Origin: Octopus vulgaris
Taxonomy: Eukaryota
Direction of reading: 5' to 3'
DNA: 64,000 nucleotides
NCBI GenBank assembly: GCA_951406725.2
Contig: OX597842.1
Location: 19,096,001 to 19,160,000 of the forward strand
Shown: positions 1-64,000 of the stretch, one piece after another
Layout of the letters: every line of letters starts with the position of its first letter
How positions within the stretch are numbered: the stretch's first letter is position 1
Position numbers and translations under genes: made by a program
The notes under the pieces: model-generated
The model's database searches: none
What the model was told of the DNA's origin: nothing
The model's input: only the letters and a program-made list of their open reading frames with translations

Positions 1-1791
1 CATTGTGATATCTGTGGTAAACCATTCTCTCGTAATAGTAATTTGGTTGATCACAATCGCGTTCATAGAAGAGAGAGACCATATCATTGTGATATCTGTG
101 GTAAACCATTCTCTCGTAATAGTAATTTGGTTGATCACAATCGCATTCATAGAAGAGAGAGACCATATCATTGTGATATCTGTGGTAAACCATTCTCTCA
201 TAATAGTAAGTTGGTTGATCACAATCGCATTCATAGAAGAGAGAGACCATATCATTGTGATATCTGTGGTAAACCATTCTCTCGTAATAGTAATTTGGTT
301 GATCACAATCGCGTTCATACAGGGGAGAAAGCATATCATTTTGATATCTGTGGTAAATCATTCTCTCGTAATAGTAATTTGGTTGATCACAATCGCATTC
401 ATAGAAGAGAGAGACCATATCATTGTGATATCTGTGGTAAACCATTCTCTCGTAATAGTAATTTGGTTGATCACAATCGCATTCATAGAAGAGAGAGACC
501 ATATCATTGTGATATCTGTGGTAAACCATTCTCTCGTAATAGTAATTTGGTTGATCACAATCGCATTCATAGAAGAGAGAGACCATATCATTGTGATATC
601 TGTGGTAAACCATTCTCTCGTAATAGTAATTTGGTTGATCACAATCGCGTTCATAGAAGAGAGAGACCATATCATTGTGATATCTGTGGTAAACCATTCT
701 CTCGTAATAGTAATTTGGTTGATCACAATCGCGTTCATACAGGGGAGAAAGCATATCATTTTGATATCTGTGGTAAATCGTTCTCTCGTAATAGTAATTT
801 GGTTGATCACAATCGCATTCATAGAAGAGAGAGACCATATCATTGTGATATCTGTGGTAAACCATTCTCTCGTAATAGTAATTTGGTTGATCACAATCGC
901 ATTCATAGAAGAGAGAGACCATATCATTGTGATATCTGTGGTAAACCATTCTCTCGTAATAGTAATTTGGTTGATCACAATCGCATTCATAGAAGAGAGA
1001 GACCATATCATTGTGATATCTGTGGTAAACCATTCTCTCGTAATAGTAATTTGGTTGATCACAATCGTGTTCATAGAGAGAGACCATATCATTGTGATAT
1101 CTGTGGTAAACCATTCTCTCGTAATAGTAATTTGGTTGATCACAATCGCATTCATAGAAGAGAGAGACCATATCATTGTGATATCTGTGGTAAACCATTC
1201 TCTCATAATAGTAAGTTGGTTGATCACAATCGCATTCATAGAAGAGAGAGACCATATCATTGTGATATCTGTGGTAAACCATTCTCTCGTAATAGTAATT
1301 TGGTTGATCACAATCGCATTCATAGAAGAGAGAGACCATATCATTGTGATATCTGTGGTAAACCATTCTCTCGTAATAGTAATTTGGTTGATCACAATCG
1401 CATTCATAGAAGAGAGAGACCATATCATTGTGATATCTGTGGTAAACCATTCTCTCGTAATAGTAATTTGGTTGATCACAATCGCATTCATAGAAGAGAA
1501 GACCATATCATTGTGATATCTGTGGTAAATTCTCGTAATAGTAATTTGGTTGATCACAATCGCATTCATAGAAGAGAGAGAGAGACTCGTAATAGTAATT
1601 TGGTTGATCACAATCGCATTCATAGAAGAGAGAGACCATATCATTGTGATATCTGTGGTAAATCATTCTCTCAAGAGAGTCATTTGGTTTATCACAAACT
1701 TATTCATAGAAGAGAGAGACCATATCATTGTGATATCTGTGGTAAACCATTCTCTCGTAATAGTAATTTGGTTGATCACAATCGTTCATAG
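1..1791 (+). CDS. Tandem C2H2 zinc-finger array, 5'-partial (about 18 in-frame fingers, then degenerate)
   Basis: Frame +1 is open from base 1. The 28-aa unit YHCDICGKPFSRNSNLVDHNRIHRRERP repeats every 84 bp (CxxC...HxxxH). Indels begin near 1500 and the frame stops at 1791. Confidence 0.9.
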   Translation, partial: HCDICGKPFSRNSNLVDHNRVHRRERPYHCDICGKPFSRNSNLVDHNRIHRRERPYHCDICGKPFSHNSKLVDHNRIHRRERPYHCDICGKPFSRNSNLVDHNRVHTGEKAYHFDICGKSFSRNSNLVDHNRIHRRERPYHCDICGKPFSRNSNLVDHNRIHRRERPYHCDICGKPFSRNSNLVDHNRIHRRERPYHCDICGKPFSRNSNLVDHNRVHRRERPYHCDICGKPFSRNSNLVDHNRVHTGEKAYHFDICGKSFSRNSNLVDHNRIHRRERPYHCDICGKPFSRNSNLVDHNRIHRRERPYHCDICGKPFSRNSNLVDHNRIHRRERPYHCDICGKPFSRNSNLVDHNRVHRERPYHCDICGKPFSRNSNLVDHNRIHRRERPYHCDICGKPFSHNSKLVDHNRIHRRERPYHCDICGKPFSRNSNLVDHNRIHRRERPYHCDICGKPFSRNSNLVDHNRIHRRERPYHCDICGKPFSRNSNLVDHNRIHRREDHIIVISVVNSRNSNLVDHNRIHRRERETRNSNLVDHNRIHRRERPYHCDICGKSFSQESHLVYHKLIHRRERPYHCDICGKPFSRNSNLVDHNRS

Positions 1792-2393
<602 letters not shown>

Positions 2394-2474
2394 TAGTTGT
2401 TGTAATTCATTTTTTGGAAATTGTGTTGTAACTACACACGAAAATGTTCATACCAGACACAACCTATGTAATAT

Positions 2475-2850
2475 TCATCATTGTTCGACCGTGGTCGAGA
2501 CAATGGAATTTACTATGCTACGCCAGACTTCACGGTCCATCATAGCATTACGGAGGTCTTGTTGCTGGATGCCTGTATCCTTGGAGATTACATCAGGGTA
2601 GGAGAGTGTGCACCCTCTGGTATCGCGAGCAGATGGCTTCCAGTGGAGAAGAGTAGAAATTGCATCGTTTTCAGCTCTACAACAATGTCCAGCAAACTGG
2701 ACTCTTCTACCTTTCACAAGAGATGACACAGGTGGTAGTTTCCCATATATTTGTACTTTGGTTGTTGTAGAGCTGAAAACGATGCAATTTCTACTCTTCT
2801 CCTCTGGAACCCATCTGCTCGCGATACCAGAGGGTGCACACTCTCCTATC
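2475..2850 (-). mobile_element. RTE-clade LINE 3' fragment with internal inverted duplication
   Basis: The translation RRVQFAGHCCR...LLHWKP...DREVWRSIV matches the typical RTE ORF C-terminus, followed by a short TGA tail. 2599-2686 is inverted at 2762-2848. Confidence 0.7.
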
Positions 2851-3630
2851 ATTCTCTCGAAAAAGCCACATGCATAAACATGTGGTTATTCACAGAGACG
2901 TGTTACTGTCTCAATATCAAAATTTATTAAGTTATAACGATAATTAACACTATTTGGTCTGCTAAAACACAGGCTTTTTCCTTTCATCAGTTATAGGAAT
3001 TTCTTAATAAAGAATAATGAATAAAATATCTATTTTGTGTTTGTTTTTTTTTGCTCTATATCTGGACCCTGTTCCCTTTCTACCTTAAACCTGTCAACTG
3101 GCACAAAGTGACGTTCCTTCAATACTACCTTCCTCCCTGCCAGTTTTGAGATGTTTTGTCTTGCAAGGTCCTTGGGGACGCTGTCGGTTTTGTTGTCACA
3201 TAAAAAAATAAAAAATAACACCCAGTGCACTCTGTAGAAGGGCTGACATTAGGAAATGCATTCTGCAGTTGAAGTGTTAGTGACAGGATGTTGTCTGTTT
3301 TAGATGCAGCAAATGATTTTAGCTCAATAGAGGGCATAGGATTGGTTAAAATTCGAAAAATTAAACTATGTTAAACTTACAAATTACAATTTTCCCAAGA
3401 AAGCCAAGAGAAAAAAATGTTTTATTTTGACACATTCTACCAGTATACGAAGTTTAAATGAGTTTAGTTAACTAGAAATTGTGTTGAAAACTGCCGTTGA
3501 AAAGGAAAAGATCCCATTTTTGTAATTCTTTGTACTGTTATGTCGTTTTCTATGTTCGATCTCAGGATCATAATAAAGATTTTATCACTGTGAGATTTTC
3601 TATTTAGCGTTTTAGCTAAACAAATATATT

Positions 3631-3715
3631 CTTACAGGAGAGAAGATATATCAGTGTGAGATCTGTGGCAAATCATTCCCTCAAATGAGCGCCTTGACAC
3701 ACAATACAGATGTTA
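3631..3715 (+). pseudogene. Isolated degenerate C2H2 finger remnant
   Basis: Reads LTGEKIYQCEICGKSFPQMSALTH, with the second His missing. Confidence 0.55.
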
Positions 3716-4580
3716 ATAGAATAAAACTGTGGGGGAAACTGGAGGGAATCCCACCAGTCAGTAGAGCCATCTAGGAGACAATTAGAGAAATACTATGAAA
3801 CGAAGGAAAATAACTTCTATAATACTTCATTCCGTCCGTCGATAGGTCGGCAACGAAACGGCGCGCTTTCACTCTTGATGACATCAATTAAAAGGCAGTG
3901 CTCCAACTGAAACAAGTAAAAGAGTAAAGAGTAAGAGTATTAGGAAATGCATTCTGCTGTAGAAATGCCAAATCAGATAAGGGAAACTGGTGCAGCTCAT
4001 GGCTTTGTCAGTTCTGGTCAACCTATCCAACATATGCCTGTACGGAACACAGACATTAAATTTTGATGAAGAAAGCATGTATAGTGTGGTGTTATGGGCT
4101 GTGATGAGCTATGTGGTGTTGGTGGAGAGGATTGCAGATGAGGTTTTCAGAAATGAAGACTGCAGGGGCCGGAGTAACAGCCACGGGGCATGCATGGGCA
4201 GGAAGTTCAAGGAGAGACAGCAGCGTGCAAGGACATGTTTATTTCTTGACAGTGATTGCTCATCCCACCTAGGTCAAAAGGTAAGGCCTTTTGTATTTCT
4301 TTCTCCAGGTAAGGGTGATTAGGTGATGGTCTAGGGCTTAGGGGCAGGAGACCCCAGACCTTCGAAAAAAAAAAATAACTGTGGTCGTCTTGTAGTCGAG
4401 GGCTCTTCGTTGACGCCCGACACCACTGGGAGGTGGCCCTCGAAGTCGCTGGAAATGGAGATCTCCAGGTCCAATTCTTGAACGGCGCAGTCCTGGTCAA
4501 ACCGTCCGAAACATGTCAACTTGGACAATGGACATTAAATGATGATAATGATGATGACTTTGGTTAAACCGAGATATTGC

Positions 4581-4790
4581 TGAAGGCGGCAAGCTGGCAG
4601 AATCGTTAGCACGTTGGGCGAAATGCTTAGCGGTATTTCGGCAGCCGCTACGTTGTGAGTTCAAATTCCGCCCAGGTCGACTTTGCCTTTCATCCTTTCG
4701 GGGTCGATAAATTAAGTACCAGTTATGTACTGGGGTCAATGTAATCGACTTAATACCTATGTTTGTCCCCTTGAGGGTAATAAAGAAATA
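4581..4790 (+). mobile_element. tRNA-derived SINE with Meta-domain-like core (another copy at about 25250-25445)
   Basis: A box (AGCTGGCAGAATCG) and B box (GAGTTCAAATTCC), then GACTTTGCCTTTCATCCTTTCGGGGTCGATAAATTAAGTACC. Confidence 0.7.
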
Positions 4791-5140
4791 GGTATAGCTG
4801 AAGGCACTTGCTCAATGTGCTCTGCATTGGGATTGAACCACAAACCATGAGGTTGGAAAGAAAGTTCCTTACCACACAAACACGCCTGTCTGCATTTATT
4901 GACTGTTTGGTTGTAGGTAATCCCTGGTGCGAATGCATGTTCATAGAAAAAGCTATAATTATTATAGGCGTAGGAGTGGCTGTGTGGTAAGTAGCTTGTT
5001 TACCAACCACATGGTTCCAGGGTTCAGTCCCACTACATAGCACCTTGGGCAAGTGTCTTCTATTATAGCCTCGGGCCGACCAAAGCCTTGTGAGTGGATT
5101 TGGTAAATGGGAACTGAAAGAAGCCCATCGCATATATATA

Positions 5141-5520
5141 TAGGAGTGGCTGTGTGGTAAGTAGCTTGCTTACCAACCACACAGTTCCGGGTTAAGTCCA
5201 CTGCGTGGCACCTTGGGCAAGTGTCTTCTACTATAGCCTTGGGCCAACCAAAGCCTTGTGAGTGGATTTGGTAGACGGAAACTGAAAGAAGCCCGTCGTA
5301 TATATATGTGTGTGTTTGTGTGTCTGTGTTTGTCTCCCCAACATCGCTTGACAACCGATGCTGGTGTGTTTATGTTCCCATTACTTAGTGGTTCGGCAAA
5401 AGAGACCAATAGGATAAGTACTAGGCTTACAAAGAATAAGTCCTGGGGTCGATTTGCTCGACTAAAAGGCGATGCTCTAGCATGGCCGCAGTCAAATGAC
5501 TGAAACAAGTAAAAGAGAAA
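5141..5520 (+). mobile_element. Abundant tRNA-derived CORE-like SINE, near full length (partial copy 4967-5135)
   Basis: Head GGAGTGGCTGTGTGGTAAG...GGTTxAGTCCCACT, CORE-like CACCTTGGGCAAGT, internal TA/TG microsatellite, tail CAGCATGGCCGCAGTCAAATGACTGAAACAAGTAAAAG. Related copies lie at 15575-15915(-), 17048-17440(+), 17995-18300, 23915-24435(+), 49420-49665(-) and 60355-60800(-). Confidence 0.85.
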
Positions 5521-5729
5521 GAGAAAGGGTTACATTCTCTCTATAGATTCTCTCTATAAAGGAGCTAATTTTGAATTCCCATATACAAAGTAAACAATCA
5601 GGTGGGGTTGGTTGTATTTAACAGGAAAAAACTAACCAAATAAGGGAGTATGGAATTTTAAATATTGGGGACTAAAATTAATATCAAACTATCCATAATC
5701 AATACAGCTTAGATATTAGTATGAAAGAA

Positions 5730-6050
5730 ATCATCATCATCATTTACTGTCCGTTTTCCATGCTAGCATGGGTTGGATGGTTCGACTGGGCTATGGGAAG
5801 CCTGGAGGCTGCACCAGGCTCCAGTCTGATCTGGTAGTGTTTCTACAGCTGGATGCCCTTCCTAACGCCAACCACTCCATGAGTGAAGTGGGTATTTTTT
5901 AGTGCTACCGGTACAGGGGCTGCATGAGGCTTGGCAAACAGTTCCAATTGGTTGATGCTTTTGTGTGTCACCGACATGGACGCCAGTCAGGCGGCGCTGG
6001 CATCTTCCACGTTTGGGTGGTGCTTTTTACGTGTCACTGGCACGGGTATC
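5730..6050 (-). mobile_element. SINE-like retroposon with (ATG)n tail (copies 13750-14052(+), 22510-22805(-), 26217-26505(-))
   Basis: All copies share GAGTGGTTGGCGTTAGGAAGGGCATCCAGCTGTAGAAA and a terminal (GAT)n repeat. Confidence 0.65.
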
Positions 6051-6662
6051 TTGAAAGAAATGTTTGAAGAAAATGTTCTGAGTGCAGTAGCTGCAGCTTG
6101 TCGGCTGGAAGGCGGTGGGTCGAGGCCGTATATCATGCACAATATGAGGGCTCAACAAGACATGGTTTTCAGCCCCGATGGTTACCCCAATGTCACTGGA
6201 GAGAGAGCATTTGTAGGTAGTGTGGAATTGCAACAGATGCTAATCCGTCAACCCAGCACACAAAACAGGAATGATTTGGGTGGAAGGAGACCGGAATGGG
6301 GTAGCCATTGACATCATGAACTATTGGGAAAATGTAAACCCCTCAATGGTCGACTGTGGTCCAGAGCAGATGGCTATATGGAGAGAGTGCTGCTGAAATT
6401 GCCAGAAGACAATGGAGGTAGTCTTCTGGTACAACATACCGTCCAGGGTAGGGCAAACCGAAGAGTCTGCCTCGAAAAGAGCCATATTCTAGTGAAAAGG
6501 GAGACATCTCAGCATGGTGTCTGTACAGTTCGAAGACGAGGTGTGGGTGAAGACCCTGAATGCTTGTGTAGGGCACTGGCCATAAATTTATAACAGACGG
6601 ACTATAGACAGGAACCTCACAGCAGGCTACTTAGTGAGTTGCTCTGCAGAGAAGGGACTTCC

Positions 6663-7032
6663 GATCTTTTCCGTTTGACCGGCAGTTTTTTCTAGCGGTG
6701 TCATATGAAATTGTCACCCATAATTATGACCCTAGTATTGATCATTGCATTTCAATCTTATTTAGCGATAGGGGTGGGGGGAAGGGTATCTTTTTCTTCA
6801 GAAATGTAAATAAACCCAATCTGTTTCTTAAACGAAATATTCTTACAGAATGTTTTCACCTTAGTAGACGTCATTGATTGGTTGAAATTGAAGAAAAAAA
6901 CAACAAATATCTTACAAACTATAGAAAAGAAAAATATGTTTTATAAACACATTCTACCGGTATACGAAGTTTAAAAAGTGTTTAGTTACGTGGAAATTAA
7001 TTTAGAAAACTGCCGGTCAAACCGAAAAGATC
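6663..7032. mobile_element. MITE with TIRs of about 27 bp
   Basis: GATCTTTTCCGTTTGACCGGCAGTTTT ... AAAACTGCCGGTCAAACCGAAAAGATC. Related pieces at 3350-3515, 7858-7960, 16300-16520 and 20070-20740. Confidence 0.7.
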
Positions 7033-8189
7033 CTAGAGTATACTAGTACGCTTTGTTAAAATAATCTGGTGAGAATATAAAAAAAACTTGAAGATGGAGT
7101 TATTGACAGAAAGGGACAAAGTTAAAAAAACACCGTAACGAATCCAACAAGTCAGTAGCGCTCTCTATTGGAGAATTGAGGAAATACTATCATATCAAGG
7201 GACACAACTTGTACAACACATCAACCACGAGGCCAAAGTAGCTAATTAGGGAAGTTAATTAGGGAGGTTAATTACCGATCACTGAGTCGCTGTTTATTTG
7301 TGAATACGGTAAGTTGACACAGATTTACTTTAAGGCTGTAATAGTGTTGATAATACTACTAATAATAACGTAAATAATAGAATTCTGTGAACCTCTCGAT
7401 GTTACAGTAATTATTTTTCCAAGCGGGAACCTGACAATAATTAGGAAAATATATTTGTTCGTCTTAATTAATAATTTCCAAACTGAAATGTTGATCTGTT
7501 GTTTATAAAATACTATGACCGACTGATACATGTGATATAAAGTAAATTAGTTGGTAAAAATGAATGTAATGTGGTATAATTTAGTAAAATGAGAAGAAAC
7601 CGATTGAAGAATTCCACATTAATTAATTCTGTCCCGTTGTTAATTAGGCATTGATAAAACGGTAAGTTGATGAAGGTTTGCTTTAAGGTTATATTAATAA
7701 TCGTAATGGTGGTTTCAAATTTTGACGCAGGGCCAGCAATTTTTTTAGGGCGAGTGGGAGTCGATTACACGGACCCCAGAATTTCCTGAAAGGGATGAAC
7801 GGCAAAGTGAACCTCGGCTGTATTTGAACCCAAGACTTACTGTCGAGATCGACTCTGGGATCTTTTCGGTTTGAACGGCAGTTTTTAAAAACATTTTCCA
7901 CGTAACTAAACAGTTTTAAACTTCGTATATTGGTAGAGTGTGTTGATAAAACATGTTTTTCTCAGGTTAATATAGGGCGTTACGATTATCAGAAAATCAA
8001 AAAAAAAAATGTGTGTAATAGGTGTAAAACAACTTCCTATGAACGAATATGAAAAAAAAAATTCGCGCACGCGAAAGGGGGGTGGGGGAGAGGCTTCGGA
8101 AATTTCACATCTTCAGTCCACGGCCTTTAAACTAAGAAAAAATAGTGTAATTGGTGTAAAACTACTTGTTCTAAACGAGTATCAAGAGC

Positions 8190-8900
8190 ACGTGGGAAAA
8201 ATGGAAACGAAAATGTGTAACAGTTGTAAGCCATCGTATATTGACGGAATAAGACGGGAAAAAAGCGCGCTGACGGATGGGGGGGGGGGGTCGGGAAATT
8301 CCCAGGATCAACCGTAGAGGATCCACGCCCAGGTGGCAAAAATGGAAAAAAATATGTGTAACAGGTGTAAGGCATCGTATATTGAAGGAATATGACGAAA
8401 AAAAAGCGCGCTGACAAACGGGGGGGGGGGGCTCGGAAAATTGCCTACGATTTAAAGAAAAATTTACCATCAATTTTCACCACTGTGTTTCTGATTCGCG
8501 ACCCCATGTCGAATTTATCGATTTTTTTCAGAACTGGGGGAACTTTTCAAAATTTTCGCTGCGTTAGTTTTGAATTATGACATTGGGCTATGTGTGTGAA
8601 ATGCGTTTAAAATGGTCAAAATTGATGGTAAATTTTTCTTTAAATCGTAGGCAATTTTTCCGAGCCCCCTCCCCCCGTTTGTCAGCGCGCTTTTTTTTCG
8701 TCATATTCCTTCAATATACGATGCCTTACACCTGTTACACATATTTGTTTCCATTTTTGCCACCTGGGCGTGGATCTTCCACGGTTGATCCTGGGAATTT
8801 CCCTCCCCCCCCGTTTGTCAGCGCGCTTTTTTTCCGTCTTATTCCGTCAATATACGATGCCTTACAACTGATGCACATTTTCGTTTCCATTTTTCCCACC
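8190..8900. repeat. Long inverted repeat (arms of about 285 bp) built of about 140-bp subunits
   Basis: 8190-8478 is the reverse complement of 8618-8900, with a spacer of about 140 bp. Confidence 0.85.
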
Positions 8901-9794
8901 GGGTGCGGATCTAGATATTAACCAAGAAACTAATCGGTTACCAACTAGTCTCCGTGATTGTTTTAAAATCCACCCTAACCCTAATTTATATACGCATCTA
9001 GGGACTACTAGCGAACAGCTATATATATACACATGTATATATATATATATATGTATACACATGTATATATATATATATACATGTATAGACACATCTTTAA
9101 TTAAACTATTGACCGCCTTAAAACGGGTTTCAACAGACAAATATTACTATAATGGATAATATAAGCATAAATACAGACACACACATTAGTCAGACGACAC
9201 ACACATTAGTCAGACATATAGCCACATATACACGTGTGTATAATTGGTACGTAAATAAACTGCATAAATTAGCGATGGTACTGACGTACTTTCACTTCCG
9301 CTAGTGGTACCGGTCTCTATTGTATTATTCGCCACTAAACTTCAGTCGTGCTTTTCAAACTTTTTACTGGAGCAGAACCCCCAGGAAACATTCCACTGGC
9401 TCGAGGAACCCCTGAGCAATAATTTAATTGTCTTATGCACACGTATCTGCACAGGAGAATTAAAAATTACTGCCGATTTTAGCAGTTTTTGTAACAGCTT
9501 GCGGAACCCCTGGACTGTACTGGCGGAACCCTGGTTGAAAACCACTGAGTTAGAGGGGAGGGTGTAGAATTTGTGAGAGAGAAAGGCGAGGGACTAAAGA
9601 AAAGTATCCCAGTCTGTCAGCTGGGAGTGTCTTAACAAATATAAGAGAGGAAGACAACTTTTGATGTAATTAGTAGTGCTCTAAGCGGAATATTCCATTT
9701 ACTCCAGAAAGTTACACCGATTGCATCAGCACCTCTAAGGTAAGGGAGAACTTATTAACTAATAATTTTATAATCATTAGTTAAGAAGTTTGCG

Positions 9795-10100
9795 AAAGTT
9801 TTAGTTTTCATATTCTTTAGTCTTTAATCATGTGTGTGTGTGTGTGTATACGCCGATACAAATAGATATTATATATGTGTTTATGTGTGATATATTCTTT
9901 TAGTTTTCATATTCTTCAGTTTTTAATCATGTGTGTGTGTGTGTGCACATCGATACCAATAAATATTATATATGTGTTTATGTGTGATATATTCTTTTAG
10001 TTTTCATATTCTTCAGTCTTTAATCATGTGTGTGTGTGTGTGTCCACATCGATACCAATAAATATTATATATGTGTTTATGTGTGATATATTCTTTTAAA
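9795..10100. repeat. Tandem repeat of about 96 bp x3 containing (TG)n
   Basis: TTAGTTTTCATATTC...TTTAATCATGTGTG...TATGTGTGATATATTCTT occurs three times. Confidence 0.8.
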
Positions 10101-10170
10101 AGTTTTTAGTTTTTGGGCAGCATCCACAGTAGGTACATCATTCACGTGTATATATATGGGTTAATATATG

Positions 10171-10202
<32 letters not shown>

Positions 10203-10209
10203 TACAATT

Positions 10210-10796
10210 GCAGCGTGGAAGGTGTTTATAAGCCATTTAAGAAACACACAAAAGCCGTTCGATTCACTTCAACATTTAAGTTTAATTTGTCAAAATATTT
10301 TCGTCGCTAAAATCCGCGACCTGTTCACTGACAAAGTCCGAGAAAGTAACAGTTAGTTCGTCATATATATGTGTATGTATGCATACACGCATGTATGCAT
10401 GTATGTACGTACATACGCCTGTGTATGTATGTATGTATGTATATATGTATGTGTGTGTATATGCACGCACATACACTCTATAAAACATAAAGCTATAAAC
10501 CTGTAGCGATGGATGGATGTAGAGTGACCACTCATCACAAATTTGATAGCTTTGTGATGAGTGGTCACTCTACATCCATCCATCGCTACAGGTTTATAGC
10601 TTTATGTTTTATAGAGTGTATGTGCGTGCATGTACACACACATACATATATACATACATACGTACATATATATGACGAACTAACTGTTACTTTCTTAGAT
10701 GCAGCACGGACTTTGTCAGTGAACAGGTCGCGGATTTTAGCGACGAAAATATTTTGACAAATCAAACTTAAATGTTGAAGTGAATCTAACAGATTT

Positions 10797-10800
<4 letters not shown>
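10210..10800. repeat. Fold-back of a dispersed repeat family (also 18970-19570 and 46255-46570)
   Basis: Arms at about 10260-10540 and 10550-10790 are reverse complements centred near 10545. Confidence 0.85.
10712..10761 (+). ncRNA. Candidate variant minimal hammerhead ribozyme (G3-C8 core)
   Basis: TTTGTCA-GTGAACA-G-GTCGC[loop]GCGAC-GAAA-ATATTT-TGACAAA. Stem I is 7 bp, stem II is 5 bp and stem III is palindromic. Copies at 19113-19163, 19254-19304 and 46445-46495, plus minus-strand mirrors. Confidence 0.4.
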
Positions 10801-10827
<27 letters not shown>

Positions 10828-10829
10828 GA

Positions 10830-12620
10830 TTGATTGATTGATTCATTCATTCATTCTAGTTTCAGCTCATGAGCTGTGGCCATGCTGGGGCACCGCCATT
10901 TGGTGTTGCTACTTGGTTTTACTTCACGAAAGCTTTTTAGCAACTGCCATTTGGTGCATGAGAGAGTTCGATGCAGCTGCCCTCATCTGCACCTCCTGCC
11001 GTGAAGTTGGTTCATCTGGGACACCTGACAGGAAGAGATCCAGTTCCATTTTAAAGACATCTGCATCCACCCCATGCAGGTCTCTCAGGTTCTTCGGGAG
11101 AATATTGAAGAGCTGTGCGCCTCGGAAACCCAGGCTATCACAGTATCTTGTCCTACATCTTGATGGCAAATTTGGAGTCCTAGGCACCACGCATTGGCGC
11201 CCAGTTCCGGCATTTGTGTAACTCTCGATGCCAAATTTTGGGACACGTCCCTCCAGGATCTTCCAGATGTATATTATGGCATATCTTTCCCACCTACGCT
11301 CCAAGGAATATAGTTTTAATCTCTTGAGTCTTTCCCAGTAGCTTACATTCTGCATAGAGGCTATCTTCTTCGTGTAGCTACGCTGGATCGCCTCGAGCTC
11401 TGTGATCAACTTGACACTGGATGGTGACCATAACTGAGAGCAATAGTCAAAGTGGCTTAGGACAAGTGTCCTCCAGAGGACCATCGTGGTTTCTTGTTCT
11501 CTTGTTCTAAAGGTTCTGAGAATCCATCCGGCCAGTCGTCTACATTTCATTGCCAATTTAGCAACATGTACACGAAAGGTTGCGTCATCACTCATGTAAA
11601 TACCCAGGTCACGCACTGATTGTGCCTCTGGGATTGCTATTCCTCCGGGTCCAGTGTATTCATTGGGTATTGCATTTAGTTTTGCATGCTGATAGTATAA
11701 AGCTTGAAACTTTTCAGCATTGAACTGCATGCTATTCTTTTCGGCCCACTTGTATATTTCGTCTAGCTCACATTGCAGGTGTTTAGTGTCCTCAGGGTTC
11801 TGTATTGCCTGTGAAACTTTTGTATCATCTGCATAACTTGTGATCGTGGCTCTCTGCGTGGCTGAGGGCATGTCTGAGAGGGCCAGTAGTGGTCCCAGAA
11901 CAGTGCCCTGCGGAACACCGCTCACTATTTGCGTGTTAATGGAAGTGGCCCCATTGGCTACTACCACCTGACTTCTATCTTTCAGAAAGTCATGAAGCCA
12001 TTCTCCCAGTTTTCCAACTATGTTGAGATCACGCAGTTTGTGACATATCATTCCATGATCGACTTTATCAAAGGCCTTTGCAAAGTCGAGATATATCACT
12101 TCCACATTTGAGTGGTTGAACAGCCGTTTCAGCACCCAGTCATAGTGTTGTAGGAGCTGAGTTAAACAGCTTCTCCCTGGTTGGAAACCATGTTGGGTGT
12201 CGGGCAGCAAGTCATTTTCTTCAAGGAAGGTGATCAGTTTCCTTCTGACTATTCGTTCCATGACCTTGCTGATGTGTGAGGTCAGAGAGATAGGTCTGTA
12301 GTTCTTGGCCTCCGCTCTGCTGCCTCCTTTATGAATGGGGCATATTTTACCTTCCTTCAGTTTTCTTGGAAGTTTGCCAACTGCAAGGAAGCTCTGAAAG
12401 AGGAACTGAAGTGGTCTTGCTAGGACTCTCTTACATGCTTTTAGGAGGATTGCCGGGAATCCATCGGGGCCAGTAGCTGAGTCTGTTTTCATTTCATCTA
12501 TAGCCTTTATTACATCGTCTTCCTTTATATCGATGTAATCTATCGTCGCCGCCTCTGATTTTATATCTGCAGTGGTAAAGAAGTCAGTTGGATTGGTGAT
12601 TTGGAGATGCCCAAGGGGTG
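10830..12620 (-). mobile_element. 5'-truncated CR1/L2-group LINE
   Basis: Contains the RT ORF, a short 3' UTR and a (TGAA)n/(TCAA)n tail at about 10830-10856. No endonuclease or ORF1 is present. Confidence 0.9.
10924..12492 (-). CDS. LINE reverse transcriptase domain (partial ORF2)
   Basis: Motifs GPDG, NYRPISLTS, QHGF, YLDFAKAFDKVDH, SGVPQGTVLGPLL, YADD and VRDLG. An apparent small deletion follows GPLL. Confidence 0.9.
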   Translation of the reverse strand: MKTDSATGPDGFPAILLKACKRVLARPLQFLFQSFLAVGKLPRKLKEGKICPIHKGGSRAEAKNYRPISLTSHISKVMERIVRRKLITFLEENDLLPDTQHGFQPGRSCLTQLLQHYDWVLKRLFNHSNVEVIYLDFAKAFDKVDHGMICHKLRDLNIVGKLGEWLHDFLKDRSQVVVANGATSINTQIVSGVPQGTVLGPLLALSDMPSATQRATITSYADDTKVSQAIQNPEDTKHLQCELDEIYKWAEKNSMQFNAEKFQALYYQHAKLNAIPNEYTGPGGIAIPEAQSVRDLGIYMSDDATFRVHVAKLAMKCRRLAGWILRTFRTREQETTMVLWRTLVLSHFDYCSQLWSPSSVKLITELEAIQRSYTKKIASMQNVSYWERLKRLKLYSLERRWERYAIIYIWKILEGRVPKFGIESYTNAGTGRQCVVPRTPNLPSRCRTRYCDSLGFRGAQLFNILPKNLRDLHGVDADVFKMELDLFLSGVPDEPTSRQEVQMRAAASNSLMHQMAVAKKLS

Positions 12621-12753
12621 TCGCAATATGCAGTCATACGCTCAGACAACCGATATTCTCCAGGGGCTGCAAGCTACAGTAACACCCACGCTTAGTGGTT
12701 AGCCATATTAAGATGGCTAGAATACCTCACATTATATATATATATATATATAC

Positions 12754-14338
12754 TTTATTTTAAGCAGCAGAAAATTCAACAAAATCTGTTACTCTGAGTT
12801 TCTCGTTGCCGTTCATCAGACAGTTTTTGCTAGAACGGAACATATATATTAATTCAATCTATACTCTTACAAACGCTACACCTTTAAAAAGAAATGGACT
12901 TGTTTGATTGTCCCTTTAGAAAAAACGGTCAATCTTCGAGCGATAAACAAAAAGGTCAAAAATATATGTATATATATATAAAAAACTTATAAAATTATAA
13001 AATCCGAGGAAAAAACCGAGGAAAAAACCTATTGCCGTTAATGAAGACAGTACAAATTAATGCATAGAAATTAAACCTGTTATAAATACTGCAATACATA
13101 TTTATATTAAAATCCACATATATATATCAACATACACAAAAGGATGCGCGTAAACGCCATACATACATATACAGACGTATGAATATGAATCTAAATTATA
13201 CACATAAAAGCATGTGTACATATATTCACGCAAACCGTCTCGCACGCAAGCTAAAATTCATCTATGTAGCAATTCTCATATACTGAGCAAGGAGGGGGAA
13301 CGAAAGAAAGGGAAAGAGAGATAAAAGAAATGAAGGAGGGGTGGGGAAAACTTGTAGCGATATTATTGACATCTATAGAGGCTAGTATACATACACAAGT
13401 TTGAATTGATACATATACATACCGTCGTGTGTATGCGTGCTTAAGCACAAGCATACTTTCACTTACACATACACAGATACGCATGCTTACAAATATATAT
13501 GCTTTGCTATATACAAACTTATATAAACATTCTAAATTTGACAACATTGCTTTTTTTAAAAAAAAACATTGCTTTTAAAAAATGGGTGCATTAATAAAAA
13601 TATATACGAAAGACATATAAAATAAAATATAACATCCTATTTTGGGTCATTTATAAATAATCAAGTTTGTAGGTAATCTTATGCAATACAATAACATGAA
13701 AACAAAGTTTCGAGTAGATCTTGCGAAGACATGTTTTGTTCGGCAAATGCCAGGACCCCTGGACTGGTGGTACGTAAAAAGCACTATCCGAATCGTGGCC
13801 GATGCCAGAGCCGCCTCGACTGGCACCAATCCGACCGTGGCCGTTGCCAGCCTCGCCTGGCACCTGTGCGGGTGGCATGTAAAAAGCACCCACTACACTC
13901 TCGGAGTGGTTGGCGTTAGGAAGGGCATCCAGCTGTAGAAACATTGCCAGATAAGACTGGAGTCTGGTGCAGCCTTCTGGCTTCCCAGATCCCGGTCGAA
14001 CCGTCCAACCCATGCTGGCATGGAGAACGGACGTTAAACGATGATGATGATGAGAAGAAATTAATTCATTAAGTTTACCAAATTATATACGTCTGTAAAA
14101 AAAAAAAAAGTTTCACAAATTATATACGTTCGCGTTTGTGTAAAAAAATTATTAACCAAGTTTTATAAATTATTTACTTTGTTCAAAAAATATTATTAAT
14201 ATTAATTAATTTTCAAGAATTATTTAATTTATATAATTAATTCATTAATTTTATTCTGTAAAATAGTAATTAATTCATTTCTCTGTAAATCCGCGAGGAA
14301 AGCGACTATGTAATTTTTTTGTGTAAAATTGAAAATGT

Positions 14339-14370
<32 letters not shown>

Positions 14371-15172
14371 TATATTTTTAGTGAAATCCAACACCTTTTT
14401 TTTAGGGGGGTTTAACGCGCACGCGCGAATTCTGCACTGCGCATGTCACCTCGTAGGATCTCGAGTATCGAGTACCTACGTCTGGCGCGCGCGCGCGAAT
14501 TCGCGTGTGCAAAACAGGGACCACGACAATTGACAAGTACCCTTTGCTATAGGTCCGTCGTAGCGCTCAAGAGTCAAAATCAAAATCAAAAAATCAAAAT
14601 ACAAAATATATACTCTATCCATATGGTATATTTATATTCGACATTTTAAATTTAGCCGTGTGCCTACATAAGTTCATTAATTCCTTCTTTGATTCAAAGA
14701 ATTATTGTCTTTGAATAATATGTGCATTTTTTCTAATAAGTAGATTCATATTCATACGTCTGTATATGTATGTATGGCGTTTACGCGCATCCTTTTGTGT
14801 ATGTTGATATATATATGTGGATTTTAATATAAATATGTATTGCAGTATTTATGACAGGTTTAATTTCTATGCATTAATTTGTACTGTCTTCATTAACGGC
14901 AATAGGTTTTTTCCTCGGATTTTATAATTTTATAAGTTTTTTATATATATATACATATATTTTTGACCTTTTTGTTTATCGCTCGAAGATTGACCGTTTT
15001 TTCTAAAGGGACAATCAAACAAGTCCATTTCTTTTTAAAGGTGTAGCGTTTGTAAGAGTATAGATTGAATTAATATATATGTTCCATTCTAGCAAAAACT
15101 GTCTGATGAACGGCAACGAGAAACTCAGAGTAACAGATTTTGTTGAATTTTCTGCTGCTTAAAATAAAGCAT
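12754..15172. repeat. Inverted repeat pair of about 430 bp (12754-13193 / 14741-15170) around a 1.55-kb interior; Penelope-like pseudo-LTR candidate
   Basis: The arms are near-identical reverse complements, and each carries a hammerhead-like motif. Confidence 0.75.
15094..15141 (+). ncRNA. Minimal type I hammerhead ribozyme-like motif (mirror copy 12781-12828, minus strand)
   Basis: CTGT-CTGATGA-ACGGCAACGA-GAAA-CTCAGAG-TA-ACAG. The core boxes are canonical, stem III is ACTC/GAGT, the cleavage triplet is GUA, and stem II is weak. Confidence 0.6.
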
Positions 15173-15238
15173 ATTACTCTACCACTGGTATTTGAGTACT
15201 CTTTTTTCCACCTTGTTTCACATTTATGTGTCTACTCC

Positions 15239-15294
<56 letters not shown>

Positions 15295-15371
15295 TAATAT
15301 AGGGTTATTTGCAACAAGTTGCTTAAACCACATACCGAAAATATTAGAAATAGCAGCCAAATAGGCTACTA

Positions 15372-15563
15372 TTACTATTACTACAAAAATAAGTCTCCAC
15401 AAACAACAGTATTTGCAACCCGTATATGGTAAAAGGAAGGAAGGCAACGAAATCACACAGTCTAGTCCAGGAGACCGTGTGATTTCATTGCCTTTCTTCT
15501 TTTTACCATATATGGGTTACAAATACTGTTGTTTGTGGAGACTTATTTTTGTAGTAATAGTAA
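15372..15563. repeat. Palindromic MITE-like hairpin (arms of about 90 bp)
   Basis: TACTACAAAAATAAGTCTCCACAAACAACAGTATTTG ... CAAATACTGTTGTTTGTGGAGACTTATTTTTGTAGTA. Confidence 0.75.
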
Positions 15564-18099
15564 TGTCTCTCTGGAGCAACACCTTTAGTCGAGCAAATCG
15601 ACCCCGGGACTTATTCTTTGTAAGCCCAGTACTTATTCTATCGGTCCCTTTTTGCCGAACCGCTAAGTGACGGGGACGTAAACACAGCATCGGTTGTCAA
15701 GCAATGCTAGGGGGACAAACACAGACACACATGCATATATATGTATATATATACATATATACGACAGGCTTCTTTCAGTTTCCGTCTACCAAATCCACTC
15801 ACAAAGCTTTGGTCGGCCCGAGGCTATAGTAGAAGACACTTGCCCAAGGTGCCACGCAGTGGGACTGAACCCGGAACCATGTGGTTGGTTAGCAAGCTAC
15901 TTACCATACAGTCACTCAGAATTTCCCAGATTTTTAACACTTCAATGGGGTCGATCAGAGAAACAGACTCCACAGTTAATATTAGTAATCTACGTGTTCG
16001 TTAAACTTTAGTGAGTGAAAGAGCGGGAGGGGGAAGTAGGAAGTAAGGCGAATGAATACAGTCATATTAAGAGAGAGAGAGAGGGGGGGTGGCCACGAAA
16101 GGCGGTTATATTGAGAGACAGAGGAGATAGAATATGTATGAACGAAAGTAGATATAAACAAGCAAATTGCAGCAAACCTTCGTAATGGTACATCCAGGCG
16201 TGCCATAGAGACCATCGTATAAATCCGATCGCCGTTGCTAATTAACCTTTCTCTTTCGTATTTCGTGCACATGCGCAGTGTGTAAGTTTTTTTGGGGGGG
16301 CATCTTTTCCTTTTGGACGGCAGACAATTTCTAGTTAACTAAATACTTTAAAACTTCGTATACTGGTAGAATGTGTCAAATATAAAAGATTTTTTTCTCT
16401 TGGCTTTCTTGAGAAAATTGTAATTTGTTTGTTTAACGTAGTTTAATTTTTTCGAATTTTAACCAATCCTATGCTCTCTTTTGAGCTAAAATCATTTGCT
16501 GCGTCTAAAACTGAGACAACATCATACACACGGAAAGCGTGTGTATAAAATTATAAAATTATTTTGTTTGTTAATTGTTTAAATCATTTCTGTAGGAAAA
16601 GGAAAGAAAAAGAATCGGATTGTTTTCCGTTTAATCGACAGATTAATTTTTTTTTAACTCAACACTCTCAAACTTCGGACCCTGGTAGAATGTGTCATAT
16701 AGAACATCTTTTACTCCTAGCATTGTTGAGAAAGGTTATTGATTACCAAGTTATTTCATATTTAAGTTGTATTTCTTTAATTTCAACCAATCAATGGCGT
16801 GTATTCAGCTGAATAAAATTACTGCTGTTGTTTGTCAACAACTTCCGGCGATGGATGTTTCGTTTGTTACTGTTATTTATGACATCGTTGGTGCGTTTGA
16901 ACTGGTTTTAGCTTTGGGGTTCGGGTTACGGAAAAAAGTGAAAAATGTAGAAATTGGAGGGGAAGGGGGGGGATGTAAAAATTCCGATTTTGGGAAATTT
17001 TCCGGATTCTCCAAATCCGAAAAGCTGCATTTTTGGCAAAAAAAAATAGGCGCAGCTGTGGCTGTGTGGAGTAGCTTGTTTACCAACCACATGGTTCCGG
17101 GTTCAGTCCCACTGCGTGACACCTTGGGCAAGTGTCTTCTACTATAGCCTCGGGCCGACCAAAGCCTTGTGAGTGGATTTGGTAGACGGAAACTGAAAGA
17201 AGCCCGTCGTATATATGTATATATATATATTTATATATATATGTGCGTGTGTGTCTGTGTTTGTCCCCCTAGCATTGCTTGATAACCGATGCTGGTGTGT
17301 TTACGTCCCCGTCACTTAGCGGTTCGGCAAAAGAGACCGATAGGATAAGTACTGGGCTTACAAAAGAATAAGTTCCAGGGTCGATTAAAGGTGGTGCTCC
17401 AGCATGGCCGCAGTCAAATAACTGAAACAAGTAAAAGAGAGAGTAATTTATGAGAAAATGGGTGGGGGACAGAAGTATTTCCAAAAATAGCTGAAAAATA
17501 AGAAAAAGCCCCTAAAAGACCCTTCATAAATTAGATAGTTGAGCTCTGATTGGCTGCATGCAAATGAATTCATAACTGGGGTCCAGAACTCTAGTGGGAA
17601 AAAAATTCACATCTTGGAATCATTGGAAGATTTTTTTTTCTTTTGCATTGAATGAATTCCACAAAATTCCACAAAACCCATGTTTTGGTCCGGAAAGCTG
17701 GGTGGTGTGTGGTGGAACCCTTGGAGAGTTCACCCCCATTTTCAAATTAGGAGGTCACCGTATTTCATTCAACGAAAAAAGATTCCAATGATTCCGGGAT
17801 GGGATGGTGGAGCGGATCTGGGCCCAATCCTTTTCTTTTTTTCTGAAGAAAAGTAAGGGGTTCGCGGTATATTAGAAGGTCAGGGTACTTCATTTCACAC
17901 AAAAGATCAGGGTTTCTTTTTTCTTAGTGAAAGTATTAAGATTTACCTTTTTTTTTATAGCAACTATAGCTTAAAAGGTTGGTATTTGTTTATAGGTGTA
18001 GGACTGGCTGTGTGGTAAGTAGCTTGCTTACCAACCACATGGTTCCGGGTTCAGTCCCACTACGTGGCACCTTGGGCAAGTGTCTTCTTCTATAGCCTC

Positions 18100-18171
18100 G
18101 GGCCGACCAAAGCCTTGTGAGTGGATTTGGTAGGTGGAAACTCAAAGGACCCTGTCGTATATATGTGTGTG

Positions 18172-18217
<46 letters not shown>

Positions 18218-18542
18218 CACACACATATATACGACAGGCTTCTTTGAGTTTCCGCCTACCAAATCCACTCACAAGGCTTTGGTCGACCCGAGGCTATATA
18301 TATAATACTTAATAATTAGGGTTCAGCAAAGATTTGCTTTACCACATACCGAAGTTTAGAAATAGCAGCCAAAAAACGTTAGCTATTTCTAAACTTCGGC
18401 ATGTGGTAAAGCAAATCTTTGCTGAACCCTAATTATTAAGTATTATATATAGCCTCACCGACCAAAGCCTTGTGAGTGGATTTGGTAGGCGGAAACTCAA
18501 AGAAGCCTGTCGTATATATGTGTGTGTGTATATATATATATA

Positions 18543-18598
<56 letters not shown>

Positions 18599-18830
18599 CA
18601 CAAAAACACACACATATATACGACAGGCTTCTTTGAGTTTCCGCCTACCAAATCCACTCACAAGGCTTTGGTTCGAGGCTATATATATAATACTTAATAA
18701 TTAGGGTTCAGCAAAGATTTGCTTTACCACACACCGAAGTTTAGAAATAGCAGCCAAAAAACGTTAGCTATTTCTAAACTTCGGCATGTGGTAAAGCAAA
18801 TCTTTGCTGAACCCTAATTATTAAGTATTA
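18100..18830. repeat. Nested inverted/direct duplications of SINE pieces with two near-perfect palindromes of about 145 bp
   Basis: TAATACTTAATAATTAGGGTTCAGCAAAG...CTTTGCTGAACCCTAATTATTAAGTATTA at about 18304-18444 and 18688-18830. Confidence 0.8.
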
Positions 18831-18922
18831 CTTAAGTTTACCGTGAAATGGTCCTTTTTTCATGCCGAATTCTACTTGGTGAAATTATTGATTACTTCTT
18901 AATTAATTAATTTTACCCTTTG

Positions 18923-18966
<44 letters not shown>

Positions 18967-20959
18967 AATTGCAGCGTGGAAGGTGTTTATAAACCATTTA
19001 AGAAACACACAAAAGCTGTTCGATTCACTTCAACATTTAAGTTTAATTTGTCAAAATATTTTCGTCGCTTTAAGACCGCGACCTGTTCACTGACAAAAAT
19101 TTGTGCTGCATTTTTGTCAGTGAACAGGTCGCGGTCTTAAAGCGACGAAAATATTTTGACAAATTAAACTTAAATGTTGAAGTGAATCGAACAGCTTTTG
19201 TGTGTTTCTTAAATGGTTTATAAACACCTTCCAATATATATATAGCATGGATTTTTGTCAGTGAATAGGTCGCGGTCTTAAAGCAACGAAAATATTTTGA
19301 CAAATTAAACTTAAATGTTGAAGTGAATCGAACAAATTTTGTGTGTTTCTTAAATGGCTTATAAACACCTTCCAATATATATATATAGCATGGATTTTTG
19401 TCAGTGACCAGGTCGCGGTCTTAAAGTGAGGAAAATATTTTGACAAATTAAACTTAAATGTTGAAGTGAATCGAACGGCTTTTGTGTGTTTCTTAAATGG
19501 CTTATAAACACCTTCCACGCTGCAATCGTTTTCGTTTCAGCACACGATCTCAGATCAAATTACTTGCTATGCGAGTACATCTCCGTAATATATATATTTA
19601 TATATATATATATATAAAGGGAGAGAGAGAGAGTACTCAGCATCTTAAATCTGCTGTAATACTTACAACTTTTCATAAAATGTTGTAGTGTGAAACAATT
19701 GTACCAAATTACCGGAATCATTCTTGTTGCTTATTTTTGATTATAATCACCCCGCAAATTTTTATGGATAACACCATACAAAATTCTGGTGCATCTAAAT
19801 TAAGTACCATATTCATCTGAATCTAAATTGTTGCTGAACTTATATATATATATATATGTATGTTTGTGTGTCTGTGTTTGTCCCCCCAACATCGCTTGAC
19901 AACCGATGCTGGTGTGTTTCGTTCAAGGAACTGAAGCATGTTTATTTGCATTGTTTTTTAAATCCTTTTTGGTTGATGCTTTATGTTAAATTTTTCTGCT
20001 TTCTTTGCATTTTTGTTTTCAAAAATATGTTATATAGGAATGGGTGTTACTGTATCATAAGAAGCTTGCGGGTCTTTTCCTTTTGAATGGCAGACAATTT
20101 CTAGTTAACTTTGAAACTTCGTATACTGGTAGAATGTGTCAAAATAAAACATCATTTTTCTTGGTTTTATTGAGAAAATTCTACAGTTTGTAAGATATTT
20201 TCACTATAAAATCAAGCATTTTGGCAATTTTAACCAATCAAATACGTCCATTTGGAGTCAAAACATACCATACTGTATGAATATGTCCCTTGTTTAAGAA
20301 ACAGATTGGGTTTATTTACATTTCTGAAGAAAAAAAGATACCCTTCCCCTAGTCCTGAAATAGATTGAAATGCAATAGATCGATACCAGGGCCATAATTA
20401 TGGGTGACAATTTCATACGACACCGCAAAGGAAAATGGGATTTTTTTTTATTGGTGTCATGTGAAATTGTCACCCATAGTTATGACCCTAGTATCGATCT
20501 ATTGCATTTCAATCTATTTTAAGATTAGGGTTAGGGGGTAGGGGAAGGGTATCTTTTTTTCTTCATAAATGTAAATAAACCCAATTTGTTTCTTAAACAA
20601 GGGACATATTCATACAGTATGGTATGTTTTGACTCCAAATGGACGTATTTGATTGGTTAAAATTGCCAAAATGCTCGATTTTAAAGTGGGAATATGTTAC
20701 AAACTATAGAATTTTCTCAATAAAACCAAGAAAAAATGGCCTTGCTTTTTGCTTTTTGAGCCAAAAAATTAACTTAACTTAACTTGGCAGAATTTGAACC
20801 AAGAATGTAAATATCGATAGAATGCCTCCAAGCATATTGTCCTGCAAGCTGACCATTTACCCAGGTCACCACCTTTGTAAAAGTAAATATCAATAGTATA
20901 TTACATCGGTCATACTCTGGAGATCAGATTTCATTTTTGTTTTTATATTTTTTCAGATC

Positions 20960-21005
20960 ATGAAGTTCACATTGTTATCCATTTCTTTTCTGGTATTAAG
21001 TTTCT
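20960..21005 (+). CDS. Predicted membrane-protein gene, first coding exon (signal peptide MKFTLLSISFLVLSF)
   Basis: Acceptor TTTTTTCAG at 20956, ATG at 20960, hydrophobic run, phase-1 donor GTAAGT at 21006. Confidence 0.75.
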
Positions 21006-21040
21006 GTAAGTATTTTTTATTTTTTATTTTATTTTCTTTC

Positions 21041-21515
21041 TTAACCCTTTTGATACTAACCCGCCTGAAACCACCTCTGGCTCCATAGTACAAATGTCTG
21101 GTTTTCATAAGTTTTGAATGAAAATCTTCCACCAAACCTTAGTCACAATTTATGTTCCTAACACTAGCTGAATGATAACTAAGTTATTTTACTAAATTCT
21201 TTGTTATATTTAAAATTAATTGAAAGAAACACAGAGCATCTCGACAGAATATGGGAACAAAAGGCTTAAAATATATAATAGAGAAACAATTCTTAACCCT
21301 TTTGATATCAACCCTGCTGAAACCGGCTCTGGCTCTGAGTACAAATGTCTTGTTTTCATAAGTTTTGAATTAAAATCTTCCACCAAACCTTAGTCACAAT
21401 TTATGTTCCTAACACTAGCTTAATGATAACTAAGTTATTTTACTAAATATTTAAAATTAATTGAAAGAAACACAGAGCATCTCAACAGAAATATGGTAAC
21501 AAAAAGGTTAAATCC
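21041..21515. mobile_element. Tandem pair of piggyBac-type MITEs (about 220 bp each)
   Basis: TTAA-CCCTTTTGATAC... to ...GGTAACAAAA(G)GG-TTAA, i.e. a TTAA target and CCC/GGG termini. The same pair or triplet recurs throughout 29.3-43.7 kb. Confidence 0.75.
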
Positions 21516-21761
21516 TTTTTCTTTAACATTTTTTTTCTTGAAATAATTGTTTCAAACATCATTTACACTAACATTGGTGGTTTTTTTTTTCATTTTTGCT
21601 TTTATAAATATGTTGTGTTATTTATTTGGTTTTAGCCAATATGGCTACAATTGTATTACAACAATGCTTCTATCATCATCATCATCATCATCATTTTGAC
21701 AGTCTCAAAACGTTTAAGAATCAATGGGTTCTGACAACCAGGATTTTCAAAGTATATATAC

Positions 21762-21804
<43 letters not shown>

Positions 21805-21805
<1 letters not shown>

Positions 21806-22098
21806 TCTTTTACATGTTTCAGTCATTTGACTGTGGCCATGCTGGAGCACCGCCTTTAGTCAAGCAAATCGACCTCGGGACTTATTCTTTGTAAGACCAG
21901 TACTTATTCTATCGGTCTCTTTTGCCGAACCGCTAAGTGACAGGGATGTAAACACACCAGCATCGGTTGTCAAGCAATGCTAGGGGGACAAACACATACA
22001 TACATATATATATATACTTCTACTATAGCCTTGGGCCAACCAAAGCCTTGTGAGTGGATTTGGTAGATGGAAACTGAAAGAAGCCCGTCGTATATATG

Positions 22099-22137
<39 letters not shown>

Positions 22138-22322
22138 TTGTCCCCCCAACATCGCTTGACACCCAATTCTGGTGTAGTTGCATCCCCGTCACTTAGCAGT
22201 TCGGCAAAAGAGACAGATAGAATAAGTTATAGTCTTACAAAGAATAAGTCCTGGGGTTGATTTGCTTGACTAAAGGCGGTGCTCCAGCATGGCCGCAGTC
22301 AAATGACTGAAACAAGTAAAAC
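21805..22322. mobile_element. Inverted SINE dimer (minus-strand 3' half joined to a plus-strand copy)
   Basis: SINE tails point outward at both ends. Duplicated at 25457-25970, 33392-33912, 36535-37070 and 44010-44543. Confidence 0.75.
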
Positions 22323-22329
22323 AGTAGTG

Positions 22330-22364
<35 letters not shown>

Positions 22365-23076
22365 GTGTGTGTGTGTGTGTATATATATATTTGTGTATAT
22401 ATATGTGTGAGTATATATATATATATATATATACGTGTGTGTGTGTGTGTATATATATATATATTTGTGTATACATATGTATACATATGTGTGTGAGTAT
22501 ATCTATATATATCATCATCATCATCAGTTGATGTCTGCTTGGATGATTTGACTGAGGTCTGGCGAACCAGATGGCTGCACCAGACTCCAATCTGATCTGG
22601 CAGAATTTCTACACCTGGATTCCCTTCCTAACGCCAACCACTCCGAGAGTGTAGTGGGTGCTTTTACGTGCCACCGGTACGAGGGTCACTCAAGCAGTAC
22701 TGGCAACGACCATGCTCAAATTGTGCTTTTTATGTGCCACCTGCACAGGAGCCAGTCCGGCGGCACTGGCAACGACCTCGCTCAAATGTTTTTTCACGTG
22801 CCAGTAGTATTTATATGTATATGCATATATACTTGTATATATATATGTATACATGATGTGCAACATTTTGGCTAGACATGGCTAGTTTAAATGGTAGATA
22901 GTTTTTAACGATTGAACTGAACCACATTTTCAATAACCTCTCTCGAAAATTCCACAGTATAGAACATGTAACTTCATCTCCTGTTAATTAGTATTTAATT
23001 ATTGTAAAAGAAATAGTAAATAGTCCTGTTGATAAAACGTAAAATCTGAAAACGATTTTTTTTGTCATTTTCACAG

Positions 23077-23145
23077 TAGCTGTAGAAGCAAAAGTCGTGT
23101 TGAAGATACATCAAGGTCAAAATAAAATCAAAGGTACCCAAAGTG
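23077..23145 (+). CDS. Micro-exon type P (69 nt): LAVEAKVVLKIHQGQNKIKGTQS
   Basis: TTTTCACAG|...|GTAAGA, phase 1-1. Completes the signal peptide with a V-E-A cleavage motif. Confidence 0.75.
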
Positions 23146-23327
23146 GTAAGAAAGTTAATAAACCCTTTTTGAATCCTTTAAATTAGACACTCGCATACAT
23201 GTGTGTGTATGTAAGTCTCTCTCTGTCTTTCTCTCTCTCTATATATATATATATAGATTCCTGTTCATCAAACGTAAAATCTGAAATCAGAATTTTTTTT
23301 TTTTTGATTCTTTCACAATGGATGTAG

Positions 23328-23381
23328 AAGTCAAACTGGGGCCAGACATAAAAGCAGATGAAACCAAGGATTCCCGAAATG
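23328..23381 (+). CDS. Micro-exon type Q (54 nt): EVKLGPDIKADETKDSRN
   Basis: PolyT tract, ATGTAG|...|GTAAGA, phase 1-1. Confidence 0.65.
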
Positions 23382-23451
23382 GTAAGAAAGTTTATAAACC
23401 CTTTTTGAATCCTTTAAATTAGACACTAACATAAATGTGTGTATATGTAAG

Positions 23452-23489
<38 letters not shown>

Positions 23490-24578
23490 GTGTAATAAAT
23501 AAAATATATGCATACATACAAACATATATGTACGTACCTACATCTACATGTATATATACATGCATATATAAATATATATACGTGAGTACAGGACACTACA
23601 ACTAGACGTAGAACTCAACGAGAAACGAAAAAGCAAAAACAAGCATGGAACAGACCGTTTTTTTAACAACGAAAAAACCTAAGTTATTTTACTAAATTCT
23701 TTGTCATATTTAAAAGTAATTGAAAGAAACACAGCATCTCAAAATATAGTAACGAAAAGGTTAAGGAAGGTTAAAGAGCTAGAAATACAAATCGGAGGGG
23801 CCACTAGAGCTGTACTTTGCTTGTAGTGTTGAAATGGCTGCTGGGGGTCAATTTAGGATTTTGTTGCTAAAATTTCTGTTTAATTAATTCCTTATAGTTT
23901 TATTATACTATAAGGTGCAGGAGGGGCTGTGTGGAAAGTAGCTTGGTTACCAACCACATGGTTCCAGGTTCAGTCCCACTGCGTGGCACCTTGGGCAAGT
24001 ATCTTCTACTATAGCTTCAGGCTGACCAAAGCCTTGTGAGTGGATTTGGTAGACGGAAACTGAAAAGAAGCCCATCGTATATATATACGAAATCAGCCAA
24101 AATTGCTACGATGATCCAGTTCTTGACTGAAGATTGAAGGCTTCGAATGTCCCGTCTGTGTTTTTTGTGTCGTCTTCTAAGTGTTTTGCGTTCTTGCCCC
24201 AGTTTGTATTTTTCTACATATAATAATAAAATATATATATATGTGTGTGTGTGTTTGTGTGTCTATGTTTGTCCCCCCCGATATCGCTTAACAACCGATG
24301 CTGGTGTGTTTACGTCCCCGTAACTTAGCGGTTCAGCAAAAAGAGACCAATAGAATAAGTCCTGGGGTCGATTAGCTCGACTAAAAGCGGTGCTCCAGCA
24401 TGGCCACAGTCAAATGACTGAAAAGAGTAAAAGAGAATCAGAGGGTCCACTAGAGCTGTACTTTGCTTCTAGCGTTGAAATGGCTATTGGGGGCCAATTT
24501 AGGATTTTGTTGCTAAAATTTGTTTAATTGCTTATAGTTTTATAAAAGGCAATATATCCAAATATTTTGTTCTTATAG

Positions 24579-24635
24579 GTGGTGAAAGCAGAACTGATAC
24601 AAGTAGTGGTGGATCTTCTACTACTATCAGACCTG
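24579..24635 (+). CDS. Micro-exon type R (57 nt): GGESRTDTSSGGSSTTIRP
   Basis: TTTTGTTCTTATAG|...|GTAAGT, phase 1-1, Ser/Thr/Gly-rich. Confidence 0.7.
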
Positions 24636-24849
24636 GTAAGTGGGTTTCCTATTACATTTAGCGTTTGTGGCTAGAAACCTCATTCGTAATTCTTTCTTCA
24701 ATACCACCCAATCTGTAAAAAAAGGCATCTGAAAACCTTAGAAATACCCTACAGTCTAGATGTATTACAAAGGTCAGCATTACTTGGGCCTGCATGCATA
24801 TTGTTTAAAGTACTGTCTGTCTGAGGTTCTAGCTGAGACTTGACAAACA

Positions 24850-25200
24850 GTCCTGCTCGTGTCAGAGCATAAACAGCCACCAGTCTGAGGACACCCCTGT
24901 CACTACTGTTCATGTCCAGTATCACCAACTTAACTTGAGGGTCTACGAAGATAGGCCCCTCTGGAAAAACACTGCAGTTTCACCTTGTATTCCTGGTTGA
25001 CATGGAGATAAATAGATCTTGGAAATGGCCAGAGAGTCTGGTTTCACTGATGGTCACGACATCAACACTTAGTGACCTGAGGTCATTGAGTAGATGGCCC
25101 TGTTTCCAAGACAACCCAGGCCACATGCATTTATACTGCCTATTCCGAACAAGGCCATATCGGGTTAGACTACGGAAGAAGAAAAGGTTACTCACAGTAC
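24850..25200 (-). mobile_element. L1/Tx1-type APE endonuclease fragment (second copy at about 47870-48140)
   Basis: GLSWKQGHLLNDLRSLSVDVVTISETRL resembles the N-terminus of a LINE APE endonuclease. Confidence 0.6.
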
Positions 25201-25750
25201 TTTTGTGGGGATGGATGTTCCATCCTCATTGGTATATATGGATGTTTCAAGGCAGCAAGCTGGCAGAGACGTTAGCACGGCAGGCGAAATGCTTAGTGGT
25301 ATTTCGTCCGCCGCTGCGGTCTGAGTTCAAATTCCGCCGAGGTCGACTTTGCATTTCATCCTTTCGGGGTTGATAAATTAAGTACCAGTTATGCACTTAT
25401 CCGTTTGTCCCCTCTGTGTTTAGCCCCTTGTGGGTAGTAAAGAAACAGGTATATACTCTCTTTACTTGTTTCAGTCATTTGACTGAGGCCATGCTGGAGC
25501 ACCGCCTTTAGTCAAGCAAATCGACCTCGGGACTTATTCTTTGTAAGCCCAGTACTTATTCTATCGGTCTCTTTTGCCGAACCGCTAAGTGACAGGGATG
25601 TAAACACACCAGCATCGGTTGTCAAGCAATGCTAGGGGGACAAACACATACATACATATACATATATACTTCTACTATAGCCTTGGGCCAACCAAAGCCT
25701 TGTGAGTGGATTTGGTAGATGGAAACTGAAAGAAGCCCGTCGTATATATG

Positions 25751-25783
<33 letters not shown>

Positions 25784-25975
25784 TTGTCCCCCCAACATCG
25801 CTTGACACCCAATTCTGGTGTAGTTGCATCCCCGTCACTTAGCAGTTCGGCAAAAGAGACAGATAGAATAAGTTCTAGGCTTACAAAGAATAAGTCCTGG
25901 GGTTGATTTGCTTGACTAAAGGCGGTGCTCCAGCATGGCCGCAGTCAAATGACTGAAACAAGTAAAACAGTAGTG

Positions 25976-26018
<43 letters not shown>

Positions 26019-26780
26019 GTGTGTGTGTGTGTGTATATATATATTTGTGTATACATATGTATATATATATATGTGTATGTATATATATATTTGTGTATAC
26101 ATATGTATATATATATGCGTGAGTATATATATATATATATATATATATACGTGTGTGTGTGTGTGTATATATATATATATTTGTGTATACATATGTGTGT
26201 GAGTATATCTATATATATCATCATCGGTTGATGTCTGCTTGGATGATTTGACTGAGGTCTGGCGAACCAGATGGCTGCACCAGACTCCAATCTGATCTGG
26301 CAGAATTTCTACAGCTGGATGCCCTTCCTAACGCCAACCACTCCGAGAGAGTAGTGGGTGCTTTTACGTGCCACCAGTACGAGGGTCACTCAAGCGGTAC
26401 TGGCAGGGACCATGCTCAAATTGTGCTTTTTATGTGCCACCTGCACACGAGCCAGTCCACCAACACTGGCAACGACCTCGCTCAAATGTTTTTTCACGTG
26501 CCAGTAGTATTTATATGTATATGCATATATATTTGTATATATATATATGTATACATGATGTGCAACATTTTGGCTAGACATGGCTAGTTTAAATGGTAGA
26601 TAGTTTTTAACGATTGAACTGAGAACCACATTTTCAATAACCTCTCTCGAAAATTCTACAGTATAGAACATGTAACTTCATCTCCTGTTAATTAGTATTT
26701 AATTATTGTAAAAGAAATAGTAAATAGTCCTGTTGATAAAACGTAAAATCTGAAAACGATTTTTTTAGTCATTTTCCCAG

Positions 26781-26849
26781 GAGGTGTAGGAGTAAAAGAC
26801 GTGTTGAAGATACATCGAATTCAAAATGAAAGCAAAGGTTCCCAAACTG
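26781..26849 (+). CDS. Micro-exon type P copy (69 nt): GGVGVKDVLKIHRIQNESKGSQT
   Basis: TTTTCCCAG|...|GTAACG, phase 1-1, with an N-E-S sequon. Confidence 0.6.
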
Positions 26850-26959
26850 GTAACGATTGAACTGAACCACATTTTCAATAACCTCTCTCGAAAATTCCAC
26901 AGTATAGAACATGTAACTTCATCTCCTGTTAATTAGTATTTTTTTTGTCATTTTCACAG

Positions 26960-27028
26960 TAGTTGTAGGAGTAAAAGAAGTGTTGAAGATACATCGAGAT
27001 GAAAATATAATCGAAGGTACCCAAACTG
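26960..27028 (+). CDS. Micro-exon type P copy (69 nt): VVVGVKEVLKIHRDENIIEGTQT
   Basis: TTTTCACAG|...|GTAAGA, phase 1-1. Confidence 0.68.
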
Positions 27029-27204
27029 GTAAGAAAGTTAATAAACCCTTTTTGAATCCTTTAAATTAGACACTCGCATACATGTGTGTGTATGTAAGTC
27101 TCTCTCTGTCTTTCTCTCTCTCTCTATATATATATATAGATTCCTGTTCATCAAACGTAAAATCTGAAATCAGAATTTTTTTTTTTTTGATTCTTTCACA
27201 ATAG

Positions 27205-27258
27205 AAGTCAAACTGGGGCCAGACACAAAAGCAGATGAAACCAAGGATTCCCGAAATG
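27205..27258 (+). CDS. Micro-exon type Q copy (54 nt): EVKLGPDTKADETKDSRN
   Basis: TTCTTTCACAATAG|...|GTAAGA, phase 1-1. Confidence 0.7.
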
Positions 27259-27347
27259 GTAAGAAAGTTTATAAACCCTTTCTGAATCCTTTAAATTAGA
27301 CACTCGCATACATGTGTGTGTATGTAAGTCTCTCTCTGTCTTTCTCT

Positions 27348-27387
<40 letters not shown>

Positions 27388-28247
27388 AACTAATAAATAA
27401 AACATAGGAACGCACGCATCCATTTCTAAGTAAGATTGTTCTTGATATTAATAATGATGCAAACTCTTGACCTTTCTCAGCCTTCATTCTTTCTGGTTTC
27501 CTTTTCTTCTACCTTACTGTCTCTCCCTCTCTCATTCTTCATTCTTTCTGGTTTCCTCACAACCATTCCCTTCTGTTGCTCCTTCGCCGTTCTCAAAAAT
27601 AGCATTCGTAATACTTTATCTCGTTGGCTTAACGGCCCTTCTTGTCTGGTTATTCTCCTTGTCCTGTCTTTTACTCTTTATATTTTGTACTTTCGTTACT
27701 GTCCTGTTTTTGTTACCATTTTTACCCCTCCGCAAAAAGATCTCAAATTTTATTTGATTTGCTTTTTGCGGGAAGGAAAGTTTCTATCGAAGATGCATAA
27801 CGCCTTCACCTTCGAAACGCAGAGTAGATGAAACCATGGCGACTGAAGAAGGGGAATTTTCCTTGAGTTATTTGTCCTGTACTCTATTTTTTCGTTGTTT
27901 AAGAAAAATGTCCAGTTCCTTGGTTTTGTGTTTATGGTTTCCTTTCTCATTGTGTTCGACGTTTTCTTGGTGTCCTGTACCCATATATGCATGTATATAT
28001 ACAAGTATACGTACGTATATGTATGTATATATGCATATGTTTTATTTATTAATTTATTATATGACGGAACGCACATATCCATTTCTAAGTAAGATTGTTC
28101 TATATATATATACATATATAAAATTTGTGTTTGTAGGTATGCAAAATGGTGTCTTCTTTCTATCAATCCCTCTATACCAAATACACTCACTTTGGTTGTC
28201 CCTGGGCTATAATTACTTTTTAATTATTGTAACAAAAATAGTAAATA

Positions 28248-28923
28248 CTAGCACTATGACCTGGTAACGCTGGGTCATAGTGCTAGTGCATGCATATACA
28301 GCTGCGTGTGCGCGCACATGCATGCGAGTACTGTCCAAATCTCCGATCAATCACATACGGCTAGCTGGCATTCAATTGGCGTATCAAGTTTCAGGCATTT
28401 TGATTGGGTTTTGGATAGAAAATTCACAAAAAGTCACTTCTATTGAATTTTAAATGGCTTTGCGGAGAGACTGGGGAAATGTAATGATGTGCACGACCAC
28501 CCTTGAACGGTTTTGAATGACCATAGAAAGTGCAAGCCCTCTAACTGAAAAATTGTGGATTTGTATAAAGGATACGCACACAGACATTTTGCCATTTATA
28601 TATATATTTAATGGCTTTGCGGGGTGACTGAGGAAATGTAAAGATGTGCACGACCACCCTTTTACGGTTTTGAATGACCATAGAAAGTGCAAGCCCTCTA
28701 ACTGAAAAATTGTGGATTTGTATAAAGGATACGCACACAGACATTTTGCCATTTATATATATATTTAATGGCTTTGCGGGGTGACTGAGGAAATGTAAAG
28801 ATGTGCACGACCACCCTTTGACGGTTTTGAATGACCATAGAAAGTGCGAGCCCTCTAACTGAAAAATTGTGGATTTGTATAAAGGACACACAGACAGACA
28901 TTTTGACATTAAATATATATAGA
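28248..28923 (-). mobile_element. Non-autonomous Helitron with internal tandem subrepeats of about 152 bp (full copies also at about 34477-35158, 37641-38159 and 45099-45773)
   Basis: The minus strand starts A|TCTATATATAT...AAAATGTCTGT and ends with hairpin CACTATGACC..GGTCATAGTG plus CTAG|T. No TSD. Confidence 0.75.
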
Positions 28924-28987
28924 TTCCTGTTCATCAAACGTAAAATCTGAAATCAGAATTTTTTTTTTTTTTATTCTTTCACAATAG

Positions 28988-29047
28988 ATGTAGAAGTCAA
29001 ACCGACAACAGGAACAAAAGCAGATGATACCCAAGGTTTCCAAAATG
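28988..29047 (+). CDS. Array micro-exon variant A (60 nt): DVEVKPTTGTKADDTQGFQN
   Basis: CACAATAG|...|GTAAGA, phase 1-1. Confidence 0.7.
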
Positions 29048-30222
29048 GTAAGAAAGCTAATAAACCCTTTTTGAATCCTTTAAATTGGGCGCTCATTTGA
29101 ATCCTATCTGCTGTTTCTTTCTCTTAACTCATAGAATTTAGTCATTGCTTTGTTTGTGTTTTTTGAATCTTTTAAATGTTTATTCCAACCAAGCAGTTCC
29201 CTAGCACGACTCAGTTCCCAATAGTGACTGTCTTTCAGAAAAAAATAACCGCTCTGAATCCACCCAGGGTTACCTTTCTGTGGAGTTTACCATTAACCCT
29301 TTCATTACCAACCTAAGTGAAACCGCCTCTGGCTCTGTGGTACAAATGTCTTGTTTTCATAAGTTTTGAATTAAAATCTTTCACCAAACCTTAGTCACAA
29401 TTTATGTTCCTAACACTAGCTTAATGATAACTAAGTTATTTTACTAAATTCTTTGTTATATTTAAAATTAATTGAAAGAAACACAGAGAATCTCAACAGA
29501 ATATGGTAACAAAAGGGTTAAAAATATATAATAGAGAAACAATTCTTAACCCTTTTGATACCAACCCGGCTGAAACCACTTCTAGCTCTGAGTACAAATG
29601 TCTTGTTTTCATAAGTTTTGAATTAAAATCTTCAACCAAACCTTAGTCACAATTTATGTTCCTAACACTAGCTTAATGATAACTAAGTTATTTTACTAAA
29701 TTCTTTGTTATATTTAAAATTAATTGAAAGAAACACAGAGTATCACAACAAAAATAGGGTAACAAAAGGGTTAAATCCTTTTTCTTTAACATTATTCTTT
29801 TTTTTCAAAATAATTGTTTCAAACATCATTTACGTTAACATTGGTGGGTTTTTTTAAAATTTTTGTTTTTATAAATATTTTGTGTGATTTGTTTGGTTTT
29901 AGCCAATATGGCTACAATTGTATTACAACTGAAAAATTGTGGGTTTGTATAAAGGACACACACACAGACATTTTGCCGTTTATATATATATATTTAATGG
30001 CTTTGCGGGGTGACTGAGGAAATGTAAAGATGTGCACGACCACCCTTGGACGGTTTTGAATGACCATAGAAAGTGTGAGCCCTCTAACTGAAAAATTGTG
30101 GATTTGTATAAAGGACACACAGACAGACATTTTGACATTAAATATATATAGATTCCTGTTTATCAAACGTAAAATCTGAAATCAGAATTTTTTTATTTTT
30201 TATTCTTTCACAATTGATGTAG

Positions 30223-30276
30223 AAGTCACACCGACAACAGGAACAAAAGCAGATGATACCGAAGGTTTCCAAAATG
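30223..30276 (+). CDS. Array micro-exon variant B (54 nt): EVTPTTGTKADDTEGFQN
   Basis: ATGTAG|...|GTAAGA, phase 1-1. Confidence 0.62.
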
Positions 30277-32021
30277 GTAAGAAAGCTAATAAACCCTTTT
30301 TGAATCCTTTAAATTGGGCGCTCATTTGAATCCTATCCGCTGTTTCTTTCTCTTAACTCGTAGAATTTAGTCATTGCTTTGTTTGTGTTTTTTGAATCTT
30401 TTAAATGTTTATTCCAACCAAGCAGTTCCCTAGCACGACTCAGTTCCCAATAGTGACTGTCTTTCAGAAAAAAATAACCGCTTTGAATCCACCCAGGGTT
30501 ACCTTTCTGTGGAGTTTACCATTAACCCTTTCGTTACCAACCCAAGTGAAACCGCCTCTGGCTCTGTTGTACAATAGTCTTGTTTTCATAAGTTTTGAAT
30601 TAAAATCTTCCACCAAACCTTAGTCACAATTTATGTTCCTAACACTAGCTTAATGATAACTAAGTTATTTTACTAAATTCTTTGTTATATTTAAAATTAA
30701 TTGAAAGAAACACAGAGCATCTCAACAGAATATGGTAACAAAAGTGTTAAAAATATATAATAGAGAAACAATTCTTAATCCTTTTGATACTAACCTGCCT
30801 GAAACCGCCTCTGGCTCTGTGGTACAAATGTCTTGTTTTCATAAGTTTTAAATTAAAATCTTTCACCAAACCTTAGTCACAATTTATGTTCCTAACACTA
30901 GCTTAATGATAACTAAGTTATTTTACTAAATTCTTTGTTATATTTAAAATTAATTGAAAGAAACACAGAGAATCTCAACAGAATATGGTAACAAAAGGGT
31001 TAAAAATATATAATAGAGAAACAATTCTTAACCCTTTTGATACCAACCCGGCTGAAACCACTTCTAGCTCTGAGTACAAATGTCTTGTTTTCATAAGTTT
31101 TGAATTAAAATCTTCAACCAAACCTTAGTCACAATTTATGTTCCTAACACTAGCTTAATGATAACTAAGTTATTTTACTAAATTCTTTGTTATATTTAAA
31201 ATTAATTGAAAGAAACACAGAGTATCACAACAGAAATAGGGTAACAAAAGGGTTAAATCCTTTTTTCTTTAACATTATTTTTTTTTTCAAAATAATTGTT
31301 TCAAACATCATTTACGTTAACATTGGTGGGTTTTTTTTAAATTTTTGTTTTTATAAATATTTTGTGTGATTTGTTTGGTTTTAGCCAATATGGCTACAAT
31401 TGTATTACAACTGAAAAATTGTGGGTTTGTATAAAGGACACACACACAGACATTTTGCCGTTTATATATATATATTTAATGGCTTTGCGTGGTGACTGGG
31501 GAAATGTAAAGATGTGCACGACCACCCTTTGACGGTTTTGAATGACCATAGAAAGTGCGAGCCCTCTAACTGAAAAATTGTGGGTTTGTATAAAGGACAC
31601 ACACACAGACATTTTGTTGTTTATATATATATATTTAATGGCTTTGCGGGGTGACTGGGAAATGTAAAGATGTGCACGACCACCCTTTGACGGTTTTGAA
31701 TGACCATAGAAAGTGCGAGCCCTCTAACTGAAAAATTGTGGGTTTGTATAAAGGACACGCACACAGACATTTTGTTGTTTATATATATATATTTAATGGC
31801 TTTGCGGGGTGACTGGGGAAATGTAAAGATGTGCACGACCACCCTTGGACGGTTTTGAATGACCATAGAAAGTGTGAGCCCTCTAACTGAAAAATTGTGG
31901 ATTTGTATAAAGGACACACAAACAGACATTTTGACATTAAATATATGTAGATTCCTGTTTATCAAACGTAAAATCTGAAATCAGAATTTTTTTATTTTTT
32001 ATTCTTTCACAATTGATGTAG

Positions 32022-32075
32022 AAGTCACACCGACAACAGGAACAAAAGCAGATGATACCGAAGGTTTCCAAAATG
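32022..32075 (+). CDS. Array micro-exon variant B (54 nt)
   Basis: Identical to 30223-30276, splice sites intact. Confidence 0.62.
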
Positions 32076-33924
32076 GTAAGAAAGTTAATAAACCCTTTCT
32101 GAATCCTTTAAATTAGACACTAACATAAATGTGTGTGTATGTAAGTCTCTCTCTGTCTTTCTCTCTTTATATATATATATTCATTTGAATCCTATCTGCT
32201 GTTTCTTTCTCTTAACTCATAGAATTTAGTCATTGCTTTGTTTGTGTTTTTTGAATCTTTTAAATGTTTATTCCAACCAAGCAGTTCCCTAGCACGACTC
32301 AGTTCCCAATAGTGACTGTCTTTCAGAAAAAAATAACCGCTTTGAATCCACCCAGGGTTACCTTTCTGTGGAGTTTACCATTAACCCTTTCATTACCAAC
32401 CCAAGTGAAACCGCCTCTGGCTCTGTTGTACAATCGTCTTGTTTTCATAAGTTTTGAATTAAAATCTTTCACCAAACCTTAGTCACAATTTATGTTCCTA
32501 ACACTAGCTTCATGATAACTAAGTTATTTTACTAAATTCTTTGTTATATTTAAATTTAATTGAAAGAAACACAGAGCATCTCAACAGAATATGGTAACAA
32601 AAGGGTTAAAAATATATAATAGAGAAACAATTCTTAATCCTTTTGATACTAACCTGCCTGAAACCGCCTCTGGCTCTGTGGTACAAATGTCTTGTTTTCA
32701 TAAGTTTTAAATTAAAATCTTTCACCAAACCTTAGTCACAATTTATGTTCCTAACACTAGCTTCATGATAACTAAGTTATTTTACTAAATTCTTTGTTAT
32801 ATTTAAAATTAATTGAAAGAAACACAGAGTATCTCAACAGAATATGGTAACAAAAGGGTTAAAAATATATAATAGAGAAACAATTCTTAATCCTTTTGAT
32901 ACCAACCCGGCTGAAACCACTTCTGGCTCTGAGTACAAATGTCTTGTTTTCATAAGTTTTGAATTAAAATCTTCAACCAAACCTTAGTCACAATTTATGT
33001 TCCTAACACTAGCTTAATGATAACTAAGTTATTTTACTAAATTCTTTGTTATATTTAAAATTAATTGAAAGAAACACAGAGTATCACAATAGAAATAGGG
33101 TAACAAAAGGGTTAAATCCTTTTTCTTTAACATTATTTTTTTTTTTTCGAAATAATTGTTCCAAACATCATTTACGTTAACATTGGTGGGTTTTATTTTA
33201 ATTTTTGTTTTTATAAATATTTTGTGTGATTTATTTGGTTTTAGCCAATATGGTTACAATTGTATTACAACAGTGCTTCTATCATCATCATCATCATCAT
33301 TTTGACAGTGTCGAAACATTTAAGAATCAATTGGTTCTGACAACCAGGATTTTCAAAGTGTATATGTGTGTGTGTATATATATATATATATACTCTCTTT
33401 ACTTGTTTCAGTCATTTGACTGCGGCCATGCTGGAGCACCGCCTTTAATCAAGCAAATCGACCTCGGGACTTATTCTTTGTAAGCCCAGTACTTATTCTA
33501 TCGGTCTCTTTTGCCGAACCGCTAAGTGACAGGGATGTAAACACACCAGCATCGGTTGTCAAGCAATGCTAGGGGGACAAACACAGACACACATACACAT
33601 ACATATACATATATACTTCTACTATAGCCTTGGGCCAACCAAAGCTTTGTGAGTGGATTTGGTAGATGGAAACTGAAAGAAGCCCTTCGTATATATGTTT
33701 ATATATATATATGTGCGTGTGTGTCTGTTTGTCCCCCCAACATCGCTTGACACCCAATGCTGGTGTTGTTGCATCCTCGTCACTTAGCAGTTCGGCAAAA
33801 GAGACCGATACAATAAGTACTAGGCTTACGAAGAATAAGTCCCGTGCTCGATTTGCTCAACTAAAGGTGGTGCTCCAGCATGGCCACAGTCAAATGACTG
33901 AAACAAGTAAAACAGTAATGTAAG

Positions 33925-33970
<46 letters not shown>

Positions 33971-35226
33971 CTTTTCGCGGGAAGGAAAGTTTCTATCGAA
34001 GATGCGCATCGCCTTCACCTTCGAAACGCAGAGTAGATGAAACCATGGCGACTGAAGAAGGGGAATTTTCCTTGAGTTATTTGTCCTGTACTCTATTTTT
34101 TCGTTGTTTAAGAAAAATGTCCAGTTCCTTGGTTTTGTGTTTATGGTTTCCTTTCTCATTGTGTTCGACGTTTTCTTGGTGTCCTGTACCCATATATGCA
34201 TGTATATATACAAGTATACGTACGTATATGTATGTATATATGCATATGTTTTATTTATTAAATTATTTATTAATTTATTATATGACGGAACGCACACATC
34301 CATTTCTAAGTAAGATTGTTCTATATATATCTATATATATACATATATAAAATGTATGTTTGTAGGTATGCAAAATGGTGTCTTCTTTCTATCAATCCCT
34401 CTATACCAAATACACTCACTTTGGTTGTCCCTGGGCTATAATTACTTTTTAATTATTGTAACAAAAATAGTAAATACTAGCACTATGACCTGGTAACGCT
34501 GGGTCATAGTGCTAGTGCATGCATATACAGCTGCGTGTGCGCGCACATGCATGCGAGTACTGTCCAAATCTCCGATCAATCACATATGGCTAGCTGGCAT
34601 TCAATTGGCGTATCAAGTTTCAGGCATTTTGATTGGGTTTTGGATAGAAAATTCACAAAAAAGTCACTTCTATTGAATTTTAAATGGCTTTGCGGAGAGA
34701 CTGGGGAAATGTAATGATGTGCACGACCACCCTTTGACGGTTTTGAATGACCATAGAAAGTGTGAGCCCTCTAACTGAAAAATTGTGGGTTTGTATAAAG
34801 GACACACACACAGACATTTTGCCGTTTATATATATATATATTTAATGGCTTTGCGGGGTGACTGAGGAAATGTAAAGATGTGCACGACCACCCTTTGACG
34901 GTTTTGAAAGACCATAGAAAGTGCGAGCCCTCTAACTGAAAAGTTGTGGGTTTGTATAAAGGACACGCACACAGACATTTTGTTGTTTATATATATATAT
35001 TTAATGGCTTTGCGTGGTGACTGGGAAATGTAAAGATGTGCACGACCACCCTTTGACGGTTTTGAATGACCATAGAAAGTGCGAGCCCTCTAACTGAAAA
35101 ATTGTGGATTTGTATAAAGGACACACAGACAGACATTTTGCCATTAAATATATATAGATTCCTGTTCATCAAATGTAAAATCTGAAATCAGAATTTTTTT
35201 TTTTTATTCTTTCACAATTGATGTAG

Positions 35227-35280
35227 AAGTCAAACCGACAACAGGAACAAAAGCAGATGATACCAAAGGTTTCCAAAATG
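35227..35280 (+). CDS. Array micro-exon variant C (54 nt): EVKPTTGTKADDTKGFQN
   Basis: ATGTAG|...|GTAAGA, phase 1-1. Confidence 0.62.
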
Positions 35281-37078
35281 GTAAGAAAGCTAATAAACCC
35301 TTTTTGAATCCTTTAAATTGGGCGCTCATTTCAATCCTATCCGCTGTTTCTTTCTCTTAACTCATAGAATTTAGTCATTGCTTTGTTTGTGTTTTTTGAA
35401 TCTTTTAAATGTTTATTCCAACCAAGCAGTTCCCTAGCACGACTCAGTTCCCAATAGTGACTGTCTTTCAGAAAAAAATAACCGCTTTGAATCCACCCAG
35501 GGTTACCTTTCTGTGGAGTTTACCATTAACCCTTTCATTACCAACCCAAGTGAAACCGCCTCTGGCTCTGTTGTACAATCGTCTTGTTTTCATAAGTTTT
35601 GAATTAAAATCTTTCACCAAACCTTAGTCACAATTTATGTTCCTAACACTAGCTTCATGATAACTAAGTTATTTTACTAAATTCTTTGTTATATTTAAAA
35701 TTAATTGAAAGAAACACAGAGCATCTCAACAGAATATGGTAACAAAAGGGTTAAAAATATATAATAGAGAAACAATTCTTAATCCTTTTGATACTAACCT
35801 GCCTGAAACCGCCTCTGGCTCTGTGGTACAAATGTCTTGTTTTCATAAGTTTTAAATTAAAATCTTTCACCAAACCTTAGTCACAATTTATGTTCCTAAC
35901 ACTAGCTTCATGATAACTAAGTTATTTTACTAAATTCTTTGTTATATTTAAAATTAATTGAAAGAAACACAGAGTATCTCGACAGAATATGGTAACAAAA
36001 GGGTTAAAAATATATAATAGAGAACCAATTCTTAATCTTTTTGATACCAACCCGGCGGAAACCACTTCTGGCTCTGAGTACAAATGTCTTGTTTTCATAA
36101 GTTTTGAATTAAAATCTTCAACCAAACCTTAGTCACAATTTATGTTCCTAACACTAGCTTAATGATAACTAAGTTATTTTACTAAATTCTTTGTTATATT
36201 TAAAATTAATTGAAAGAAACACAGAGTATCACAATAGAAATAGGGTAACAAAAGGGTTAAATCCTTTTTCTTTAACATTATTTTTTTTTTCGAAATAATT
36301 GTTTCAAACATCATTTACGTTAACATTGGTGGGTTTTATTTTAATTTTTGTTTTTATAAATATTTTGTGTGATTTATTTGGTTTTAGCCAATATGGCTAC
36401 AATTGTATTACAACAGTGCTTCTATCATCATCATCATCATCATTTTGACAGTGTCGAAACATTTAAGAATCAATTGGTTCTGACAACCAGGATTTTCAAA
36501 GTGTATATGTGTGTGTGTATATATATATATATATACTCTCTTTACTTGTTTCAGTCATTTGACTGCGGCCATGCTGGAGCACCGCCTTTAATCAAGCAAA
36601 TCGACCTCGGGACTTATTCTTTGTAAGCCCAGTACTTATTCTATCGGTCTCTTTTGCCGAACCGCTAAGTGACAGGGATGTAAACACACCAGCATCGGTT
36701 GTCAAGCAATGCTAGGGGGACAAACACAGACACACATACACATACATATACATATATATATACATATATACTTCTACTATAGCCTTGGGCCAACCAAAGC
36801 TTTGTGAGTGGATTTGGTAGATGGAAACTGAAAGAAGCCCTTCGTATATATGTTTATATATATATATGTGCGTGTGTGTCTGTTTGTCCCCCCAACATCG
36901 CTTGACACCCAATGCTGGTGTTGTTGCATCCTCGTCACTTAGCAGTTCGGCAAAAGAGACCGATACAATAAGTACTAGGCTTACGAAGAATAAGTCCCGT
37001 GCTCGATTTGCTCAACTAAAGGTGGTGCTCCAGCATGGCCACAGTCAAATGACTGAAACAAGTAAAACAGTAATGTAA

Positions 37079-37121
<43 letters not shown>

Positions 37122-38222
37122 CTTTTCGCGGGAAGGAAAGTTTCTATCGAAGATGCGCATCGCCTTCACCTTCGAAACGCAGAGTAGATGAAACCATGGC
37201 GACTGAAGAAGGGGAATTTTCCTTGAGTTATTTGTCCTGTACTCTATTTTTCGTTGTTTAAGAAAAATGTCCAGTTCCTTGGTTTTGTGTTTATGGTTTC
37301 CTTTCTCATTGTGTTCGACGTTTTCTTGGTGTCCTGTACCCATATATGCATGTATATATACAAGTATACGTACGTATATGTATGTATATATGCATATGTT
37401 TTATTTATTAAATTATTTATTAATTTATTATATAACGGAACACACACATCCATTTCTAAGTAAGATTGTTCTATATATATATATATATATATATCTATAT
37501 ATATACATGTATAAAATTTGTGTTTGTAGGTATGCAAAATGGTGTCTTCTTTCTATCAATCCCTCTATACCAAATACACTCACTTTGGTTGTCCCTGGGC
37601 TATAATTACTTTTTAATTATTGTAACAAAAATAGTAAATACTAGCACTATGACCTGGTAACGCTGGGTCATAGTGCTAGTGCATGCATATACAGCTGCGT
37701 GTGCGCGCACATGCATGCGAGTACTGTCCAAATCTCAAATCAATCATATACAGCTAGCTGGCATTCAATTGGTGTATCAAGTTTCAGGCATTTTGATTGG
37801 GTTTTGGATAGAAAATTCACAAAAAGTCACTTCTATTGAATTTTAAATGGCTTTGCGGAGAGACTGGGGAAATGTAATGATGTGCACGACCACCCTTGAA
37901 CGGTTTTGAATGACCATAGAAAGTGCAAGCCCTCTAACTGAAAAATTGTGGATTTGTATAAAGGATACGCACACAGACATTTTGCCATTTATATATATAT
38001 TTAATGGCTTTGCGGGGTGACTGAGGAAATGTAAAGACGTGCACGACCACCCTTTGATGGTTTTGAATGACCATAGAAAGTGCGAGCCCTCTAACTGAAA
38101 AATTGTGGATTTGTATAAAGGACACACAGACAGACATTTTGACATTAAATATATATAGATTCCTGTTCATCAAACGTAAAATCTGAAATCAGAATTTTTT
38201 TTTTTTTTTTCTTTCACAATAG

Positions 38223-38282
38223 ATGTAGAAGTCAAACCGACAACAGGAACAAAAGCAGATGATACCCAAGGTTTCCAAAATG
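38223..38282 (+). CDS. Array micro-exon variant A (60 nt)
   Basis: CACAATAG|...|GTAAGA, identical to 28988-29047. Confidence 0.68.
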
Positions 38283-39866
38283 GTAAGAAAGCTAATAAAC
38301 CCTTTTGAATCCTTTAAATTGGGCGCTCATTTGAATCCTATCTGCTGTTTCTTTCTCTTAACTCATAGAATTTAGTCATTGCTTTGTTTGTGTTTTTTGA
38401 ATCTTTTAAATGTTTATTCCAACCAAGCAGTTCCCTAGCACGACTCAGTTCCCAATAGTGACTGTCTTTCAGAAAAAAATAACCGCTCTGAATCCACCCA
38501 GGGTTACCTTTCTGTGGAGTTTACCATTAACCCTTTCATTACCAACCTAAGTGAAACCGCCTCTGGCTCTGTGGTACAAATGTCTTGTTTTCATAAGTTT
38601 TGAATTAAAATCTTCCACCAAACCTTAGTCACAATTTATGTTCCTAACACTAGCTTCATGATAACTAAGTTATTTTACTAAATTCTTTGTTATATTTAAA
38701 ATTAATTGAAAGAAACACAGAGTATCTCAACAGAATATGGTAACAAAAGGGTTAAAAATATATAATAGAGAAACAATTCTTAATCCTTTTGATACTAACC
38801 TGCCTGAAACCGCCTCTGGCTCTGTGGTACAAATGTCTTGTTTTCATAAGTTTTAAATTAAAATCTTTCACCAAACCTTAGTCACAATTTATGTTCCTAA
38901 CACTAGCTTCATGATAACTAAGTTATTTTACTAAATTCTTTGTTATATTTAAAATTAATTGAAAGAAACACAGAGTATCTCAACAGAATATGGTAACAAA
39001 AGGGTTAAAAATATATAATAGAGAAACAATTCTTAACCCTTTTGATACCAACCCGGCTGAAACCACTTCTGGCTCTGAGTACAAATGTCTTGTTTTCATA
39101 AGTTTTGAATTAAAATCTTCAACCAAACCTTAGTCACAATTTATGTTCCTAACACTAGCTGAATGATAACTAAGTTATTTTACTAAATTCTTTGTTATAT
39201 TTAAAATTAATTGAAAGAAACAGTGAGTATCACAACAGAAATAGGGTAACAAAAGGTTAAATCCTTTTTCTTTAACATTATTCTTTTTTTCAAAATAATT
39301 GTTTCAAACATCATTTACGTTAACATTGGTGGGTTTTTTAAAAATTTTTGTTTTTATAAATATTTTGTGTGATTTGTTTGGTTTTAGCCAATATGGCTAC
39401 AATTGTATTACAACTGAAAAATTGTGGGTTTGTATAAAGGACACACACACAGACATTTTGCCGTTTATATATATATATTTAATGGCTTTGCGTGGTGACT
39501 GGGGAAATGTAAAGATGTGCACGACCACCCTTTGACGGTTTTGAATGACCATAGAAAGTGCGAGCCCTCTAACTGAAAAATTGTGGGTTTGTATAAAGGA
39601 CACGCACACAGACATTTTGTTGTTTATATATATATATTTAATGGCTTTGCGGGGTGACTGGGGAAATGTAAAGATGTGCACGACCACCCTTGGACGGTTT
39701 TGAATGACCATAGAAAGTGTGAGCCCTCTAACTGAAAAATTGTGGATTTGTATAAAGGACACACAGACAGACATTTTGACATTAAATATATGTAGATTCC
39801 TGTTTATCAAACGTAAAATCTGAAATCAGAATTTTTTTATTTTTTATTCTTTCACAATTGATGTAG

Positions 39867-39920
39867 AAGTCACACCGACAACAGGAACAAAAGCAGATGA
39901 TACCGAAGGTTTCCAAAATG
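39867..39920 (+). CDS. Array micro-exon variant B (54 nt)
   Basis: ATGTAG|...|GTAAGA. Confidence 0.62.
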
Positions 39921-41154
39921 GTAAGAAAGTTAATAAACCCTTTCTGAATCCTTTAAATTAGACACTAACATAAATGTGTGTGTATGTAAGTCTCTCTCTG
40001 TCTTTCTCTCTTTATATATATATATTCATTTGAATCCTATCTGCTGTTTCTTTCTCTTAACTCATAGAATTTAGTCATTGCTTTGTTTGTGTTTTTTGAA
40101 TCTTTTAAATGTTTATTCCAACCAAGCAGTTCCCTAGCACGACTCAGTTCCCAATAGTGACTGTCTTTCAGAAAAAAATAACCGCTTTGAATCCACCCAG
40201 GGTTACCTTTCTGTGGAGTTTACCATTAACCCTTTCATTACCAACCCAAGTGAAACCGCCTCTGGCTCTGTTGTACAATAGTCTTGTTTTCATAAGTTTT
40301 AAATTAAAATCTTTCACCAAACCTTAGTCACAATTTATGTTCCTAACACTAGCTTCATGATAACTAAGTTATTTTACTAAATTCTTTGTTATATTTAAAA
40401 TTAATTGAAAGAAACACAGAGAATCTCAACAGAATATGGTAACAAAAGGGTTAAAAATATATAATAGAGAAACAATTCTTAACCCTTTTGATACCAACCC
40501 GGCTGAAACCACTTCTAGCTCTGAGTACAAATGTCTTGTTTTCATAAGTTTTGAATTAAAATCTTCAACCAAACCTTAGTCACAATTTATGTTCCTAACA
40601 CTAGCTTAATGATAACTAAGTTATTTTACTAAATTCTTTGTTATATTTAAAATTAATTGAAAGAAACACAGAGTATCACAATAGAAATAGGGTAACAAAA
40701 GGGTTAAATCCTTTTTCTTTAACATTATTCTTTTTTTTCAAAATAATTGTTTCAAACATCATTTACGTTAACATTGGTGGGTTTTTTTTTAATTTTTGTT
40801 TTTATAAATATTTTGTGTGATTTGTTTGGTTTTAGCCAATATGGCTACAATTGTATTACAACTGAAAAATTGTGGGTTTGTATAAAGGACACACACACAG
40901 ACATTTTGCCGTTTATATATATATATTTAATGGCTTTGCGGGGTGACTGAGGAAGTGTAAAGATGTGCACGACCACCCTTTGACGGTTTTGAATGACCAT
41001 AGAAAGTGTGAGCCCTCTAACTGAAAAATTGTGGATTTGTATAAAGGACACACAGACAGACATTTTGACATTAAATATATATAGATTCCTGTTTATCAAA
41101 CGTAAAATCTGAAATCAGAATTTTTTATTTTTTATTCTTTCACAATTGATGTAG

Positions 41155-41208
41155 AAGTCACACCGACAACAGGAACAAAAGCAGATGATACCGAAGGTTT
41201 CCAAAATG
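41155..41208 (+). CDS. Array micro-exon variant B (54 nt)
   Basis: ATGTAG|...|GTAAGA. Confidence 0.62.
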
Positions 41209-42952
41209 GTAAGAAAGCTAATAAACCCTTTTTGAATCCTTTAAATTGGGCGCTCATTTCAATCCTATCCGCTGTTTCTTTCTCTTAACTCATAGAATTT
41301 AGTCATTGCTTTGTTTGTGTTTTTTGAATCTTTTAAATGTTTATTCCAACCAAGCAGTTCCCTAGCACGACTCAGTTCCCAATAGTGACTGTCTTTCAGA
41401 AAAAAATAACCGCTTTGAATCCACCCAGGGTTACCTTTCTGTGGAGTTTACCATTAACCCTTTCGTTACCAACCCAAGTGAAACCGCCTCTGGCTCTGTT
41501 GTACAATAGTCTTGTTTTCATAAGTTTTGAATTAAAATCTTCCACCAAACCTTAGTCACAATTTATGTTCCTAACACTAGCTTAATGATAACTAAGTTAT
41601 TTTACTAAATTCTTTGTTATATTTAAAATTAATTGAAAGAAACACAGAGCATCTCAACAGAATATGGTAACAAAAGTGTTAAAAATATATAATAGAGAAA
41701 CAATTCTTAATCCTTTTGATACTAACCTGCCTGAAACCGCCTCTGGCTCTGTGGTACAAATGTCTTGTTTTCATAAGTTTTAAATTAAAATCTTTCACCA
41801 AACCTTAGTCACAATTTATGTTCCTAACACTAGCTTAATGATAACTAAGTTATTTTACTAAATTCTTTGTTATATTTAAAATTAATTGAAAGAAACACAG
41901 AGAATCTCAACAGAATATGGTAACAAAAGGGTTAAAAATATATAATAGAGAAACAATTCTTAACCCTTTTGATACCAACCCGGCTGAAACCACTTCTAGC
42001 TCTGAGTACAAATGTCTTGTTTTCATAAGTTTTGAATTAAAATCTTCAACCAAACCTTAGTCACAATTTATGTTCCTAACACTAGCTTAATGATAACTAA
42101 GTTATTTTACTAAATTCTTTGTTATATTTAAAATTAATTGAAAGAAACACAGAGTATCACAACAGAAATAGGGTAACAAAAGGGTTAAATCCTTTTTCTT
42201 TAACATTATTCTTTTTTTTCAAAATAATTGTTTCAAACATCATTTACGTTAACATTGGTGGGTTTTTTTTAAATTTTTGTTTTTATAAATATTTTGTGTG
42301 ATTTGTTTGGTTTTAGCCAATATGGCTACAATTGTATTACAACTGAAAAATTGTGGGTTTGTATAAAGGACACACACACAGACATTTTGCCGTTTATATA
42401 TATATATTTAATGGCTTCGCGTGGTGACTGGGGAAATGTAAAGATGTGCACGACCACCCTTGGACGGTTTTGAATGACCATAGAAAGTGCGAGCCCTCTA
42501 ACTGAAAAATTGTGGGTTTGTATAAAGGACACACACACAGACATTTTGTTGTTTATATATATATATTTAATGGCTTTGCGGGGTGACTGGGGAAATGTAA
42601 AGATGTGCACGACCACCCTTTGACGGTTTTGAATGACCATAGAAAGTGCGAGCCCTCTAACTGAAAAATTGTGGGTTTGTATAAAGGACACGCACACAGA
42701 CATTTTGTTGTTTATATATATATATTTAATGGCTTTGCGTGGTGAGTGGGGAAATGTAAAGATGTGCACGACCACCCTTTGACGGTTTTGAATGACCATA
42801 GAAAGTGCGAGCCCTCTAACTGAAAAATTGTGGATTTGTATAAAGGACACACAGACAGACATTTTGCCATTAAATATATATAGATTCCTGTTCATCAAAC
42901 GTAAAATCTGAAATCAGAATTTTTTTTTTTTATTCTTTCACAATTGATGTAG

Positions 42953-43006
42953 AAGTCAAACCGACAACAGGAACAAAAGCAGATGATACCAAAGGTTTCC
43001 AAAATG
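42953..43006 (+). CDS. Array micro-exon variant C (54 nt)
   Basis: ATGTAG|...|GTAAGA. Confidence 0.62.
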
Positions 43007-44552
43007 GTAAGAAAGCTAATAAACCCTTTTTGAATCCTTTAAATTGGGCGCTCATTTCAATCCTATCCGCTGTTTCTTTCTCTTAACTCATAGAATTTAG
43101 TCATTGCTTTGTTTGTGTTTTTTGAATCTTTTAAATGTTTATTCCAACCAAGCAGTTCCCTAGCACGACTCAGTTCCCAATAGTGACTGTCTTTCAGAAA
43201 AAAATAACCGCTTTGAATCCACCCAGGGTTACCTTTCTGTGGAGTTTACCATTAACCCTTTCATTACCAACCCAAGTGAAACCGCCTCTGGCTCTGTTGT
43301 ACAATCGTCTTGTTTTCATAAGTTTTGAATTAAAATCTTTCACCAAACCTTAGTCACAATTTATGTTCCTAACACTAGCTTCATGATAACTAAGTTATTT
43401 TACTAAATTCTTTGTTATATTTAAAATTAATTGAAAGAAACACAGAGTATCTCAACAGAATATGGTAACAAAAGGGTTAAAAATATATAATAGAGAAACA
43501 ATTCTTAATCCTTTTGATACCAACCCGGCTGAAACCACTTCTGGCTCTGAGTACAAATGTCTTGTTTTCATAAGTTTTGAATTAAAATCTTCAACCAAAC
43601 CTTAGTCACAATTTATGTTCCTAACACTAGCTTAATGATAACTAAGTTATTTTACTAAATTCTTTGTTATATTTAAAATTAATTGAAAGAAACACAGAGT
43701 ATCACAATAGAAATAGGGTAACAAAACGGTTAAATCCTTTTTCTTTAACATTATTTTTTTTTTCGAAATAATTGTTTCAAACATCATTTACGTTAACATT
43801 GGTGGGTTTTATTTTAATTTTTGTTTTTATAAATATTTTGTGTGATTTGTTTGGTTTTAGCCAATATGGCTACAATTGTATTACAACAGTGCTTCTATCA
43901 TCATCATCATCATCATTTTGACAGTGTCGAAACATTTAAGAATCAATTGGTTCTGACAACCAGGATTTTCAAAGTGTATATGTGTGTGTGTATATATATA
44001 TATATATATACTCTTTACTTGTTTCAGTCATTTGACTGCGGCCATGCTGGAGCACCGCCTTTAATCAAGCAAATCGACCTCGGGACTTATTCTTTGTAAG
44101 CCCAGTACTTATTCTATCGGTCTCTTTTGCCGAACCGCTAAGTGACAGGGATGTAAACACACCAGCATCGGTTGTCAAGCAATGCTAGGGGGACAAACAC
44201 AGACACACATACACATACATATACATATATATATACATATATACTTCTACTATAGCCTTGGGCCAACCAAAGCTTTGTGAGTGGATTTGGTAGATGGAAA
44301 CTGAAAGAAGCCCTTCGTATATATGTTTATATATATATATGTGCGTGTGTGTCTGTTTGTCCCCCCAACATCGCTTGACACCCAATGCTGGTGTTGTTGC
44401 ATCCTCGTCACTTAGCAGTTCGGCAAAAGAGACCGATACAATAAGTACTAGGCTTACGAAGAATAAGTCCCGTGCTCGATTTGCTCAACTAAAGGTGGTG
44501 CTCCAGCATGGCCACAGTCAAATGACTGAAACAAGTAAAACAGTAATGTAAG

Positions 44553-44598
<46 letters not shown>

Positions 44599-45774
44599 CT
44601 TTTCGCGGGAAGGAAAGTTTCTATCGAAGATGCGCATCGCCTTCACCTTCGAAACGCAGAGTAGATGAAACCATGGCGACTGAAGAAGGGGAATTTTCCT
44701 TGAGTTATTTGTCCTGTACTCTATTTTTTCGTTGTTTAAGAAAAATGTCCAGTTCCTTGGTTTTGTGTTTATGTTTTCATTTCTCATTGTGTTCGACGTT
44801 TTCTTGGTGTCCTGTACCCATATATGCATGTATATATACAAGTATACGTACGTATATGTATGTATATATGCATATGTTTTATTTATTAAATTATTTATTA
44901 ATTTATTATATAACGGAACACACACATCCATTTCTAAGTAAGATTGTTCTATATATATATATACATGTATAAAATTTGTGTTTGTAGGTATGCAAAATGG
45001 TGTCTTCTTTCTATCAATCCCTCTATACTAAATACACTCACTTTGGTTGTCCCTGGGCTATAATTACTTTTTAATTATTGTAACAAAAATAGTAAATACT
45101 AGCACTATGACCTGGTAACGCTGGGTCATAGTGCTAGTGCATGCATATACAGCTGCGTGTGCGCGCACATGCATGCGAGTACTGTCCAAATCTCCGATCA
45201 ATCACATACGGCTAGCTGGCATTCAATTGGCGTATCAAGTTTCAGGCATTTTGATTGGGTTTTGGATAGAAAATTCACAAAAAAGTCATTTCTATTGAAT
45301 TTTAAATGGCTTTGCGGAGAGACTGGGGAAATGTAATGATGTGCACGACCACCCTTGAACGGTTTTGAATGACCATAGAAAGTGCAAGCCCTCTAACTGA
45401 AAAATTGTGGATTTGTATAAAGGATACGCACACAGACATTTTGCCATTTATATATATATTTAATGGCTTTGCGGGGTGACTGAGGAAATGTAAAGATGCG
45501 CACGACTACCCTTAGACGGTTTTGAATGACCATAGAAAGAGTGAGCCCTCTAACTGAAAAATTGTGGGTTTGTATAAAGGACACACACACAGACATTTTG
45601 CCATTTATATATATATATTTAATGGCTTTGCGTGGTGACTGAGGAAATGTAAAGATGCGCACGACTACCCTTAGACGGTTTTGAATGACCATAGAAAGTG
45701 TGAGCCCTCTAACTGAAAAATTGTGGGTTTGTATAAAGGACACACACACAGACATTTTGCCGTTTATATATATA

Positions 45775-46163
45775 CTAGCAGTATCGCCCGGCGTTGCTCG
45801 GGTTTGTAAGGGAAATAATTATATAAGCATTTTTAGAGATGTAAAGTATAATAGCCATCTCAATATGGCTAACCACAAAGTGGGGGGGTGTTACTGTAGC
45901 TTTTTACGTTCTGAGATTTAATAATTAATTTTAGAGAGTTACTTCCCTTATATATGTCAAAAATGGATTAAAAATGGGAAAAATTGATGGTAAATTTTTT
46001 TTAAATCGTAGACTCATCGTAGACGCGCGCTAATACCCAGACGGTCTCTATGAATCACGACTATAAGATACCCGGTTTTGGTTAAACTGCACCACAAAAT
46101 GTGGGAGTAGTTAGGAATCTAAATCGTAGGAGAGACACACAACCTCACTTTTATATATAAAGA
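45775..46163 (-). mobile_element. Non-autonomous Helitron, second family
   Basis: The minus strand reads A|TCTTTATATATAAAAGTGAGG ... CCCGAGCAACGCCGGG (hairpin) CGATACTG-CTAG|T, the classic TC...CTAG termini at an A/T site. Confidence 0.85.
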
Positions 46164-46939
46164 TTTCCTCTATTTACATAATATTGAGGTCTCTTTCTTT
46201 CTTTTGTTATCTTACTGTTTTTACCAATATACATATATATATATATATATAGTTACAGAGATGTACTTGCATAGCAAGTGACTTGATCTGAGATCGTGTG
46301 CTGGAACGAAAACAGTTGCAGCGTTGAAGGTGTTTATAAGCCATTTAAGAAACACTCAAAACCGTTAGATTCACTTCAACATTTAAATTTAATTTGTCAA
46401 AATATTTTCGTCGCTTTGAGACCGCGACCTGTTAGTACGATATTTTTGTCAGTGAACAGGTCGCGGTCTCAAAGCGACGAAAATATTTTGGCAAATTAAA
46501 TTTAAATGTTGAAGTGAATGTAACGGTTTTTGTGTGTTTCTTAAATGGCTTAGAAACACCTTCCAGGCTGCAATATATATATACACACATATATATATAT
46601 GTATGTATGTATGTATGTGTGTATATGTGTATGCATGTATGTGTGTGTGTGTGCGTGTCTGTGCTTGTGATTGTCCTCCACCACTGCTTGACAACGAATG
46701 TTGGTTTGTTTACATCCCTGTCACCTAGTGGTTTGACAAAGGAAACAGATAGAATAAGTACAATGCTTACAAAAATAAAACTGGAGTTGATTCATTAAAC
46801 TACAATTCTTCAAGGCATTGCCCCAGCATGGCCACAGACCAATGGCTGGAAAAAGCAGAAGAATAAAAGAATACATTCTCTGCTTTGGTCTTATGTTCAA
46901 GGCATGAGAAAGCTTGAGTTTACATGAGAAGGCCTAACA

Positions 46940-47302
46940 GACCTGGTAGAAACAGCAGCCAAATCTCCCTCAAATCACACCTTATGTATATATATATGAG
47001 CCAATGAGGGGGACCTCTACATGGTAGCTAGACCTGGTAGAAATAGCAGCCAAATTTCCCCCAAATCACACCTTACTGTCTTATCTATGTATATATGTAT
47101 GTATGAGCCTATGAGGGAGACCCCTACATGGCAGCTAGACCTGGTAGAAATAGCAGCCAAATTTCCCCCAAATCACACCTTACTGTCTTATCTATGTATA
47201 TATGTATGTATGAGCCTATGAGGGAGACCCCTACATGGCAGCTAGACATGGTAGAAATAGCAGCCAAATCTCCCTCAAATCACACCTTACTGTCTTATCT
47301 TT
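46940..47302. repeat. 107-bp tandem repeat, about 3.5 copies
   Basis: GACCTGGTAGAAATAGCAGCCAAAT...ATCACACCTTACTGTCTTATCT recurs at 107-bp spacing. Confidence 0.8.
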
Positions 47303-48306
47303 CTGCTACTTGGATATAGGTGTTATATTCGTCGTAAAAAACTTTCCTGTCACACACTCACGCACACGCACACACACACACACACACGCACCCTCACACA
47401 CACACACACACACGCACACACACCCACTCACACACAGGCACGTTAGCTTACAATTTTATTTATATATTTGCGTGTCTATGTGTTGAAAGAGGAAGTGGTA
47501 GGCAGAGTGAAAGAATCACTCACTACAGTAAGTCAATTACTTTCATTTTATTCGTTGCCCACTGTGTGTGTGCATTTGCGTGTGCTGTAAACCAGACTAA
47601 GAAAAGCATTTGACACACACACCAGAATGTGAGTTTTCTGTAAATTTTGCTCAATTGGAGTTACAATTTTAAAAACTGGACCTGGCATGACGCGATGCAT
47701 TGTACTCTCAAAAATGCAAGGTAGATTGTAATTGAAGAAATCCTATATTGTAGATTTGTATAACTCCCAAAGGGAGGCAGATAAAATCTGCCTTTTATAA
47801 TAAGAGATATTTAATGGCTTTGCGTGGTGACTGGGGAAATGTAAAGATGTGCACGACCAGACATTTGAAGAAGTCCGGCTGTCCTGCTCCTGTCAGAGCA
47901 TAAACAGCCACCAGTCTGAGGACACCCCTGTCCCTACTGTTCATGTCCAGTATCACCAACTTAACTTGAGGGTCTACGAAGATAGGCCCCTCTGGAAAAA
48001 CACTGCAGTTTCACCTCGCATTCCTGGTTGACATGGAAATAAATAGATCTTGGATCTACCGAAAATGGCCACGACATCAACACTTTGTGACCTGAGGTCA
48101 TTGAGTAGATGGCCCTGTTTCCAAGACAACCCAGGCCTCAAGCATTTAGGTGTTACCTTTGTTCCAATTAATTTGGAAAATAAAGAATTTAATAAAATAA
48201 CTTCTTCGTTATTAAGCTGGTATTTGGAACATAAATTAACATAAAATTTTGATGGAAGGTTTTAATTTAGATCACTTTAACCCTTTTGTTACCTTATTTA
48301 TTGCAG

Positions 48307-48402
48307 ATAAAGAAACAACCAGAGATTCTGAATCTAAAAAAGTAAGAGCCATCATTGCCATCATTATCGTGCTTGTCTGCCTCTTCATATTTGTCGCTGC
48401 AC
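48307..48402 (+). CDS. Transmembrane exon (96 nt): DKETTRDSESKKVRAIIAIIIVLVCLFIFVAA
   Basis: TTATTTATTGCAG|...|GTAAGA, phase 1-1, with an 18-residue hydrophobic stretch. Read-through of the donor would give ...AARKK-stop. Confidence 0.75.
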
Positions 48403-48591
48403 GTAAGAAATGACAGAAACCTTCCAATGTGAACAAAAATTCATTCAAATTTTCTATAAAAAAAGTTTTGGATAAACAAACACCAGTTGTTAAATGGTGG
48501 TGCGAAGTTATTCAGCTTCAAAAAAAAAAAAATCTTCATTTCAAGAATATAAAAAAACAGACTGAGTTGGAATTCCTTTGAGTAATATATA

Positions 48592-49091
48592 CCGTAAATC
48601 CTTGAGTATAATCCACATTTTCCCCCCTGAAATTTAAAGGTCAAAATCCCTAATGCGTACAATATACAAGGTTAAAAATGAAAAATATTTTCTAAGCAAT
48701 GTCTCTATTTGCTGTCCGGCAATGTTTATTCAGATGCATTTTCTGATGCCGGGCACGAAAATACGTTAAGCTAAGCCTGAAAGCAATGAAGTCATAAAAG
48801 AATCATCCATAACTTGCAGTAAGCAACATTTATTAAAATAAAAGTATTCAGAACACAGAATAACATGTAACAAAAACAATTTGCAAACATATTTACATTC
48901 CCATATAACAGTTAAGAACATCACCATTATTGTATTACGCATGCATGGAAGTGTTTGTCCGACTAGGTGCTACTGGCTTAACTACGCACGACTAAAATTA
49001 GAGATTGGGTGCATATTATACACAAGGTTTAGGTTTTTCAGAGGTACAGCCCACTTAAAATCCCCTGCGTATTATACTCAAGGATTTACGG
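48592..49091. mobile_element. Non-autonomous pogo/Tc2-type DNA transposon
   Basis: TA|CCGTAAATCCTTGAGTATAAT ... ATTATACTCAAGGATTTACGG|TA, a 21-bp TIR with TA TSD. Confidence 0.8.
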
Positions 49092-49847
49092 TATGTAAAT
49101 AAATTTTTGATTTGTACAATAAAGACAATAAAACTGCATTAATACATTTTGTTATATTTTATTTATATTTAGAATGTGCATTATCCAAATCAGATTCACA
49201 AAAAAAAAAAAAAAAAGAAAAAACTGTAGGCTCAAAGTGCCATGCAGTGGGACTGAACCCGGAACCATGTGGTTGGTAAGCAAGCTACTTACCACACAGC
49301 TACTCTTGCACCACCCAACACATTTTGTTTATATTTAAAGTGTGTTTATCATCCAAATAAGATTCTCATTAAAAAATATATTTTTATTTCAAAAAACTGC
49401 ATTTATACATTTTGTGTTACTCAGTCATTTGACTGCGTCCATGCTGGAGCACCACCTTTAATTGAGCAAATTGACCCCAGGACTTATTCTTTGTATGCCC
49501 AGTACTTATTCTATCGGTCTCTTTTGTTTCCGTCTACCAAATCCACTCACAAGGCATTGGTCGGCTATAGCAGAAGACACTTGCCCAAGGTGCCACGCAG
49601 TGGGACTGAACCCGGAACCATGTGGCTGGTTAGCAAGCTACTTACCACACAGCCACTCCTGCGCCTATATATATATATTTTTTATTTATACTTAAGATGT
49701 GCATTATCCAAATCAGATTCACAAAAAAAAAAAAAAAAAAGACATTTCAAAAACTACAGGCTCAAATCTCTGATGTTCAAAGGTTTTTGTGTACGTTTGA
49801 GGCATCATATAAGCATTTGGGACTTCTCTTGTTTTTTGCTTGTTCAG

Positions 49848-49921
49848 TGTACAAATGGAAGGGGCTGTCTCCGCGGCCCCTTCTGCAACGGCGCTTGCGG
49901 TGGTTTGGCCATTGCATGTAG
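49848..49921 (+). CDS. Predicted terminal coding exon (LYKWKGLSPRPLLQRRLRWFGHCM-stop), mostly LINE-derived
   Basis: Strong acceptor CTCTTGTTTTTTGCTTGTTCAG. Phase 1 matches the TM-exon donor. Confidence 0.55.
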
Positions 49922-50204
49922 GCGTCCGGTGGGTGAACTGAGCCAGGATGTCCTCCTCCCAACTGGTAGAAACGCACGGGTGGGCAGCTGAAGACCTGGG
50001 CTACGACGATCAAGGAGGACCTCTGCGTGACCACGGGACCGCAGGTGGTCGGCCTGCGCCGATGGAACCGTGACTGGTTTGCTATCTCCAGTGAACTGGC
50101 GCAGGACCGTCGCACGTGGGCTGCCATGGTTGGAGATGCCTCGAGGGTGGTAGAAGAAGCAGACTCAACCCGCCCCGGGGTGAATGTTGCCACAAGTACA
50201 AGTA
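49854..50204 (+). mobile_element. 5'-truncated RTE LINE with 8-bp TSD AGTGTACA
   Basis: RRLRWFGH motif and AQDRRTWAAMV C-terminus, with a (CAAGTA)n tail. TSD copies at 49846-49853 and 50205-50212. Confidence 0.8.
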
Positions 50205-50340
50205 AGTGTACATGTGTGACAGAACAGTAGAATACTGAGAGAAAAATGTGGGCATAAGAGGAATTAGATGCAACGTGCAATAGAGAAGACTAACATAAAA
50301 TTAGACTGCCAAAATAACACTAAAAAGGGATTAAGAAAAA

Positions 50341-50505
50341 ATATTCTGTTGTGTCTGGGGAGAGTCATTTACTTTTTGTGCCGTCTTATGTAACACACTC
50401 ACCGGTAAAATTTCCACATTTCTTATTTTCCTAAAATTTTCGTTGCGTCTTGCAACCTTATTAGGCACAGAAAGAAAATGATCCTCCCCAGACACAACAG
50501 AATAT
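50341..50505. mobile_element. Short MITE with TIRs of about 30 bp
   Basis: ATATTCTGTTGTGTCTGGGGAGAGTCATTT ... AAATGATCCTCCCCAGACACAACAGAATAT. Partial copy at 50721. Confidence 0.65.
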
Positions 50506-51210
50506 ACTTCAACACACAAACTCACATAAAGAATCTTGCAAATCAAATCCAAAAATGAAATATAGAAAAAAAAAATGCTTCAACACACAAACTCACATAA
50601 AGAATCTTGCAAACCAAATCCAAAAATGAAATATTGAAAACAAAAAATGCTTCAACACACAAACTCACATAAAGAATCTTGCAAACCAAATCCAAAAATG
50701 AAATATAGAAAAAAAAAAATTATTCTGTTGTGTCTGGGGAGAGTCATTTTCTTTTTGTGCCTTATAATTTAACACACACACTGGTAAAATTTCCACTGAT
50801 TTCTTAGAGAGCTTCCCAACAACAACAACAACAAAACTTTCGCTACCATACTGCCACACACCAACACCATTACAGCAATAAACATGAAAAACGAACAACT
50901 TGTATCATGCATAAAAGAAAACACAGACACTAAATACTCAGACTTTATTATAAAAACGCACAATACACCACCAGACTTTACCATACCAACACACAACACA
51001 CCACCAGCACACATTCTTACAATAAAGATAAACAAAACTATATATAATGAAATCAAGGAGAAATTCCCTAACGATGTCGGGTCGCTAGGGAGAAATTTCT
51101 CCCAAAAACTATACAAAAACCTGGTGGAAACACCCATGCAAAAGCACAAGGAAGCCATCCCACCAACAACAGTAAGTAGAGGCTTTTTTTTCCTTCTGAA
51201 CCTTTAAAAC

Positions 51211-51362
51211 ATGGCAAAACTCAGAACCAGTAGCTTAAATGTGAGAGACCTTGGGTCACCTGAGGCTTCATAGCGTGGATCTAGCAGCCATTAGTGAAAC
51301 CAGGCTCTTTGACCTGCATGAACTCGCGGCCCTATTCGGCGGATACGAGATTTTCCTATCTC
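51211..51362 (+). mobile_element. L1/Tx1 ORF2 endonuclease N-terminal fragment
   Basis: MAKLRTSSLNVRDLG, then after a frameshift SVDLAAISETRL. Confidence 0.6.
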
Positions 51363-51649
51363 TGTGGATAGGATTTGTAAATAAGGAGTCTTCCTTATTA
51401 GCTCGACTAAAAGCGGTGCTCCAGCATGGCCGCAATCAAACGACTGGAAAGAGTAAAAGAGGATCAGAGGGTTCACTAGAGCTGTACTTTGCTTCTAGTG
51501 TTGAAATGGCTGCTGGGGGCCAATTTAGGATTTTGTTGCTAAAATTTCTTATAGTTTTATAATAGGCAATATATCCAAATATTTTGCTCTTAATGGTGGT
51601 GAAAGTGGAACTATTACAAGTAGTGGTGAATTTTCTACTACTATCAGAC

Positions 51650-54600
51650 CTTTCATCCTGTTACAATTGGTGACCCCTGAACATAAAACAAACATGCAAG
51701 CCAACAGACGTACACAGCAACTCACCCAGGTATTTATACACTACTGTTTGTGAATAATTTCACTGTCGTTTTGACAGCTACTATACAACCTGCGGGCCAG
51801 ACCATCTCACGCTACCAATATATTGATGTGTCTCCACTGTTTTCATAAGTTGGCTGAACCGAATACGAATGAAGACTCAACAAGCAGGAAAAAACACATT
51901 TCCCAGCAATGCAACTGTTATGTTATAGATCTCATTACAGATCCTAGCCCAGACGCCACCTATGCGACTGTCAAGGCAGAAATTCGACGCAACACGCGGT
52001 CGGAAGAAAGTAAATTCAATGAGCTGATGGCAGATGAGCAGCCAGTGGACAGGACCCCGTCACAATTTTTGCGTCGCTTGTGCAAATTAAGTGGGAACTC
52101 CGCAGACACGCCTCTGCTTTGTAAAAAGAGTAAAAGAGGATCAGAGGGTTCACTAGAGCTGTACTTTGCTTCTAGTGTTGAAATGGCTGCTGGGGGCCAA
52201 TTTAGGATTTTGTTGCTAATAACCACTGGGCCATTGCGCCTCCCTCGTGGCATTGCTACGCTATGCTTGAACGGACAGGATATGGCTCACTCCACTTGAC
52301 TACTGCAACGAGCCCCTAGGCTGCCGATTCGCCCTGAAAAAGAATGTATATACTGCGAATCCAGAAATAAAAAATATTTATGCTGTTGAATTTAATCAGA
52401 AGTCTTGACTCTTTCCTTTTGATTAATATTTTAAAGTAAAGGATGGGAGCTGCACCCATCCAGAGTTACAAACCTTTCATCCTGTTACTTACAAATCGGA
52501 GGGTCCACTAGAGCTGTACGTTGCTTCTAGTGTTGAAATGGCTGCTGGGGGCCAATTTAGGATTTTGTGGCTAAAATTTCTGTTTAATTAATTGCTTATA
52601 GTTTCATAAAAGGCAATATATCCAAATATTTTCCTTTTAATGGTGGTGAAAGTGGAACTTTTACAAGTAGTGGCAGATCTACTACTATCAGAAATTCGAC
52701 ACAACACGCGGTCGGAAGAACGTAAATTCAACGAGCGCATGGCAGATGAGCAGCCAGGGTACAGGACCCCGTCACAATTCTTGAGTCGCTTGCGCGAATT
52801 AAGCAGGAGCTCTGCAGACGCGCCTCTGCTTCGTATAATATTCTTCTCCAGGTTGCCTGCCAACCTTCAGACAATTTTGGCTACAGCCCTTGAGTCCAAC
52901 ACTGTGGACCAAATTGCCACGATGGCAGATAAAATTTTGGAATTTTCTGGCCAGCCAACGTCGCGTGGCGTGTGCGTTTGCACTGAGATCCCTTTGACAG
53001 CCTGTTTCAGCCTCTTCTGTCACATGACACTATATCAGACTAAATACAGGGTGTCCCCAAAAAATGTATACACTTGCTGCAACAGTCTGTCATGCCAAGC
53101 ATTAGAGAGGACTTTGAACAGGAAGAGTTTTATTTCCAGCAAGATGGGGCACCTCCACACTACCATCGCGATGTTAGATCCTTTCTTGATGGGATCTTGC
53201 CAAACAGGTGGATTGGACGGAGAGGTTTTGTCGAATACCCTCCACGTTCACCAGACCTCACACCACTAGACTTCTTTTTATGGGGATACCTAAAGGACAA
53301 AGTCTACGCACAGAAACATGCAACAGTCGTTCAATTGGGGGCAACCGTTGAACATGAATGTACGAATATCCCAAGGGAATTGTTCCATGATGTGTGCCAT
53401 TCCATCGCTTCGCGTTGTCAGCAGTGTCTGGAGCAGAACGGACATCAGTTTGAGAACATGCGATAACAAGACAAAAGAATGATATTTGTAAATTCTTTTA
53501 CATGTTGAAAATTATTCGAATTATAATAAACCCCAAATTTACAATTATTTAAGGTGTGTATACATTTTTTTGGGACACCCTGTAGATGTGCTGACACGAT
53601 GCATAGACGAGCTATATCGCTTGCGCGAATTAAGCGGGAACTCCGCAGGCGCGCCTCTGCTTCGTAAAATGAGTAAAAGAGAATAGGCAATATATCCAAA
53701 TATTTTGTTCTTATAGGTGGTGAAAGCAGAACTGTTACAAGTAGTGGTGGATTTTCTACTACTATCAGACCTTTCTATCAGAGAATAGGCAATATATCCA
53801 AATATTTTGCTCTTAATGGTGGTGAAAGTAGAACTATTACAAGTAGTGGTGAATTTTCTACTACTATCAGACCTTTCATCCTGTTACAATTGGTGAACCC
53901 TGAACATAAAACAAACATGCAAGCCAACAGACGTACACAGCAACTCACCCAGGTTTTTACACACTACTGTTTGTGAATCATTTCACTGTCGTATTCACAG
54001 CTACTATACAACCTGCGGGCCAGACCATCTCACGCCACCAATATATTGATGTGTCTCCACTGTTTTCATAAGTTGGCTGAACCGAATACGAATGAAGACT
54101 CAACAAGCAGGAAAAAACACATTTCCCAGCAATGCAACTGTTATGTTATAGATCTCATTACAGATCCTAGCCCAGACACCACCTATGCGACTGTCAAGGC
54201 AGAAATTCGACGCAACACGCGGTCGGAAGAAAGTAAATTCAATGAGCTGATGGCAGATGAGCAGCCAGGGGACAGGACCCCATCGCAATTCTTGCGTCGC
54301 TTGCGCAAATTAAGTGGGAACTCCGCAGACACGCCTCTGCTTTGTAAAAAGAGTAAAAGAGGATCAGAGGGTTCACTAGAGCTGTACTTTGCTTCTAGTG
54401 TTGAAATGGCTGCTGGGGGCCAATTTAGGATTTTGTTGCTAATAACCACTGGGCCATTGCGCCTCCCTCGTGGCATTGCTACGCTATGCTTGAACGGACA
54501 GGATATGGCTCACTCCACTTGAATCAGAAGTCTTGACTCTTTCCTTCGATTAATATTTTAAAGTAAAGGATGGGAGCTGCACCCATCCAGAGTTACAAAC

Positions 54601-54920
54601 CTTTCATCCTGTTACTTACAAATCGGAGGGTCCACTAGAGCTGTACGTTGCTTCTAGTGTTGAAATGGCTGCTGGGGGCCAATTTAGGATTTTGTGGCTA
54701 AAATTTCTGTTTAATTAATTGCTTATAGTTTTATAATAGGGAATATATCCAAATATTTTGCTTTTAATGGTGGTGAAAGTGGAACCATTACAAGTAGTGG
54801 TGAATTTTCTACTACTATCAGACCTTTCATCCTGTTACAATTGGTGACCCCTGAACTTAAAACGAACATGCGAGCCAACAGACGTACACAGCAACTCACC
54901 CAGGTTTTTATACACTACTG
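51650..54920 (+). mobile_element. Repeated Ty3/gypsy-type LTR-retrotransposon leader and gag fragments
   Basis: ...TGTTACA followed by PBS-like TGGTGACCCC (51668, 54842; variant at 53891). Gag-like TPSQFLRRLR, FFSRLPANLQTILA and IATMADKILE at about 51930-52120, 52690-52985 and 54150-54345. Confidence 0.7.
53047..53582 (+). mobile_element. Internally deleted mariner/maT-type (DDxD) transposon
   Basis: TA|CAGGGTGTCCCCAAAAAATGTATACAC ... GTGTATACATTTTTTTGGGACACCCTG|TA. The ORF has FQQDGAPPH and YPPRSPDLTPLDFFLWGYLKDKVY. Confidence 0.9.
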
Positions 54921-55795
54921 CCAGGAACTAAGATTGTCACAGATTCTTGGAGAGCGTATAATAGCCTACCAAACCATTTGACTGTGAACCAGTGTCACCT
55001 TTGTGGATACCAACAATGCCTCAATCCACACAAACACCGTGGAAGGGATGTGGAGTCACATGTAATCAAATTATCGGAGGATGCATGGAACGTTCCAGAA
55101 TTTTCTTCCAAAATATTTCCATCAAATTTGTAGAGATCGACAAATTCAAGTTCATGCACAGGAAATACCATCGCGGTAGTCATCGAGTCGGGCACTAGGT
55201 TCTTGGAATGGTGGAATGGGAAAGTCCGAGATGTGTTTAGTTCCTGTGGAAAACAGAAGTCCAGCAACATTGTTGCCTATTATTAGCTGCCATGTTCTGC
55301 CAGGAACTAAGATTGTCACAGATTCCTGGGGAGCGTATAATAGCCTACCAAACCATTTGACTGTGAACCAGTGTCACCTTTGTGGATCCCAACAACGCCT
55401 CAATCCACAAAAACACTGTGGAAGGGATGTGGAATCACATGAAATCAAATTTTCGGAGGATGCACGGAACGTTCCAGAATTTTCTTCCAAAATATTTCCA
55501 TGAATTTTGTAGAGATCGATGAATCCAAGTTCATGCACAGGAAATACCATCGCGGTAGGTATCTTAGGAGACTATCCGCAGGGGTCTGGGTGGCAGTGGA
55601 CCCAAACCACTTAATGTCAAAAGCTGTTTTCAGCCTGGAGACTTAATCAGCAAAAAATCTGGTGCTCCCAGATTTTCTAAGAATGGCTGGGACAAGGTAT
55701 CTTGAGCGATGTGGAGTCACGTGAAATCAAATTATCGGAGGATGCACGGAACGTTCCAGAATATTCTTCCAAAATATTTACATGAATTTTGTTTT
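54919..55795 (+). mobile_element. Tandemly rearranged Merlin (IS1595/ISXO2-like) transposase fragments
   Basis: VEIDESKFMHRKYHRG, VPVENRSPATLLPII..VLPGTKIVTDSWGAY, HLTVN and TVEGMWSHVK, with frameshifts. Confidence 0.8.
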
Positions 55796-55939
55796 ACTTC
55801 AAAAAGATTTCGTACAGAAGGAGACAGGAAAACGAATTGGTTACACAAACCTAATAACGATAACTCCATGCGAGCAATTTCACATCCTACGTACGATTCC
55901 GTAATGAAGAAAAGGATTGGAATATGAAGAATGGAAAAC

Positions 55940-56875
55940 TCTGAATAAACCTTTCAAAGAAAAATTTGAAAATATGCCTTGGGGATACTTCGACAACAAC
56001 AAATGCTACATGGAGAGAGACGTCTCTCTAAAAATATTCAGATCCACACTCATGACCCAGGACATCATTGAATGAACATTTGTCTCAACAGTATGGGAAT
56101 TAAGGCAGATTCTCCATAGCAAATGGCAGGACAGGATCGCTAACACAGAGGTTTTGGACCGTGTCAACATCATCTGTGAGAGGCGTCTTCAGTGGCTAGG
56201 CCATGTCAGCCGAATGGATGCAGGACGGATTGCAAAGGACCTACTGTACGGACAGCTAGCGGAAAGCTCCAGAACAATGGGACGGCCCAAACTGCGCTTC
56301 AAGGATATTTGCAAGAAGGACCTAAAGCTATGCCAGAGCAACACCCAAACATGGGAATCCACCGCTGCCAACAGAGGCACCTGGCGACACAGTGTCAAAC
56401 TAAAGAGAACCAGGCGAAAGGAGCAGCAACCACAGCTCTCGTCCCCTTTCACTTGCACCAGATGTGGTAGGGACTGCCACTCGATGATTGGTCTGCACAG
56501 CCACACCAGGAAGTGCAGATAGACCCACCACCTTTTCTGAGCTACACCATTGTCTCTTGAGATAGACGGATGCCGGATGCCAAAGATGGGAATTACTAAC
56601 ACAAAAAAAACCTAAAAGAAATCTTCAGGTATTAAGGGGCATTCCTAACTCTGGCAAATCAATGATAGCAAGAAGTATCGCAGATATGTTTACACACGTA
56701 TCAACCATTCAAGGGACAACTAGTTCCCCCATTCCAGAACCTAGTAAATGTTGAAATTGGTTTAATAGAAGAACCAAACTTTACACTGGAAACACTACAA
56801 ACTCTTAAAAAACTAGCTGAAGGCGTTGACGCTGAAGTCGCAATTAAATTCAAACGAGACCAAATTGTCCACAGG
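55940..56875 (+). pseudogene. Endogenous parvovirus/densovirus NS1 fragment, copy 1 (split by an RTE insertion)
   Basis: After removing the RTE it reads TFVSTVWELLTQKKPKRNLQVLRGIPNSGKS (Walker A)...GLIEE (Walker B)...KKLAEG. One stop and one frameshift. Confidence 0.8.
56103..56585 (+). mobile_element. 5'-truncated RTE (BovB-like) LINE with 10-bp TSD ATGGGAATTA
   Basis: RRLQWLGHVSRM..LLYGQL..GRPKLRFKD and a terminal CxxC...HxxxC finger. TSD copies at 56093-56102 and 56586-56595. Confidence 0.85.
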
Positions 56876-56905
56876 TTCTTCAATGTGGTGCCGAAACACT
56901 GGAAT

Positions 56906-57570
56906 ATGTAGAGATCAACGAATCCAAGTTCATGCACAGGAAATACCATCGCGGTAGTCATCGAGAAGGGCACTAGGTTCTTGGAATGGTGGAATGGGAA
57001 AGTCCGAGATGTGTTTAGTTCCTGTGGAAAACAGAAGTCCAGCAACATTGTTGCCTATTATTAGCTGCCATGTTCTGCCAGGAACTAAGATTGTCACAGA
57101 TTCCTGGGGAGCGTATAATAGCCTACCAAACCATTTGACTGTGAACCAGTGTCACCTTTGTGGATCCCAACAGTGCCTCAATCCATAAAAACACAGTGGA
57201 AGGGATGTGGAGTCACGGGAAATCAAATTTTCGGAGGATGCATGGAACGTTCCAGAATTTTCTTCCAAAATATTTACATGAATTTTGCAGAGATCGACAA
57301 ATTCAAGTTCATGCACAGGAAATACCATCGCGGTAGGTATCTTAGGAGACTATCCGCAGGGGTTTGGGTGGCAGCGGACCCAAACCACTTAATGTCAAAA
57401 GCTGTTTTGAGCCTGGGGACTCAATCAGCAAAAAATCTGGTGCTCCCAGATTTTCTAAGAATGGCTGGGACAAGGTATCTTGAGGGATGTGAAGTCACGT
57501 GAAACCAAATTATCGGAGGATGCACGGAACATTCCAGAATTTTCTTCCAAAATATTTACATGAACTTTGT
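56906..57570 (+). mobile_element. Second block of Merlin transposase fragments
   Basis: Near-duplicate of 55128-55795. Confidence 0.8.
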
Positions 57571-57714
57571 TTTACTTCAAAAAGATTTCGTACAGAAGGA
57601 GACAGGAAAGCGCATTGGTTACACAAACCAAATAACGATAACTTCATGCGGGCAATTTCACATCCTACGTACGATTCGGTAATGAAGAAAAGGATTGGAA
57701 TGTGAAGAATCGAA

Positions 57715-57941
57715 AACTGAAGTTGATAGATCACAAGATAGTGGTGTAGGAGAAAGTCAAACTATGGGTGATCCACATGTAGGACCAGCACCTGGTGGGT
57801 CTGTGGCTATGGCAACAGGAGATCAACCACCAGACATAGGTGATATAAATCCAATTGTATCTAAAAAATTTTCACGGACATTTGTGCATTACGTAAACTG
57901 TAGCGATCTTCCTACCCTTAAAGCATATTATAAAAAACACA
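57715..57941 (+). pseudogene. Possible parvoviral capsid (VP) N-terminal fragment
   Basis: A Gly/Pro-rich stretch followed by KKFSRTFVHYV, resembling the first jelly-roll strand of invertebrate parvovirus VP. It lies next to the NS1 fragments. Recognised by eye only. Confidence 0.4.
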
Positions 57942-57978
57942 ATGGGGATACCTAAAGGACAAAGTCTACGCACAGAAA

Positions 57979-58713
57979 CTGAATAAGAAACTCCCAAAGT
58001 GTAATCTACTTGTATTAAGGGGTTTGCCAAATACTGGCAAATCTAGGGTAGCTAGAAGTATTGCCGAGATGTTCACTCATGTCAGCACGATTCAGGGGAC
58101 AAGGAGTTTCCCATTTCAAAACTTGATTAATGTCGAAATAGGTTTAATCGAAGAACCGAATTTCACTTTAGAAACACTTCAGACATTCAAAAAGCTTGCT
58201 GAAGGGACTGACACTGAAGTTTCTGTAAAATTCAAGCCAGACCAGGTTGTCCACAGAACACCATTGATCATTACTTCAAACAACAAATTCGACAGCAACG
58301 CACCTTTACACGAAAGATATGCTTTCATCACGAGATACACAGAATATCTTTTCCAAAAAACATCTCCTTTCCTTCAATATGTTAAGAAAACAATTAATCC
58401 TATTATATGGAATGTATTATTTTATGAACATTGTTTTTCTTCTTTAATTAATGACGATGGTTCCTCATCGGATGACAATTTATGTCACATTCTAGAAGAA
58501 TATGAAAAGCTCACCAATCGAGACGCCGACAAAGAAAACAAGCGACCAGGTGGATTTCGGACTCTGTCTGGTTCTGGAAGCGGGTCAACCGTTAGAGTCT
58601 TCTCCGAAACAGACGAAGAAGAACAAGTCCCAGAAAAAAGGAAAAAGTTCAGAAAGCTGAGATACACACCAAATTACGAGGCTGATAGTGAACTATCAGA
58701 TTCCGAACTGTAA
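57979..58713 (+). CDS. Endogenous parvovirus/densovirus NS1 SF3 helicase domain, copy 2 (open frame, 5'-truncated)
   Basis: KKLPKCNLLVLRGLPNTGKS (Walker A), FPFQN, GLIEE (Walker B), VSVKFK (B'), RTPLIITSN (motif C), and an acidic/basic tail with KRKKFRK. Confidence 0.88.
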   Translation: MNKKLPKCNLLVLRGLPNTGKSRVARSIAEMFTHVSTIQGTRSFPFQNLINVEIGLIEEPNFTLETLQTFKKLAEGTDTEVSVKFKPDQVVHRTPLIITSNNKFDSNAPLHERYAFITRYTEYLFQKTSPFLQYVKKTINPIIWNVLFYEHCFSSLINDDGSSSDDNLCHILEEYEKLTNRDADKENKRPGGFRTLSGSGSGSTVRVFSETDEEEQVPEKRKKFRKLRYTPNYEADSELSDSEL

Positions 58714-59170
58714 TTCTTTTGCATTTATCATTTATTTCTATTTTTCATTATCAATTATATAATTTGTAATCTGGAAATGTATTCAGAACTCTTCAAATTA
58801 ATTATATTTTTCTTGAAAATGTATTTGTATTTTAAATCTTTAAATAAAAATGATAAAAAATTTTTTTATTTAAATTTAAATAAAAATTCAAAAAAAAAAA
58901 AAAAGAAGCGTGCCAAAAGGGGGAGACCAACCGGCCGAGAGGTCAGTTGGTCCCCTCCCCCCCAATTTTTTTTTATTGAAGATGATCGCACTGCTTCAAA
59001 GAAGTCAACTGGTCGGGAGGGAGGTAGATTACGTCATATATATTGATATTCATTAAATTTTTTTTTTCATTACTACATTTTACGAAAAACCCAGAATTTA
59101 ATAATTGTTAAACATTTTCCTCTTTTCAGGTGAGCCAAAAATTTATGCAGTTAACCTAAATTTATTAATA

Positions 59171-60168
59171 ATGGCTAAAGGAAAGATGTTGACAGATGGT
59201 GAAATTGGGTGAAATTGTTAAATTACTTGCTGCAAAGAAGTCTACATTAGAAATTTCAAAAATTTTGAAACGAGATCATCGAACGTTTCGTCATTGACGG
59301 CAAAGATGGAAGAAAAAAGCACAAAAGTGTCAGACCAAAGGTGACTTCACCACGAGATTTGAGAAAAATCAAGAGGAGTGTGCTAGCAAACCCACACAGC
59401 ACAAGCAAAGCTATTTTCAACCATGCAGGAGTGTCTGACATCTCTAAAAGGACCCGAAATCGGATTTTGAAACAAATAGCGGACCAGAGAACACCAACAA
59501 AATGTCCTCCTTTGAGTGATATCAACTGTCAGATGCGACTAGCATGGGCCACTAAATATTTGAAAACCAATTTTCAAAATGTTCTCTGGACTGACGAGGC
59601 TAGAGCAACCCTCGACGGTCCCGACGGTTGGACCAAGTGATGGCTTCTTAAAGGCAATAGCCCACGCTTGCGATTCAGACGTCAACAGGGAGGAGGGATT
59701 TGGGCTGGGATTATTGGAAGTGAGATTGTTGGTCCTTTTCTTGTCCCTGAAGGTGTCAAAATGAATTCTGTGAACTACTGCGAGTTTTCGGAAGAGAATT
59801 TATTGCCCTGGTTGAATTCACAAAATGATGCTGTCAACCAGAATCTCATTATTCAACAAGACGATGCCCCAAGCCATGCTTCTCGGTTCACAAAAGCTTG
59901 GCTTTCAGACCAGGGGATCTCTGGTGAACGTCTGATGGACTGGCCACCTCAGAGCCCGGATTTGAATCCGATAGAGAACCTCTGGTCGATTCTGAAGAGG
60001 AAGGTTTACGAAAACGGCCATCAATTCAACAGTAAAAAAGACATTTGGGAGAGGATCAAGGAGGTATCTTCTGAAATCACACCTCAACAAGTGCATAAAT
60101 TAACATCCTCTGTTGATAGGAGGCTGATGGATTTGATTAAGAATGGAGGAAAGCGTATAAAGGGTTAA
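59171..60168 (+). pseudogene. Tc1-family (DDE) transposase, frameshifted
   Basis: MAKGK start, VLWTDEARATLDGPDGW, QQDDAPSH and WPPQSPDLNPIENLW, with internal stops and frameshifts. Confidence 0.9.
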
Positions 60169-60589
60169 ATTGTTTTATAAATTTGTATTGTTTTGTTAAT
60201 TGTTATTTGAGCAATAACTGTTGTTTTCTTGTAATATGTTATCAATATATGGTACTATTATCATAATGACACAATGTTTCAAATTATATTATGTTTAAAA
60301 ATGTTATTTATTTCGAATAAATGAGTCTTGCAAACTCTTTTGGCCCATATTTACACTTTTACTTGTTTCAGTCAGTTGACTGCGGCCATGCTGGAGCACC
60401 GCCTTTTAATCGAGCAACTCGACTCCCGGGACTTATCCTTTTGTAAGCCCAGTACTTATTCTATCGGTCTCTTTTTCCGAACCGCTAAGTAACGGGGACA
60501 TAAACACACCAGCATCGGTTGTCAAGCAATGCTAGGGGGACAAACACAGACACACACACGCATATATATATATATATATATATACATAC

Positions 60590-60645
<56 letters not shown>

Positions 60646-60952
60646 GACGGGCTTCTTTCAGTTTCCGTCTACCAAATCCACTCACAAGGCTTTGGTTGGC
60701 CCGAGGCTATAGTAGAAGACATTTGCCCAAGATGCCACGCAGTGGGATTGAACCCGGAACCATGTGGTTGGTAAGCAAACTACTTACCACACAGCCACTT
60801 CCTGAACTTTTTTAAAAATCCATATTTTCCCCCCAGAATATGATTATTTGGTTTCCGTCTCTAGGAATTTACTTTATATATTTGCATATCGAACAATGAG
60901 TAACATAGTTATTTATATTGGAAAATATTGAAGCATAAATTTATCAATATGG

Positions 60953-61334
60953 AATGGAAGCACTCTGTCGGTTATGACGACGAGGGTTCCGGTTGATCCG
61001 AATCAACGGAACAGCCTGCTCGTGAAATTAACGTGTAAGTGGCTGAGCACTCCACAGACACGCGTACCCTTAACGTAGTTCTCGGGGATATTCAGCGTGA
61101 CACAGAGTGTGACAAGGCCGGCCCTTTGAAATACAGGTACAACAGAAACAGGAAGAGTGAGAGAAAGTTGTGGTGAAAGAGTACAGCAGGGATCACCACC
61201 ATCCCTGCCGGAGCCTCGTGGGGCTTTAGGTGTTTTCGCTCAATAAACACTCACAACGCCCGGTCTGGGAATCGAAACCGCAATCCTATGACCACGAGTC
61301 CGCTGCCCTAACCACTGGGCCATTGCGCCTCCAC
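60953..61334 (-). mobile_element. tRNA-derived SINE (another family)
   Basis: The minus-strand head is GTGGAGGCGCAATGGCCCAGTGGTTAGG (A box) ... GGTTTCGATTCCC (B box). Confidence 0.75.
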
Positions 61335-61496
61335 AAAATTTATCAATATATACAATTTGCAAACACTTTTGACCCCATTTTTAAATGTTTTTCTCATTAT
61401 TATTTCTGGTGTCAGAGATGTTCTTTGATCTCATTTCTGAAATTAGCGATTTTTCTGGATGAATTTCTGCTTTTGAATCAAAACTGCAGGGAAAAA

Positions 61497-62880
61497 CTTG
61501 TTTCTGATAAAAATCAAGATAAATTCCAAAGGGGCAATTCCTAAAACATCTATTTCTGAGACTGATTTCTGGTGGCAAAATTTAAAGGAATGACCTCCAA
61601 CCAAAGTGAATTGAAATTTGGAATTCAGACACAAACCTTGCAATGGGATCAAACCTTACGTCAACCAATACAAGTCATGTAAGAAGCACTAGAATCGGCC
61701 AGATGCTTAAGAATTCTATATTTTCTTGTTTTTCTTAGAGGAGGAAAAATTAAGAAATTTCTTTTGATAATGGTCAACCTTGTTATAGACCTTCACTGAT
61801 TATTATAGTTTTGTAGTGACGCTATCCCAATAGCGCGCGCGCTAACGCCACTTACAAAAATGGAATATAGATTATTAAGAGACAAAGAAATGTTAATATG
61901 AAGTATAAAACTTTGAAATGCTTATTTCAGAGTGTCCAAAGTTTGAAGAAAAAGCAGTCAAGACGGTTGTAGAATCTGTAATTGATTTCTATAAATTTTA
62001 CCTTCACCTGAGATATATTTGTGTGAATGACTGAGAACAGGTTCCATTCTTAATTTCCAATTCATATTTCAGTGATTTTCTTTAATTTCTTTCTTTTCTT
62101 AGAGGAGGAAAAAAAAAAATCAAGAAATTATTTTTGATAATGGTCAACCCGATTATTATCATGATAACAACACTGATTATTATAGTTAATATATTAACCC
62201 TGTTAATACCAAATATTTGAACCTGGGTCTGCACCCCTAAGCAAATTTTATTCCTGGGCATTGACAGCAATCAAGATAAAGTCACCAGCTGGTTTCGCTA
62301 ACTACCTACAGAAATACCGTCATAGTTACGAAGTCAAACTTTGTAATAAGATCAAAACATATGTCAACCAGTAAAAGTCGTGTAAGAAGCACCAGAATCT
62401 ATCGGATGTATTAGAATTCTATATTTTCTTTTATTTCTTGCTTTTCTTAGAGGAGGAAAAATCAAGAAATTATTTTTGATAATGGTCAACATTGTTATAG
62501 ACCATCACTGATTATTATAGTTTTTAGCCCCCCCCCCCCCCAAAGGGTTGCCAGCAACTTGTTTCTGATAAAAATCAAGATAAATTCCAAAGGGGCAATT
62601 CCTAAAACATCTATTTCTGAGACTGATTTCTGGTGGCAAAATTTAAAGGAACAACCTCCAACCAAAGTGAATTGAAATTTGGAATTCAGACACAAACCTT
62701 GCAATGGGATCAAACCTTACGTCAACCAATACAAGTCATGTAAGAAGCACTAGAATCGGTCAGATGTTTAAGAATTCTATATTTTCTATAATTTCTTGTT
62801 TTTCTTAGAGGAGGAAAAATTAAGAAATTTCTTCTGATAATGGTCAACCTTGTTGTAGACCTTCACTGATTATTGTAGTT
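61497..62880. repeat. Direct duplication of about 315 bp (61497-61810 / 62557-62880) with partial internal copies
   Basis: Near-identical blocks that yield duplicate shadow ORFs (MIPLQGLCLNSKF...). Confidence 0.8.
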
Positions 62881-63496
62881 GGTGTTTACACAAATTATCT
62901 TCATTTTTTATGTATCATCATCATCATTGGTTTAACATCGTCTTTTCTAAAACGCTGCTCCATCTTACTCTTGTCCGACCAATGCAAGAATCGAAAGACG
63001 GACGTTAAAATGCTATGGTCGATGATGATGGTGGTTTCCACTGAAATACACCGTCTTTCAGTTAATTTTGGAAATAATGAACAATTTAGAAAAAATAACC
63101 GTTTTTCTGAAGCTGGTATTTGGTGGTGGTGGGGGAGAAACACAACGAAACATATTTAAATAGGCTTCAACACAGTTTCCGTTTTCCAAATCCACTCACA
63201 AAGCCTGTAAACAAGTTGTCATTTTGATTCAGTGTCCCCCATGCATACAATGATGTATTACACATCCCAGCAGAAAGATCGCCCCCCGCCCCCGGATGTG
63301 GGGAGAAACACAGACACACATATTTACACAATGGGCTTCAACATAGTTTCCGTTTTCCAAATTCATTCACAGAAATGCTTAAAAACTTGTGTCAGGGGGA
63401 GGGGAACACACACGCCACAGAAACCAGACCCACGAGCCTGGCAAGGCTTGAAAGGCACTTCTTTATGAAAAACTTTGTGACAACAAGTGAGCGAAG

Positions 63497-63790
63497 AAAA
63501 ATTTTTTGGAGAGATTTGAAACACTTCTCCAAATGTAAGAAAAATTTTTGGAGAGATTTGAAACACTTCTCCAAATGTAAGAAACATTTTTGGAGAGATT
63601 TGAAACACTTCTCCAAATGTAAGAAAAATTTTTGGAGAGATTTGAAACACTTCTCCAAATGTAAGAAAAATTTTTGGAGAGATTTGAAACACTTCTCCAA
63701 ATGTAAGAAAAATTTTTGGAGAGATTTGAAACACTTCTCCAAATGTAAGAAAAATTTTTGGAGAGATTTGAAACACTTCTCCAAATGTAA
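63497..63790. repeat. 42-bp minisatellite x7
   Basis: The unit AAAAATTTTTGGAGAGATTTGAAACACTTCTCCAAATGTAAG repeats head to tail with no spacers and an internal hairpin. Confidence 0.95.
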
Positions 63791-64000
63791 TAATAATAAT
63801 ATTTGTTATCATAGTTATCAGAATCTATCGGATGTATACGAATCGTTTTTCTTAAACGATAATAAAAAAGTTCAGAAGATGATACTCAAAAGAATTCTTA
63901 CCAAATAAACGCAAAACCAGAAGCTCCTTGAATTCATTAAAGCAGAAAAAGCCACGGTTATCTACAGGGTGGGGAAGCAAAATTTACAATGAACGTTAAG

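Follow-up and report, generated by a model that had tools for sequence, protein, structure and literature searches.

Structure of the Exon-Bearing Array

The analyzed window comprises 64,000 nt of Octopus vulgaris DNA (assembly GCA_951406725.2, contig OX597842.1, positions 19,096,001 to 19,160,000 of the forward strand). A higher-order tandem array was found between positions 27757 and 45774 of the window, its limits being taken from self-BLAST, a module map, and TRF (Table 1). All eight exon-bearing units have the same orientation, head to tail. In each of them a minus-strand Helitron has its 5' end 64 nt from the exon (about 65 bp in a preliminary description of this DNA), and one composite MITE with TTAA borders follows the exon. 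The locus is a TE-laden, exon-bearing intragenic tandem array.

The preliminary description had listed eight exon copies in the order A-B-B-C-A-B-B-C, distinguished by K/T and Q/E/K replacements, and both number and order were recovered. Eight matches with at most 3 mismatches were found between 28988 and 43006, vs. none in 100 shuffles. Units 1 and 5 carry variant A (K..Q), units 2, 3, 6, and 7 variant B (T..E), and units 4 and 8 variant C (K..K), which gives the order ABBC-ABBC. The intron types that follow the B exons were also found to be swapped as described: type 1 follows E2 and E7 and type 2 follows E3 and E6, so that their order is reversed between the halves.

The exons are 54 or 60 nt long and phase symmetric (18-20 codons). 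At the start of the 60-nt form, AG is retained in units 1 and 5 only. The other six units have TG at this position and must use the AG located 6 nt downstream, giving 54 nt; this shorter form was present in one contig from a run whose type was guessed as RNA. The loss of the acceptor AG is thus buffered by the second AG, with the frame kept.

Table 1. Features of the array and of the surrounding gene (positions within the window; E1 to E8, exon copies).
Feature	Positions	Strand	Remarks
Higher-order tandem array	27757..45774	+	Eight units with exon and a partial ninth (L segment and Helitron, without exon)
Exon E1, variant A (DVEVKPTTGTKADDTQGFQN)	28988..29047	+	AG kept at 60-nt start; contigs only over 28987/28993-29047
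Exon E2, variant B	30217..30276	+	TG at 60-nt start; usable AG gives 54-nt exon from 30223
Exon E3, variant B	32016..32075	+	54-nt form from 32022; type 2 intron next, ancestral 66 nt retained there
Exon E4, variant C	35221..35280	+	54-nt form from 35227
Exon E5, variant A	38223..38282	+	AG kept at 60-nt start
Exon E6, variant B	39861..39920	+	54-nt form from 39867; then type 2 intron
Exon E7, variant B	41149..41208	+	54-nt form from 41155
Exon E8, variant C, final exon of array	42947..43006	+	54-nt form from 42953
Composite piggyBac-type MITE, unit 1	29293..29775	+	TTAA/CCCTTT...AAAGGG/TTAA; two 230-bp subunits, 22-nt linker
MITE copies with three subunits	30522-31257; 32381-33116; 35526-36261; 38527-39261; 41454-42189	+	
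MITE copies with two subunits	40226-40708; 43252-43734	+	
Complete non-autonomous Helitron, unit 1	28248..28923	-	3' hairpin and CTAG, ~205-bp tail, three 157-bp subrepeats, 5' TC end
Further copies like unit 1 Helitron	34477-35158; 37641-38159	-	Ends set on ten dispersed copies
Helitron copy, 5' end cut by other sequence	45099-45774	-	Like unit 1 copy
Truncated Helitron, short unit 2	29927..30152	-	Cut at subrepeat position 91; abuts 150-nt spacer
Truncated Helitrons, units 3, 6, 7, and 8	31409-31951; 39412-39796; 40860-41085; 42341-42884	-	Junction as in unit 2
Older diverged exon units, same family	23080..27258	+	X 23080-23145, Y 23322-23381, X 26784-26849, X 26963-27028, Y 27205-27258
Predicted last coding exon	48307..48413	+	DKETTRDSESKKVR, hydrophobic AIIAIIIVLVCLFIFVAA, RKK, TGA, provided that GTAAGA at 48406 is unspliced

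Transposable Elements of the Units

The Helitron has a 5' TC end, a 3' CTRR end, and a hairpin near the 3' end. Its outer 5' end, TCTC-TATATA (TCTCTATATA, element strand), was found in 8 of 10 dispersed copies and is preceded by A in six of these eight. The 3' end is CTRR (CTAG or CTAA) in six of the eight dispersed copies shown, four of the six having T after it, and CTAG in all four complete copies of the window. The hairpin, whose 15-bp stem takes in the terminal CTAG, has a folding energy of -15.2 kcal/mol (z = -5.3), and none of 200 shuffles folded as well. The subrepeat, given previously as 152 bp, measures 157-161 bp by TRF; 1840 first-look candidates for it were found genome-wide. Its copy number does vary among the units as proposed, over a range of 1.4 to 3.4 rather than 1 to 4, with 3, 1.4, 3.4, 3, 2, 2.4, 1.4, and 3.4 copies in units 1 to 8 and 3 copies in the ninth array, which is without an exon. 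The 3' end of the Helitron is absent from five of the eight units, and the string at the truncated junction is identical in all five (29915, 31397, 39400, 40848, and 42329).

The MITE of the array has a unit of about 483 bp. Two or three TTAA-flanked MITEs had been described after each exon; the TTAA boundaries were confirmed, but the supposed separate elements are subunits of one composite element. Thus, at all eight dispersed loci the homology spans the whole multi-subunit block, including the 22-nt linker, and stops at the TTAA ends. The left end TTAA-CCCTTTCATTACC was found at seven of these loci, the left end of the remaining one (L027) being unanchored, and the right end AAAGGG-TTAA also at seven of eight. 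The flanks are unlike at all eight loci, and the element is dispersed and non-coding. In total, 2945 first-look candidates were found, 40 of which were scored. The assignment to the piggyBac type was made from the end features alone; piggyBac and MITE families have been reported in an octopus genome (PMC13282606).

Expression and Predicted Product

Expression was analyzed in contigs of two sequencing runs, X1 and X2, that were guessed to be RNA. Their summed word depth was 1093-1930 in exon bins vs. 4.5-18.9 in intron bins. Contigs start at 28987 or 28993 and stop at 29047, covering the exon only, and a loose contig end at 29047 continues into a B exon from its downstream AG. Additionally, a 254-nt contig leads from an array exon into a loose end identical to 48311-48334, inside the exon at 48307. 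Letters of B and C are present in run X2 and an A-type contig in run X1. The array exons, which had been called coding from sequence, are therefore real exons, joined by splicing both with one another and with the 48307 exon, in these runs guessed as RNA. The contigs are short, and both the number of array exons per transcript and the number of units are beyond their reach.

The exon at 48307 occurs once in the genome by DNA. As read from the sequence, it encodes a hydrophobic stretch of 18 residues, then RKK and a stop codon; the hydrophobic stretch is predicted to be a membrane helix serving as an anchor. Since the 254-nt contig joins an array exon to this exon, the repeats directly precede the predicted anchor, in agreement with the earlier suggestion that they form a protein stalk. 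Each 20 residues of the repeat contain 4-5 Thr and 1 Pro, a composition that is modest for mucin. At the 5' end of the gene neither a signal peptide (by a crude scan) nor an N-terminal domain was found. No relatives of the product were found in the public protein sets searched, and its function was therefore judged from composition only: the product is predicted to be a surface protein with a C-terminal anchor, the outer part of which is made of these repeats. The gene is unannotated and absent from the searched protein sets, even though its exon depth is high in some runs.

Older Exons, Paralogue, and Founder Exon

Five or more older, diverged units, predicted to be exons of the gene, precede the array and are open in the same frame. 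None of these units contains the Helitron, and a (TA)n tract is located in its place. All 21 X and Y exon copies analyzed at four loci share one open frame. The 22 genome matches to the exon are confined to the array, the older part of the window, and a few other places on two contigs. A paralogue (L012), located 4 Mb away, carries the Helitron with the same 3' flank ahead of three Y exons, and the 3' end of its Helitron is separated from the (TA)n tract by a 125-nt segment, as in the array. The insertion and its flanks being the same in the paralogue, the Helitron probably arrived before duplication of the gene. The insertion site in the gene is itself a (TA)n tract, which leaves the exact joint undefined. 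In the tree, the Helitron-bearing exons of the paralogue are not adjacent to the array (support of at most 0.61).

The founder exon (U1) differs from outgroup Y exons by 7-10 residue-altering codons and 0-1 silent ones. Differences were found at 12 of 60 positions in the exon vs. 1 of 102 in the flank (Fisher p = 2.9e-5); with two other outgroups, p was 0.008 and 0.12.

Relationships Among Units and History of the Array

The self-comparison and unit phylogeny recommended in the preliminary description were carried out. All eight units form one clade in the tree (support 0.975). Units 1 and 5, 2 and 7, 3 and 6, and 4 and 8 are paired. Paired units differ by 3-6 substitutions per 782 nt (0.4-0.8%), and non-paired units by 13-25 (1.7-3.2%). 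In best-match painting, the partner changes within the subrepeat arrays of the Helitron (H) and the MITE (M). Units 2 and 7 have H 1.4 and M 3 each and show no mismatches over about 900 nt. The best long match in self-BLAST, with 98.8% identity, is between 29093-32114 and 40026-43045.

The reading preferred here, with a probability of roughly 0.7, is that an expressed 18-20-codon exon, together with its intronic Helitron and MITE, was amplified by unequal homologous exchange that took place repeatedly and was accompanied by gene conversion, which would lengthen the outer stalk. Unequal exchange between TE modules, one of two mechanisms proposed previously, fits the unit pairing, the swapped order of the B units, and the partner switches in H and M, as seen in the one assembly on which the structural inference is based.

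In the first step, the Helitron would have inserted into an intron at a distance of 64 nt from the Y-type exon downstream. A tandem unit may then have formed from the last Y exon and the beginning of the last intron with its MITE. A single deletion would have produced the short unit, its junction being subsequently copied five times. A recent duplication of a block of four or five units, followed by at least two exchanges within the MITE and Helitron subrepeats, would have given the reversed order of the B units. With each copy, unequal exchange with gene conversion would add one Thr-rich unit to the outer stalk. An ancestor with five units and two deletions is one of several histories that fit.

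An assembly artefact, in which only some four units (A-B-B-C) truly exist and the other allele was misplaced in tandem as the second half, is considered unlikely. The distance of 0.4-0.8% between paired units is plausible for alleles, the structural differences between the halves resemble those among alleles of repeat arrays, and copy number is beyond a check by depth; contigs of three further runs were checked, in which the flanks are high-copy and hence provide no single-copy baseline. However, no N letters were found in the window in the self-BLAST check, and the segment joining the halves (E4, spacer, MITE, L, Helitron, E5) is a unit linker of the ordinary kind. Moreover, the outer flank is not doubled, the sequence left of 27757 being absent before unit 5, and the long match between 29093-32114 and 40026-43045 is out of register for a doubling from A to A.

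Equally improbable is an old array of eight units whose pairs were made alike by gene conversion, without a recent block duplication. Its mosaic is indeed fine: site 28788 is common to units 3, 6, and 8, adjacent sites are common to units 4 and 8, and partners change every few hundred bases. Gene conversion alone could account for part of the pairing. However, all four pairs are similarly close, and subrepeat copy numbers are common to pairs over kilobases, as in units 2 and 7, for which one duplication is simpler.

Rolling-circle read-through, the other mechanism proposed previously, is very improbable as a way in which the exon was captured or carried and then copied by transposition: a Helitron end does lie 64 nt from each exon copy, the Helitron-exon pair is also amplified in the paralogue, and the 125-nt segment is found at both loci, but Helitron read-through incorporates sequence beyond the 3' end, whereas the exon, which is on the opposite strand to the element, is located outside it and past its 5' end, a 3' end is missing from five of the eight Helitrons, all with one identical junction, the copies lie head to tail at a single locus with MITE and spacers included, and the 22 exon matches are clustered, unlike the 1840 dispersed Helitron candidates. 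Repeated unequal exchange, not Helitron rolling-circle capture, is thus the most likely origin of the array.

The intronic transposons travel with the exon as one unit and appear to supply homology for further exchange, linking the heavy transposon load of such a genome to a change in protein length. A broader proposal is tentative and perhaps doubtful. It supposes a lineage-restricted, unannotated family of highly expressed cell-surface proteins made almost wholly of one-exon repeats, with a founder exon transformed by a burst of residue replacements (PGPDTKADETKGSRN to PTTGTKADDTQGFQN) and then copied eightfold on scaffolds of intronic transposons; transposon load would tune stalk length, and the array would vary between individuals. 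If unit number does differ between animals, these would offer a natural series of stalk lengths in a surface protein.

Comparison with Known Repeat Systems

Unequal recombination between interspersed repeats such as Alu elements can duplicate exons. As in such cases, direct intronic repeats around the exon would provide homology for misalignment at this locus; in contrast to them, the repeats are a Helitron and a piggyBac-type MITE with tandem subunits, and the breakpoints apparently lie within the subunits. For the first duplication, (TA)n tracts may have served in their place. Expansion of protein length by exchange between intronic repeats is already known, and this locus is probably a further case.

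The kringle IV-2 repeat of human LPA and the VNTRs of mucins are intragenic arrays that bear exons or set protein length and vary in copy number. The octopus locus is like arrays of this type in its kilobase-sized head-to-tail units and in-frame exons spliced in series, as well as in the near identity of its units, the number of which may likewise change by unequal exchange. It differs in having one 54-60-nt exon per unit, most of the unit being two transposons with subrepeats. Mucin VNTRs lie within one large exon (PMC13345508).

In molluscs, non-autonomous Helitron/Helentron elements with satellite-like tandem repeats form dispersed arrays in oysters (PMC7492417). The element found here is likewise short, non-autonomous, and of the rolling-circle type, contains tandem repeats, and forms dispersed short arrays. 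The oyster work concerns dispersed arrays, and at the octopus locus one such element is part of an exon-bearing repeat unit within a gene.

Organization of the Exon Array

The genome behind the window comprises 2.80 Gb in 227 contigs. At a threshold of at most three mismatches, the exon unit of the array was found eight times, versus no occurrence in 100 shuffles. Three exon variants were distinguished: A (DVEVKPTTGTKADDTQGFQN), B (..T......E....), and C (..K......K....). Along the eight units (E1-E8), these variants follow the order A-B-B-C-A-B-B-C, as the preliminary description had claimed.

According to the module map, each unit consists of an array of a minus-strand Helitron (H), the exon module, a spacer of 200 or 266 nt, an array of a TTAA-bounded MITE (M), and a 150-nt spacer. 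The subrepeats detected by TRF form two families, with lengths of 157-161 bp in H and 252-253 bp in M. The H copy numbers, in the order of the units, are 3, 1.4, 3.4, 3, 2, 2.4, 1.4, and 3.4, with 3 in a ninth, exonless H array that stops at position 45774. Units 1-8 contain 2, 3, 3, 3, 3, 2, 3, and 2 M subunits. An additional segment of 1.57 kb (the L segment) precedes units 1 (partial), 4, and 5 as well as the ninth H array, and no other unit. Positions 27385-28024, seemingly unique within the window, are high-copy in whole-genome contigs (depth 1e3-1e5); thus, the L segment is also built of dispersed repeats.

The introns after E3 and E6 keep 66 nt of the older intron, 'agacac...(CT)n(TA)n', whereas those after the other six exons have 'gggcgc' in place of these ancestral 66 nt. 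Therefore, the two intron types are indeed swapped between the halves of the array, as proposed previously.

Features of the window (strand as given by the analysis)
Feature	Position	Strand	Characteristics
C2H2 zinc-finger array	1-2350	+	opens the window, entering at its left edge; 20 zf-C2H2 matches in 596 aa; 84-bp units, 95-97% alike
Reverse-transcriptase open frame	10924-12633	-	569 aa; RVT_1, 8.8e-27
Stretch including one X exon	19951-23100		94% copy 80 kb upstream
Part of the same stretch	19951-22826		inverted 93.5% copy ~12 kb before the window; ends short of the X exon
Older exon units	23080-27258		
Complete Helitron	28248-28923	-	
Array exons E1-E8	28988-43006		
Complete Helitron	34477-35158	-	
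Complete Helitron	37641-38159	-	
Helitron with 5' end cut	45099-45774	-	
Fragment of M	48158-48298	-	directly before the anchor-exon acceptor
Open frame	57934-58713	+	259 aa; Parvo_NS1 helicase match 1.4e-13, also papillomavirus E1 helicase domain
Tc1/mariner-type transposase	59269-60168	+	two frames; HTH_Tnp_Tc3_2 and DDE_3

Mobile Elements in the Unit Introns

The features of the window are consistent with an octopus-type genome; PiggyBac, MITE, and Helitron families are among those listed for such a genome (PMC13282606). The boundaries of M are TTAA-CCCTTT...AAAGGG-TTAA. In all eight dispersed loci, the homology to M extends over a block of at least two 230-bp subunits together with a 22-nt linker, and its limits coincide with the TTAA ends. 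Because this homology spans the multi-subunit block up to its TTAA ends, each unit contains one composite piggyBac-type MITE and not the two to three separate MITEs described earlier. Genome-wide, at least 2945 candidates for M were found.

The ends of H were defined on ten dispersed copies from the genome, whose similarity to the window is confined to the stretch from ~34463-34541 to 35155-35161. On the minus strand, the 5' end starts with TCTCTATATA...; the outer end is visible in eight of the ten copies and is preceded by A in six of these eight. The 3' end is formed by a hairpin (15-bp stem, z = -5.3) and CTAG or CTAA in six of the eight copies shown, followed by T in four of the six. Thus defined, H represents a non-autonomous Helitron that contains 157-bp repeats internally. 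The genome holds at least 1840 first-look candidates for H, of which 40 were scored. Helitron elements of like build are described for oysters (PMC7492417). In the five units whose Helitron is not listed in the table, the element is cut at subrepeat position 91, and the junction is identical in all five.

History of the Array

Judging from the relationships among its units, the array is most likely the product of repeated unequal exchange and conversion. In the tree, the eight array exons form one clade (support 0.975) with the pairs (1,5), (2,7), (3,6), and (4,8). Over 782 nt, 3-6 substitutions were found within pairs versus 13-25 between units that are not paired. The longest near-identical stretch (29093-32114 and 40026-43045, 98.8%) is out of register with the pairing in the tree. 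In a window-by-window painting, the best-match partner changes inside the H and M arrays. After E1, the first ~300 nt are like the stretch following E5, and the remainder is like those following E6 and E7. In the H array upstream of E8, the last subunit is like that of unit 4, and the rest is like the array of unit 3. One of several fitting histories would be the duplication of a block A-B3-B2-B3-C, with the subsequent loss of a different B3 unit from each half by exchange within M and within H.

A doubling of the array by assembly artefact appears unlikely. The pair distance of 0.4-0.8% is of allelic scale, but the window contains no N, the halves are joined by an ordinary linker, and the outer flanks are not repeated. 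Depth gives no single-copy baseline for counting units, since depths of 1e3-1e5 in whole-genome contigs were found even over 27385-27756, the intended single-copy control, as well as over the Helitron and the greater part of the L segment; in this comparison, the contigs of each run represent a single exon variant. Rolling-circle read-through, formerly suggested as an alternative driver, is not supported: the exon is not part of the Helitron, being located past the 5' end of the element on the opposite strand, the Helitron 3' end is missing in five units, and the exon copies are strictly tandem with a MITE in each.

The unit multiplied in the array looks like the last Y exon (one of the two older exon kinds of the family) together with the beginning of the last intron, because the last intron of the paralogue L012, 4 Mb away, likewise starts with sequence of intron type 1 and with the 200-nt spacer. 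In L012, each of the three Y exons is preceded by a Helitron that has its 3' flank and the adjoining 125-nt segment in common with the array Helitron. The insertion would therefore be older than the gene duplication, and Helitron plus exon would have been amplified jointly in the two genes. At the place of the Helitron, the older Y exons of the window carry nothing but (TA)n.

Compared with the other Y exons, the array exons carry differences at 9-15 of 57-60 positions in the exon but at only 1-11 of ~103 positions of the flanking intron; among the other Y exons, exon and flank rates are alike. Comparison of the unit-1 exon with five outgroups gave 7-10 residue-changing codons and 0-1 silent ones, and Fisher tests of exon versus flank with three outgroups gave p = 2.9e-5, 0.008, and 0.12. 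The exon was remade (PGPD to PTTG and other changes) prior to its multiplication, through either selection or the replacement of a small patch.

The transposon-laden locus adds a well-resolved case to a process already known, in a gene family absent from the public protein sets searched. At the level of literature listings, no published account of this locus or of a Helitron-plus-exon repeat unit was found.

Expression and Splicing of the Array Exons

The array exons are real and expressed, and they are spliced with each other, provided that the sequencing runs behind this (X1 and X2 included), whose type is in each case a guess, are RNA. In contigs from X1 and X2 on 28915-29292, the summed word depth is 1093-1930 in exon bins versus 4.5 and 18.9 in intron bins. 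The contigs start at either 28987 or 28993, and their common end is 29047. A single contig continues past 29047 into the start of a B exon, from an AG 6 nt downstream, and a 254-nt contig from X2 continues into sequence matching the window only at 48311-48334; being short, the contigs cannot tell the number of array exons per transcript. The same exon pattern was found at low depth in run X7, which bears a different organism label. Run X8 contributed no contigs to this stretch, which does not speak for absence.

The AG at the 60-nt boundary is kept only in units 1 and 5. The other six units have TG at this position and need the downstream AG, which gives 18 codons and keeps the frame. B and C letters were found in X2 (at 29032, G in 706 and A in 197 of 903) and an A-type contig in X1. 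Contigs with exon plus intron belong to variant C in run X15; those of X16 and X17 belong to variant B. A second loose-end sequence of the contigs is absent from the window, and an 18-nt part of it is absent from the 16 fetched loci (L001-L016); this sequence probably comes from a paralogue.

Terminal Exon and Paralogues

The anchor exon at 48307 reads DKETTRDSESKKVR-AIIAIIIVLVCLFIFVAA-RKK-stop, provided that the GTAAGA after 48405 stays unspliced, and is predicted to encode a membrane helix that is followed by a tail of three residues. By DNA, this exon is unique in the genome, with no paralogue found there or among the fetched loci. Protein searches used queries of 55-57 residues reading across the intron that precedes the last exon. 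A 'longer' search gave 13 candidates, none with E <= 1, a 'near' search gave 0 candidates, and a full HMMER scan of the 35-residue last exon against 1.84 billion representatives gave 0 matches, which shows only the absence of the last exon from those collections. A MITE-end-like sequence, TTAACCCTTTTGTTACC, lies ~15-30 nt from the AG of the anchor exon.

Upstream in the window are five older exon units, which fall into an X kind (66 nt) and a Y kind (54-60 nt). Further exon copies were found at C29:19.016 Mb and C29:23.018 Mb, on the contig of the window, and at C4:162.755 Mb. In the comparison of exon copies, all 21 share one open frame. Neither a crude scan for a signal-peptide exon nor comparison with what lies upstream of two paralogues revealed the 5' end of the gene. 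L012 ends at a stop in a different hydrophobic tail, which, standing at the very end, resembles a lipid-anchor signal. Its last exon (8413-8532 of the locus) ends with DMGTIKESGSNAPGTSMPNYAIIIPAIIQCFAAILL-stop, unlike the helix-plus-RKK end in the window, and a like MITE fragment (8117-8199) lies ~200-300 nt before it.

The 94% copy of 19951-23100 and the inverted 93.5% copy of 19951-22826 are located in L011 (G000:C29:19012001-19022000) and L014 (G000:C29:19076001-19086000), respectively. Thus, the older part of the gene has itself been segmentally duplicated.

Neighboring Sequences

The genome is a repeat-rich animal genome, and LINE, Tc1/mariner, and SINE-like sequences are present inside the window. 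The reverse-transcriptase frame is probably a young LINE-type element and may lie inside an intron of the array gene. The zinc-finger array has been recently multiplied, and the 259-aa frame is a helicase remnant, virus-like or from a transposon.

Follow-up and report, generated by a model that had tools for sequence, protein, structure and literature searches.

The protein-level matches to transposons and to a parvovirus at positions 49854-60345 of the window (the whole 64,000-nucleotide stretch of Octopus vulgaris DNA under study) all lie on the + strand, and this mosaic, in which eight transposon families and a parvovirus share one orientation, is, judging from its architecture, likely to be a compact uni-strand piRNA source, that is, a trap whose transcription would run on the minus strand. 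If so, a long minus-strand precursor, convergent with a + strand host gene, would be cut into antisense piRNAs, and selection would retain the insertions that are antisense to this precursor. The predicted targets are active LINEs, DNA transposons, gypsy elements and the parvovirus, and the host gene itself would also be targeted through five exon copies.

As Pfam assigned transposon or viral families to only four of the 19 window frames, frames of the same genome were taken as the tblastn library (32–33 intact transposon and viral frames), a query set that is blind to families absent from it. Using this library, the mosaic yields 27 raw matches, all on + and spanning 51260-60165, and the merged protein-level matches (15/15 from eight families, local duplicates being included in the count) are likewise on +, as the original prediction had claimed. 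At E≤1, apart from two matches at E 0.085 and 0.33, the minus matches within the mosaic come solely from the inverted repeat of the mariner itself. The predicted dense packing with few microsatellites is also evident: the coding cover amounts to 54%, compared with 3% for 40 random stretches of 10 kb and 0.7–14% for ten of 40 kb, and microsatellites number 1.9 per 10 kb, a density that rises to 21 at window positions 1-49853 and to 8–103 in the ten 40-kb stretches. Within the latter the best co-orientation is 5/7. The LINE matches elsewhere in the window are minus (3/3), as had been noted. The locus thus contains the dense one-strand transposon fragments by which uni-strand clusters are recognised; its core measures 10.5 kb and the + bias extends to about 65–67 kb in window coordinates. 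SINEs are the exception, two 24-nt SINE-head pieces inside the mosaic (52220 and 54443) being on the opposite strand. The flanking SINE head and tail matches between 49.2 and 67.8 kb are all minus (9/9), two of these SINEs lying within Tc1, and SINEs are also off the bias at the NS1 loci C19a (4/4) and C9 (4/5).

Concerning the viral content, both predicted NS1 fragments are present on +, and NS1 is confirmed by the SF3 helicase of Parvoviridae (Pfam PF01057, E 1.4e-13, 50.9 bits for a cut-off of 20), a domain found in 5/5 of the database relatives. The possible VP stands only in part. Only one piece, at about 57743-57934, gives a weak but specific match to a 542-aa ORF of the own genome, which has a PF08398 PLA2 domain and matches solved VP1 capsids, and is assigned to a parvoviral capsid; the VP reading of 55802-56096 and 57631-57696 was dropped, both being NS1 by tblastn. 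Among the transposons, the two RTE copies were rightly placed on +, the first being identified through an 89% co-oriented copy encoding an RTE RT end and the second being 5'-truncated within NS1, and the three gypsy PBS sites were located at 51663, 53886 and 54837. Tc1, also predicted on +, matches PF01498 and PF13358 and is 97% identical to ten other copies; the Merlin match to PF12762 (E 2.5e-5) falls below the cut-off. We observed post hoc that one of the ten other Tc1 copies also sits, co-oriented, within an NS1 domain that is biased. The element of a second Tc1 family at the right edge of the window reaches some 1.3 kb beyond it, prolonging the + bias. The original inventory had overlooked two L1-ORF1 pieces (55568-55703 and 57346-57481), and its repeated gypsy and Merlin fragments are local duplicates. 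Overall, the mosaic was built up in layers by independent insertions (a post-duplication mariner, a young Tc1 and two RTEs that have target-site duplications) and was compacted via local duplication and short-overlap junctions.

Table. Features of the window (nucleotide positions) and one-strand NS1 loci elsewhere in the genome (Mb).
Feature	Position	Strand	Remarks
Host gene signal-peptide exon (putative)	20957..21005	+	splice-bounded frame, hydrophobic N-terminus
Host gene 57-nt Ser/Thr-rich exon (putative)	24579..24635	+	source of five mosaic copies
Host gene transmembrane exon (putative)	48307..48402	+	mosaic in next intron
RTE LINE 3' fragment #1	49854..50214	+	target-site duplication
L1/Tx1-type LINE piece	50821..51366	+	stretch upstream of endonuclease and endonuclease start
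Host intron copy (with SINE tail) and 57-nt exon copy	51397..51651	+	
Gypsy LTR end, PBS, gag pieces, LTR	51645..53046	+	rearranged with host pieces
Mariner, internally deleted	53047..53586	+	both TIRs, TA each side; paralog site empty
Local duplicate of host-exon/gypsy block	53784..54920	+	98% and 95%
Merlin transposase pieces	54919..55793	+	with L1-ORF1 piece 55568-55703
Parvoviral NS1 fragment A	55802..56875	+	split by RTE #2
RTE #2, 5'-truncated	56102..56585	+	inserted in NS1, 10-nt target-site duplication
Local duplicate of Merlin/L1/NS1 block	56903..57718	+	95%
Capsid VP1-like fragment	57743..57934	+	own-genome ORF matched at 41% over 64 aa (E 1.7e-5)
38-nt mariner piece	57942..57979	+	joins VP to NS1; 100% identical to 53280-53317
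Parvoviral NS1 fragment B	57980..58776	+	carries SF3 helicase and the C-terminus; identity with fragment A 75%
Tc1 element	59058..61376	+	left TIR missing, 3' end broken by two minus-strand SINEs
Candidate last exons of host gene, duplicated	61629..62860	+	basic stop-transfer, Tyr-rich tail; putative borders
Second Tc1 family element, start	63828..64000	+	common to paralog
C12 NS1 locus	68.516-68.566 Mb		16/16 same strand, 11 families
C14 NS1 locus	64.321-64.349 Mb		17/18 same strand
C19a NS1 locus	C19:23.964-23.990 Mb		6/6 same strand
C15 NS1 locus	74.468-74.498 Mb		11/12 same strand
C9 NS1 locus	9.50-9.53 Mb		18/21 same strand

A paralogous mosaic is found 10 Mb away (C29:9.2167-9.2263 Mb), in which 5/5 merged matches are co-oriented. 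It carries about 4.8 kb of L1 pieces absent from the window, and its mariner site is empty, which indicates that the mariner arrived after duplication of the locus. Out of eight other NS1 loci, five lie in one-strand domains (25–50 kb, as far as fetched), and three are unbiased: C19b (4/7), C5 (4/8) and C20 (3/4, where the minority strand carries NS1). The biased loci C14 and C19a contributed no frames to the search library, and 2/4 of the library-independent NS1 loci are biased. Adjacent pairs of different families share the same strand in 57 of 71 cases at NS1 loci versus 21 of 37 in the background (Fisher p=0.013), the background pairs being few. Also, A exceeds T on the transposon-sense strand in all seven biased domains (+0.075 to +0.123); the skew of the random stretches ranges from −0.029 to +0.037 in nine of ten, the remaining one (0.106) resembling the biased domains.

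The mosaic appears to be within an intron of a + strand membrane-protein gene, whose 57-nt exon has further copies at 52643, 53717, 53819 and 54770 (five in total). No second gene spanning the locus was found, and the + orientation of this one counts against the piRNA-source reading. The non-repeat ORFs to the right of the mosaic revealed no gene on the minus strand, a test that is weak for short exons, and no minus-strand promoter was identified at the locus. A promoter considered at 61851-62075 was dropped, as this segment belongs to a mini-exon array. Transposon bias in introns is usually antisense to the gene; the mosaic shows the reverse, its fragments being sense to the host gene, which speaks for the piRNA-source reading.

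Contigs from 4/4 public runs (four studies, two organism labels) bridge the gypsy-mariner or NS1-RTE-NS1-Merlin junctions, which together with the paralog rules out an assembly artefact. The contig sets are small (55–95 million letters versus a 2,800-Mb genome), weakly suggesting that the runs are transcriptomes. Up to the Tc1 side, the contigs cover the mosaic colinearly; they are unstranded and come from runs not on record as RNA. Contig depth declines from left to right in three of the four runs, and in X1 it is 3.6 at 47834-48137 versus 155–229 in the first mosaic contigs; since contig depth cannot rank gene parts, the fit with a left-side 3' end was not counted. Among the 15 joints listed (33 more exist), none within the mosaic is of the GT-AG or CT-AC type. 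Positions 58084-58800 are uncovered in three runs, to which no weight is given.

The intronic site in a + strand gene and the exon copies in the mosaic keep alive a sense-transcript reading, which we nevertheless consider unlikely: the mosaic would be transcribed on + as host-gene intron, alternative 3' end or read-through, and co-orientation would arise from a reverse transcriptase changing templates between sense RNAs or from templated repair rather than from antisense selection. Such an origin agrees with the host intron and exon copies being intermixed in sense, with junction matches that overlap by 1–7 nt, with the 38-nt mariner piece bridging VP and NS1, and with the NS1 frame at C9, which has a LINE ORF1-like frame on one side and an endonuclease frame on the other. 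A good + strand splice acceptor at 49847 also speaks for it, but X1 and X5 contigs cross this site unbroken. In addition, the mariner, bordered by TA and missing from the paralog, and the two RTEs, with their target-site duplications, inserted separately and are nevertheless co-oriented, and domains of 25–50 kb with up to 11 families exceed one cDNA. Rather unlikely, too, is an orientation-filtered graveyard devoid of piRNAs, in which a minus-strand lncRNA or intron tolerates only antisense insertions, the sense ones bringing polyA and splice signals. Antisense transposon bias in introns is established, and the strand bias and A skew would be accounted for; however, the 54% packing, the loss of microsatellites, the parvoviral link and the near-total bias, DNA transposons included, are left unexplained, and AATAAA is equally common on both strands (8 versus 8 in the mosaic), with no depletion on the presumed precursor strand, which may also weigh against the piRNA-source reading.

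With a host gene on + spanning the locus, convergent transcription with a minus-strand lncRNA could generate dsRNA feeding siRNAs, ADAR editing or dual-strand piRNAs, and 22-nt transposon RNAs are described in a snail (PMC6128900). We regard this as improbable, as dual-strand output would not favour one orientation and A>G and T>C contig differences are balanced (e.g. 7 vs 5, 7 vs 9), indicating no strand. Chance combined with local duplication of a few insertions, which would have refuted the original prediction, is very improbable: 30% of the mosaic bases are local repeats of an earlier mosaic part and the locus sits in a segmentally duplicated region, but nine independent sources remain after local duplicates are collapsed and retain the same-strand bias (P ~0.004 by arithmetic for nine co-oriented sources at one locus). 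Moreover, the paralog is co-oriented with different content, five more NS1 domains are biased, and nothing similar occurs in the random stretches, so that the bias goes beyond local duplication.

The piRNA-source reading finds its closest parallel in Aedes aegypti EVE cluster 38, as presented in PMC7161354, which shares interleaved transposon and viral fragments, one coding strand and an antisense precursor, here predicted. This Aedes-type arrangement is found at the window locus and at 5/8 of the other NS1 loci. The Aedes cluster differs in its 143 kb, demonstrated antisense transcript and phased piRNAs, and the Aedes EVE clusters are described as mostly intergenic, whereas the octopus mosaic spans about 10 kb, holds a DNA parvovirus and host exon copies, and probably lies in an intron of a sense gene. 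Drosophila flamenco and flam-like clusters resemble it in a transposon content that is biased to one strand and can be predicted from the genome sequence alone, but those span hundreds of kb with a bias driven by Gypsy only (PMC10643416 and PMC11400887). At the octopus locus gypsy is one of nine sources, LINEs and DNA transposons sharing the + bias, and the core falls short of the >100 kb taken as a flamenco feature. The uni-strand interpretation and the mosquito likeness that had been proposed hold for the architecture (bias, paralog, NS1 loci, Aedes layout), where the case is stronger than the original one, and the two defining features, a minus-strand precursor and 1U piRNAs, are predicted; strict flamenco likeness, with its size and Gypsy dominance, does not hold. 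A genomic parvoviral NS fragment in a piRNA cluster is also present in Diaphorina citri, with antisense 1U piRNAs, although this is an insect with a single 621-bp densovirus EVE; the psyllid EVE piRNAs were dispensable for antiviral ping-pong, which calls for caution on an antiviral reading of the octopus mosaic (PMC7527727). Within the same phylum, Lymnaea and Crassostrea have clusters in which young gypsy elements and young DNA transposons are overrepresented and which are expressed in soma and germline; they were defined by small-RNA mapping, and the consulted part of that report (PMC6128900) mentions no strand-biased architecture, viral inserts or cephalopod clusters.

Flies, mosquitoes and a psyllid are known to have uni-strand clusters that store pieces of viruses, and in cephalopods LINEs are active and Piwi is expressed in the soma (PMC9115989). 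Titles and abstracts of the literature searched, with most subscription papers outside, contained no octopus uni-strand viral clusters or parvoviral inserts; O. bimaculoides cluster coordinates in PMC12479628 may bear on novelty. If real, the locus would extend the trap architecture to cephalopods. A broader and doubtful proposal is that the octopus might maintain, across its genome, compact one-strand piRNA traps in which LINEs, DNA transposons and a parvovirus, perhaps a segmented one, are stored as a heritable antiviral memory, the window trap, antisense in the intron of a fast-evolving membrane-protein gene, perhaps also silencing that gene and its relatives through the five exon copies. 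Seven candidate loci (window locus, paralog and five others) are mapped for small-RNA data, and an octopus parvovirus lineage is recorded.

Since few of the broken frames in the mosaic, the stretch of transposon and parvovirus pieces of about 10 kb, received a Pfam name, we have built a tblastn library of 32 intact frames, or 33 including VP, taken from loci within the same 2.8-Gb genome, their labels deriving partly from Pfam. The window spans C29:19096001-19160000 of this genome. All 15 merged matches in 49854-60345, belonging to eight families and covering 54% of the bases, lie on the plus strand, as the original prediction had it, and a relaxed search for minus-strand coding pieces in the mosaic gave no credible one. 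The bias exceeds the genome background: ten random 40-kb stretches reached a strand majority of only 5/7 at most and a cover of 0.7-14%, and 40 random 10-kb stretches had 3% cover, 11 plus and 11 minus, and no more than three elements each. The co-orientation is thus confirmed, and the scarcity of microsatellites (1.9 per 10 kb versus 21 in the window left of the mosaic) and the minus orientation of the LINE matches to the left (3/3) hold as well. SINEs lie on the opposite strand, both as two 24-nt SINE-head pieces within the mosaic and in 9/9 flanking matches, including two in the 3' end of the Tc1 element; two L1-ORF1 pieces lie inside Merlin blocks.

We have examined the surroundings of eight further NS1 loci in the genome and observed one-strand domains at five, the library frames being partly drawn from C9, C12 and C15; among the loci found later by Pfam, 2/4 are biased. 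The layout is replicated across the genome, as also seen in adjacent pairs of different families, which share a strand in 57/71 cases around NS1 loci versus 21/37 in the background (p=0.013). The strand carrying the transposons in sense is A-rich in 7/7 biased domains versus 1/10 random stretches. SINEs go with the bias in C12 (8/8) and C15 (2/2) but not in C19a, C14, C9 or the mosaic. The ankyrin-like frame in the C14 domain may be a further capture, from host or virus.

Host-gene features, other NS1 loci and neighbouring repeats (C, contigs of the same genome; L, loci in it; bare coordinates, window)
Feature	Position	Strand	Observation
Host gene, signal peptide	20957	+	inferred, splice-bounded frame
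Host gene, transmembrane exon	48307-48402	+	inferred, splice-bounded frame
Host gene, duplicated Tyr-rich tail exons	~61.7-62.9 kb	+	inferred, splice-bounded frames
NS1 locus	C12	16/16 one strand	NS1 on majority strand
NS1 locus	C14	17/18 one strand	NS1 on majority strand
NS1 locus	C19a	6/6 one strand	NS1 on majority strand
NS1 locus	C15	11/12 one strand	NS1 on majority strand
NS1 locus	C9	18/21 one strand	NS1 on majority strand
NS1 locus	C19b	4/7, not one-strand	Pfam match without tblastn NS1 match
NS1 locus	C20	3/4, not one-strand	
NS1 locus	C5	4/8, not one-strand	
Ankyrin-like repeat frame	C14:64,331,869-64,333,152	+	428 aa, inside biased domain; labelled by reading
C2H2 zinc-finger gene array	1-2127; L035, L039, L040		84-bp period
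Tandem repeat	63494-63797		42 bp, 7 copies, 98%, several frames open; directly before second Tc1

The mosaic is layered. Target-site duplications mark RTE #1 and RTE #2, the latter inserted within NS1, and the mariner has TA at either side. A related mosaic (C29:9.217-9.226 Mb), ~87% identical, has an empty mariner site, lacks the parvovirus, RTE #2 and Tc1, and carries ~4.8 kb of L1 pieces of its own, all co-oriented; the comparison settles gain versus loss for the mariner only. At many other junctions the source matches overlap by 1-7 nt, and VP is joined to NS1 by 38 nt of mariner, which fits microhomology-mediated deletion or template switching, although small overlaps of a few bases between BLAST ends can arise by chance. 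A putative plus-strand gene, read from splice-bounded frames across 20957-62860 and including repeated short exons, surrounds the mosaic, which lies 3' of the transmembrane exon and in which the 57-nt exon at 24579, together with the intron upstream of it, occurs in five copies (83-96%). The fragments therefore run in sense to the host gene, whereas insertions in introns are usually biased towards antisense. That template switching built a sense mosaic is unlikely in our estimation, the junctions fitting it and the target-site duplications of both RTE pieces speaking against it.

Local duplication accounts for the repeats of gypsy and Merlin: the three gypsy and several Merlin fragments originally predicted are present, the repeated pieces being local duplicates, and 3,178 of the 10,492 bases duplicate sequence lying earlier in the mosaic. 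Nine independent sources are left (RTE #1, L1/Tx1, gypsy, mariner, Merlin, L1-ORF1, parvovirus, RTE #2 and Tc1); that all are alike has a chance of 2 x 0.5^9, ~0.004, and coincidence is a very improbable explanation. Public runs hold 51-82% of sampled words of 50711-59050 in 18/24 listed cases (5 studies, two organism labels), and contigs of four runs over 47780-58800 span the gypsy-mariner and NS1-RTE-NS1-Merlin junctions, so the mosaic is real and common to a second organism. From the size of the four compared runs, 55-95 million letters each, we take them to be transcriptomes, and transcription of the mosaic is thus likely, the RNA nature being a guess and the contigs carrying no strand; those of two runs, X1 and X5, cross the plus acceptor at 49847 unbroken. 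An orientation-filtered lncRNA made without piRNAs seems quite unlikely; a source of double-stranded RNA is improbable. We lean, with modest confidence, towards a minus-strand precursor that would be cut into antisense piRNAs, with selection that would retain insertions antisense to it, and duplication and deletion that would compact them. The predicted uni-strand piRNA cluster is partly supported, its defining step, like the precursor, piRNAs, selection and targets, being putative. Any minus-strand transcript would also be antisense to the host exon.

In Aedes cluster 38, as outlined in PMC7161354, transposon-EVE hybrids share a strand and a single antisense transcript is made; the mosaic would work likewise, its antisense transcript being predicted. 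It is not flam-like in a strict sense, because flam-like loci, as summarized in PMC10643416 and PMC11400887, show a Gypsy-only bias over hundreds of kb. A psyllid densovirus NS insert is described as yielding antisense piRNAs, dispensable for the antiviral ping-pong response (PMC7527727). Molluscs are reported to have piRNA clusters in soma and germline (PMC6128900), and O. bimaculoides piRNA loci have been analysed (PMC12479628). Octopus unistrand clusters or parvoviral inserts are described in no title or abstract found in our literature search. A broad survey of parvovirus-related animal sequences may include molluscs.

Regarding the parvoviral pieces, the NS1 frame has as closest named relatives sequences labelled Octopus vulgaris (89%) and O. 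bimaculoides (84%), which points to an octopus genome. The possible VP originally predicted stands only at ~57743-57934, where 64 aa are 41% identical to an ORF of the same genome that has a PLA2 domain and matches solved VP1; 55802-56096, tried as capsid, is NS1. Both at C12:68,541,076-68,542,215 and at 57743-58776 a piece of VP lies ahead of NS1 in the same orientation. Within 58.7-59.05 kb the NS1 stop is followed by an AT-rich tract, which contains polyA signals and an A run, and after this by a GC-rich palindrome; a 61-nt piece there matches a C4 capsid array at 80%, and the stretch may therefore be a viral end. This array (C4:168,362,700-168,376,400) consists of tandem and inverted ~3-kb units separated by long palindromes, and every unit has a VP1-like parvoviral frame with a PLA2 domain; NS1 gave no match within it, and it is a capsid-only concatemer, perhaps from a segmented parvovirus. 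At C9:9,513,559-9,516,998 a 332-aa NS1 frame is flanked by an endonuclease frame and by a LINE ORF1-like frame rich in Cys/His, the three being plus, which suggests LINE-linked capture.

Short repeated exons make up the putative gene at 20957-62860, which would encode a single-pass membrane protein. Tandem units of ~3 kb lie within 25-46 kb; the gene is partly copied in inverted orientation ~16 kb ahead of the window, and C29:9.22-9.24 Mb carries a paralog. Positions 61851-62075 are part of a mini-exon array that occurs at least 28 times along C29 (18-30 Mb) and once on C27, forming an unnamed gene family whose members are clustered. The locus L031:1774-3600, just beyond the window, holds a pogo-like element and a 3' piece that is RTE-like, both plus by reading; the pogo-like element occurs also in the paralog.

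Follow-up and report, generated by a model that had tools for sequence, protein, structure and literature searches.

Parvovirus-like NS1 and capsid fragments of two lineages in a non-coding cluster on an octopus chromosome

Introduction

How did two related NS1 helicase segments that differ at most of their synonymous sites, together with a scrap of a capsid gene, come to lie side by side on an octopus chromosome? The window analysed here is a 64,000-nucleotide stretch of Octopus vulgaris DNA (assembly GCA_951406725.2, contig OX597842.1, positions 19,096,001 to 19,160,000 of the forward strand), and all coordinates below are positions within it. A sequence-only reading of this window had proposed at least two captures of related densovirus-like viruses at one locus. 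We conclude that the endogenous viral fragments at 55787-58960 probably form a non-coding cluster derived from two distinct parvovirus-like lineages, which were captured in at least two events at a transposon-rich spot of the chromosome and later broken apart by host processes. Three NS1 pieces and one capsid (VP) piece are found at the cluster, every one on the + strand, and host repeats flank it on both sides and sit inside it, so that viral sequence is joined to host DNA.

Results and discussion

Anatomy of the two helicase copies

The better preserved of the two helicase segments, NS1 copy 2 (57980..58713, + strand), corresponds to residues 303-547 and the stop codon, with no internal stop or frameshift. 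It had been described as open for about 245 codons, and 244 NS1-homologous codons are indeed present. The segment reads GLPNTGKS at 58021-58044, IGLIEEP and PLIITSNN, which we take to be the Walker A, Walker B and motif C elements of an SF3 helicase. Within 57980-58713 there is no methionine ahead of the P-loop and no nuclease domain.

NS1 copy 1, also on the + strand, is interrupted. Its 5' part (55787..56102) covers residues 196-302 of the 547-amino acid relative P0001, as located by tblastn with that protein and a codon map, and the copy thus begins well to the left of position 55940, where its start had been placed before. This part changes frame near 55908-55918 and is interrupted by an in-frame TGA at 56073-56075. 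The helicase core follows at 56587..56890 (about residues 300-400 by Pfam, tblastn and the codon map), with its Walker A, GIPNSGKS, at 56638-56661 and a Walker B, IGLIEEP, identical to that of copy 2. The core carries a frameshift near 56725-56733 and ends at 56890, before helicase motif C, so that the 3' part of the gene is missing. Between the two parts lies the 483-bp tail of a 5'-truncated LINE (56103..56585, + strand), with a 10-bp target-site duplication, ATGGGAATTA, on either side (56093-56102 and 56586-56595). An own-genome DNA search returned at least 48 matches to this LINE fragment, with 40 of the 80 candidates scored; the long matches are 79-85% identical, and most of them stop near query base 473.

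Parvoviral identity of the helicases

Pfam profiles assign both segments to Parvo_NS1, in agreement with the earlier reading. The open frame of copy 2 (57934-58713, 259 amino acids from stop to stop) matches at E 1.4e-13 and 50.9 bits, and the copy 1 piece at 56566-56754 matches at E 5.7e-5 and 22.7 bits, against a cut-off of 20. The copy 2 frame also matches the papillomavirus model PPV_E1_C above its cut-off (E 8.5e-11, 42 bits), as could be expected if the helicases came from another element with an SF3 helicase, whether papillomavirus-like, polinton-like or a CRESS virus. We regard such an origin as extremely improbable. Papillomavirus E1 belongs to the same SF3 helicase fold family, but Parvo_NS1 outscores PPV_E1_C in every protein tested, and a nonstructural protein named as that of a "Parvoviridae sp." gives the same double match. 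Furthermore, the E1 DNA-binding domain is absent here, an HFH motif stands upstream in the full-length relatives, and NS1 is partnered by a parvoviral VP: the genome contains a phospholipase A2 (PLA2)-bearing VP of the same group, and the NS1 pieces have a remnant of such a VP between them.

A profile built from nine full-length relatives and compared with solved structures ranks NS1 (9kbj, 9e-13) and AAV Rep68 (2e-10) ahead of papillomavirus E1 (2e-8), so the best matches are parvoviral by this route as well. The likeness to the NS1/Rep proteins of Parvoviridae (AAV Rep68/Rep40 and NS1 9kbj) extends over about 150 residues of SF3 helicase with Walker A, Walker B and motif C, and upstream of the helicase the "HFH" and "NY" motif is kept in all nine full-length relatives. 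The relationship is nevertheless a distant one, with a single-sequence E of 2.8e-5, and the window copies differ from these proteins in lacking the N-terminal HUH nuclease domain, since both begin at or after residue 196. The same profile retrieves 1,707 proteins at E<=1e-3, with Parvo_NS1 present in the five of them that were sampled; among 30 relatives looked up, one carries a name, the Parvoviridae sp. nonstructural protein mentioned above, which is a distant relative. The AlphaFold model of P0001 has a mean pLDDT of 66, with the helicase mostly at 74-94 per 10-residue block and two blocks at 65 and 70.

Two lineages and one genuine local duplication

The peptides MFTHVSTIQGT and VEIGLIEEPNFTLETLQT are present in both copies, and the DNA identity between the copies is 72.8%. 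The 93 codons common to both show 47.8 synonymous differences (63.0 sites, pS 0.76) and 28.2 non-synonymous ones (216.0 sites, pN 0.13), and differences fall on the three codon positions as 16:9:51, bearing out the synonymous divergence noticed before. The resulting pN/pS of 0.17 (Fisher p 3e-21) is far below the value near 1 that would have spoken against selection. Because synonymous sites are saturated, dating is impossible. Copy 2 shares 89% identity with C9, a copy located on a different chromosome (87% in a DNA alignment of 797 bp), with a dN/dS of 0.10, and in the protein tree these two group with support of 87/90, while the position of copy 1 is not settled. No fork of the DNA tree reaches 80% support, and therefore the AU test alone was used; it rejects trees that unite copy 1 with copy 2, with a p of only 0.035 on 288 columns. 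Strong purifying selection thus acted while the helicase copies diverged, and C9 is a closer relative of copy 2 than copy 1 is.

A true local duplication exists at the locus all the same. Block A (55125..55940, + strand) consists of remnants, in tandem, of an ISXO2-like (DDE_Tnp_IS1595) transposase pseudogene, matching PF12762 at E 2.5e-5, and after them the opening ~150 bp of copy 1. Block A' (56903..57718, + strand) was copied from it, and self-blastn finds the two blocks 95.3% identical across 816 bp. Since the duplicated block included the start of copy 1, it gave rise to the third NS1 piece, ~155 bp at the end of block A' (57565-57723, + strand), which covers residues 196-246 and belongs to the copy 1 lineage. 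The NS1 parts of the two blocks differ as 4:3:7 by codon position, where a third-position excess is not clear. This duplication, the third NS1 piece, the LINE insertion and the lesions of copy 1 are additions to the earlier description.

The presence of a tandem-like duplication carrying NS1 sequence invites the thought that copy 2 was itself derived in tandem from copy 1, or the reverse, and then drifted. This is very unlikely: the helicase parts are 73% identical, compared with 95% for the duplicated block, and the codon-position pattern, the low pN/pS, the 89% identity of copy 2 to C9 and the AU test all argue against it. The earlier dismissal of local duplication, which concerned the helicase copies, accordingly stands.

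The capsid fragment and the 3' tail of copy 2

The suspected capsid fragment at 57715-57941 proves to be real. It lies at 57722..57934 (+ strand) within an 89-codon stop-free frame (57686-57955) and corresponds to about residues 103-168 of the external 525-amino acid VP P0020, or 131-194 of the "capsid" at C4. In searches of the whole genome, P0020 retrieves window positions 57722-57922 at E 4.7e-8, and a 542-amino acid open frame on C4 that resembles VP is matched by 57764-57934 at E 1.7e-5; identity to P0020 is 50% across 54 amino acids. The VP proteins matched by the piece bear the parvoviral PLA2 domain PF08398 (E 2e-13), which the relatives P0019 (E 4.5e-13) and P0020 (E 2.4e-12) carry. 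What the window holds is only the stretch behind the phospholipase A2 part, the domain itself not being included, and no Pfam capsid model reaches its cut-off on the fragment (IHHNV_capsid, 17.2 bits versus 25).

Between the VP fragment and copy 2 sits a 38-nt piece of a high-copy host repeat (57942..57979, + strand), which an own-genome DNA search places at 39 further sites, 38 of them at 100% over 38-39 nt and one at 98%. On its other side, copy 2 is followed by a non-coding tail (58714..58960, + strand) delimited by alignments to the copies at C9, C5 and C12. The tail is shared with C9 to ~58776 by blastn, plus one AATAAA and A-run beyond this by eye, and with C5 and C12 to ~58950. It contains two AATAAA signals, A-runs and a short hairpin (58919-58958) that sits at the 3' limit common to three copies, with a DNA fold z of only -1.9. 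This common limit hints that NS1 may have been next to an end of the viral genome. As a candidate viral terminal hairpin, 58870-59050 folds weakly (z -1.9, and -0.7 for the corresponding C5 stretch). A retrocopy origin of copy 2 was rejected: the A-runs downstream of its stop belong to sequence that C5 and C12 share and are therefore not a terminal tail, and a search for a flanking direct repeat found none.

One capture or several

Two viral lineages at one locus, as the sequence-only reading had proposed, are shown by the protein tree, the AU test and the divergence of the copies. That they arrived in two separate events is something we infer from their unequal decay: copy 1 has suffered one stop, two frame changes and one old insertion, from a LINE family whose long members are just 79-85% alike, within ~600 nt, while copy 2 shows none of these in 734 nt, an argument built on few lesions. 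Mixed or recombined viral DNA captured once would yield the same two lineages. A concatemer that had already been rearranged, formed in a mixed infection by two related viruses, could have integrated once and brought both NS1 lineages and the VP scrap with it. All viral pieces do lie on the + strand within 3.2 kb, and at C12 the end of a VP is joined directly to a 5'-truncated NS1; because C12 holds this second such joint, rearranged VP-NS1 joints can be said to occur in the octopus parvoviral family. We nevertheless consider one event clearly the less probable history, as copy 1 is far more decayed than copy 2 and host repeats and a host-side duplication separate the pieces.

Breaks in germ-line DNA would have taken up the viral DNA fragments through non-homologous repair. 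Copy 1 would be the earlier capture, and the VP scrap and copy 2 would be later arrivals, possibly together.

The cluster is one of several such places. The octopus genome gives 16 matches, three of them the window's own, and thus holds an endogenous family, which includes nine or more additional NS1-like sites and several VP sites. The proteins at two of these are named "nonstructural" and "capsid" of Octopus vulgaris. C4 holds an intact capsid array, and C14 a 17-kb same-strand pile of fragments from at least three lineages, within C14:64321000-64339000. Scans of IMG/VR with P0001, the VP and the NS1 alignment, and of metagenome contigs, found no relative.

Present state of the cluster

Every junction of the cluster is bridged by contigs from four runs in four studies, three under one organism label and one under a second, which speaks for a genuine locus. 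Contigs from four runs of unrecorded type span 52000-58850, with the coverage of X5 ending at ~58180 and that of X13 at ~57970. Given the unrecorded run type, the covering contigs are compatible with a transcribed cluster and with a silent one.

The pieces, judged only by their anatomy, would now have no working protein product. A use to the host is unlikely. In that case the host would retain copy 2, or all of the cluster, either for a truncated helicase protein or for small RNAs directed at related viruses. The 244 open codons of copy 2, the same-strand piles of several lineages here and on C14, and the occurrence of the locus in contigs of small assemblies (~95 million letters) could all be read in its favour. 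Copy 2, however, lacks both a nuclease domain and a start codon ahead of the P-loop, nothing points to a promoter, none of the runs that hold the stretch is recorded as RNA, and its low dN/dS relative to C9 is accounted for by divergence of the lineages as viruses. Equally unlikely is the wider idea that octopus chromosomes keep same-strand, multi-lineage parvovirus piles at a few transposon-rich spots, such as this locus and C14, which might act as small-RNA memory loci against those viruses.

Comparison with known systems

The cluster is a real non-coding viral fossil, and octopus genomes were already on record for fossils of the same virus group. The supplement of François et al. 2016 (Sci Rep 6:30880; PMC5013282) prints NNVWYLLNKKHPKCNLLVLRGLPNTGKSMIARSIA for the Octopus bimaculoides protein KOF81493, plainly a member of the NS1 family to which copy 2 and C9 belong; KOF62817, similar to the C14a lineage, is printed there too, an O. 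vulgaris transcript is listed for its VP-like match, and one of the rows marks an adjacent transposable element. In that paper the mollusc sequences branch outside all known parvovirus genera, and the best BLAST match of one octopus sequence is an Iteradensovirus NS. A densovirus affinity, as the sequence-only reading proposed, is a candidate placement for the window copies. The host group had been thought to have few described parvoviruses, and it is less blank than this implied, since octopus parvoviral sequences are in print; what is new here are further members of a family already listed in 2016. The relevant entries of that source are accessions only: the locus is not described there, and neither are its two lineages and VP scrap, nor the LINE insertion and the 816-bp duplication. 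In the literature searched, we found no other paper on cephalopod parvoviral elements and no cephalopod parvovirus isolate.

Members of at least two lineages within an unclassified group of parvoviruses have thus reached the octopus germ line, and the locus offers a worked example, with exact breakpoints, of viral fossils reshuffled by a LINE insertion and a local duplication. Along with the C4 capsid array and the C14 pile, it makes this genome a good place for studying cephalopod parvoviruses. Close parallels are arthropod clusters of viral fragments, those derived from IHHNV in crustaceans (PMC12287923) and those of Aedes (PMC7522710), which also consist of fragmentary, rearranged non-retroviral pieces amid transposon debris, with several lineages adjacent. 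The mosquito clusters owe their function to small-RNA production; the present host is a cephalopod, for which such production would be hypothetical. If the memory-locus idea were true, the octopus piles would be the cephalopod counterpart of the mosquito piRNA clusters.

Two parvoviral NS1 segments in different states of decay

The sequence-only reading had proposed two SF3 helicase segments, with the Walker A motifs GIPNSGKS (copy 1) and GLPNTGKS (copy 2), and both are present. In a stop-to-stop listing, GIPNSGKS lies within 56566-56754 and its segment runs on in a different frame in 56669-56911, while GLPNTGKS lies within a 259-codon open frame (57934-58713). Both match Parvo_NS1 in Pfam above the cut-off of 20, copy 2 with 50.9 bits (E = 1.4e-13) and copy 1 with 22.7 bits (E = 5.7e-5), and with both segments listed the observation is real and far beyond chance. 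The second-ranked Pfam match is PPV_E1_C (E = 8.5e-11); this double match is normal for the NS1 family, since all 5 of 5 sampled relatives have Parvo_NS1 above the cut-off with PPV_E1_C second.

A search for longer relatives returned nine NS1-like proteins of 456 to 775 amino acids, the nearest being P0001 (547 amino acids, 68% identical to copy 2). All nine keep "HFH" and "NY" motifs in the N-terminal part, which we take to be the HUH nuclease motifs. Among solved structures, a profile of the nine matched NS1 9kbj best (9.2e-13), then AAV Rep68/Rep40 (about 2e-10 to 2e-9) and third papillomavirus E1 (about 2e-8); parvoviral NS1 and Rep68 rank before the non-parvoviral SF3 helicase E1. Against 1.84 billion representatives the same profile matched 1707 proteins at E ≤ 1e-3, 874 at ≤ 1e-10 and 72 at ≤ 1e-30, many of them carried on contigs of 3-4.6 kb. 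Among the 30 looked up, the only named one is P0057 (E = 3.1e-39), [quoted passage not shown]. Another NS1 relative, P0033 (593 amino acids, 45% identical to copy 2), and the capsid (VP) relative P0020 both come from one source, a 4017-bp contig, and likely represent one small genome.

The anatomy of the cluster was mapped by tblastn with P0001. The 5' part of copy 1 (55787-56102, P0001 residues 196-302) changes frame near 55908-55918, has a TGA stop at 56073-56075 and is interrupted by a 483-bp insert (56103-56585) with the direct repeat ATGGGAATTA on both sides (56093-56102 and 56586-56595). NS1 homology is colinear over this insert, resuming at 56587 and reaching about 56890 (residues 300-400) with a frameshift near 56725-56733 and ending ahead of helicase motif C. 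The insert is a member of a dispersed repeat family with at least 48 matches in the same genome (40 of 80 candidates scored); among the matches listed, the long copies have identities of 79-85% and the majority stop at about query base 473, a pattern that is that of 5'-truncated LINE tails. Copy 2 (57980-58713) covers residues 303-547 with no stop or frameshift, in keeping with the roughly 245 open codons noted for it earlier, and has neither a nuclease domain nor a Met ahead of the P-loop. Judged from sequence, the anatomy of copy 2 and of the cluster suggests nothing like a working protein today.

The two copies do not derive from local duplication

Over 93 shared codons, copy 1 and copy 2 are 72.8% identical in DNA, with 47.8 synonymous differences at 63.0 sites (pS 0.76, saturated), 28.2 non-synonymous differences at 216.0 sites (pN 0.13), a pN/pS of 0.17 (Fisher p = 3e-21) and differences by codon position of 16:9:51. 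The abundance of synonymous differences reported earlier is borne out, and the ratio is not near 1. Copy 2 is closer to a copy on another contig, C9, at 89% identity over 223 codons (dN 0.047, dS 0.454, ratio 0.10). A protein tree with 96 columns, built from 11 own-genome pieces and 18 external proteins (29 rows), placed copy 2 with C9 at support 87/90 and did not resolve the position of copy 1. A nine-row DNA tree was restricted to this genome, dropping external proteins and the two most divergent pieces, C14c and C19; none of its forks attained 80% support. On the DNA rows, constraining copy 1 and copy 2 as a clade costs 13.8 log-likelihood units (AU p = 0.035). "KLPKCN" and "VARSIAE" are common to copy 2 and C9, and "KKPKRN" and "MIARSIAD" to copy 1 and the C5, C12 and C14b copies. 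An origin of the two helicase copies by local duplication was rejected on the 72.8% identity, the closer relation of copy 2 to C9 and the AU result, as the sequence-only reading had held.

A genuine local duplication is present nearby. In a self-comparison, block A (55125-55940) is repeated as block A' (56903-57718) at 95.3% identity over 816 bp. Block A opens with tandem scraps of an ISXO2-like transposase (PF12762) and closes with the initial ~150 bp of copy 1, which accounts for a third NS1 piece within block A' (57565-57723, residues 196-246). Block A is likely the original, because NS1 is colinear at its right edge but not at that of block A'. The third piece is 95% identical to copy 1, a DNA search of the same genome found no C9 match for it, and by these comparisons it evidently belongs to the copy 1 lineage rather than that of copy 2. 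The NS1 parts of the two blocks differ 4:3:7 by codon position with no clear third-position excess, the pattern that neutral decay following a host-side duplication would give. The transposase pseudogene scraps, in tandem with periods near 280 and 380 bp (54860-55800 and 56850-57570), form a small satellite-like array surrounding the viral pieces.

A capsid fragment

The 224 bp that separate block A' from copy 2 occur only here in the genome, except for a 38-nt high-copy repeat (57942-57979). Translated, the frame at 57686-57955 matched four places on C4 (E = 1.7e-5, whole genome) with open frames of 209-551 amino acids. The C4 frame contains a parvoviral phospholipase A2 (PLA2) domain (PF08398, E = 2.2e-13), matches IHHNV_capsid at 17.2 bits, below the cut-off of 25, and its protein P0019 is named "capsid [Octopus vulgaris]". 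P0020 (525 amino acids) and the window piece share 50% identity across 54 residues (pairwise E = 5e-16), and as a query P0020 matched 57722-57922 (E = 4.7e-8, whole genome). The capsid fragment suspected earlier is therefore confirmed by these alignments as a VP scrap, from the stretch directly behind the PLA2 domain.

C4 (168362700-168376400) carries an array of five to six capsid copies, some direct and some inverted, at a spacing of about 3 kb. Several have 99.6-100% identity, stay open for 542-551 codons and include the PLA2 domain; no NS1 was found within 40 kb. This array is either a recent amplification or a host-kept gene.

Related copies in the genome and the 3' limit of copy 2

Across the genome searched (2.8 Gb, 227 contigs), the copy 2 protein had 16 matches (23 candidates scored), three being the window's own and the others on C9, C5, C15, C12, C1, C14, C19 and C27. 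The NS1 N-terminal part matched C9, C25, C14 (three places) and C5, and VP matched the C4 array, C5 (two places), C22, C12 and the window. On C12 (L022 5076-6317) no more than six bases separate the end of VP (residues 404-542, to the stop) from NS1, which starts at residue 281. This is a second VP-NS1 joint on the same strand besides that of the window, and the two joints pose a question about the source virus, namely its gene order or concatemer form. At least three NS1 lineages, in at least seven pieces, lie within 17 kb on C14 (64321500-64338720; L020, L021). All pieces are on the + strand and 27-83% identical to P0001, and they form a second multi-lineage pile resembling that of the window. 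NS1 occurs at roughly ten places in 2.8 Gb, a density that makes two independent insertions 2 kb or less apart very unlikely by chance; the alternatives are that spots of this kind gather viral DNA or that the pieces were already linked on arrival.

Beyond the copy 2 stop, the motif ATTATATAATTTGTAAT is common to all four other aligned copies, and AATAAA signals and A-runs are common to copy 2, C9, C5 and C12. The A-runs were considered as a terminal tail and rejected, since the shared sequence of C5 and C12 continues past them. Copy 2, C5 and C12 share about 45 further bases, ending in a short hairpin (58919-58958) that folds weakly (z = −1.9). By eye, one of its base pairs has apparently changed on both sides between copies (CAAC/GTTG vs CGAC/GTCG). 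The C9 copy (L017 6332-8078) is nearly full-length, covering residues ~39-547 with one frame change. Its end reads AATAAA, 8 nt and A10, and a 67-bp direct repeat of LINE sequence (92.5% identical) lies on both sides. This copy could be a retroposed NS1 transcript, although part of its A-run is native to the viral tail.

Authenticity and a proposed history

The junctions are bridged by contigs of four sequencing runs, three of them from different studies under one organism label and the fourth from a study under a second. In run X1, record 5 covers 55802-56949 with zero differences, and records 7 and 8 cover 57580-57971 and 57950-58850. Contigs of the second label, about 99% identical in the one such run on which this figure rests (X13), span 56903 and 57718, and runs X13-X17 and X19 of that label contain 65-75% of sampled 31-mers of 55780-58960. 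From this 31-mer content and the X13 identity, the arrangement is common to two species labels.

Viral DNA fragments may have been joined into germ-line breaks in this transposon-rich region. Copy 1 would have arrived first, because it carries a stop, two frame changes and an old LINE insertion in about 600 nt, while the 734 nt of copy 2 are free of such lesions. By a rough Poisson estimate on few lesions, equal age would leave copy 2 lesion-free about one time in seventy, which weakly favors unequal ages. A later arrival, perhaps a joint one, is likely for the VP scrap and copy 2, and the 816-bp duplication may share a repair event with it.

Other elements lie in the window. Directly downstream of the cluster is a Tc1/mariner transposase remnant in two frames (59269-60168; HTH_Tnp_Tc3_2 E = 1.7e-9, DDE_3 E = 1.1e-11). 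A long open frame with at least 20 C2H2 zinc fingers (1-1788 and 1870-2343) runs off the left end and probably represents a ZNF gene exon, and a 569-codon open frame on the minus strand (10927-12633; RVT_1 reverse transcriptase domain, E = 8.8e-27) is a fairly intact retroelement.

Relation to published parvovirus-related sequences

In the literature searched, no paper on cephalopod parvoviral elements was found besides François et al. 2016 (PMC5013282). That paper lists parvovirus-related sequences of O. bimaculoides, among them one that bears the signature common to copy 2 and C9, along with a VP-like transcript of O. vulgaris. It reports that those sequences from four marine mollusc classes that are closer to vertebrate parvoviruses branched outside all known parvovirus genera. 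In the database, the C9 and C4 proteins are named "nonstructural" and "capsid" of Octopus vulgaris. Parvovirus-related sequences in octopus were thus already on record in 2016, and the window locus adds another.
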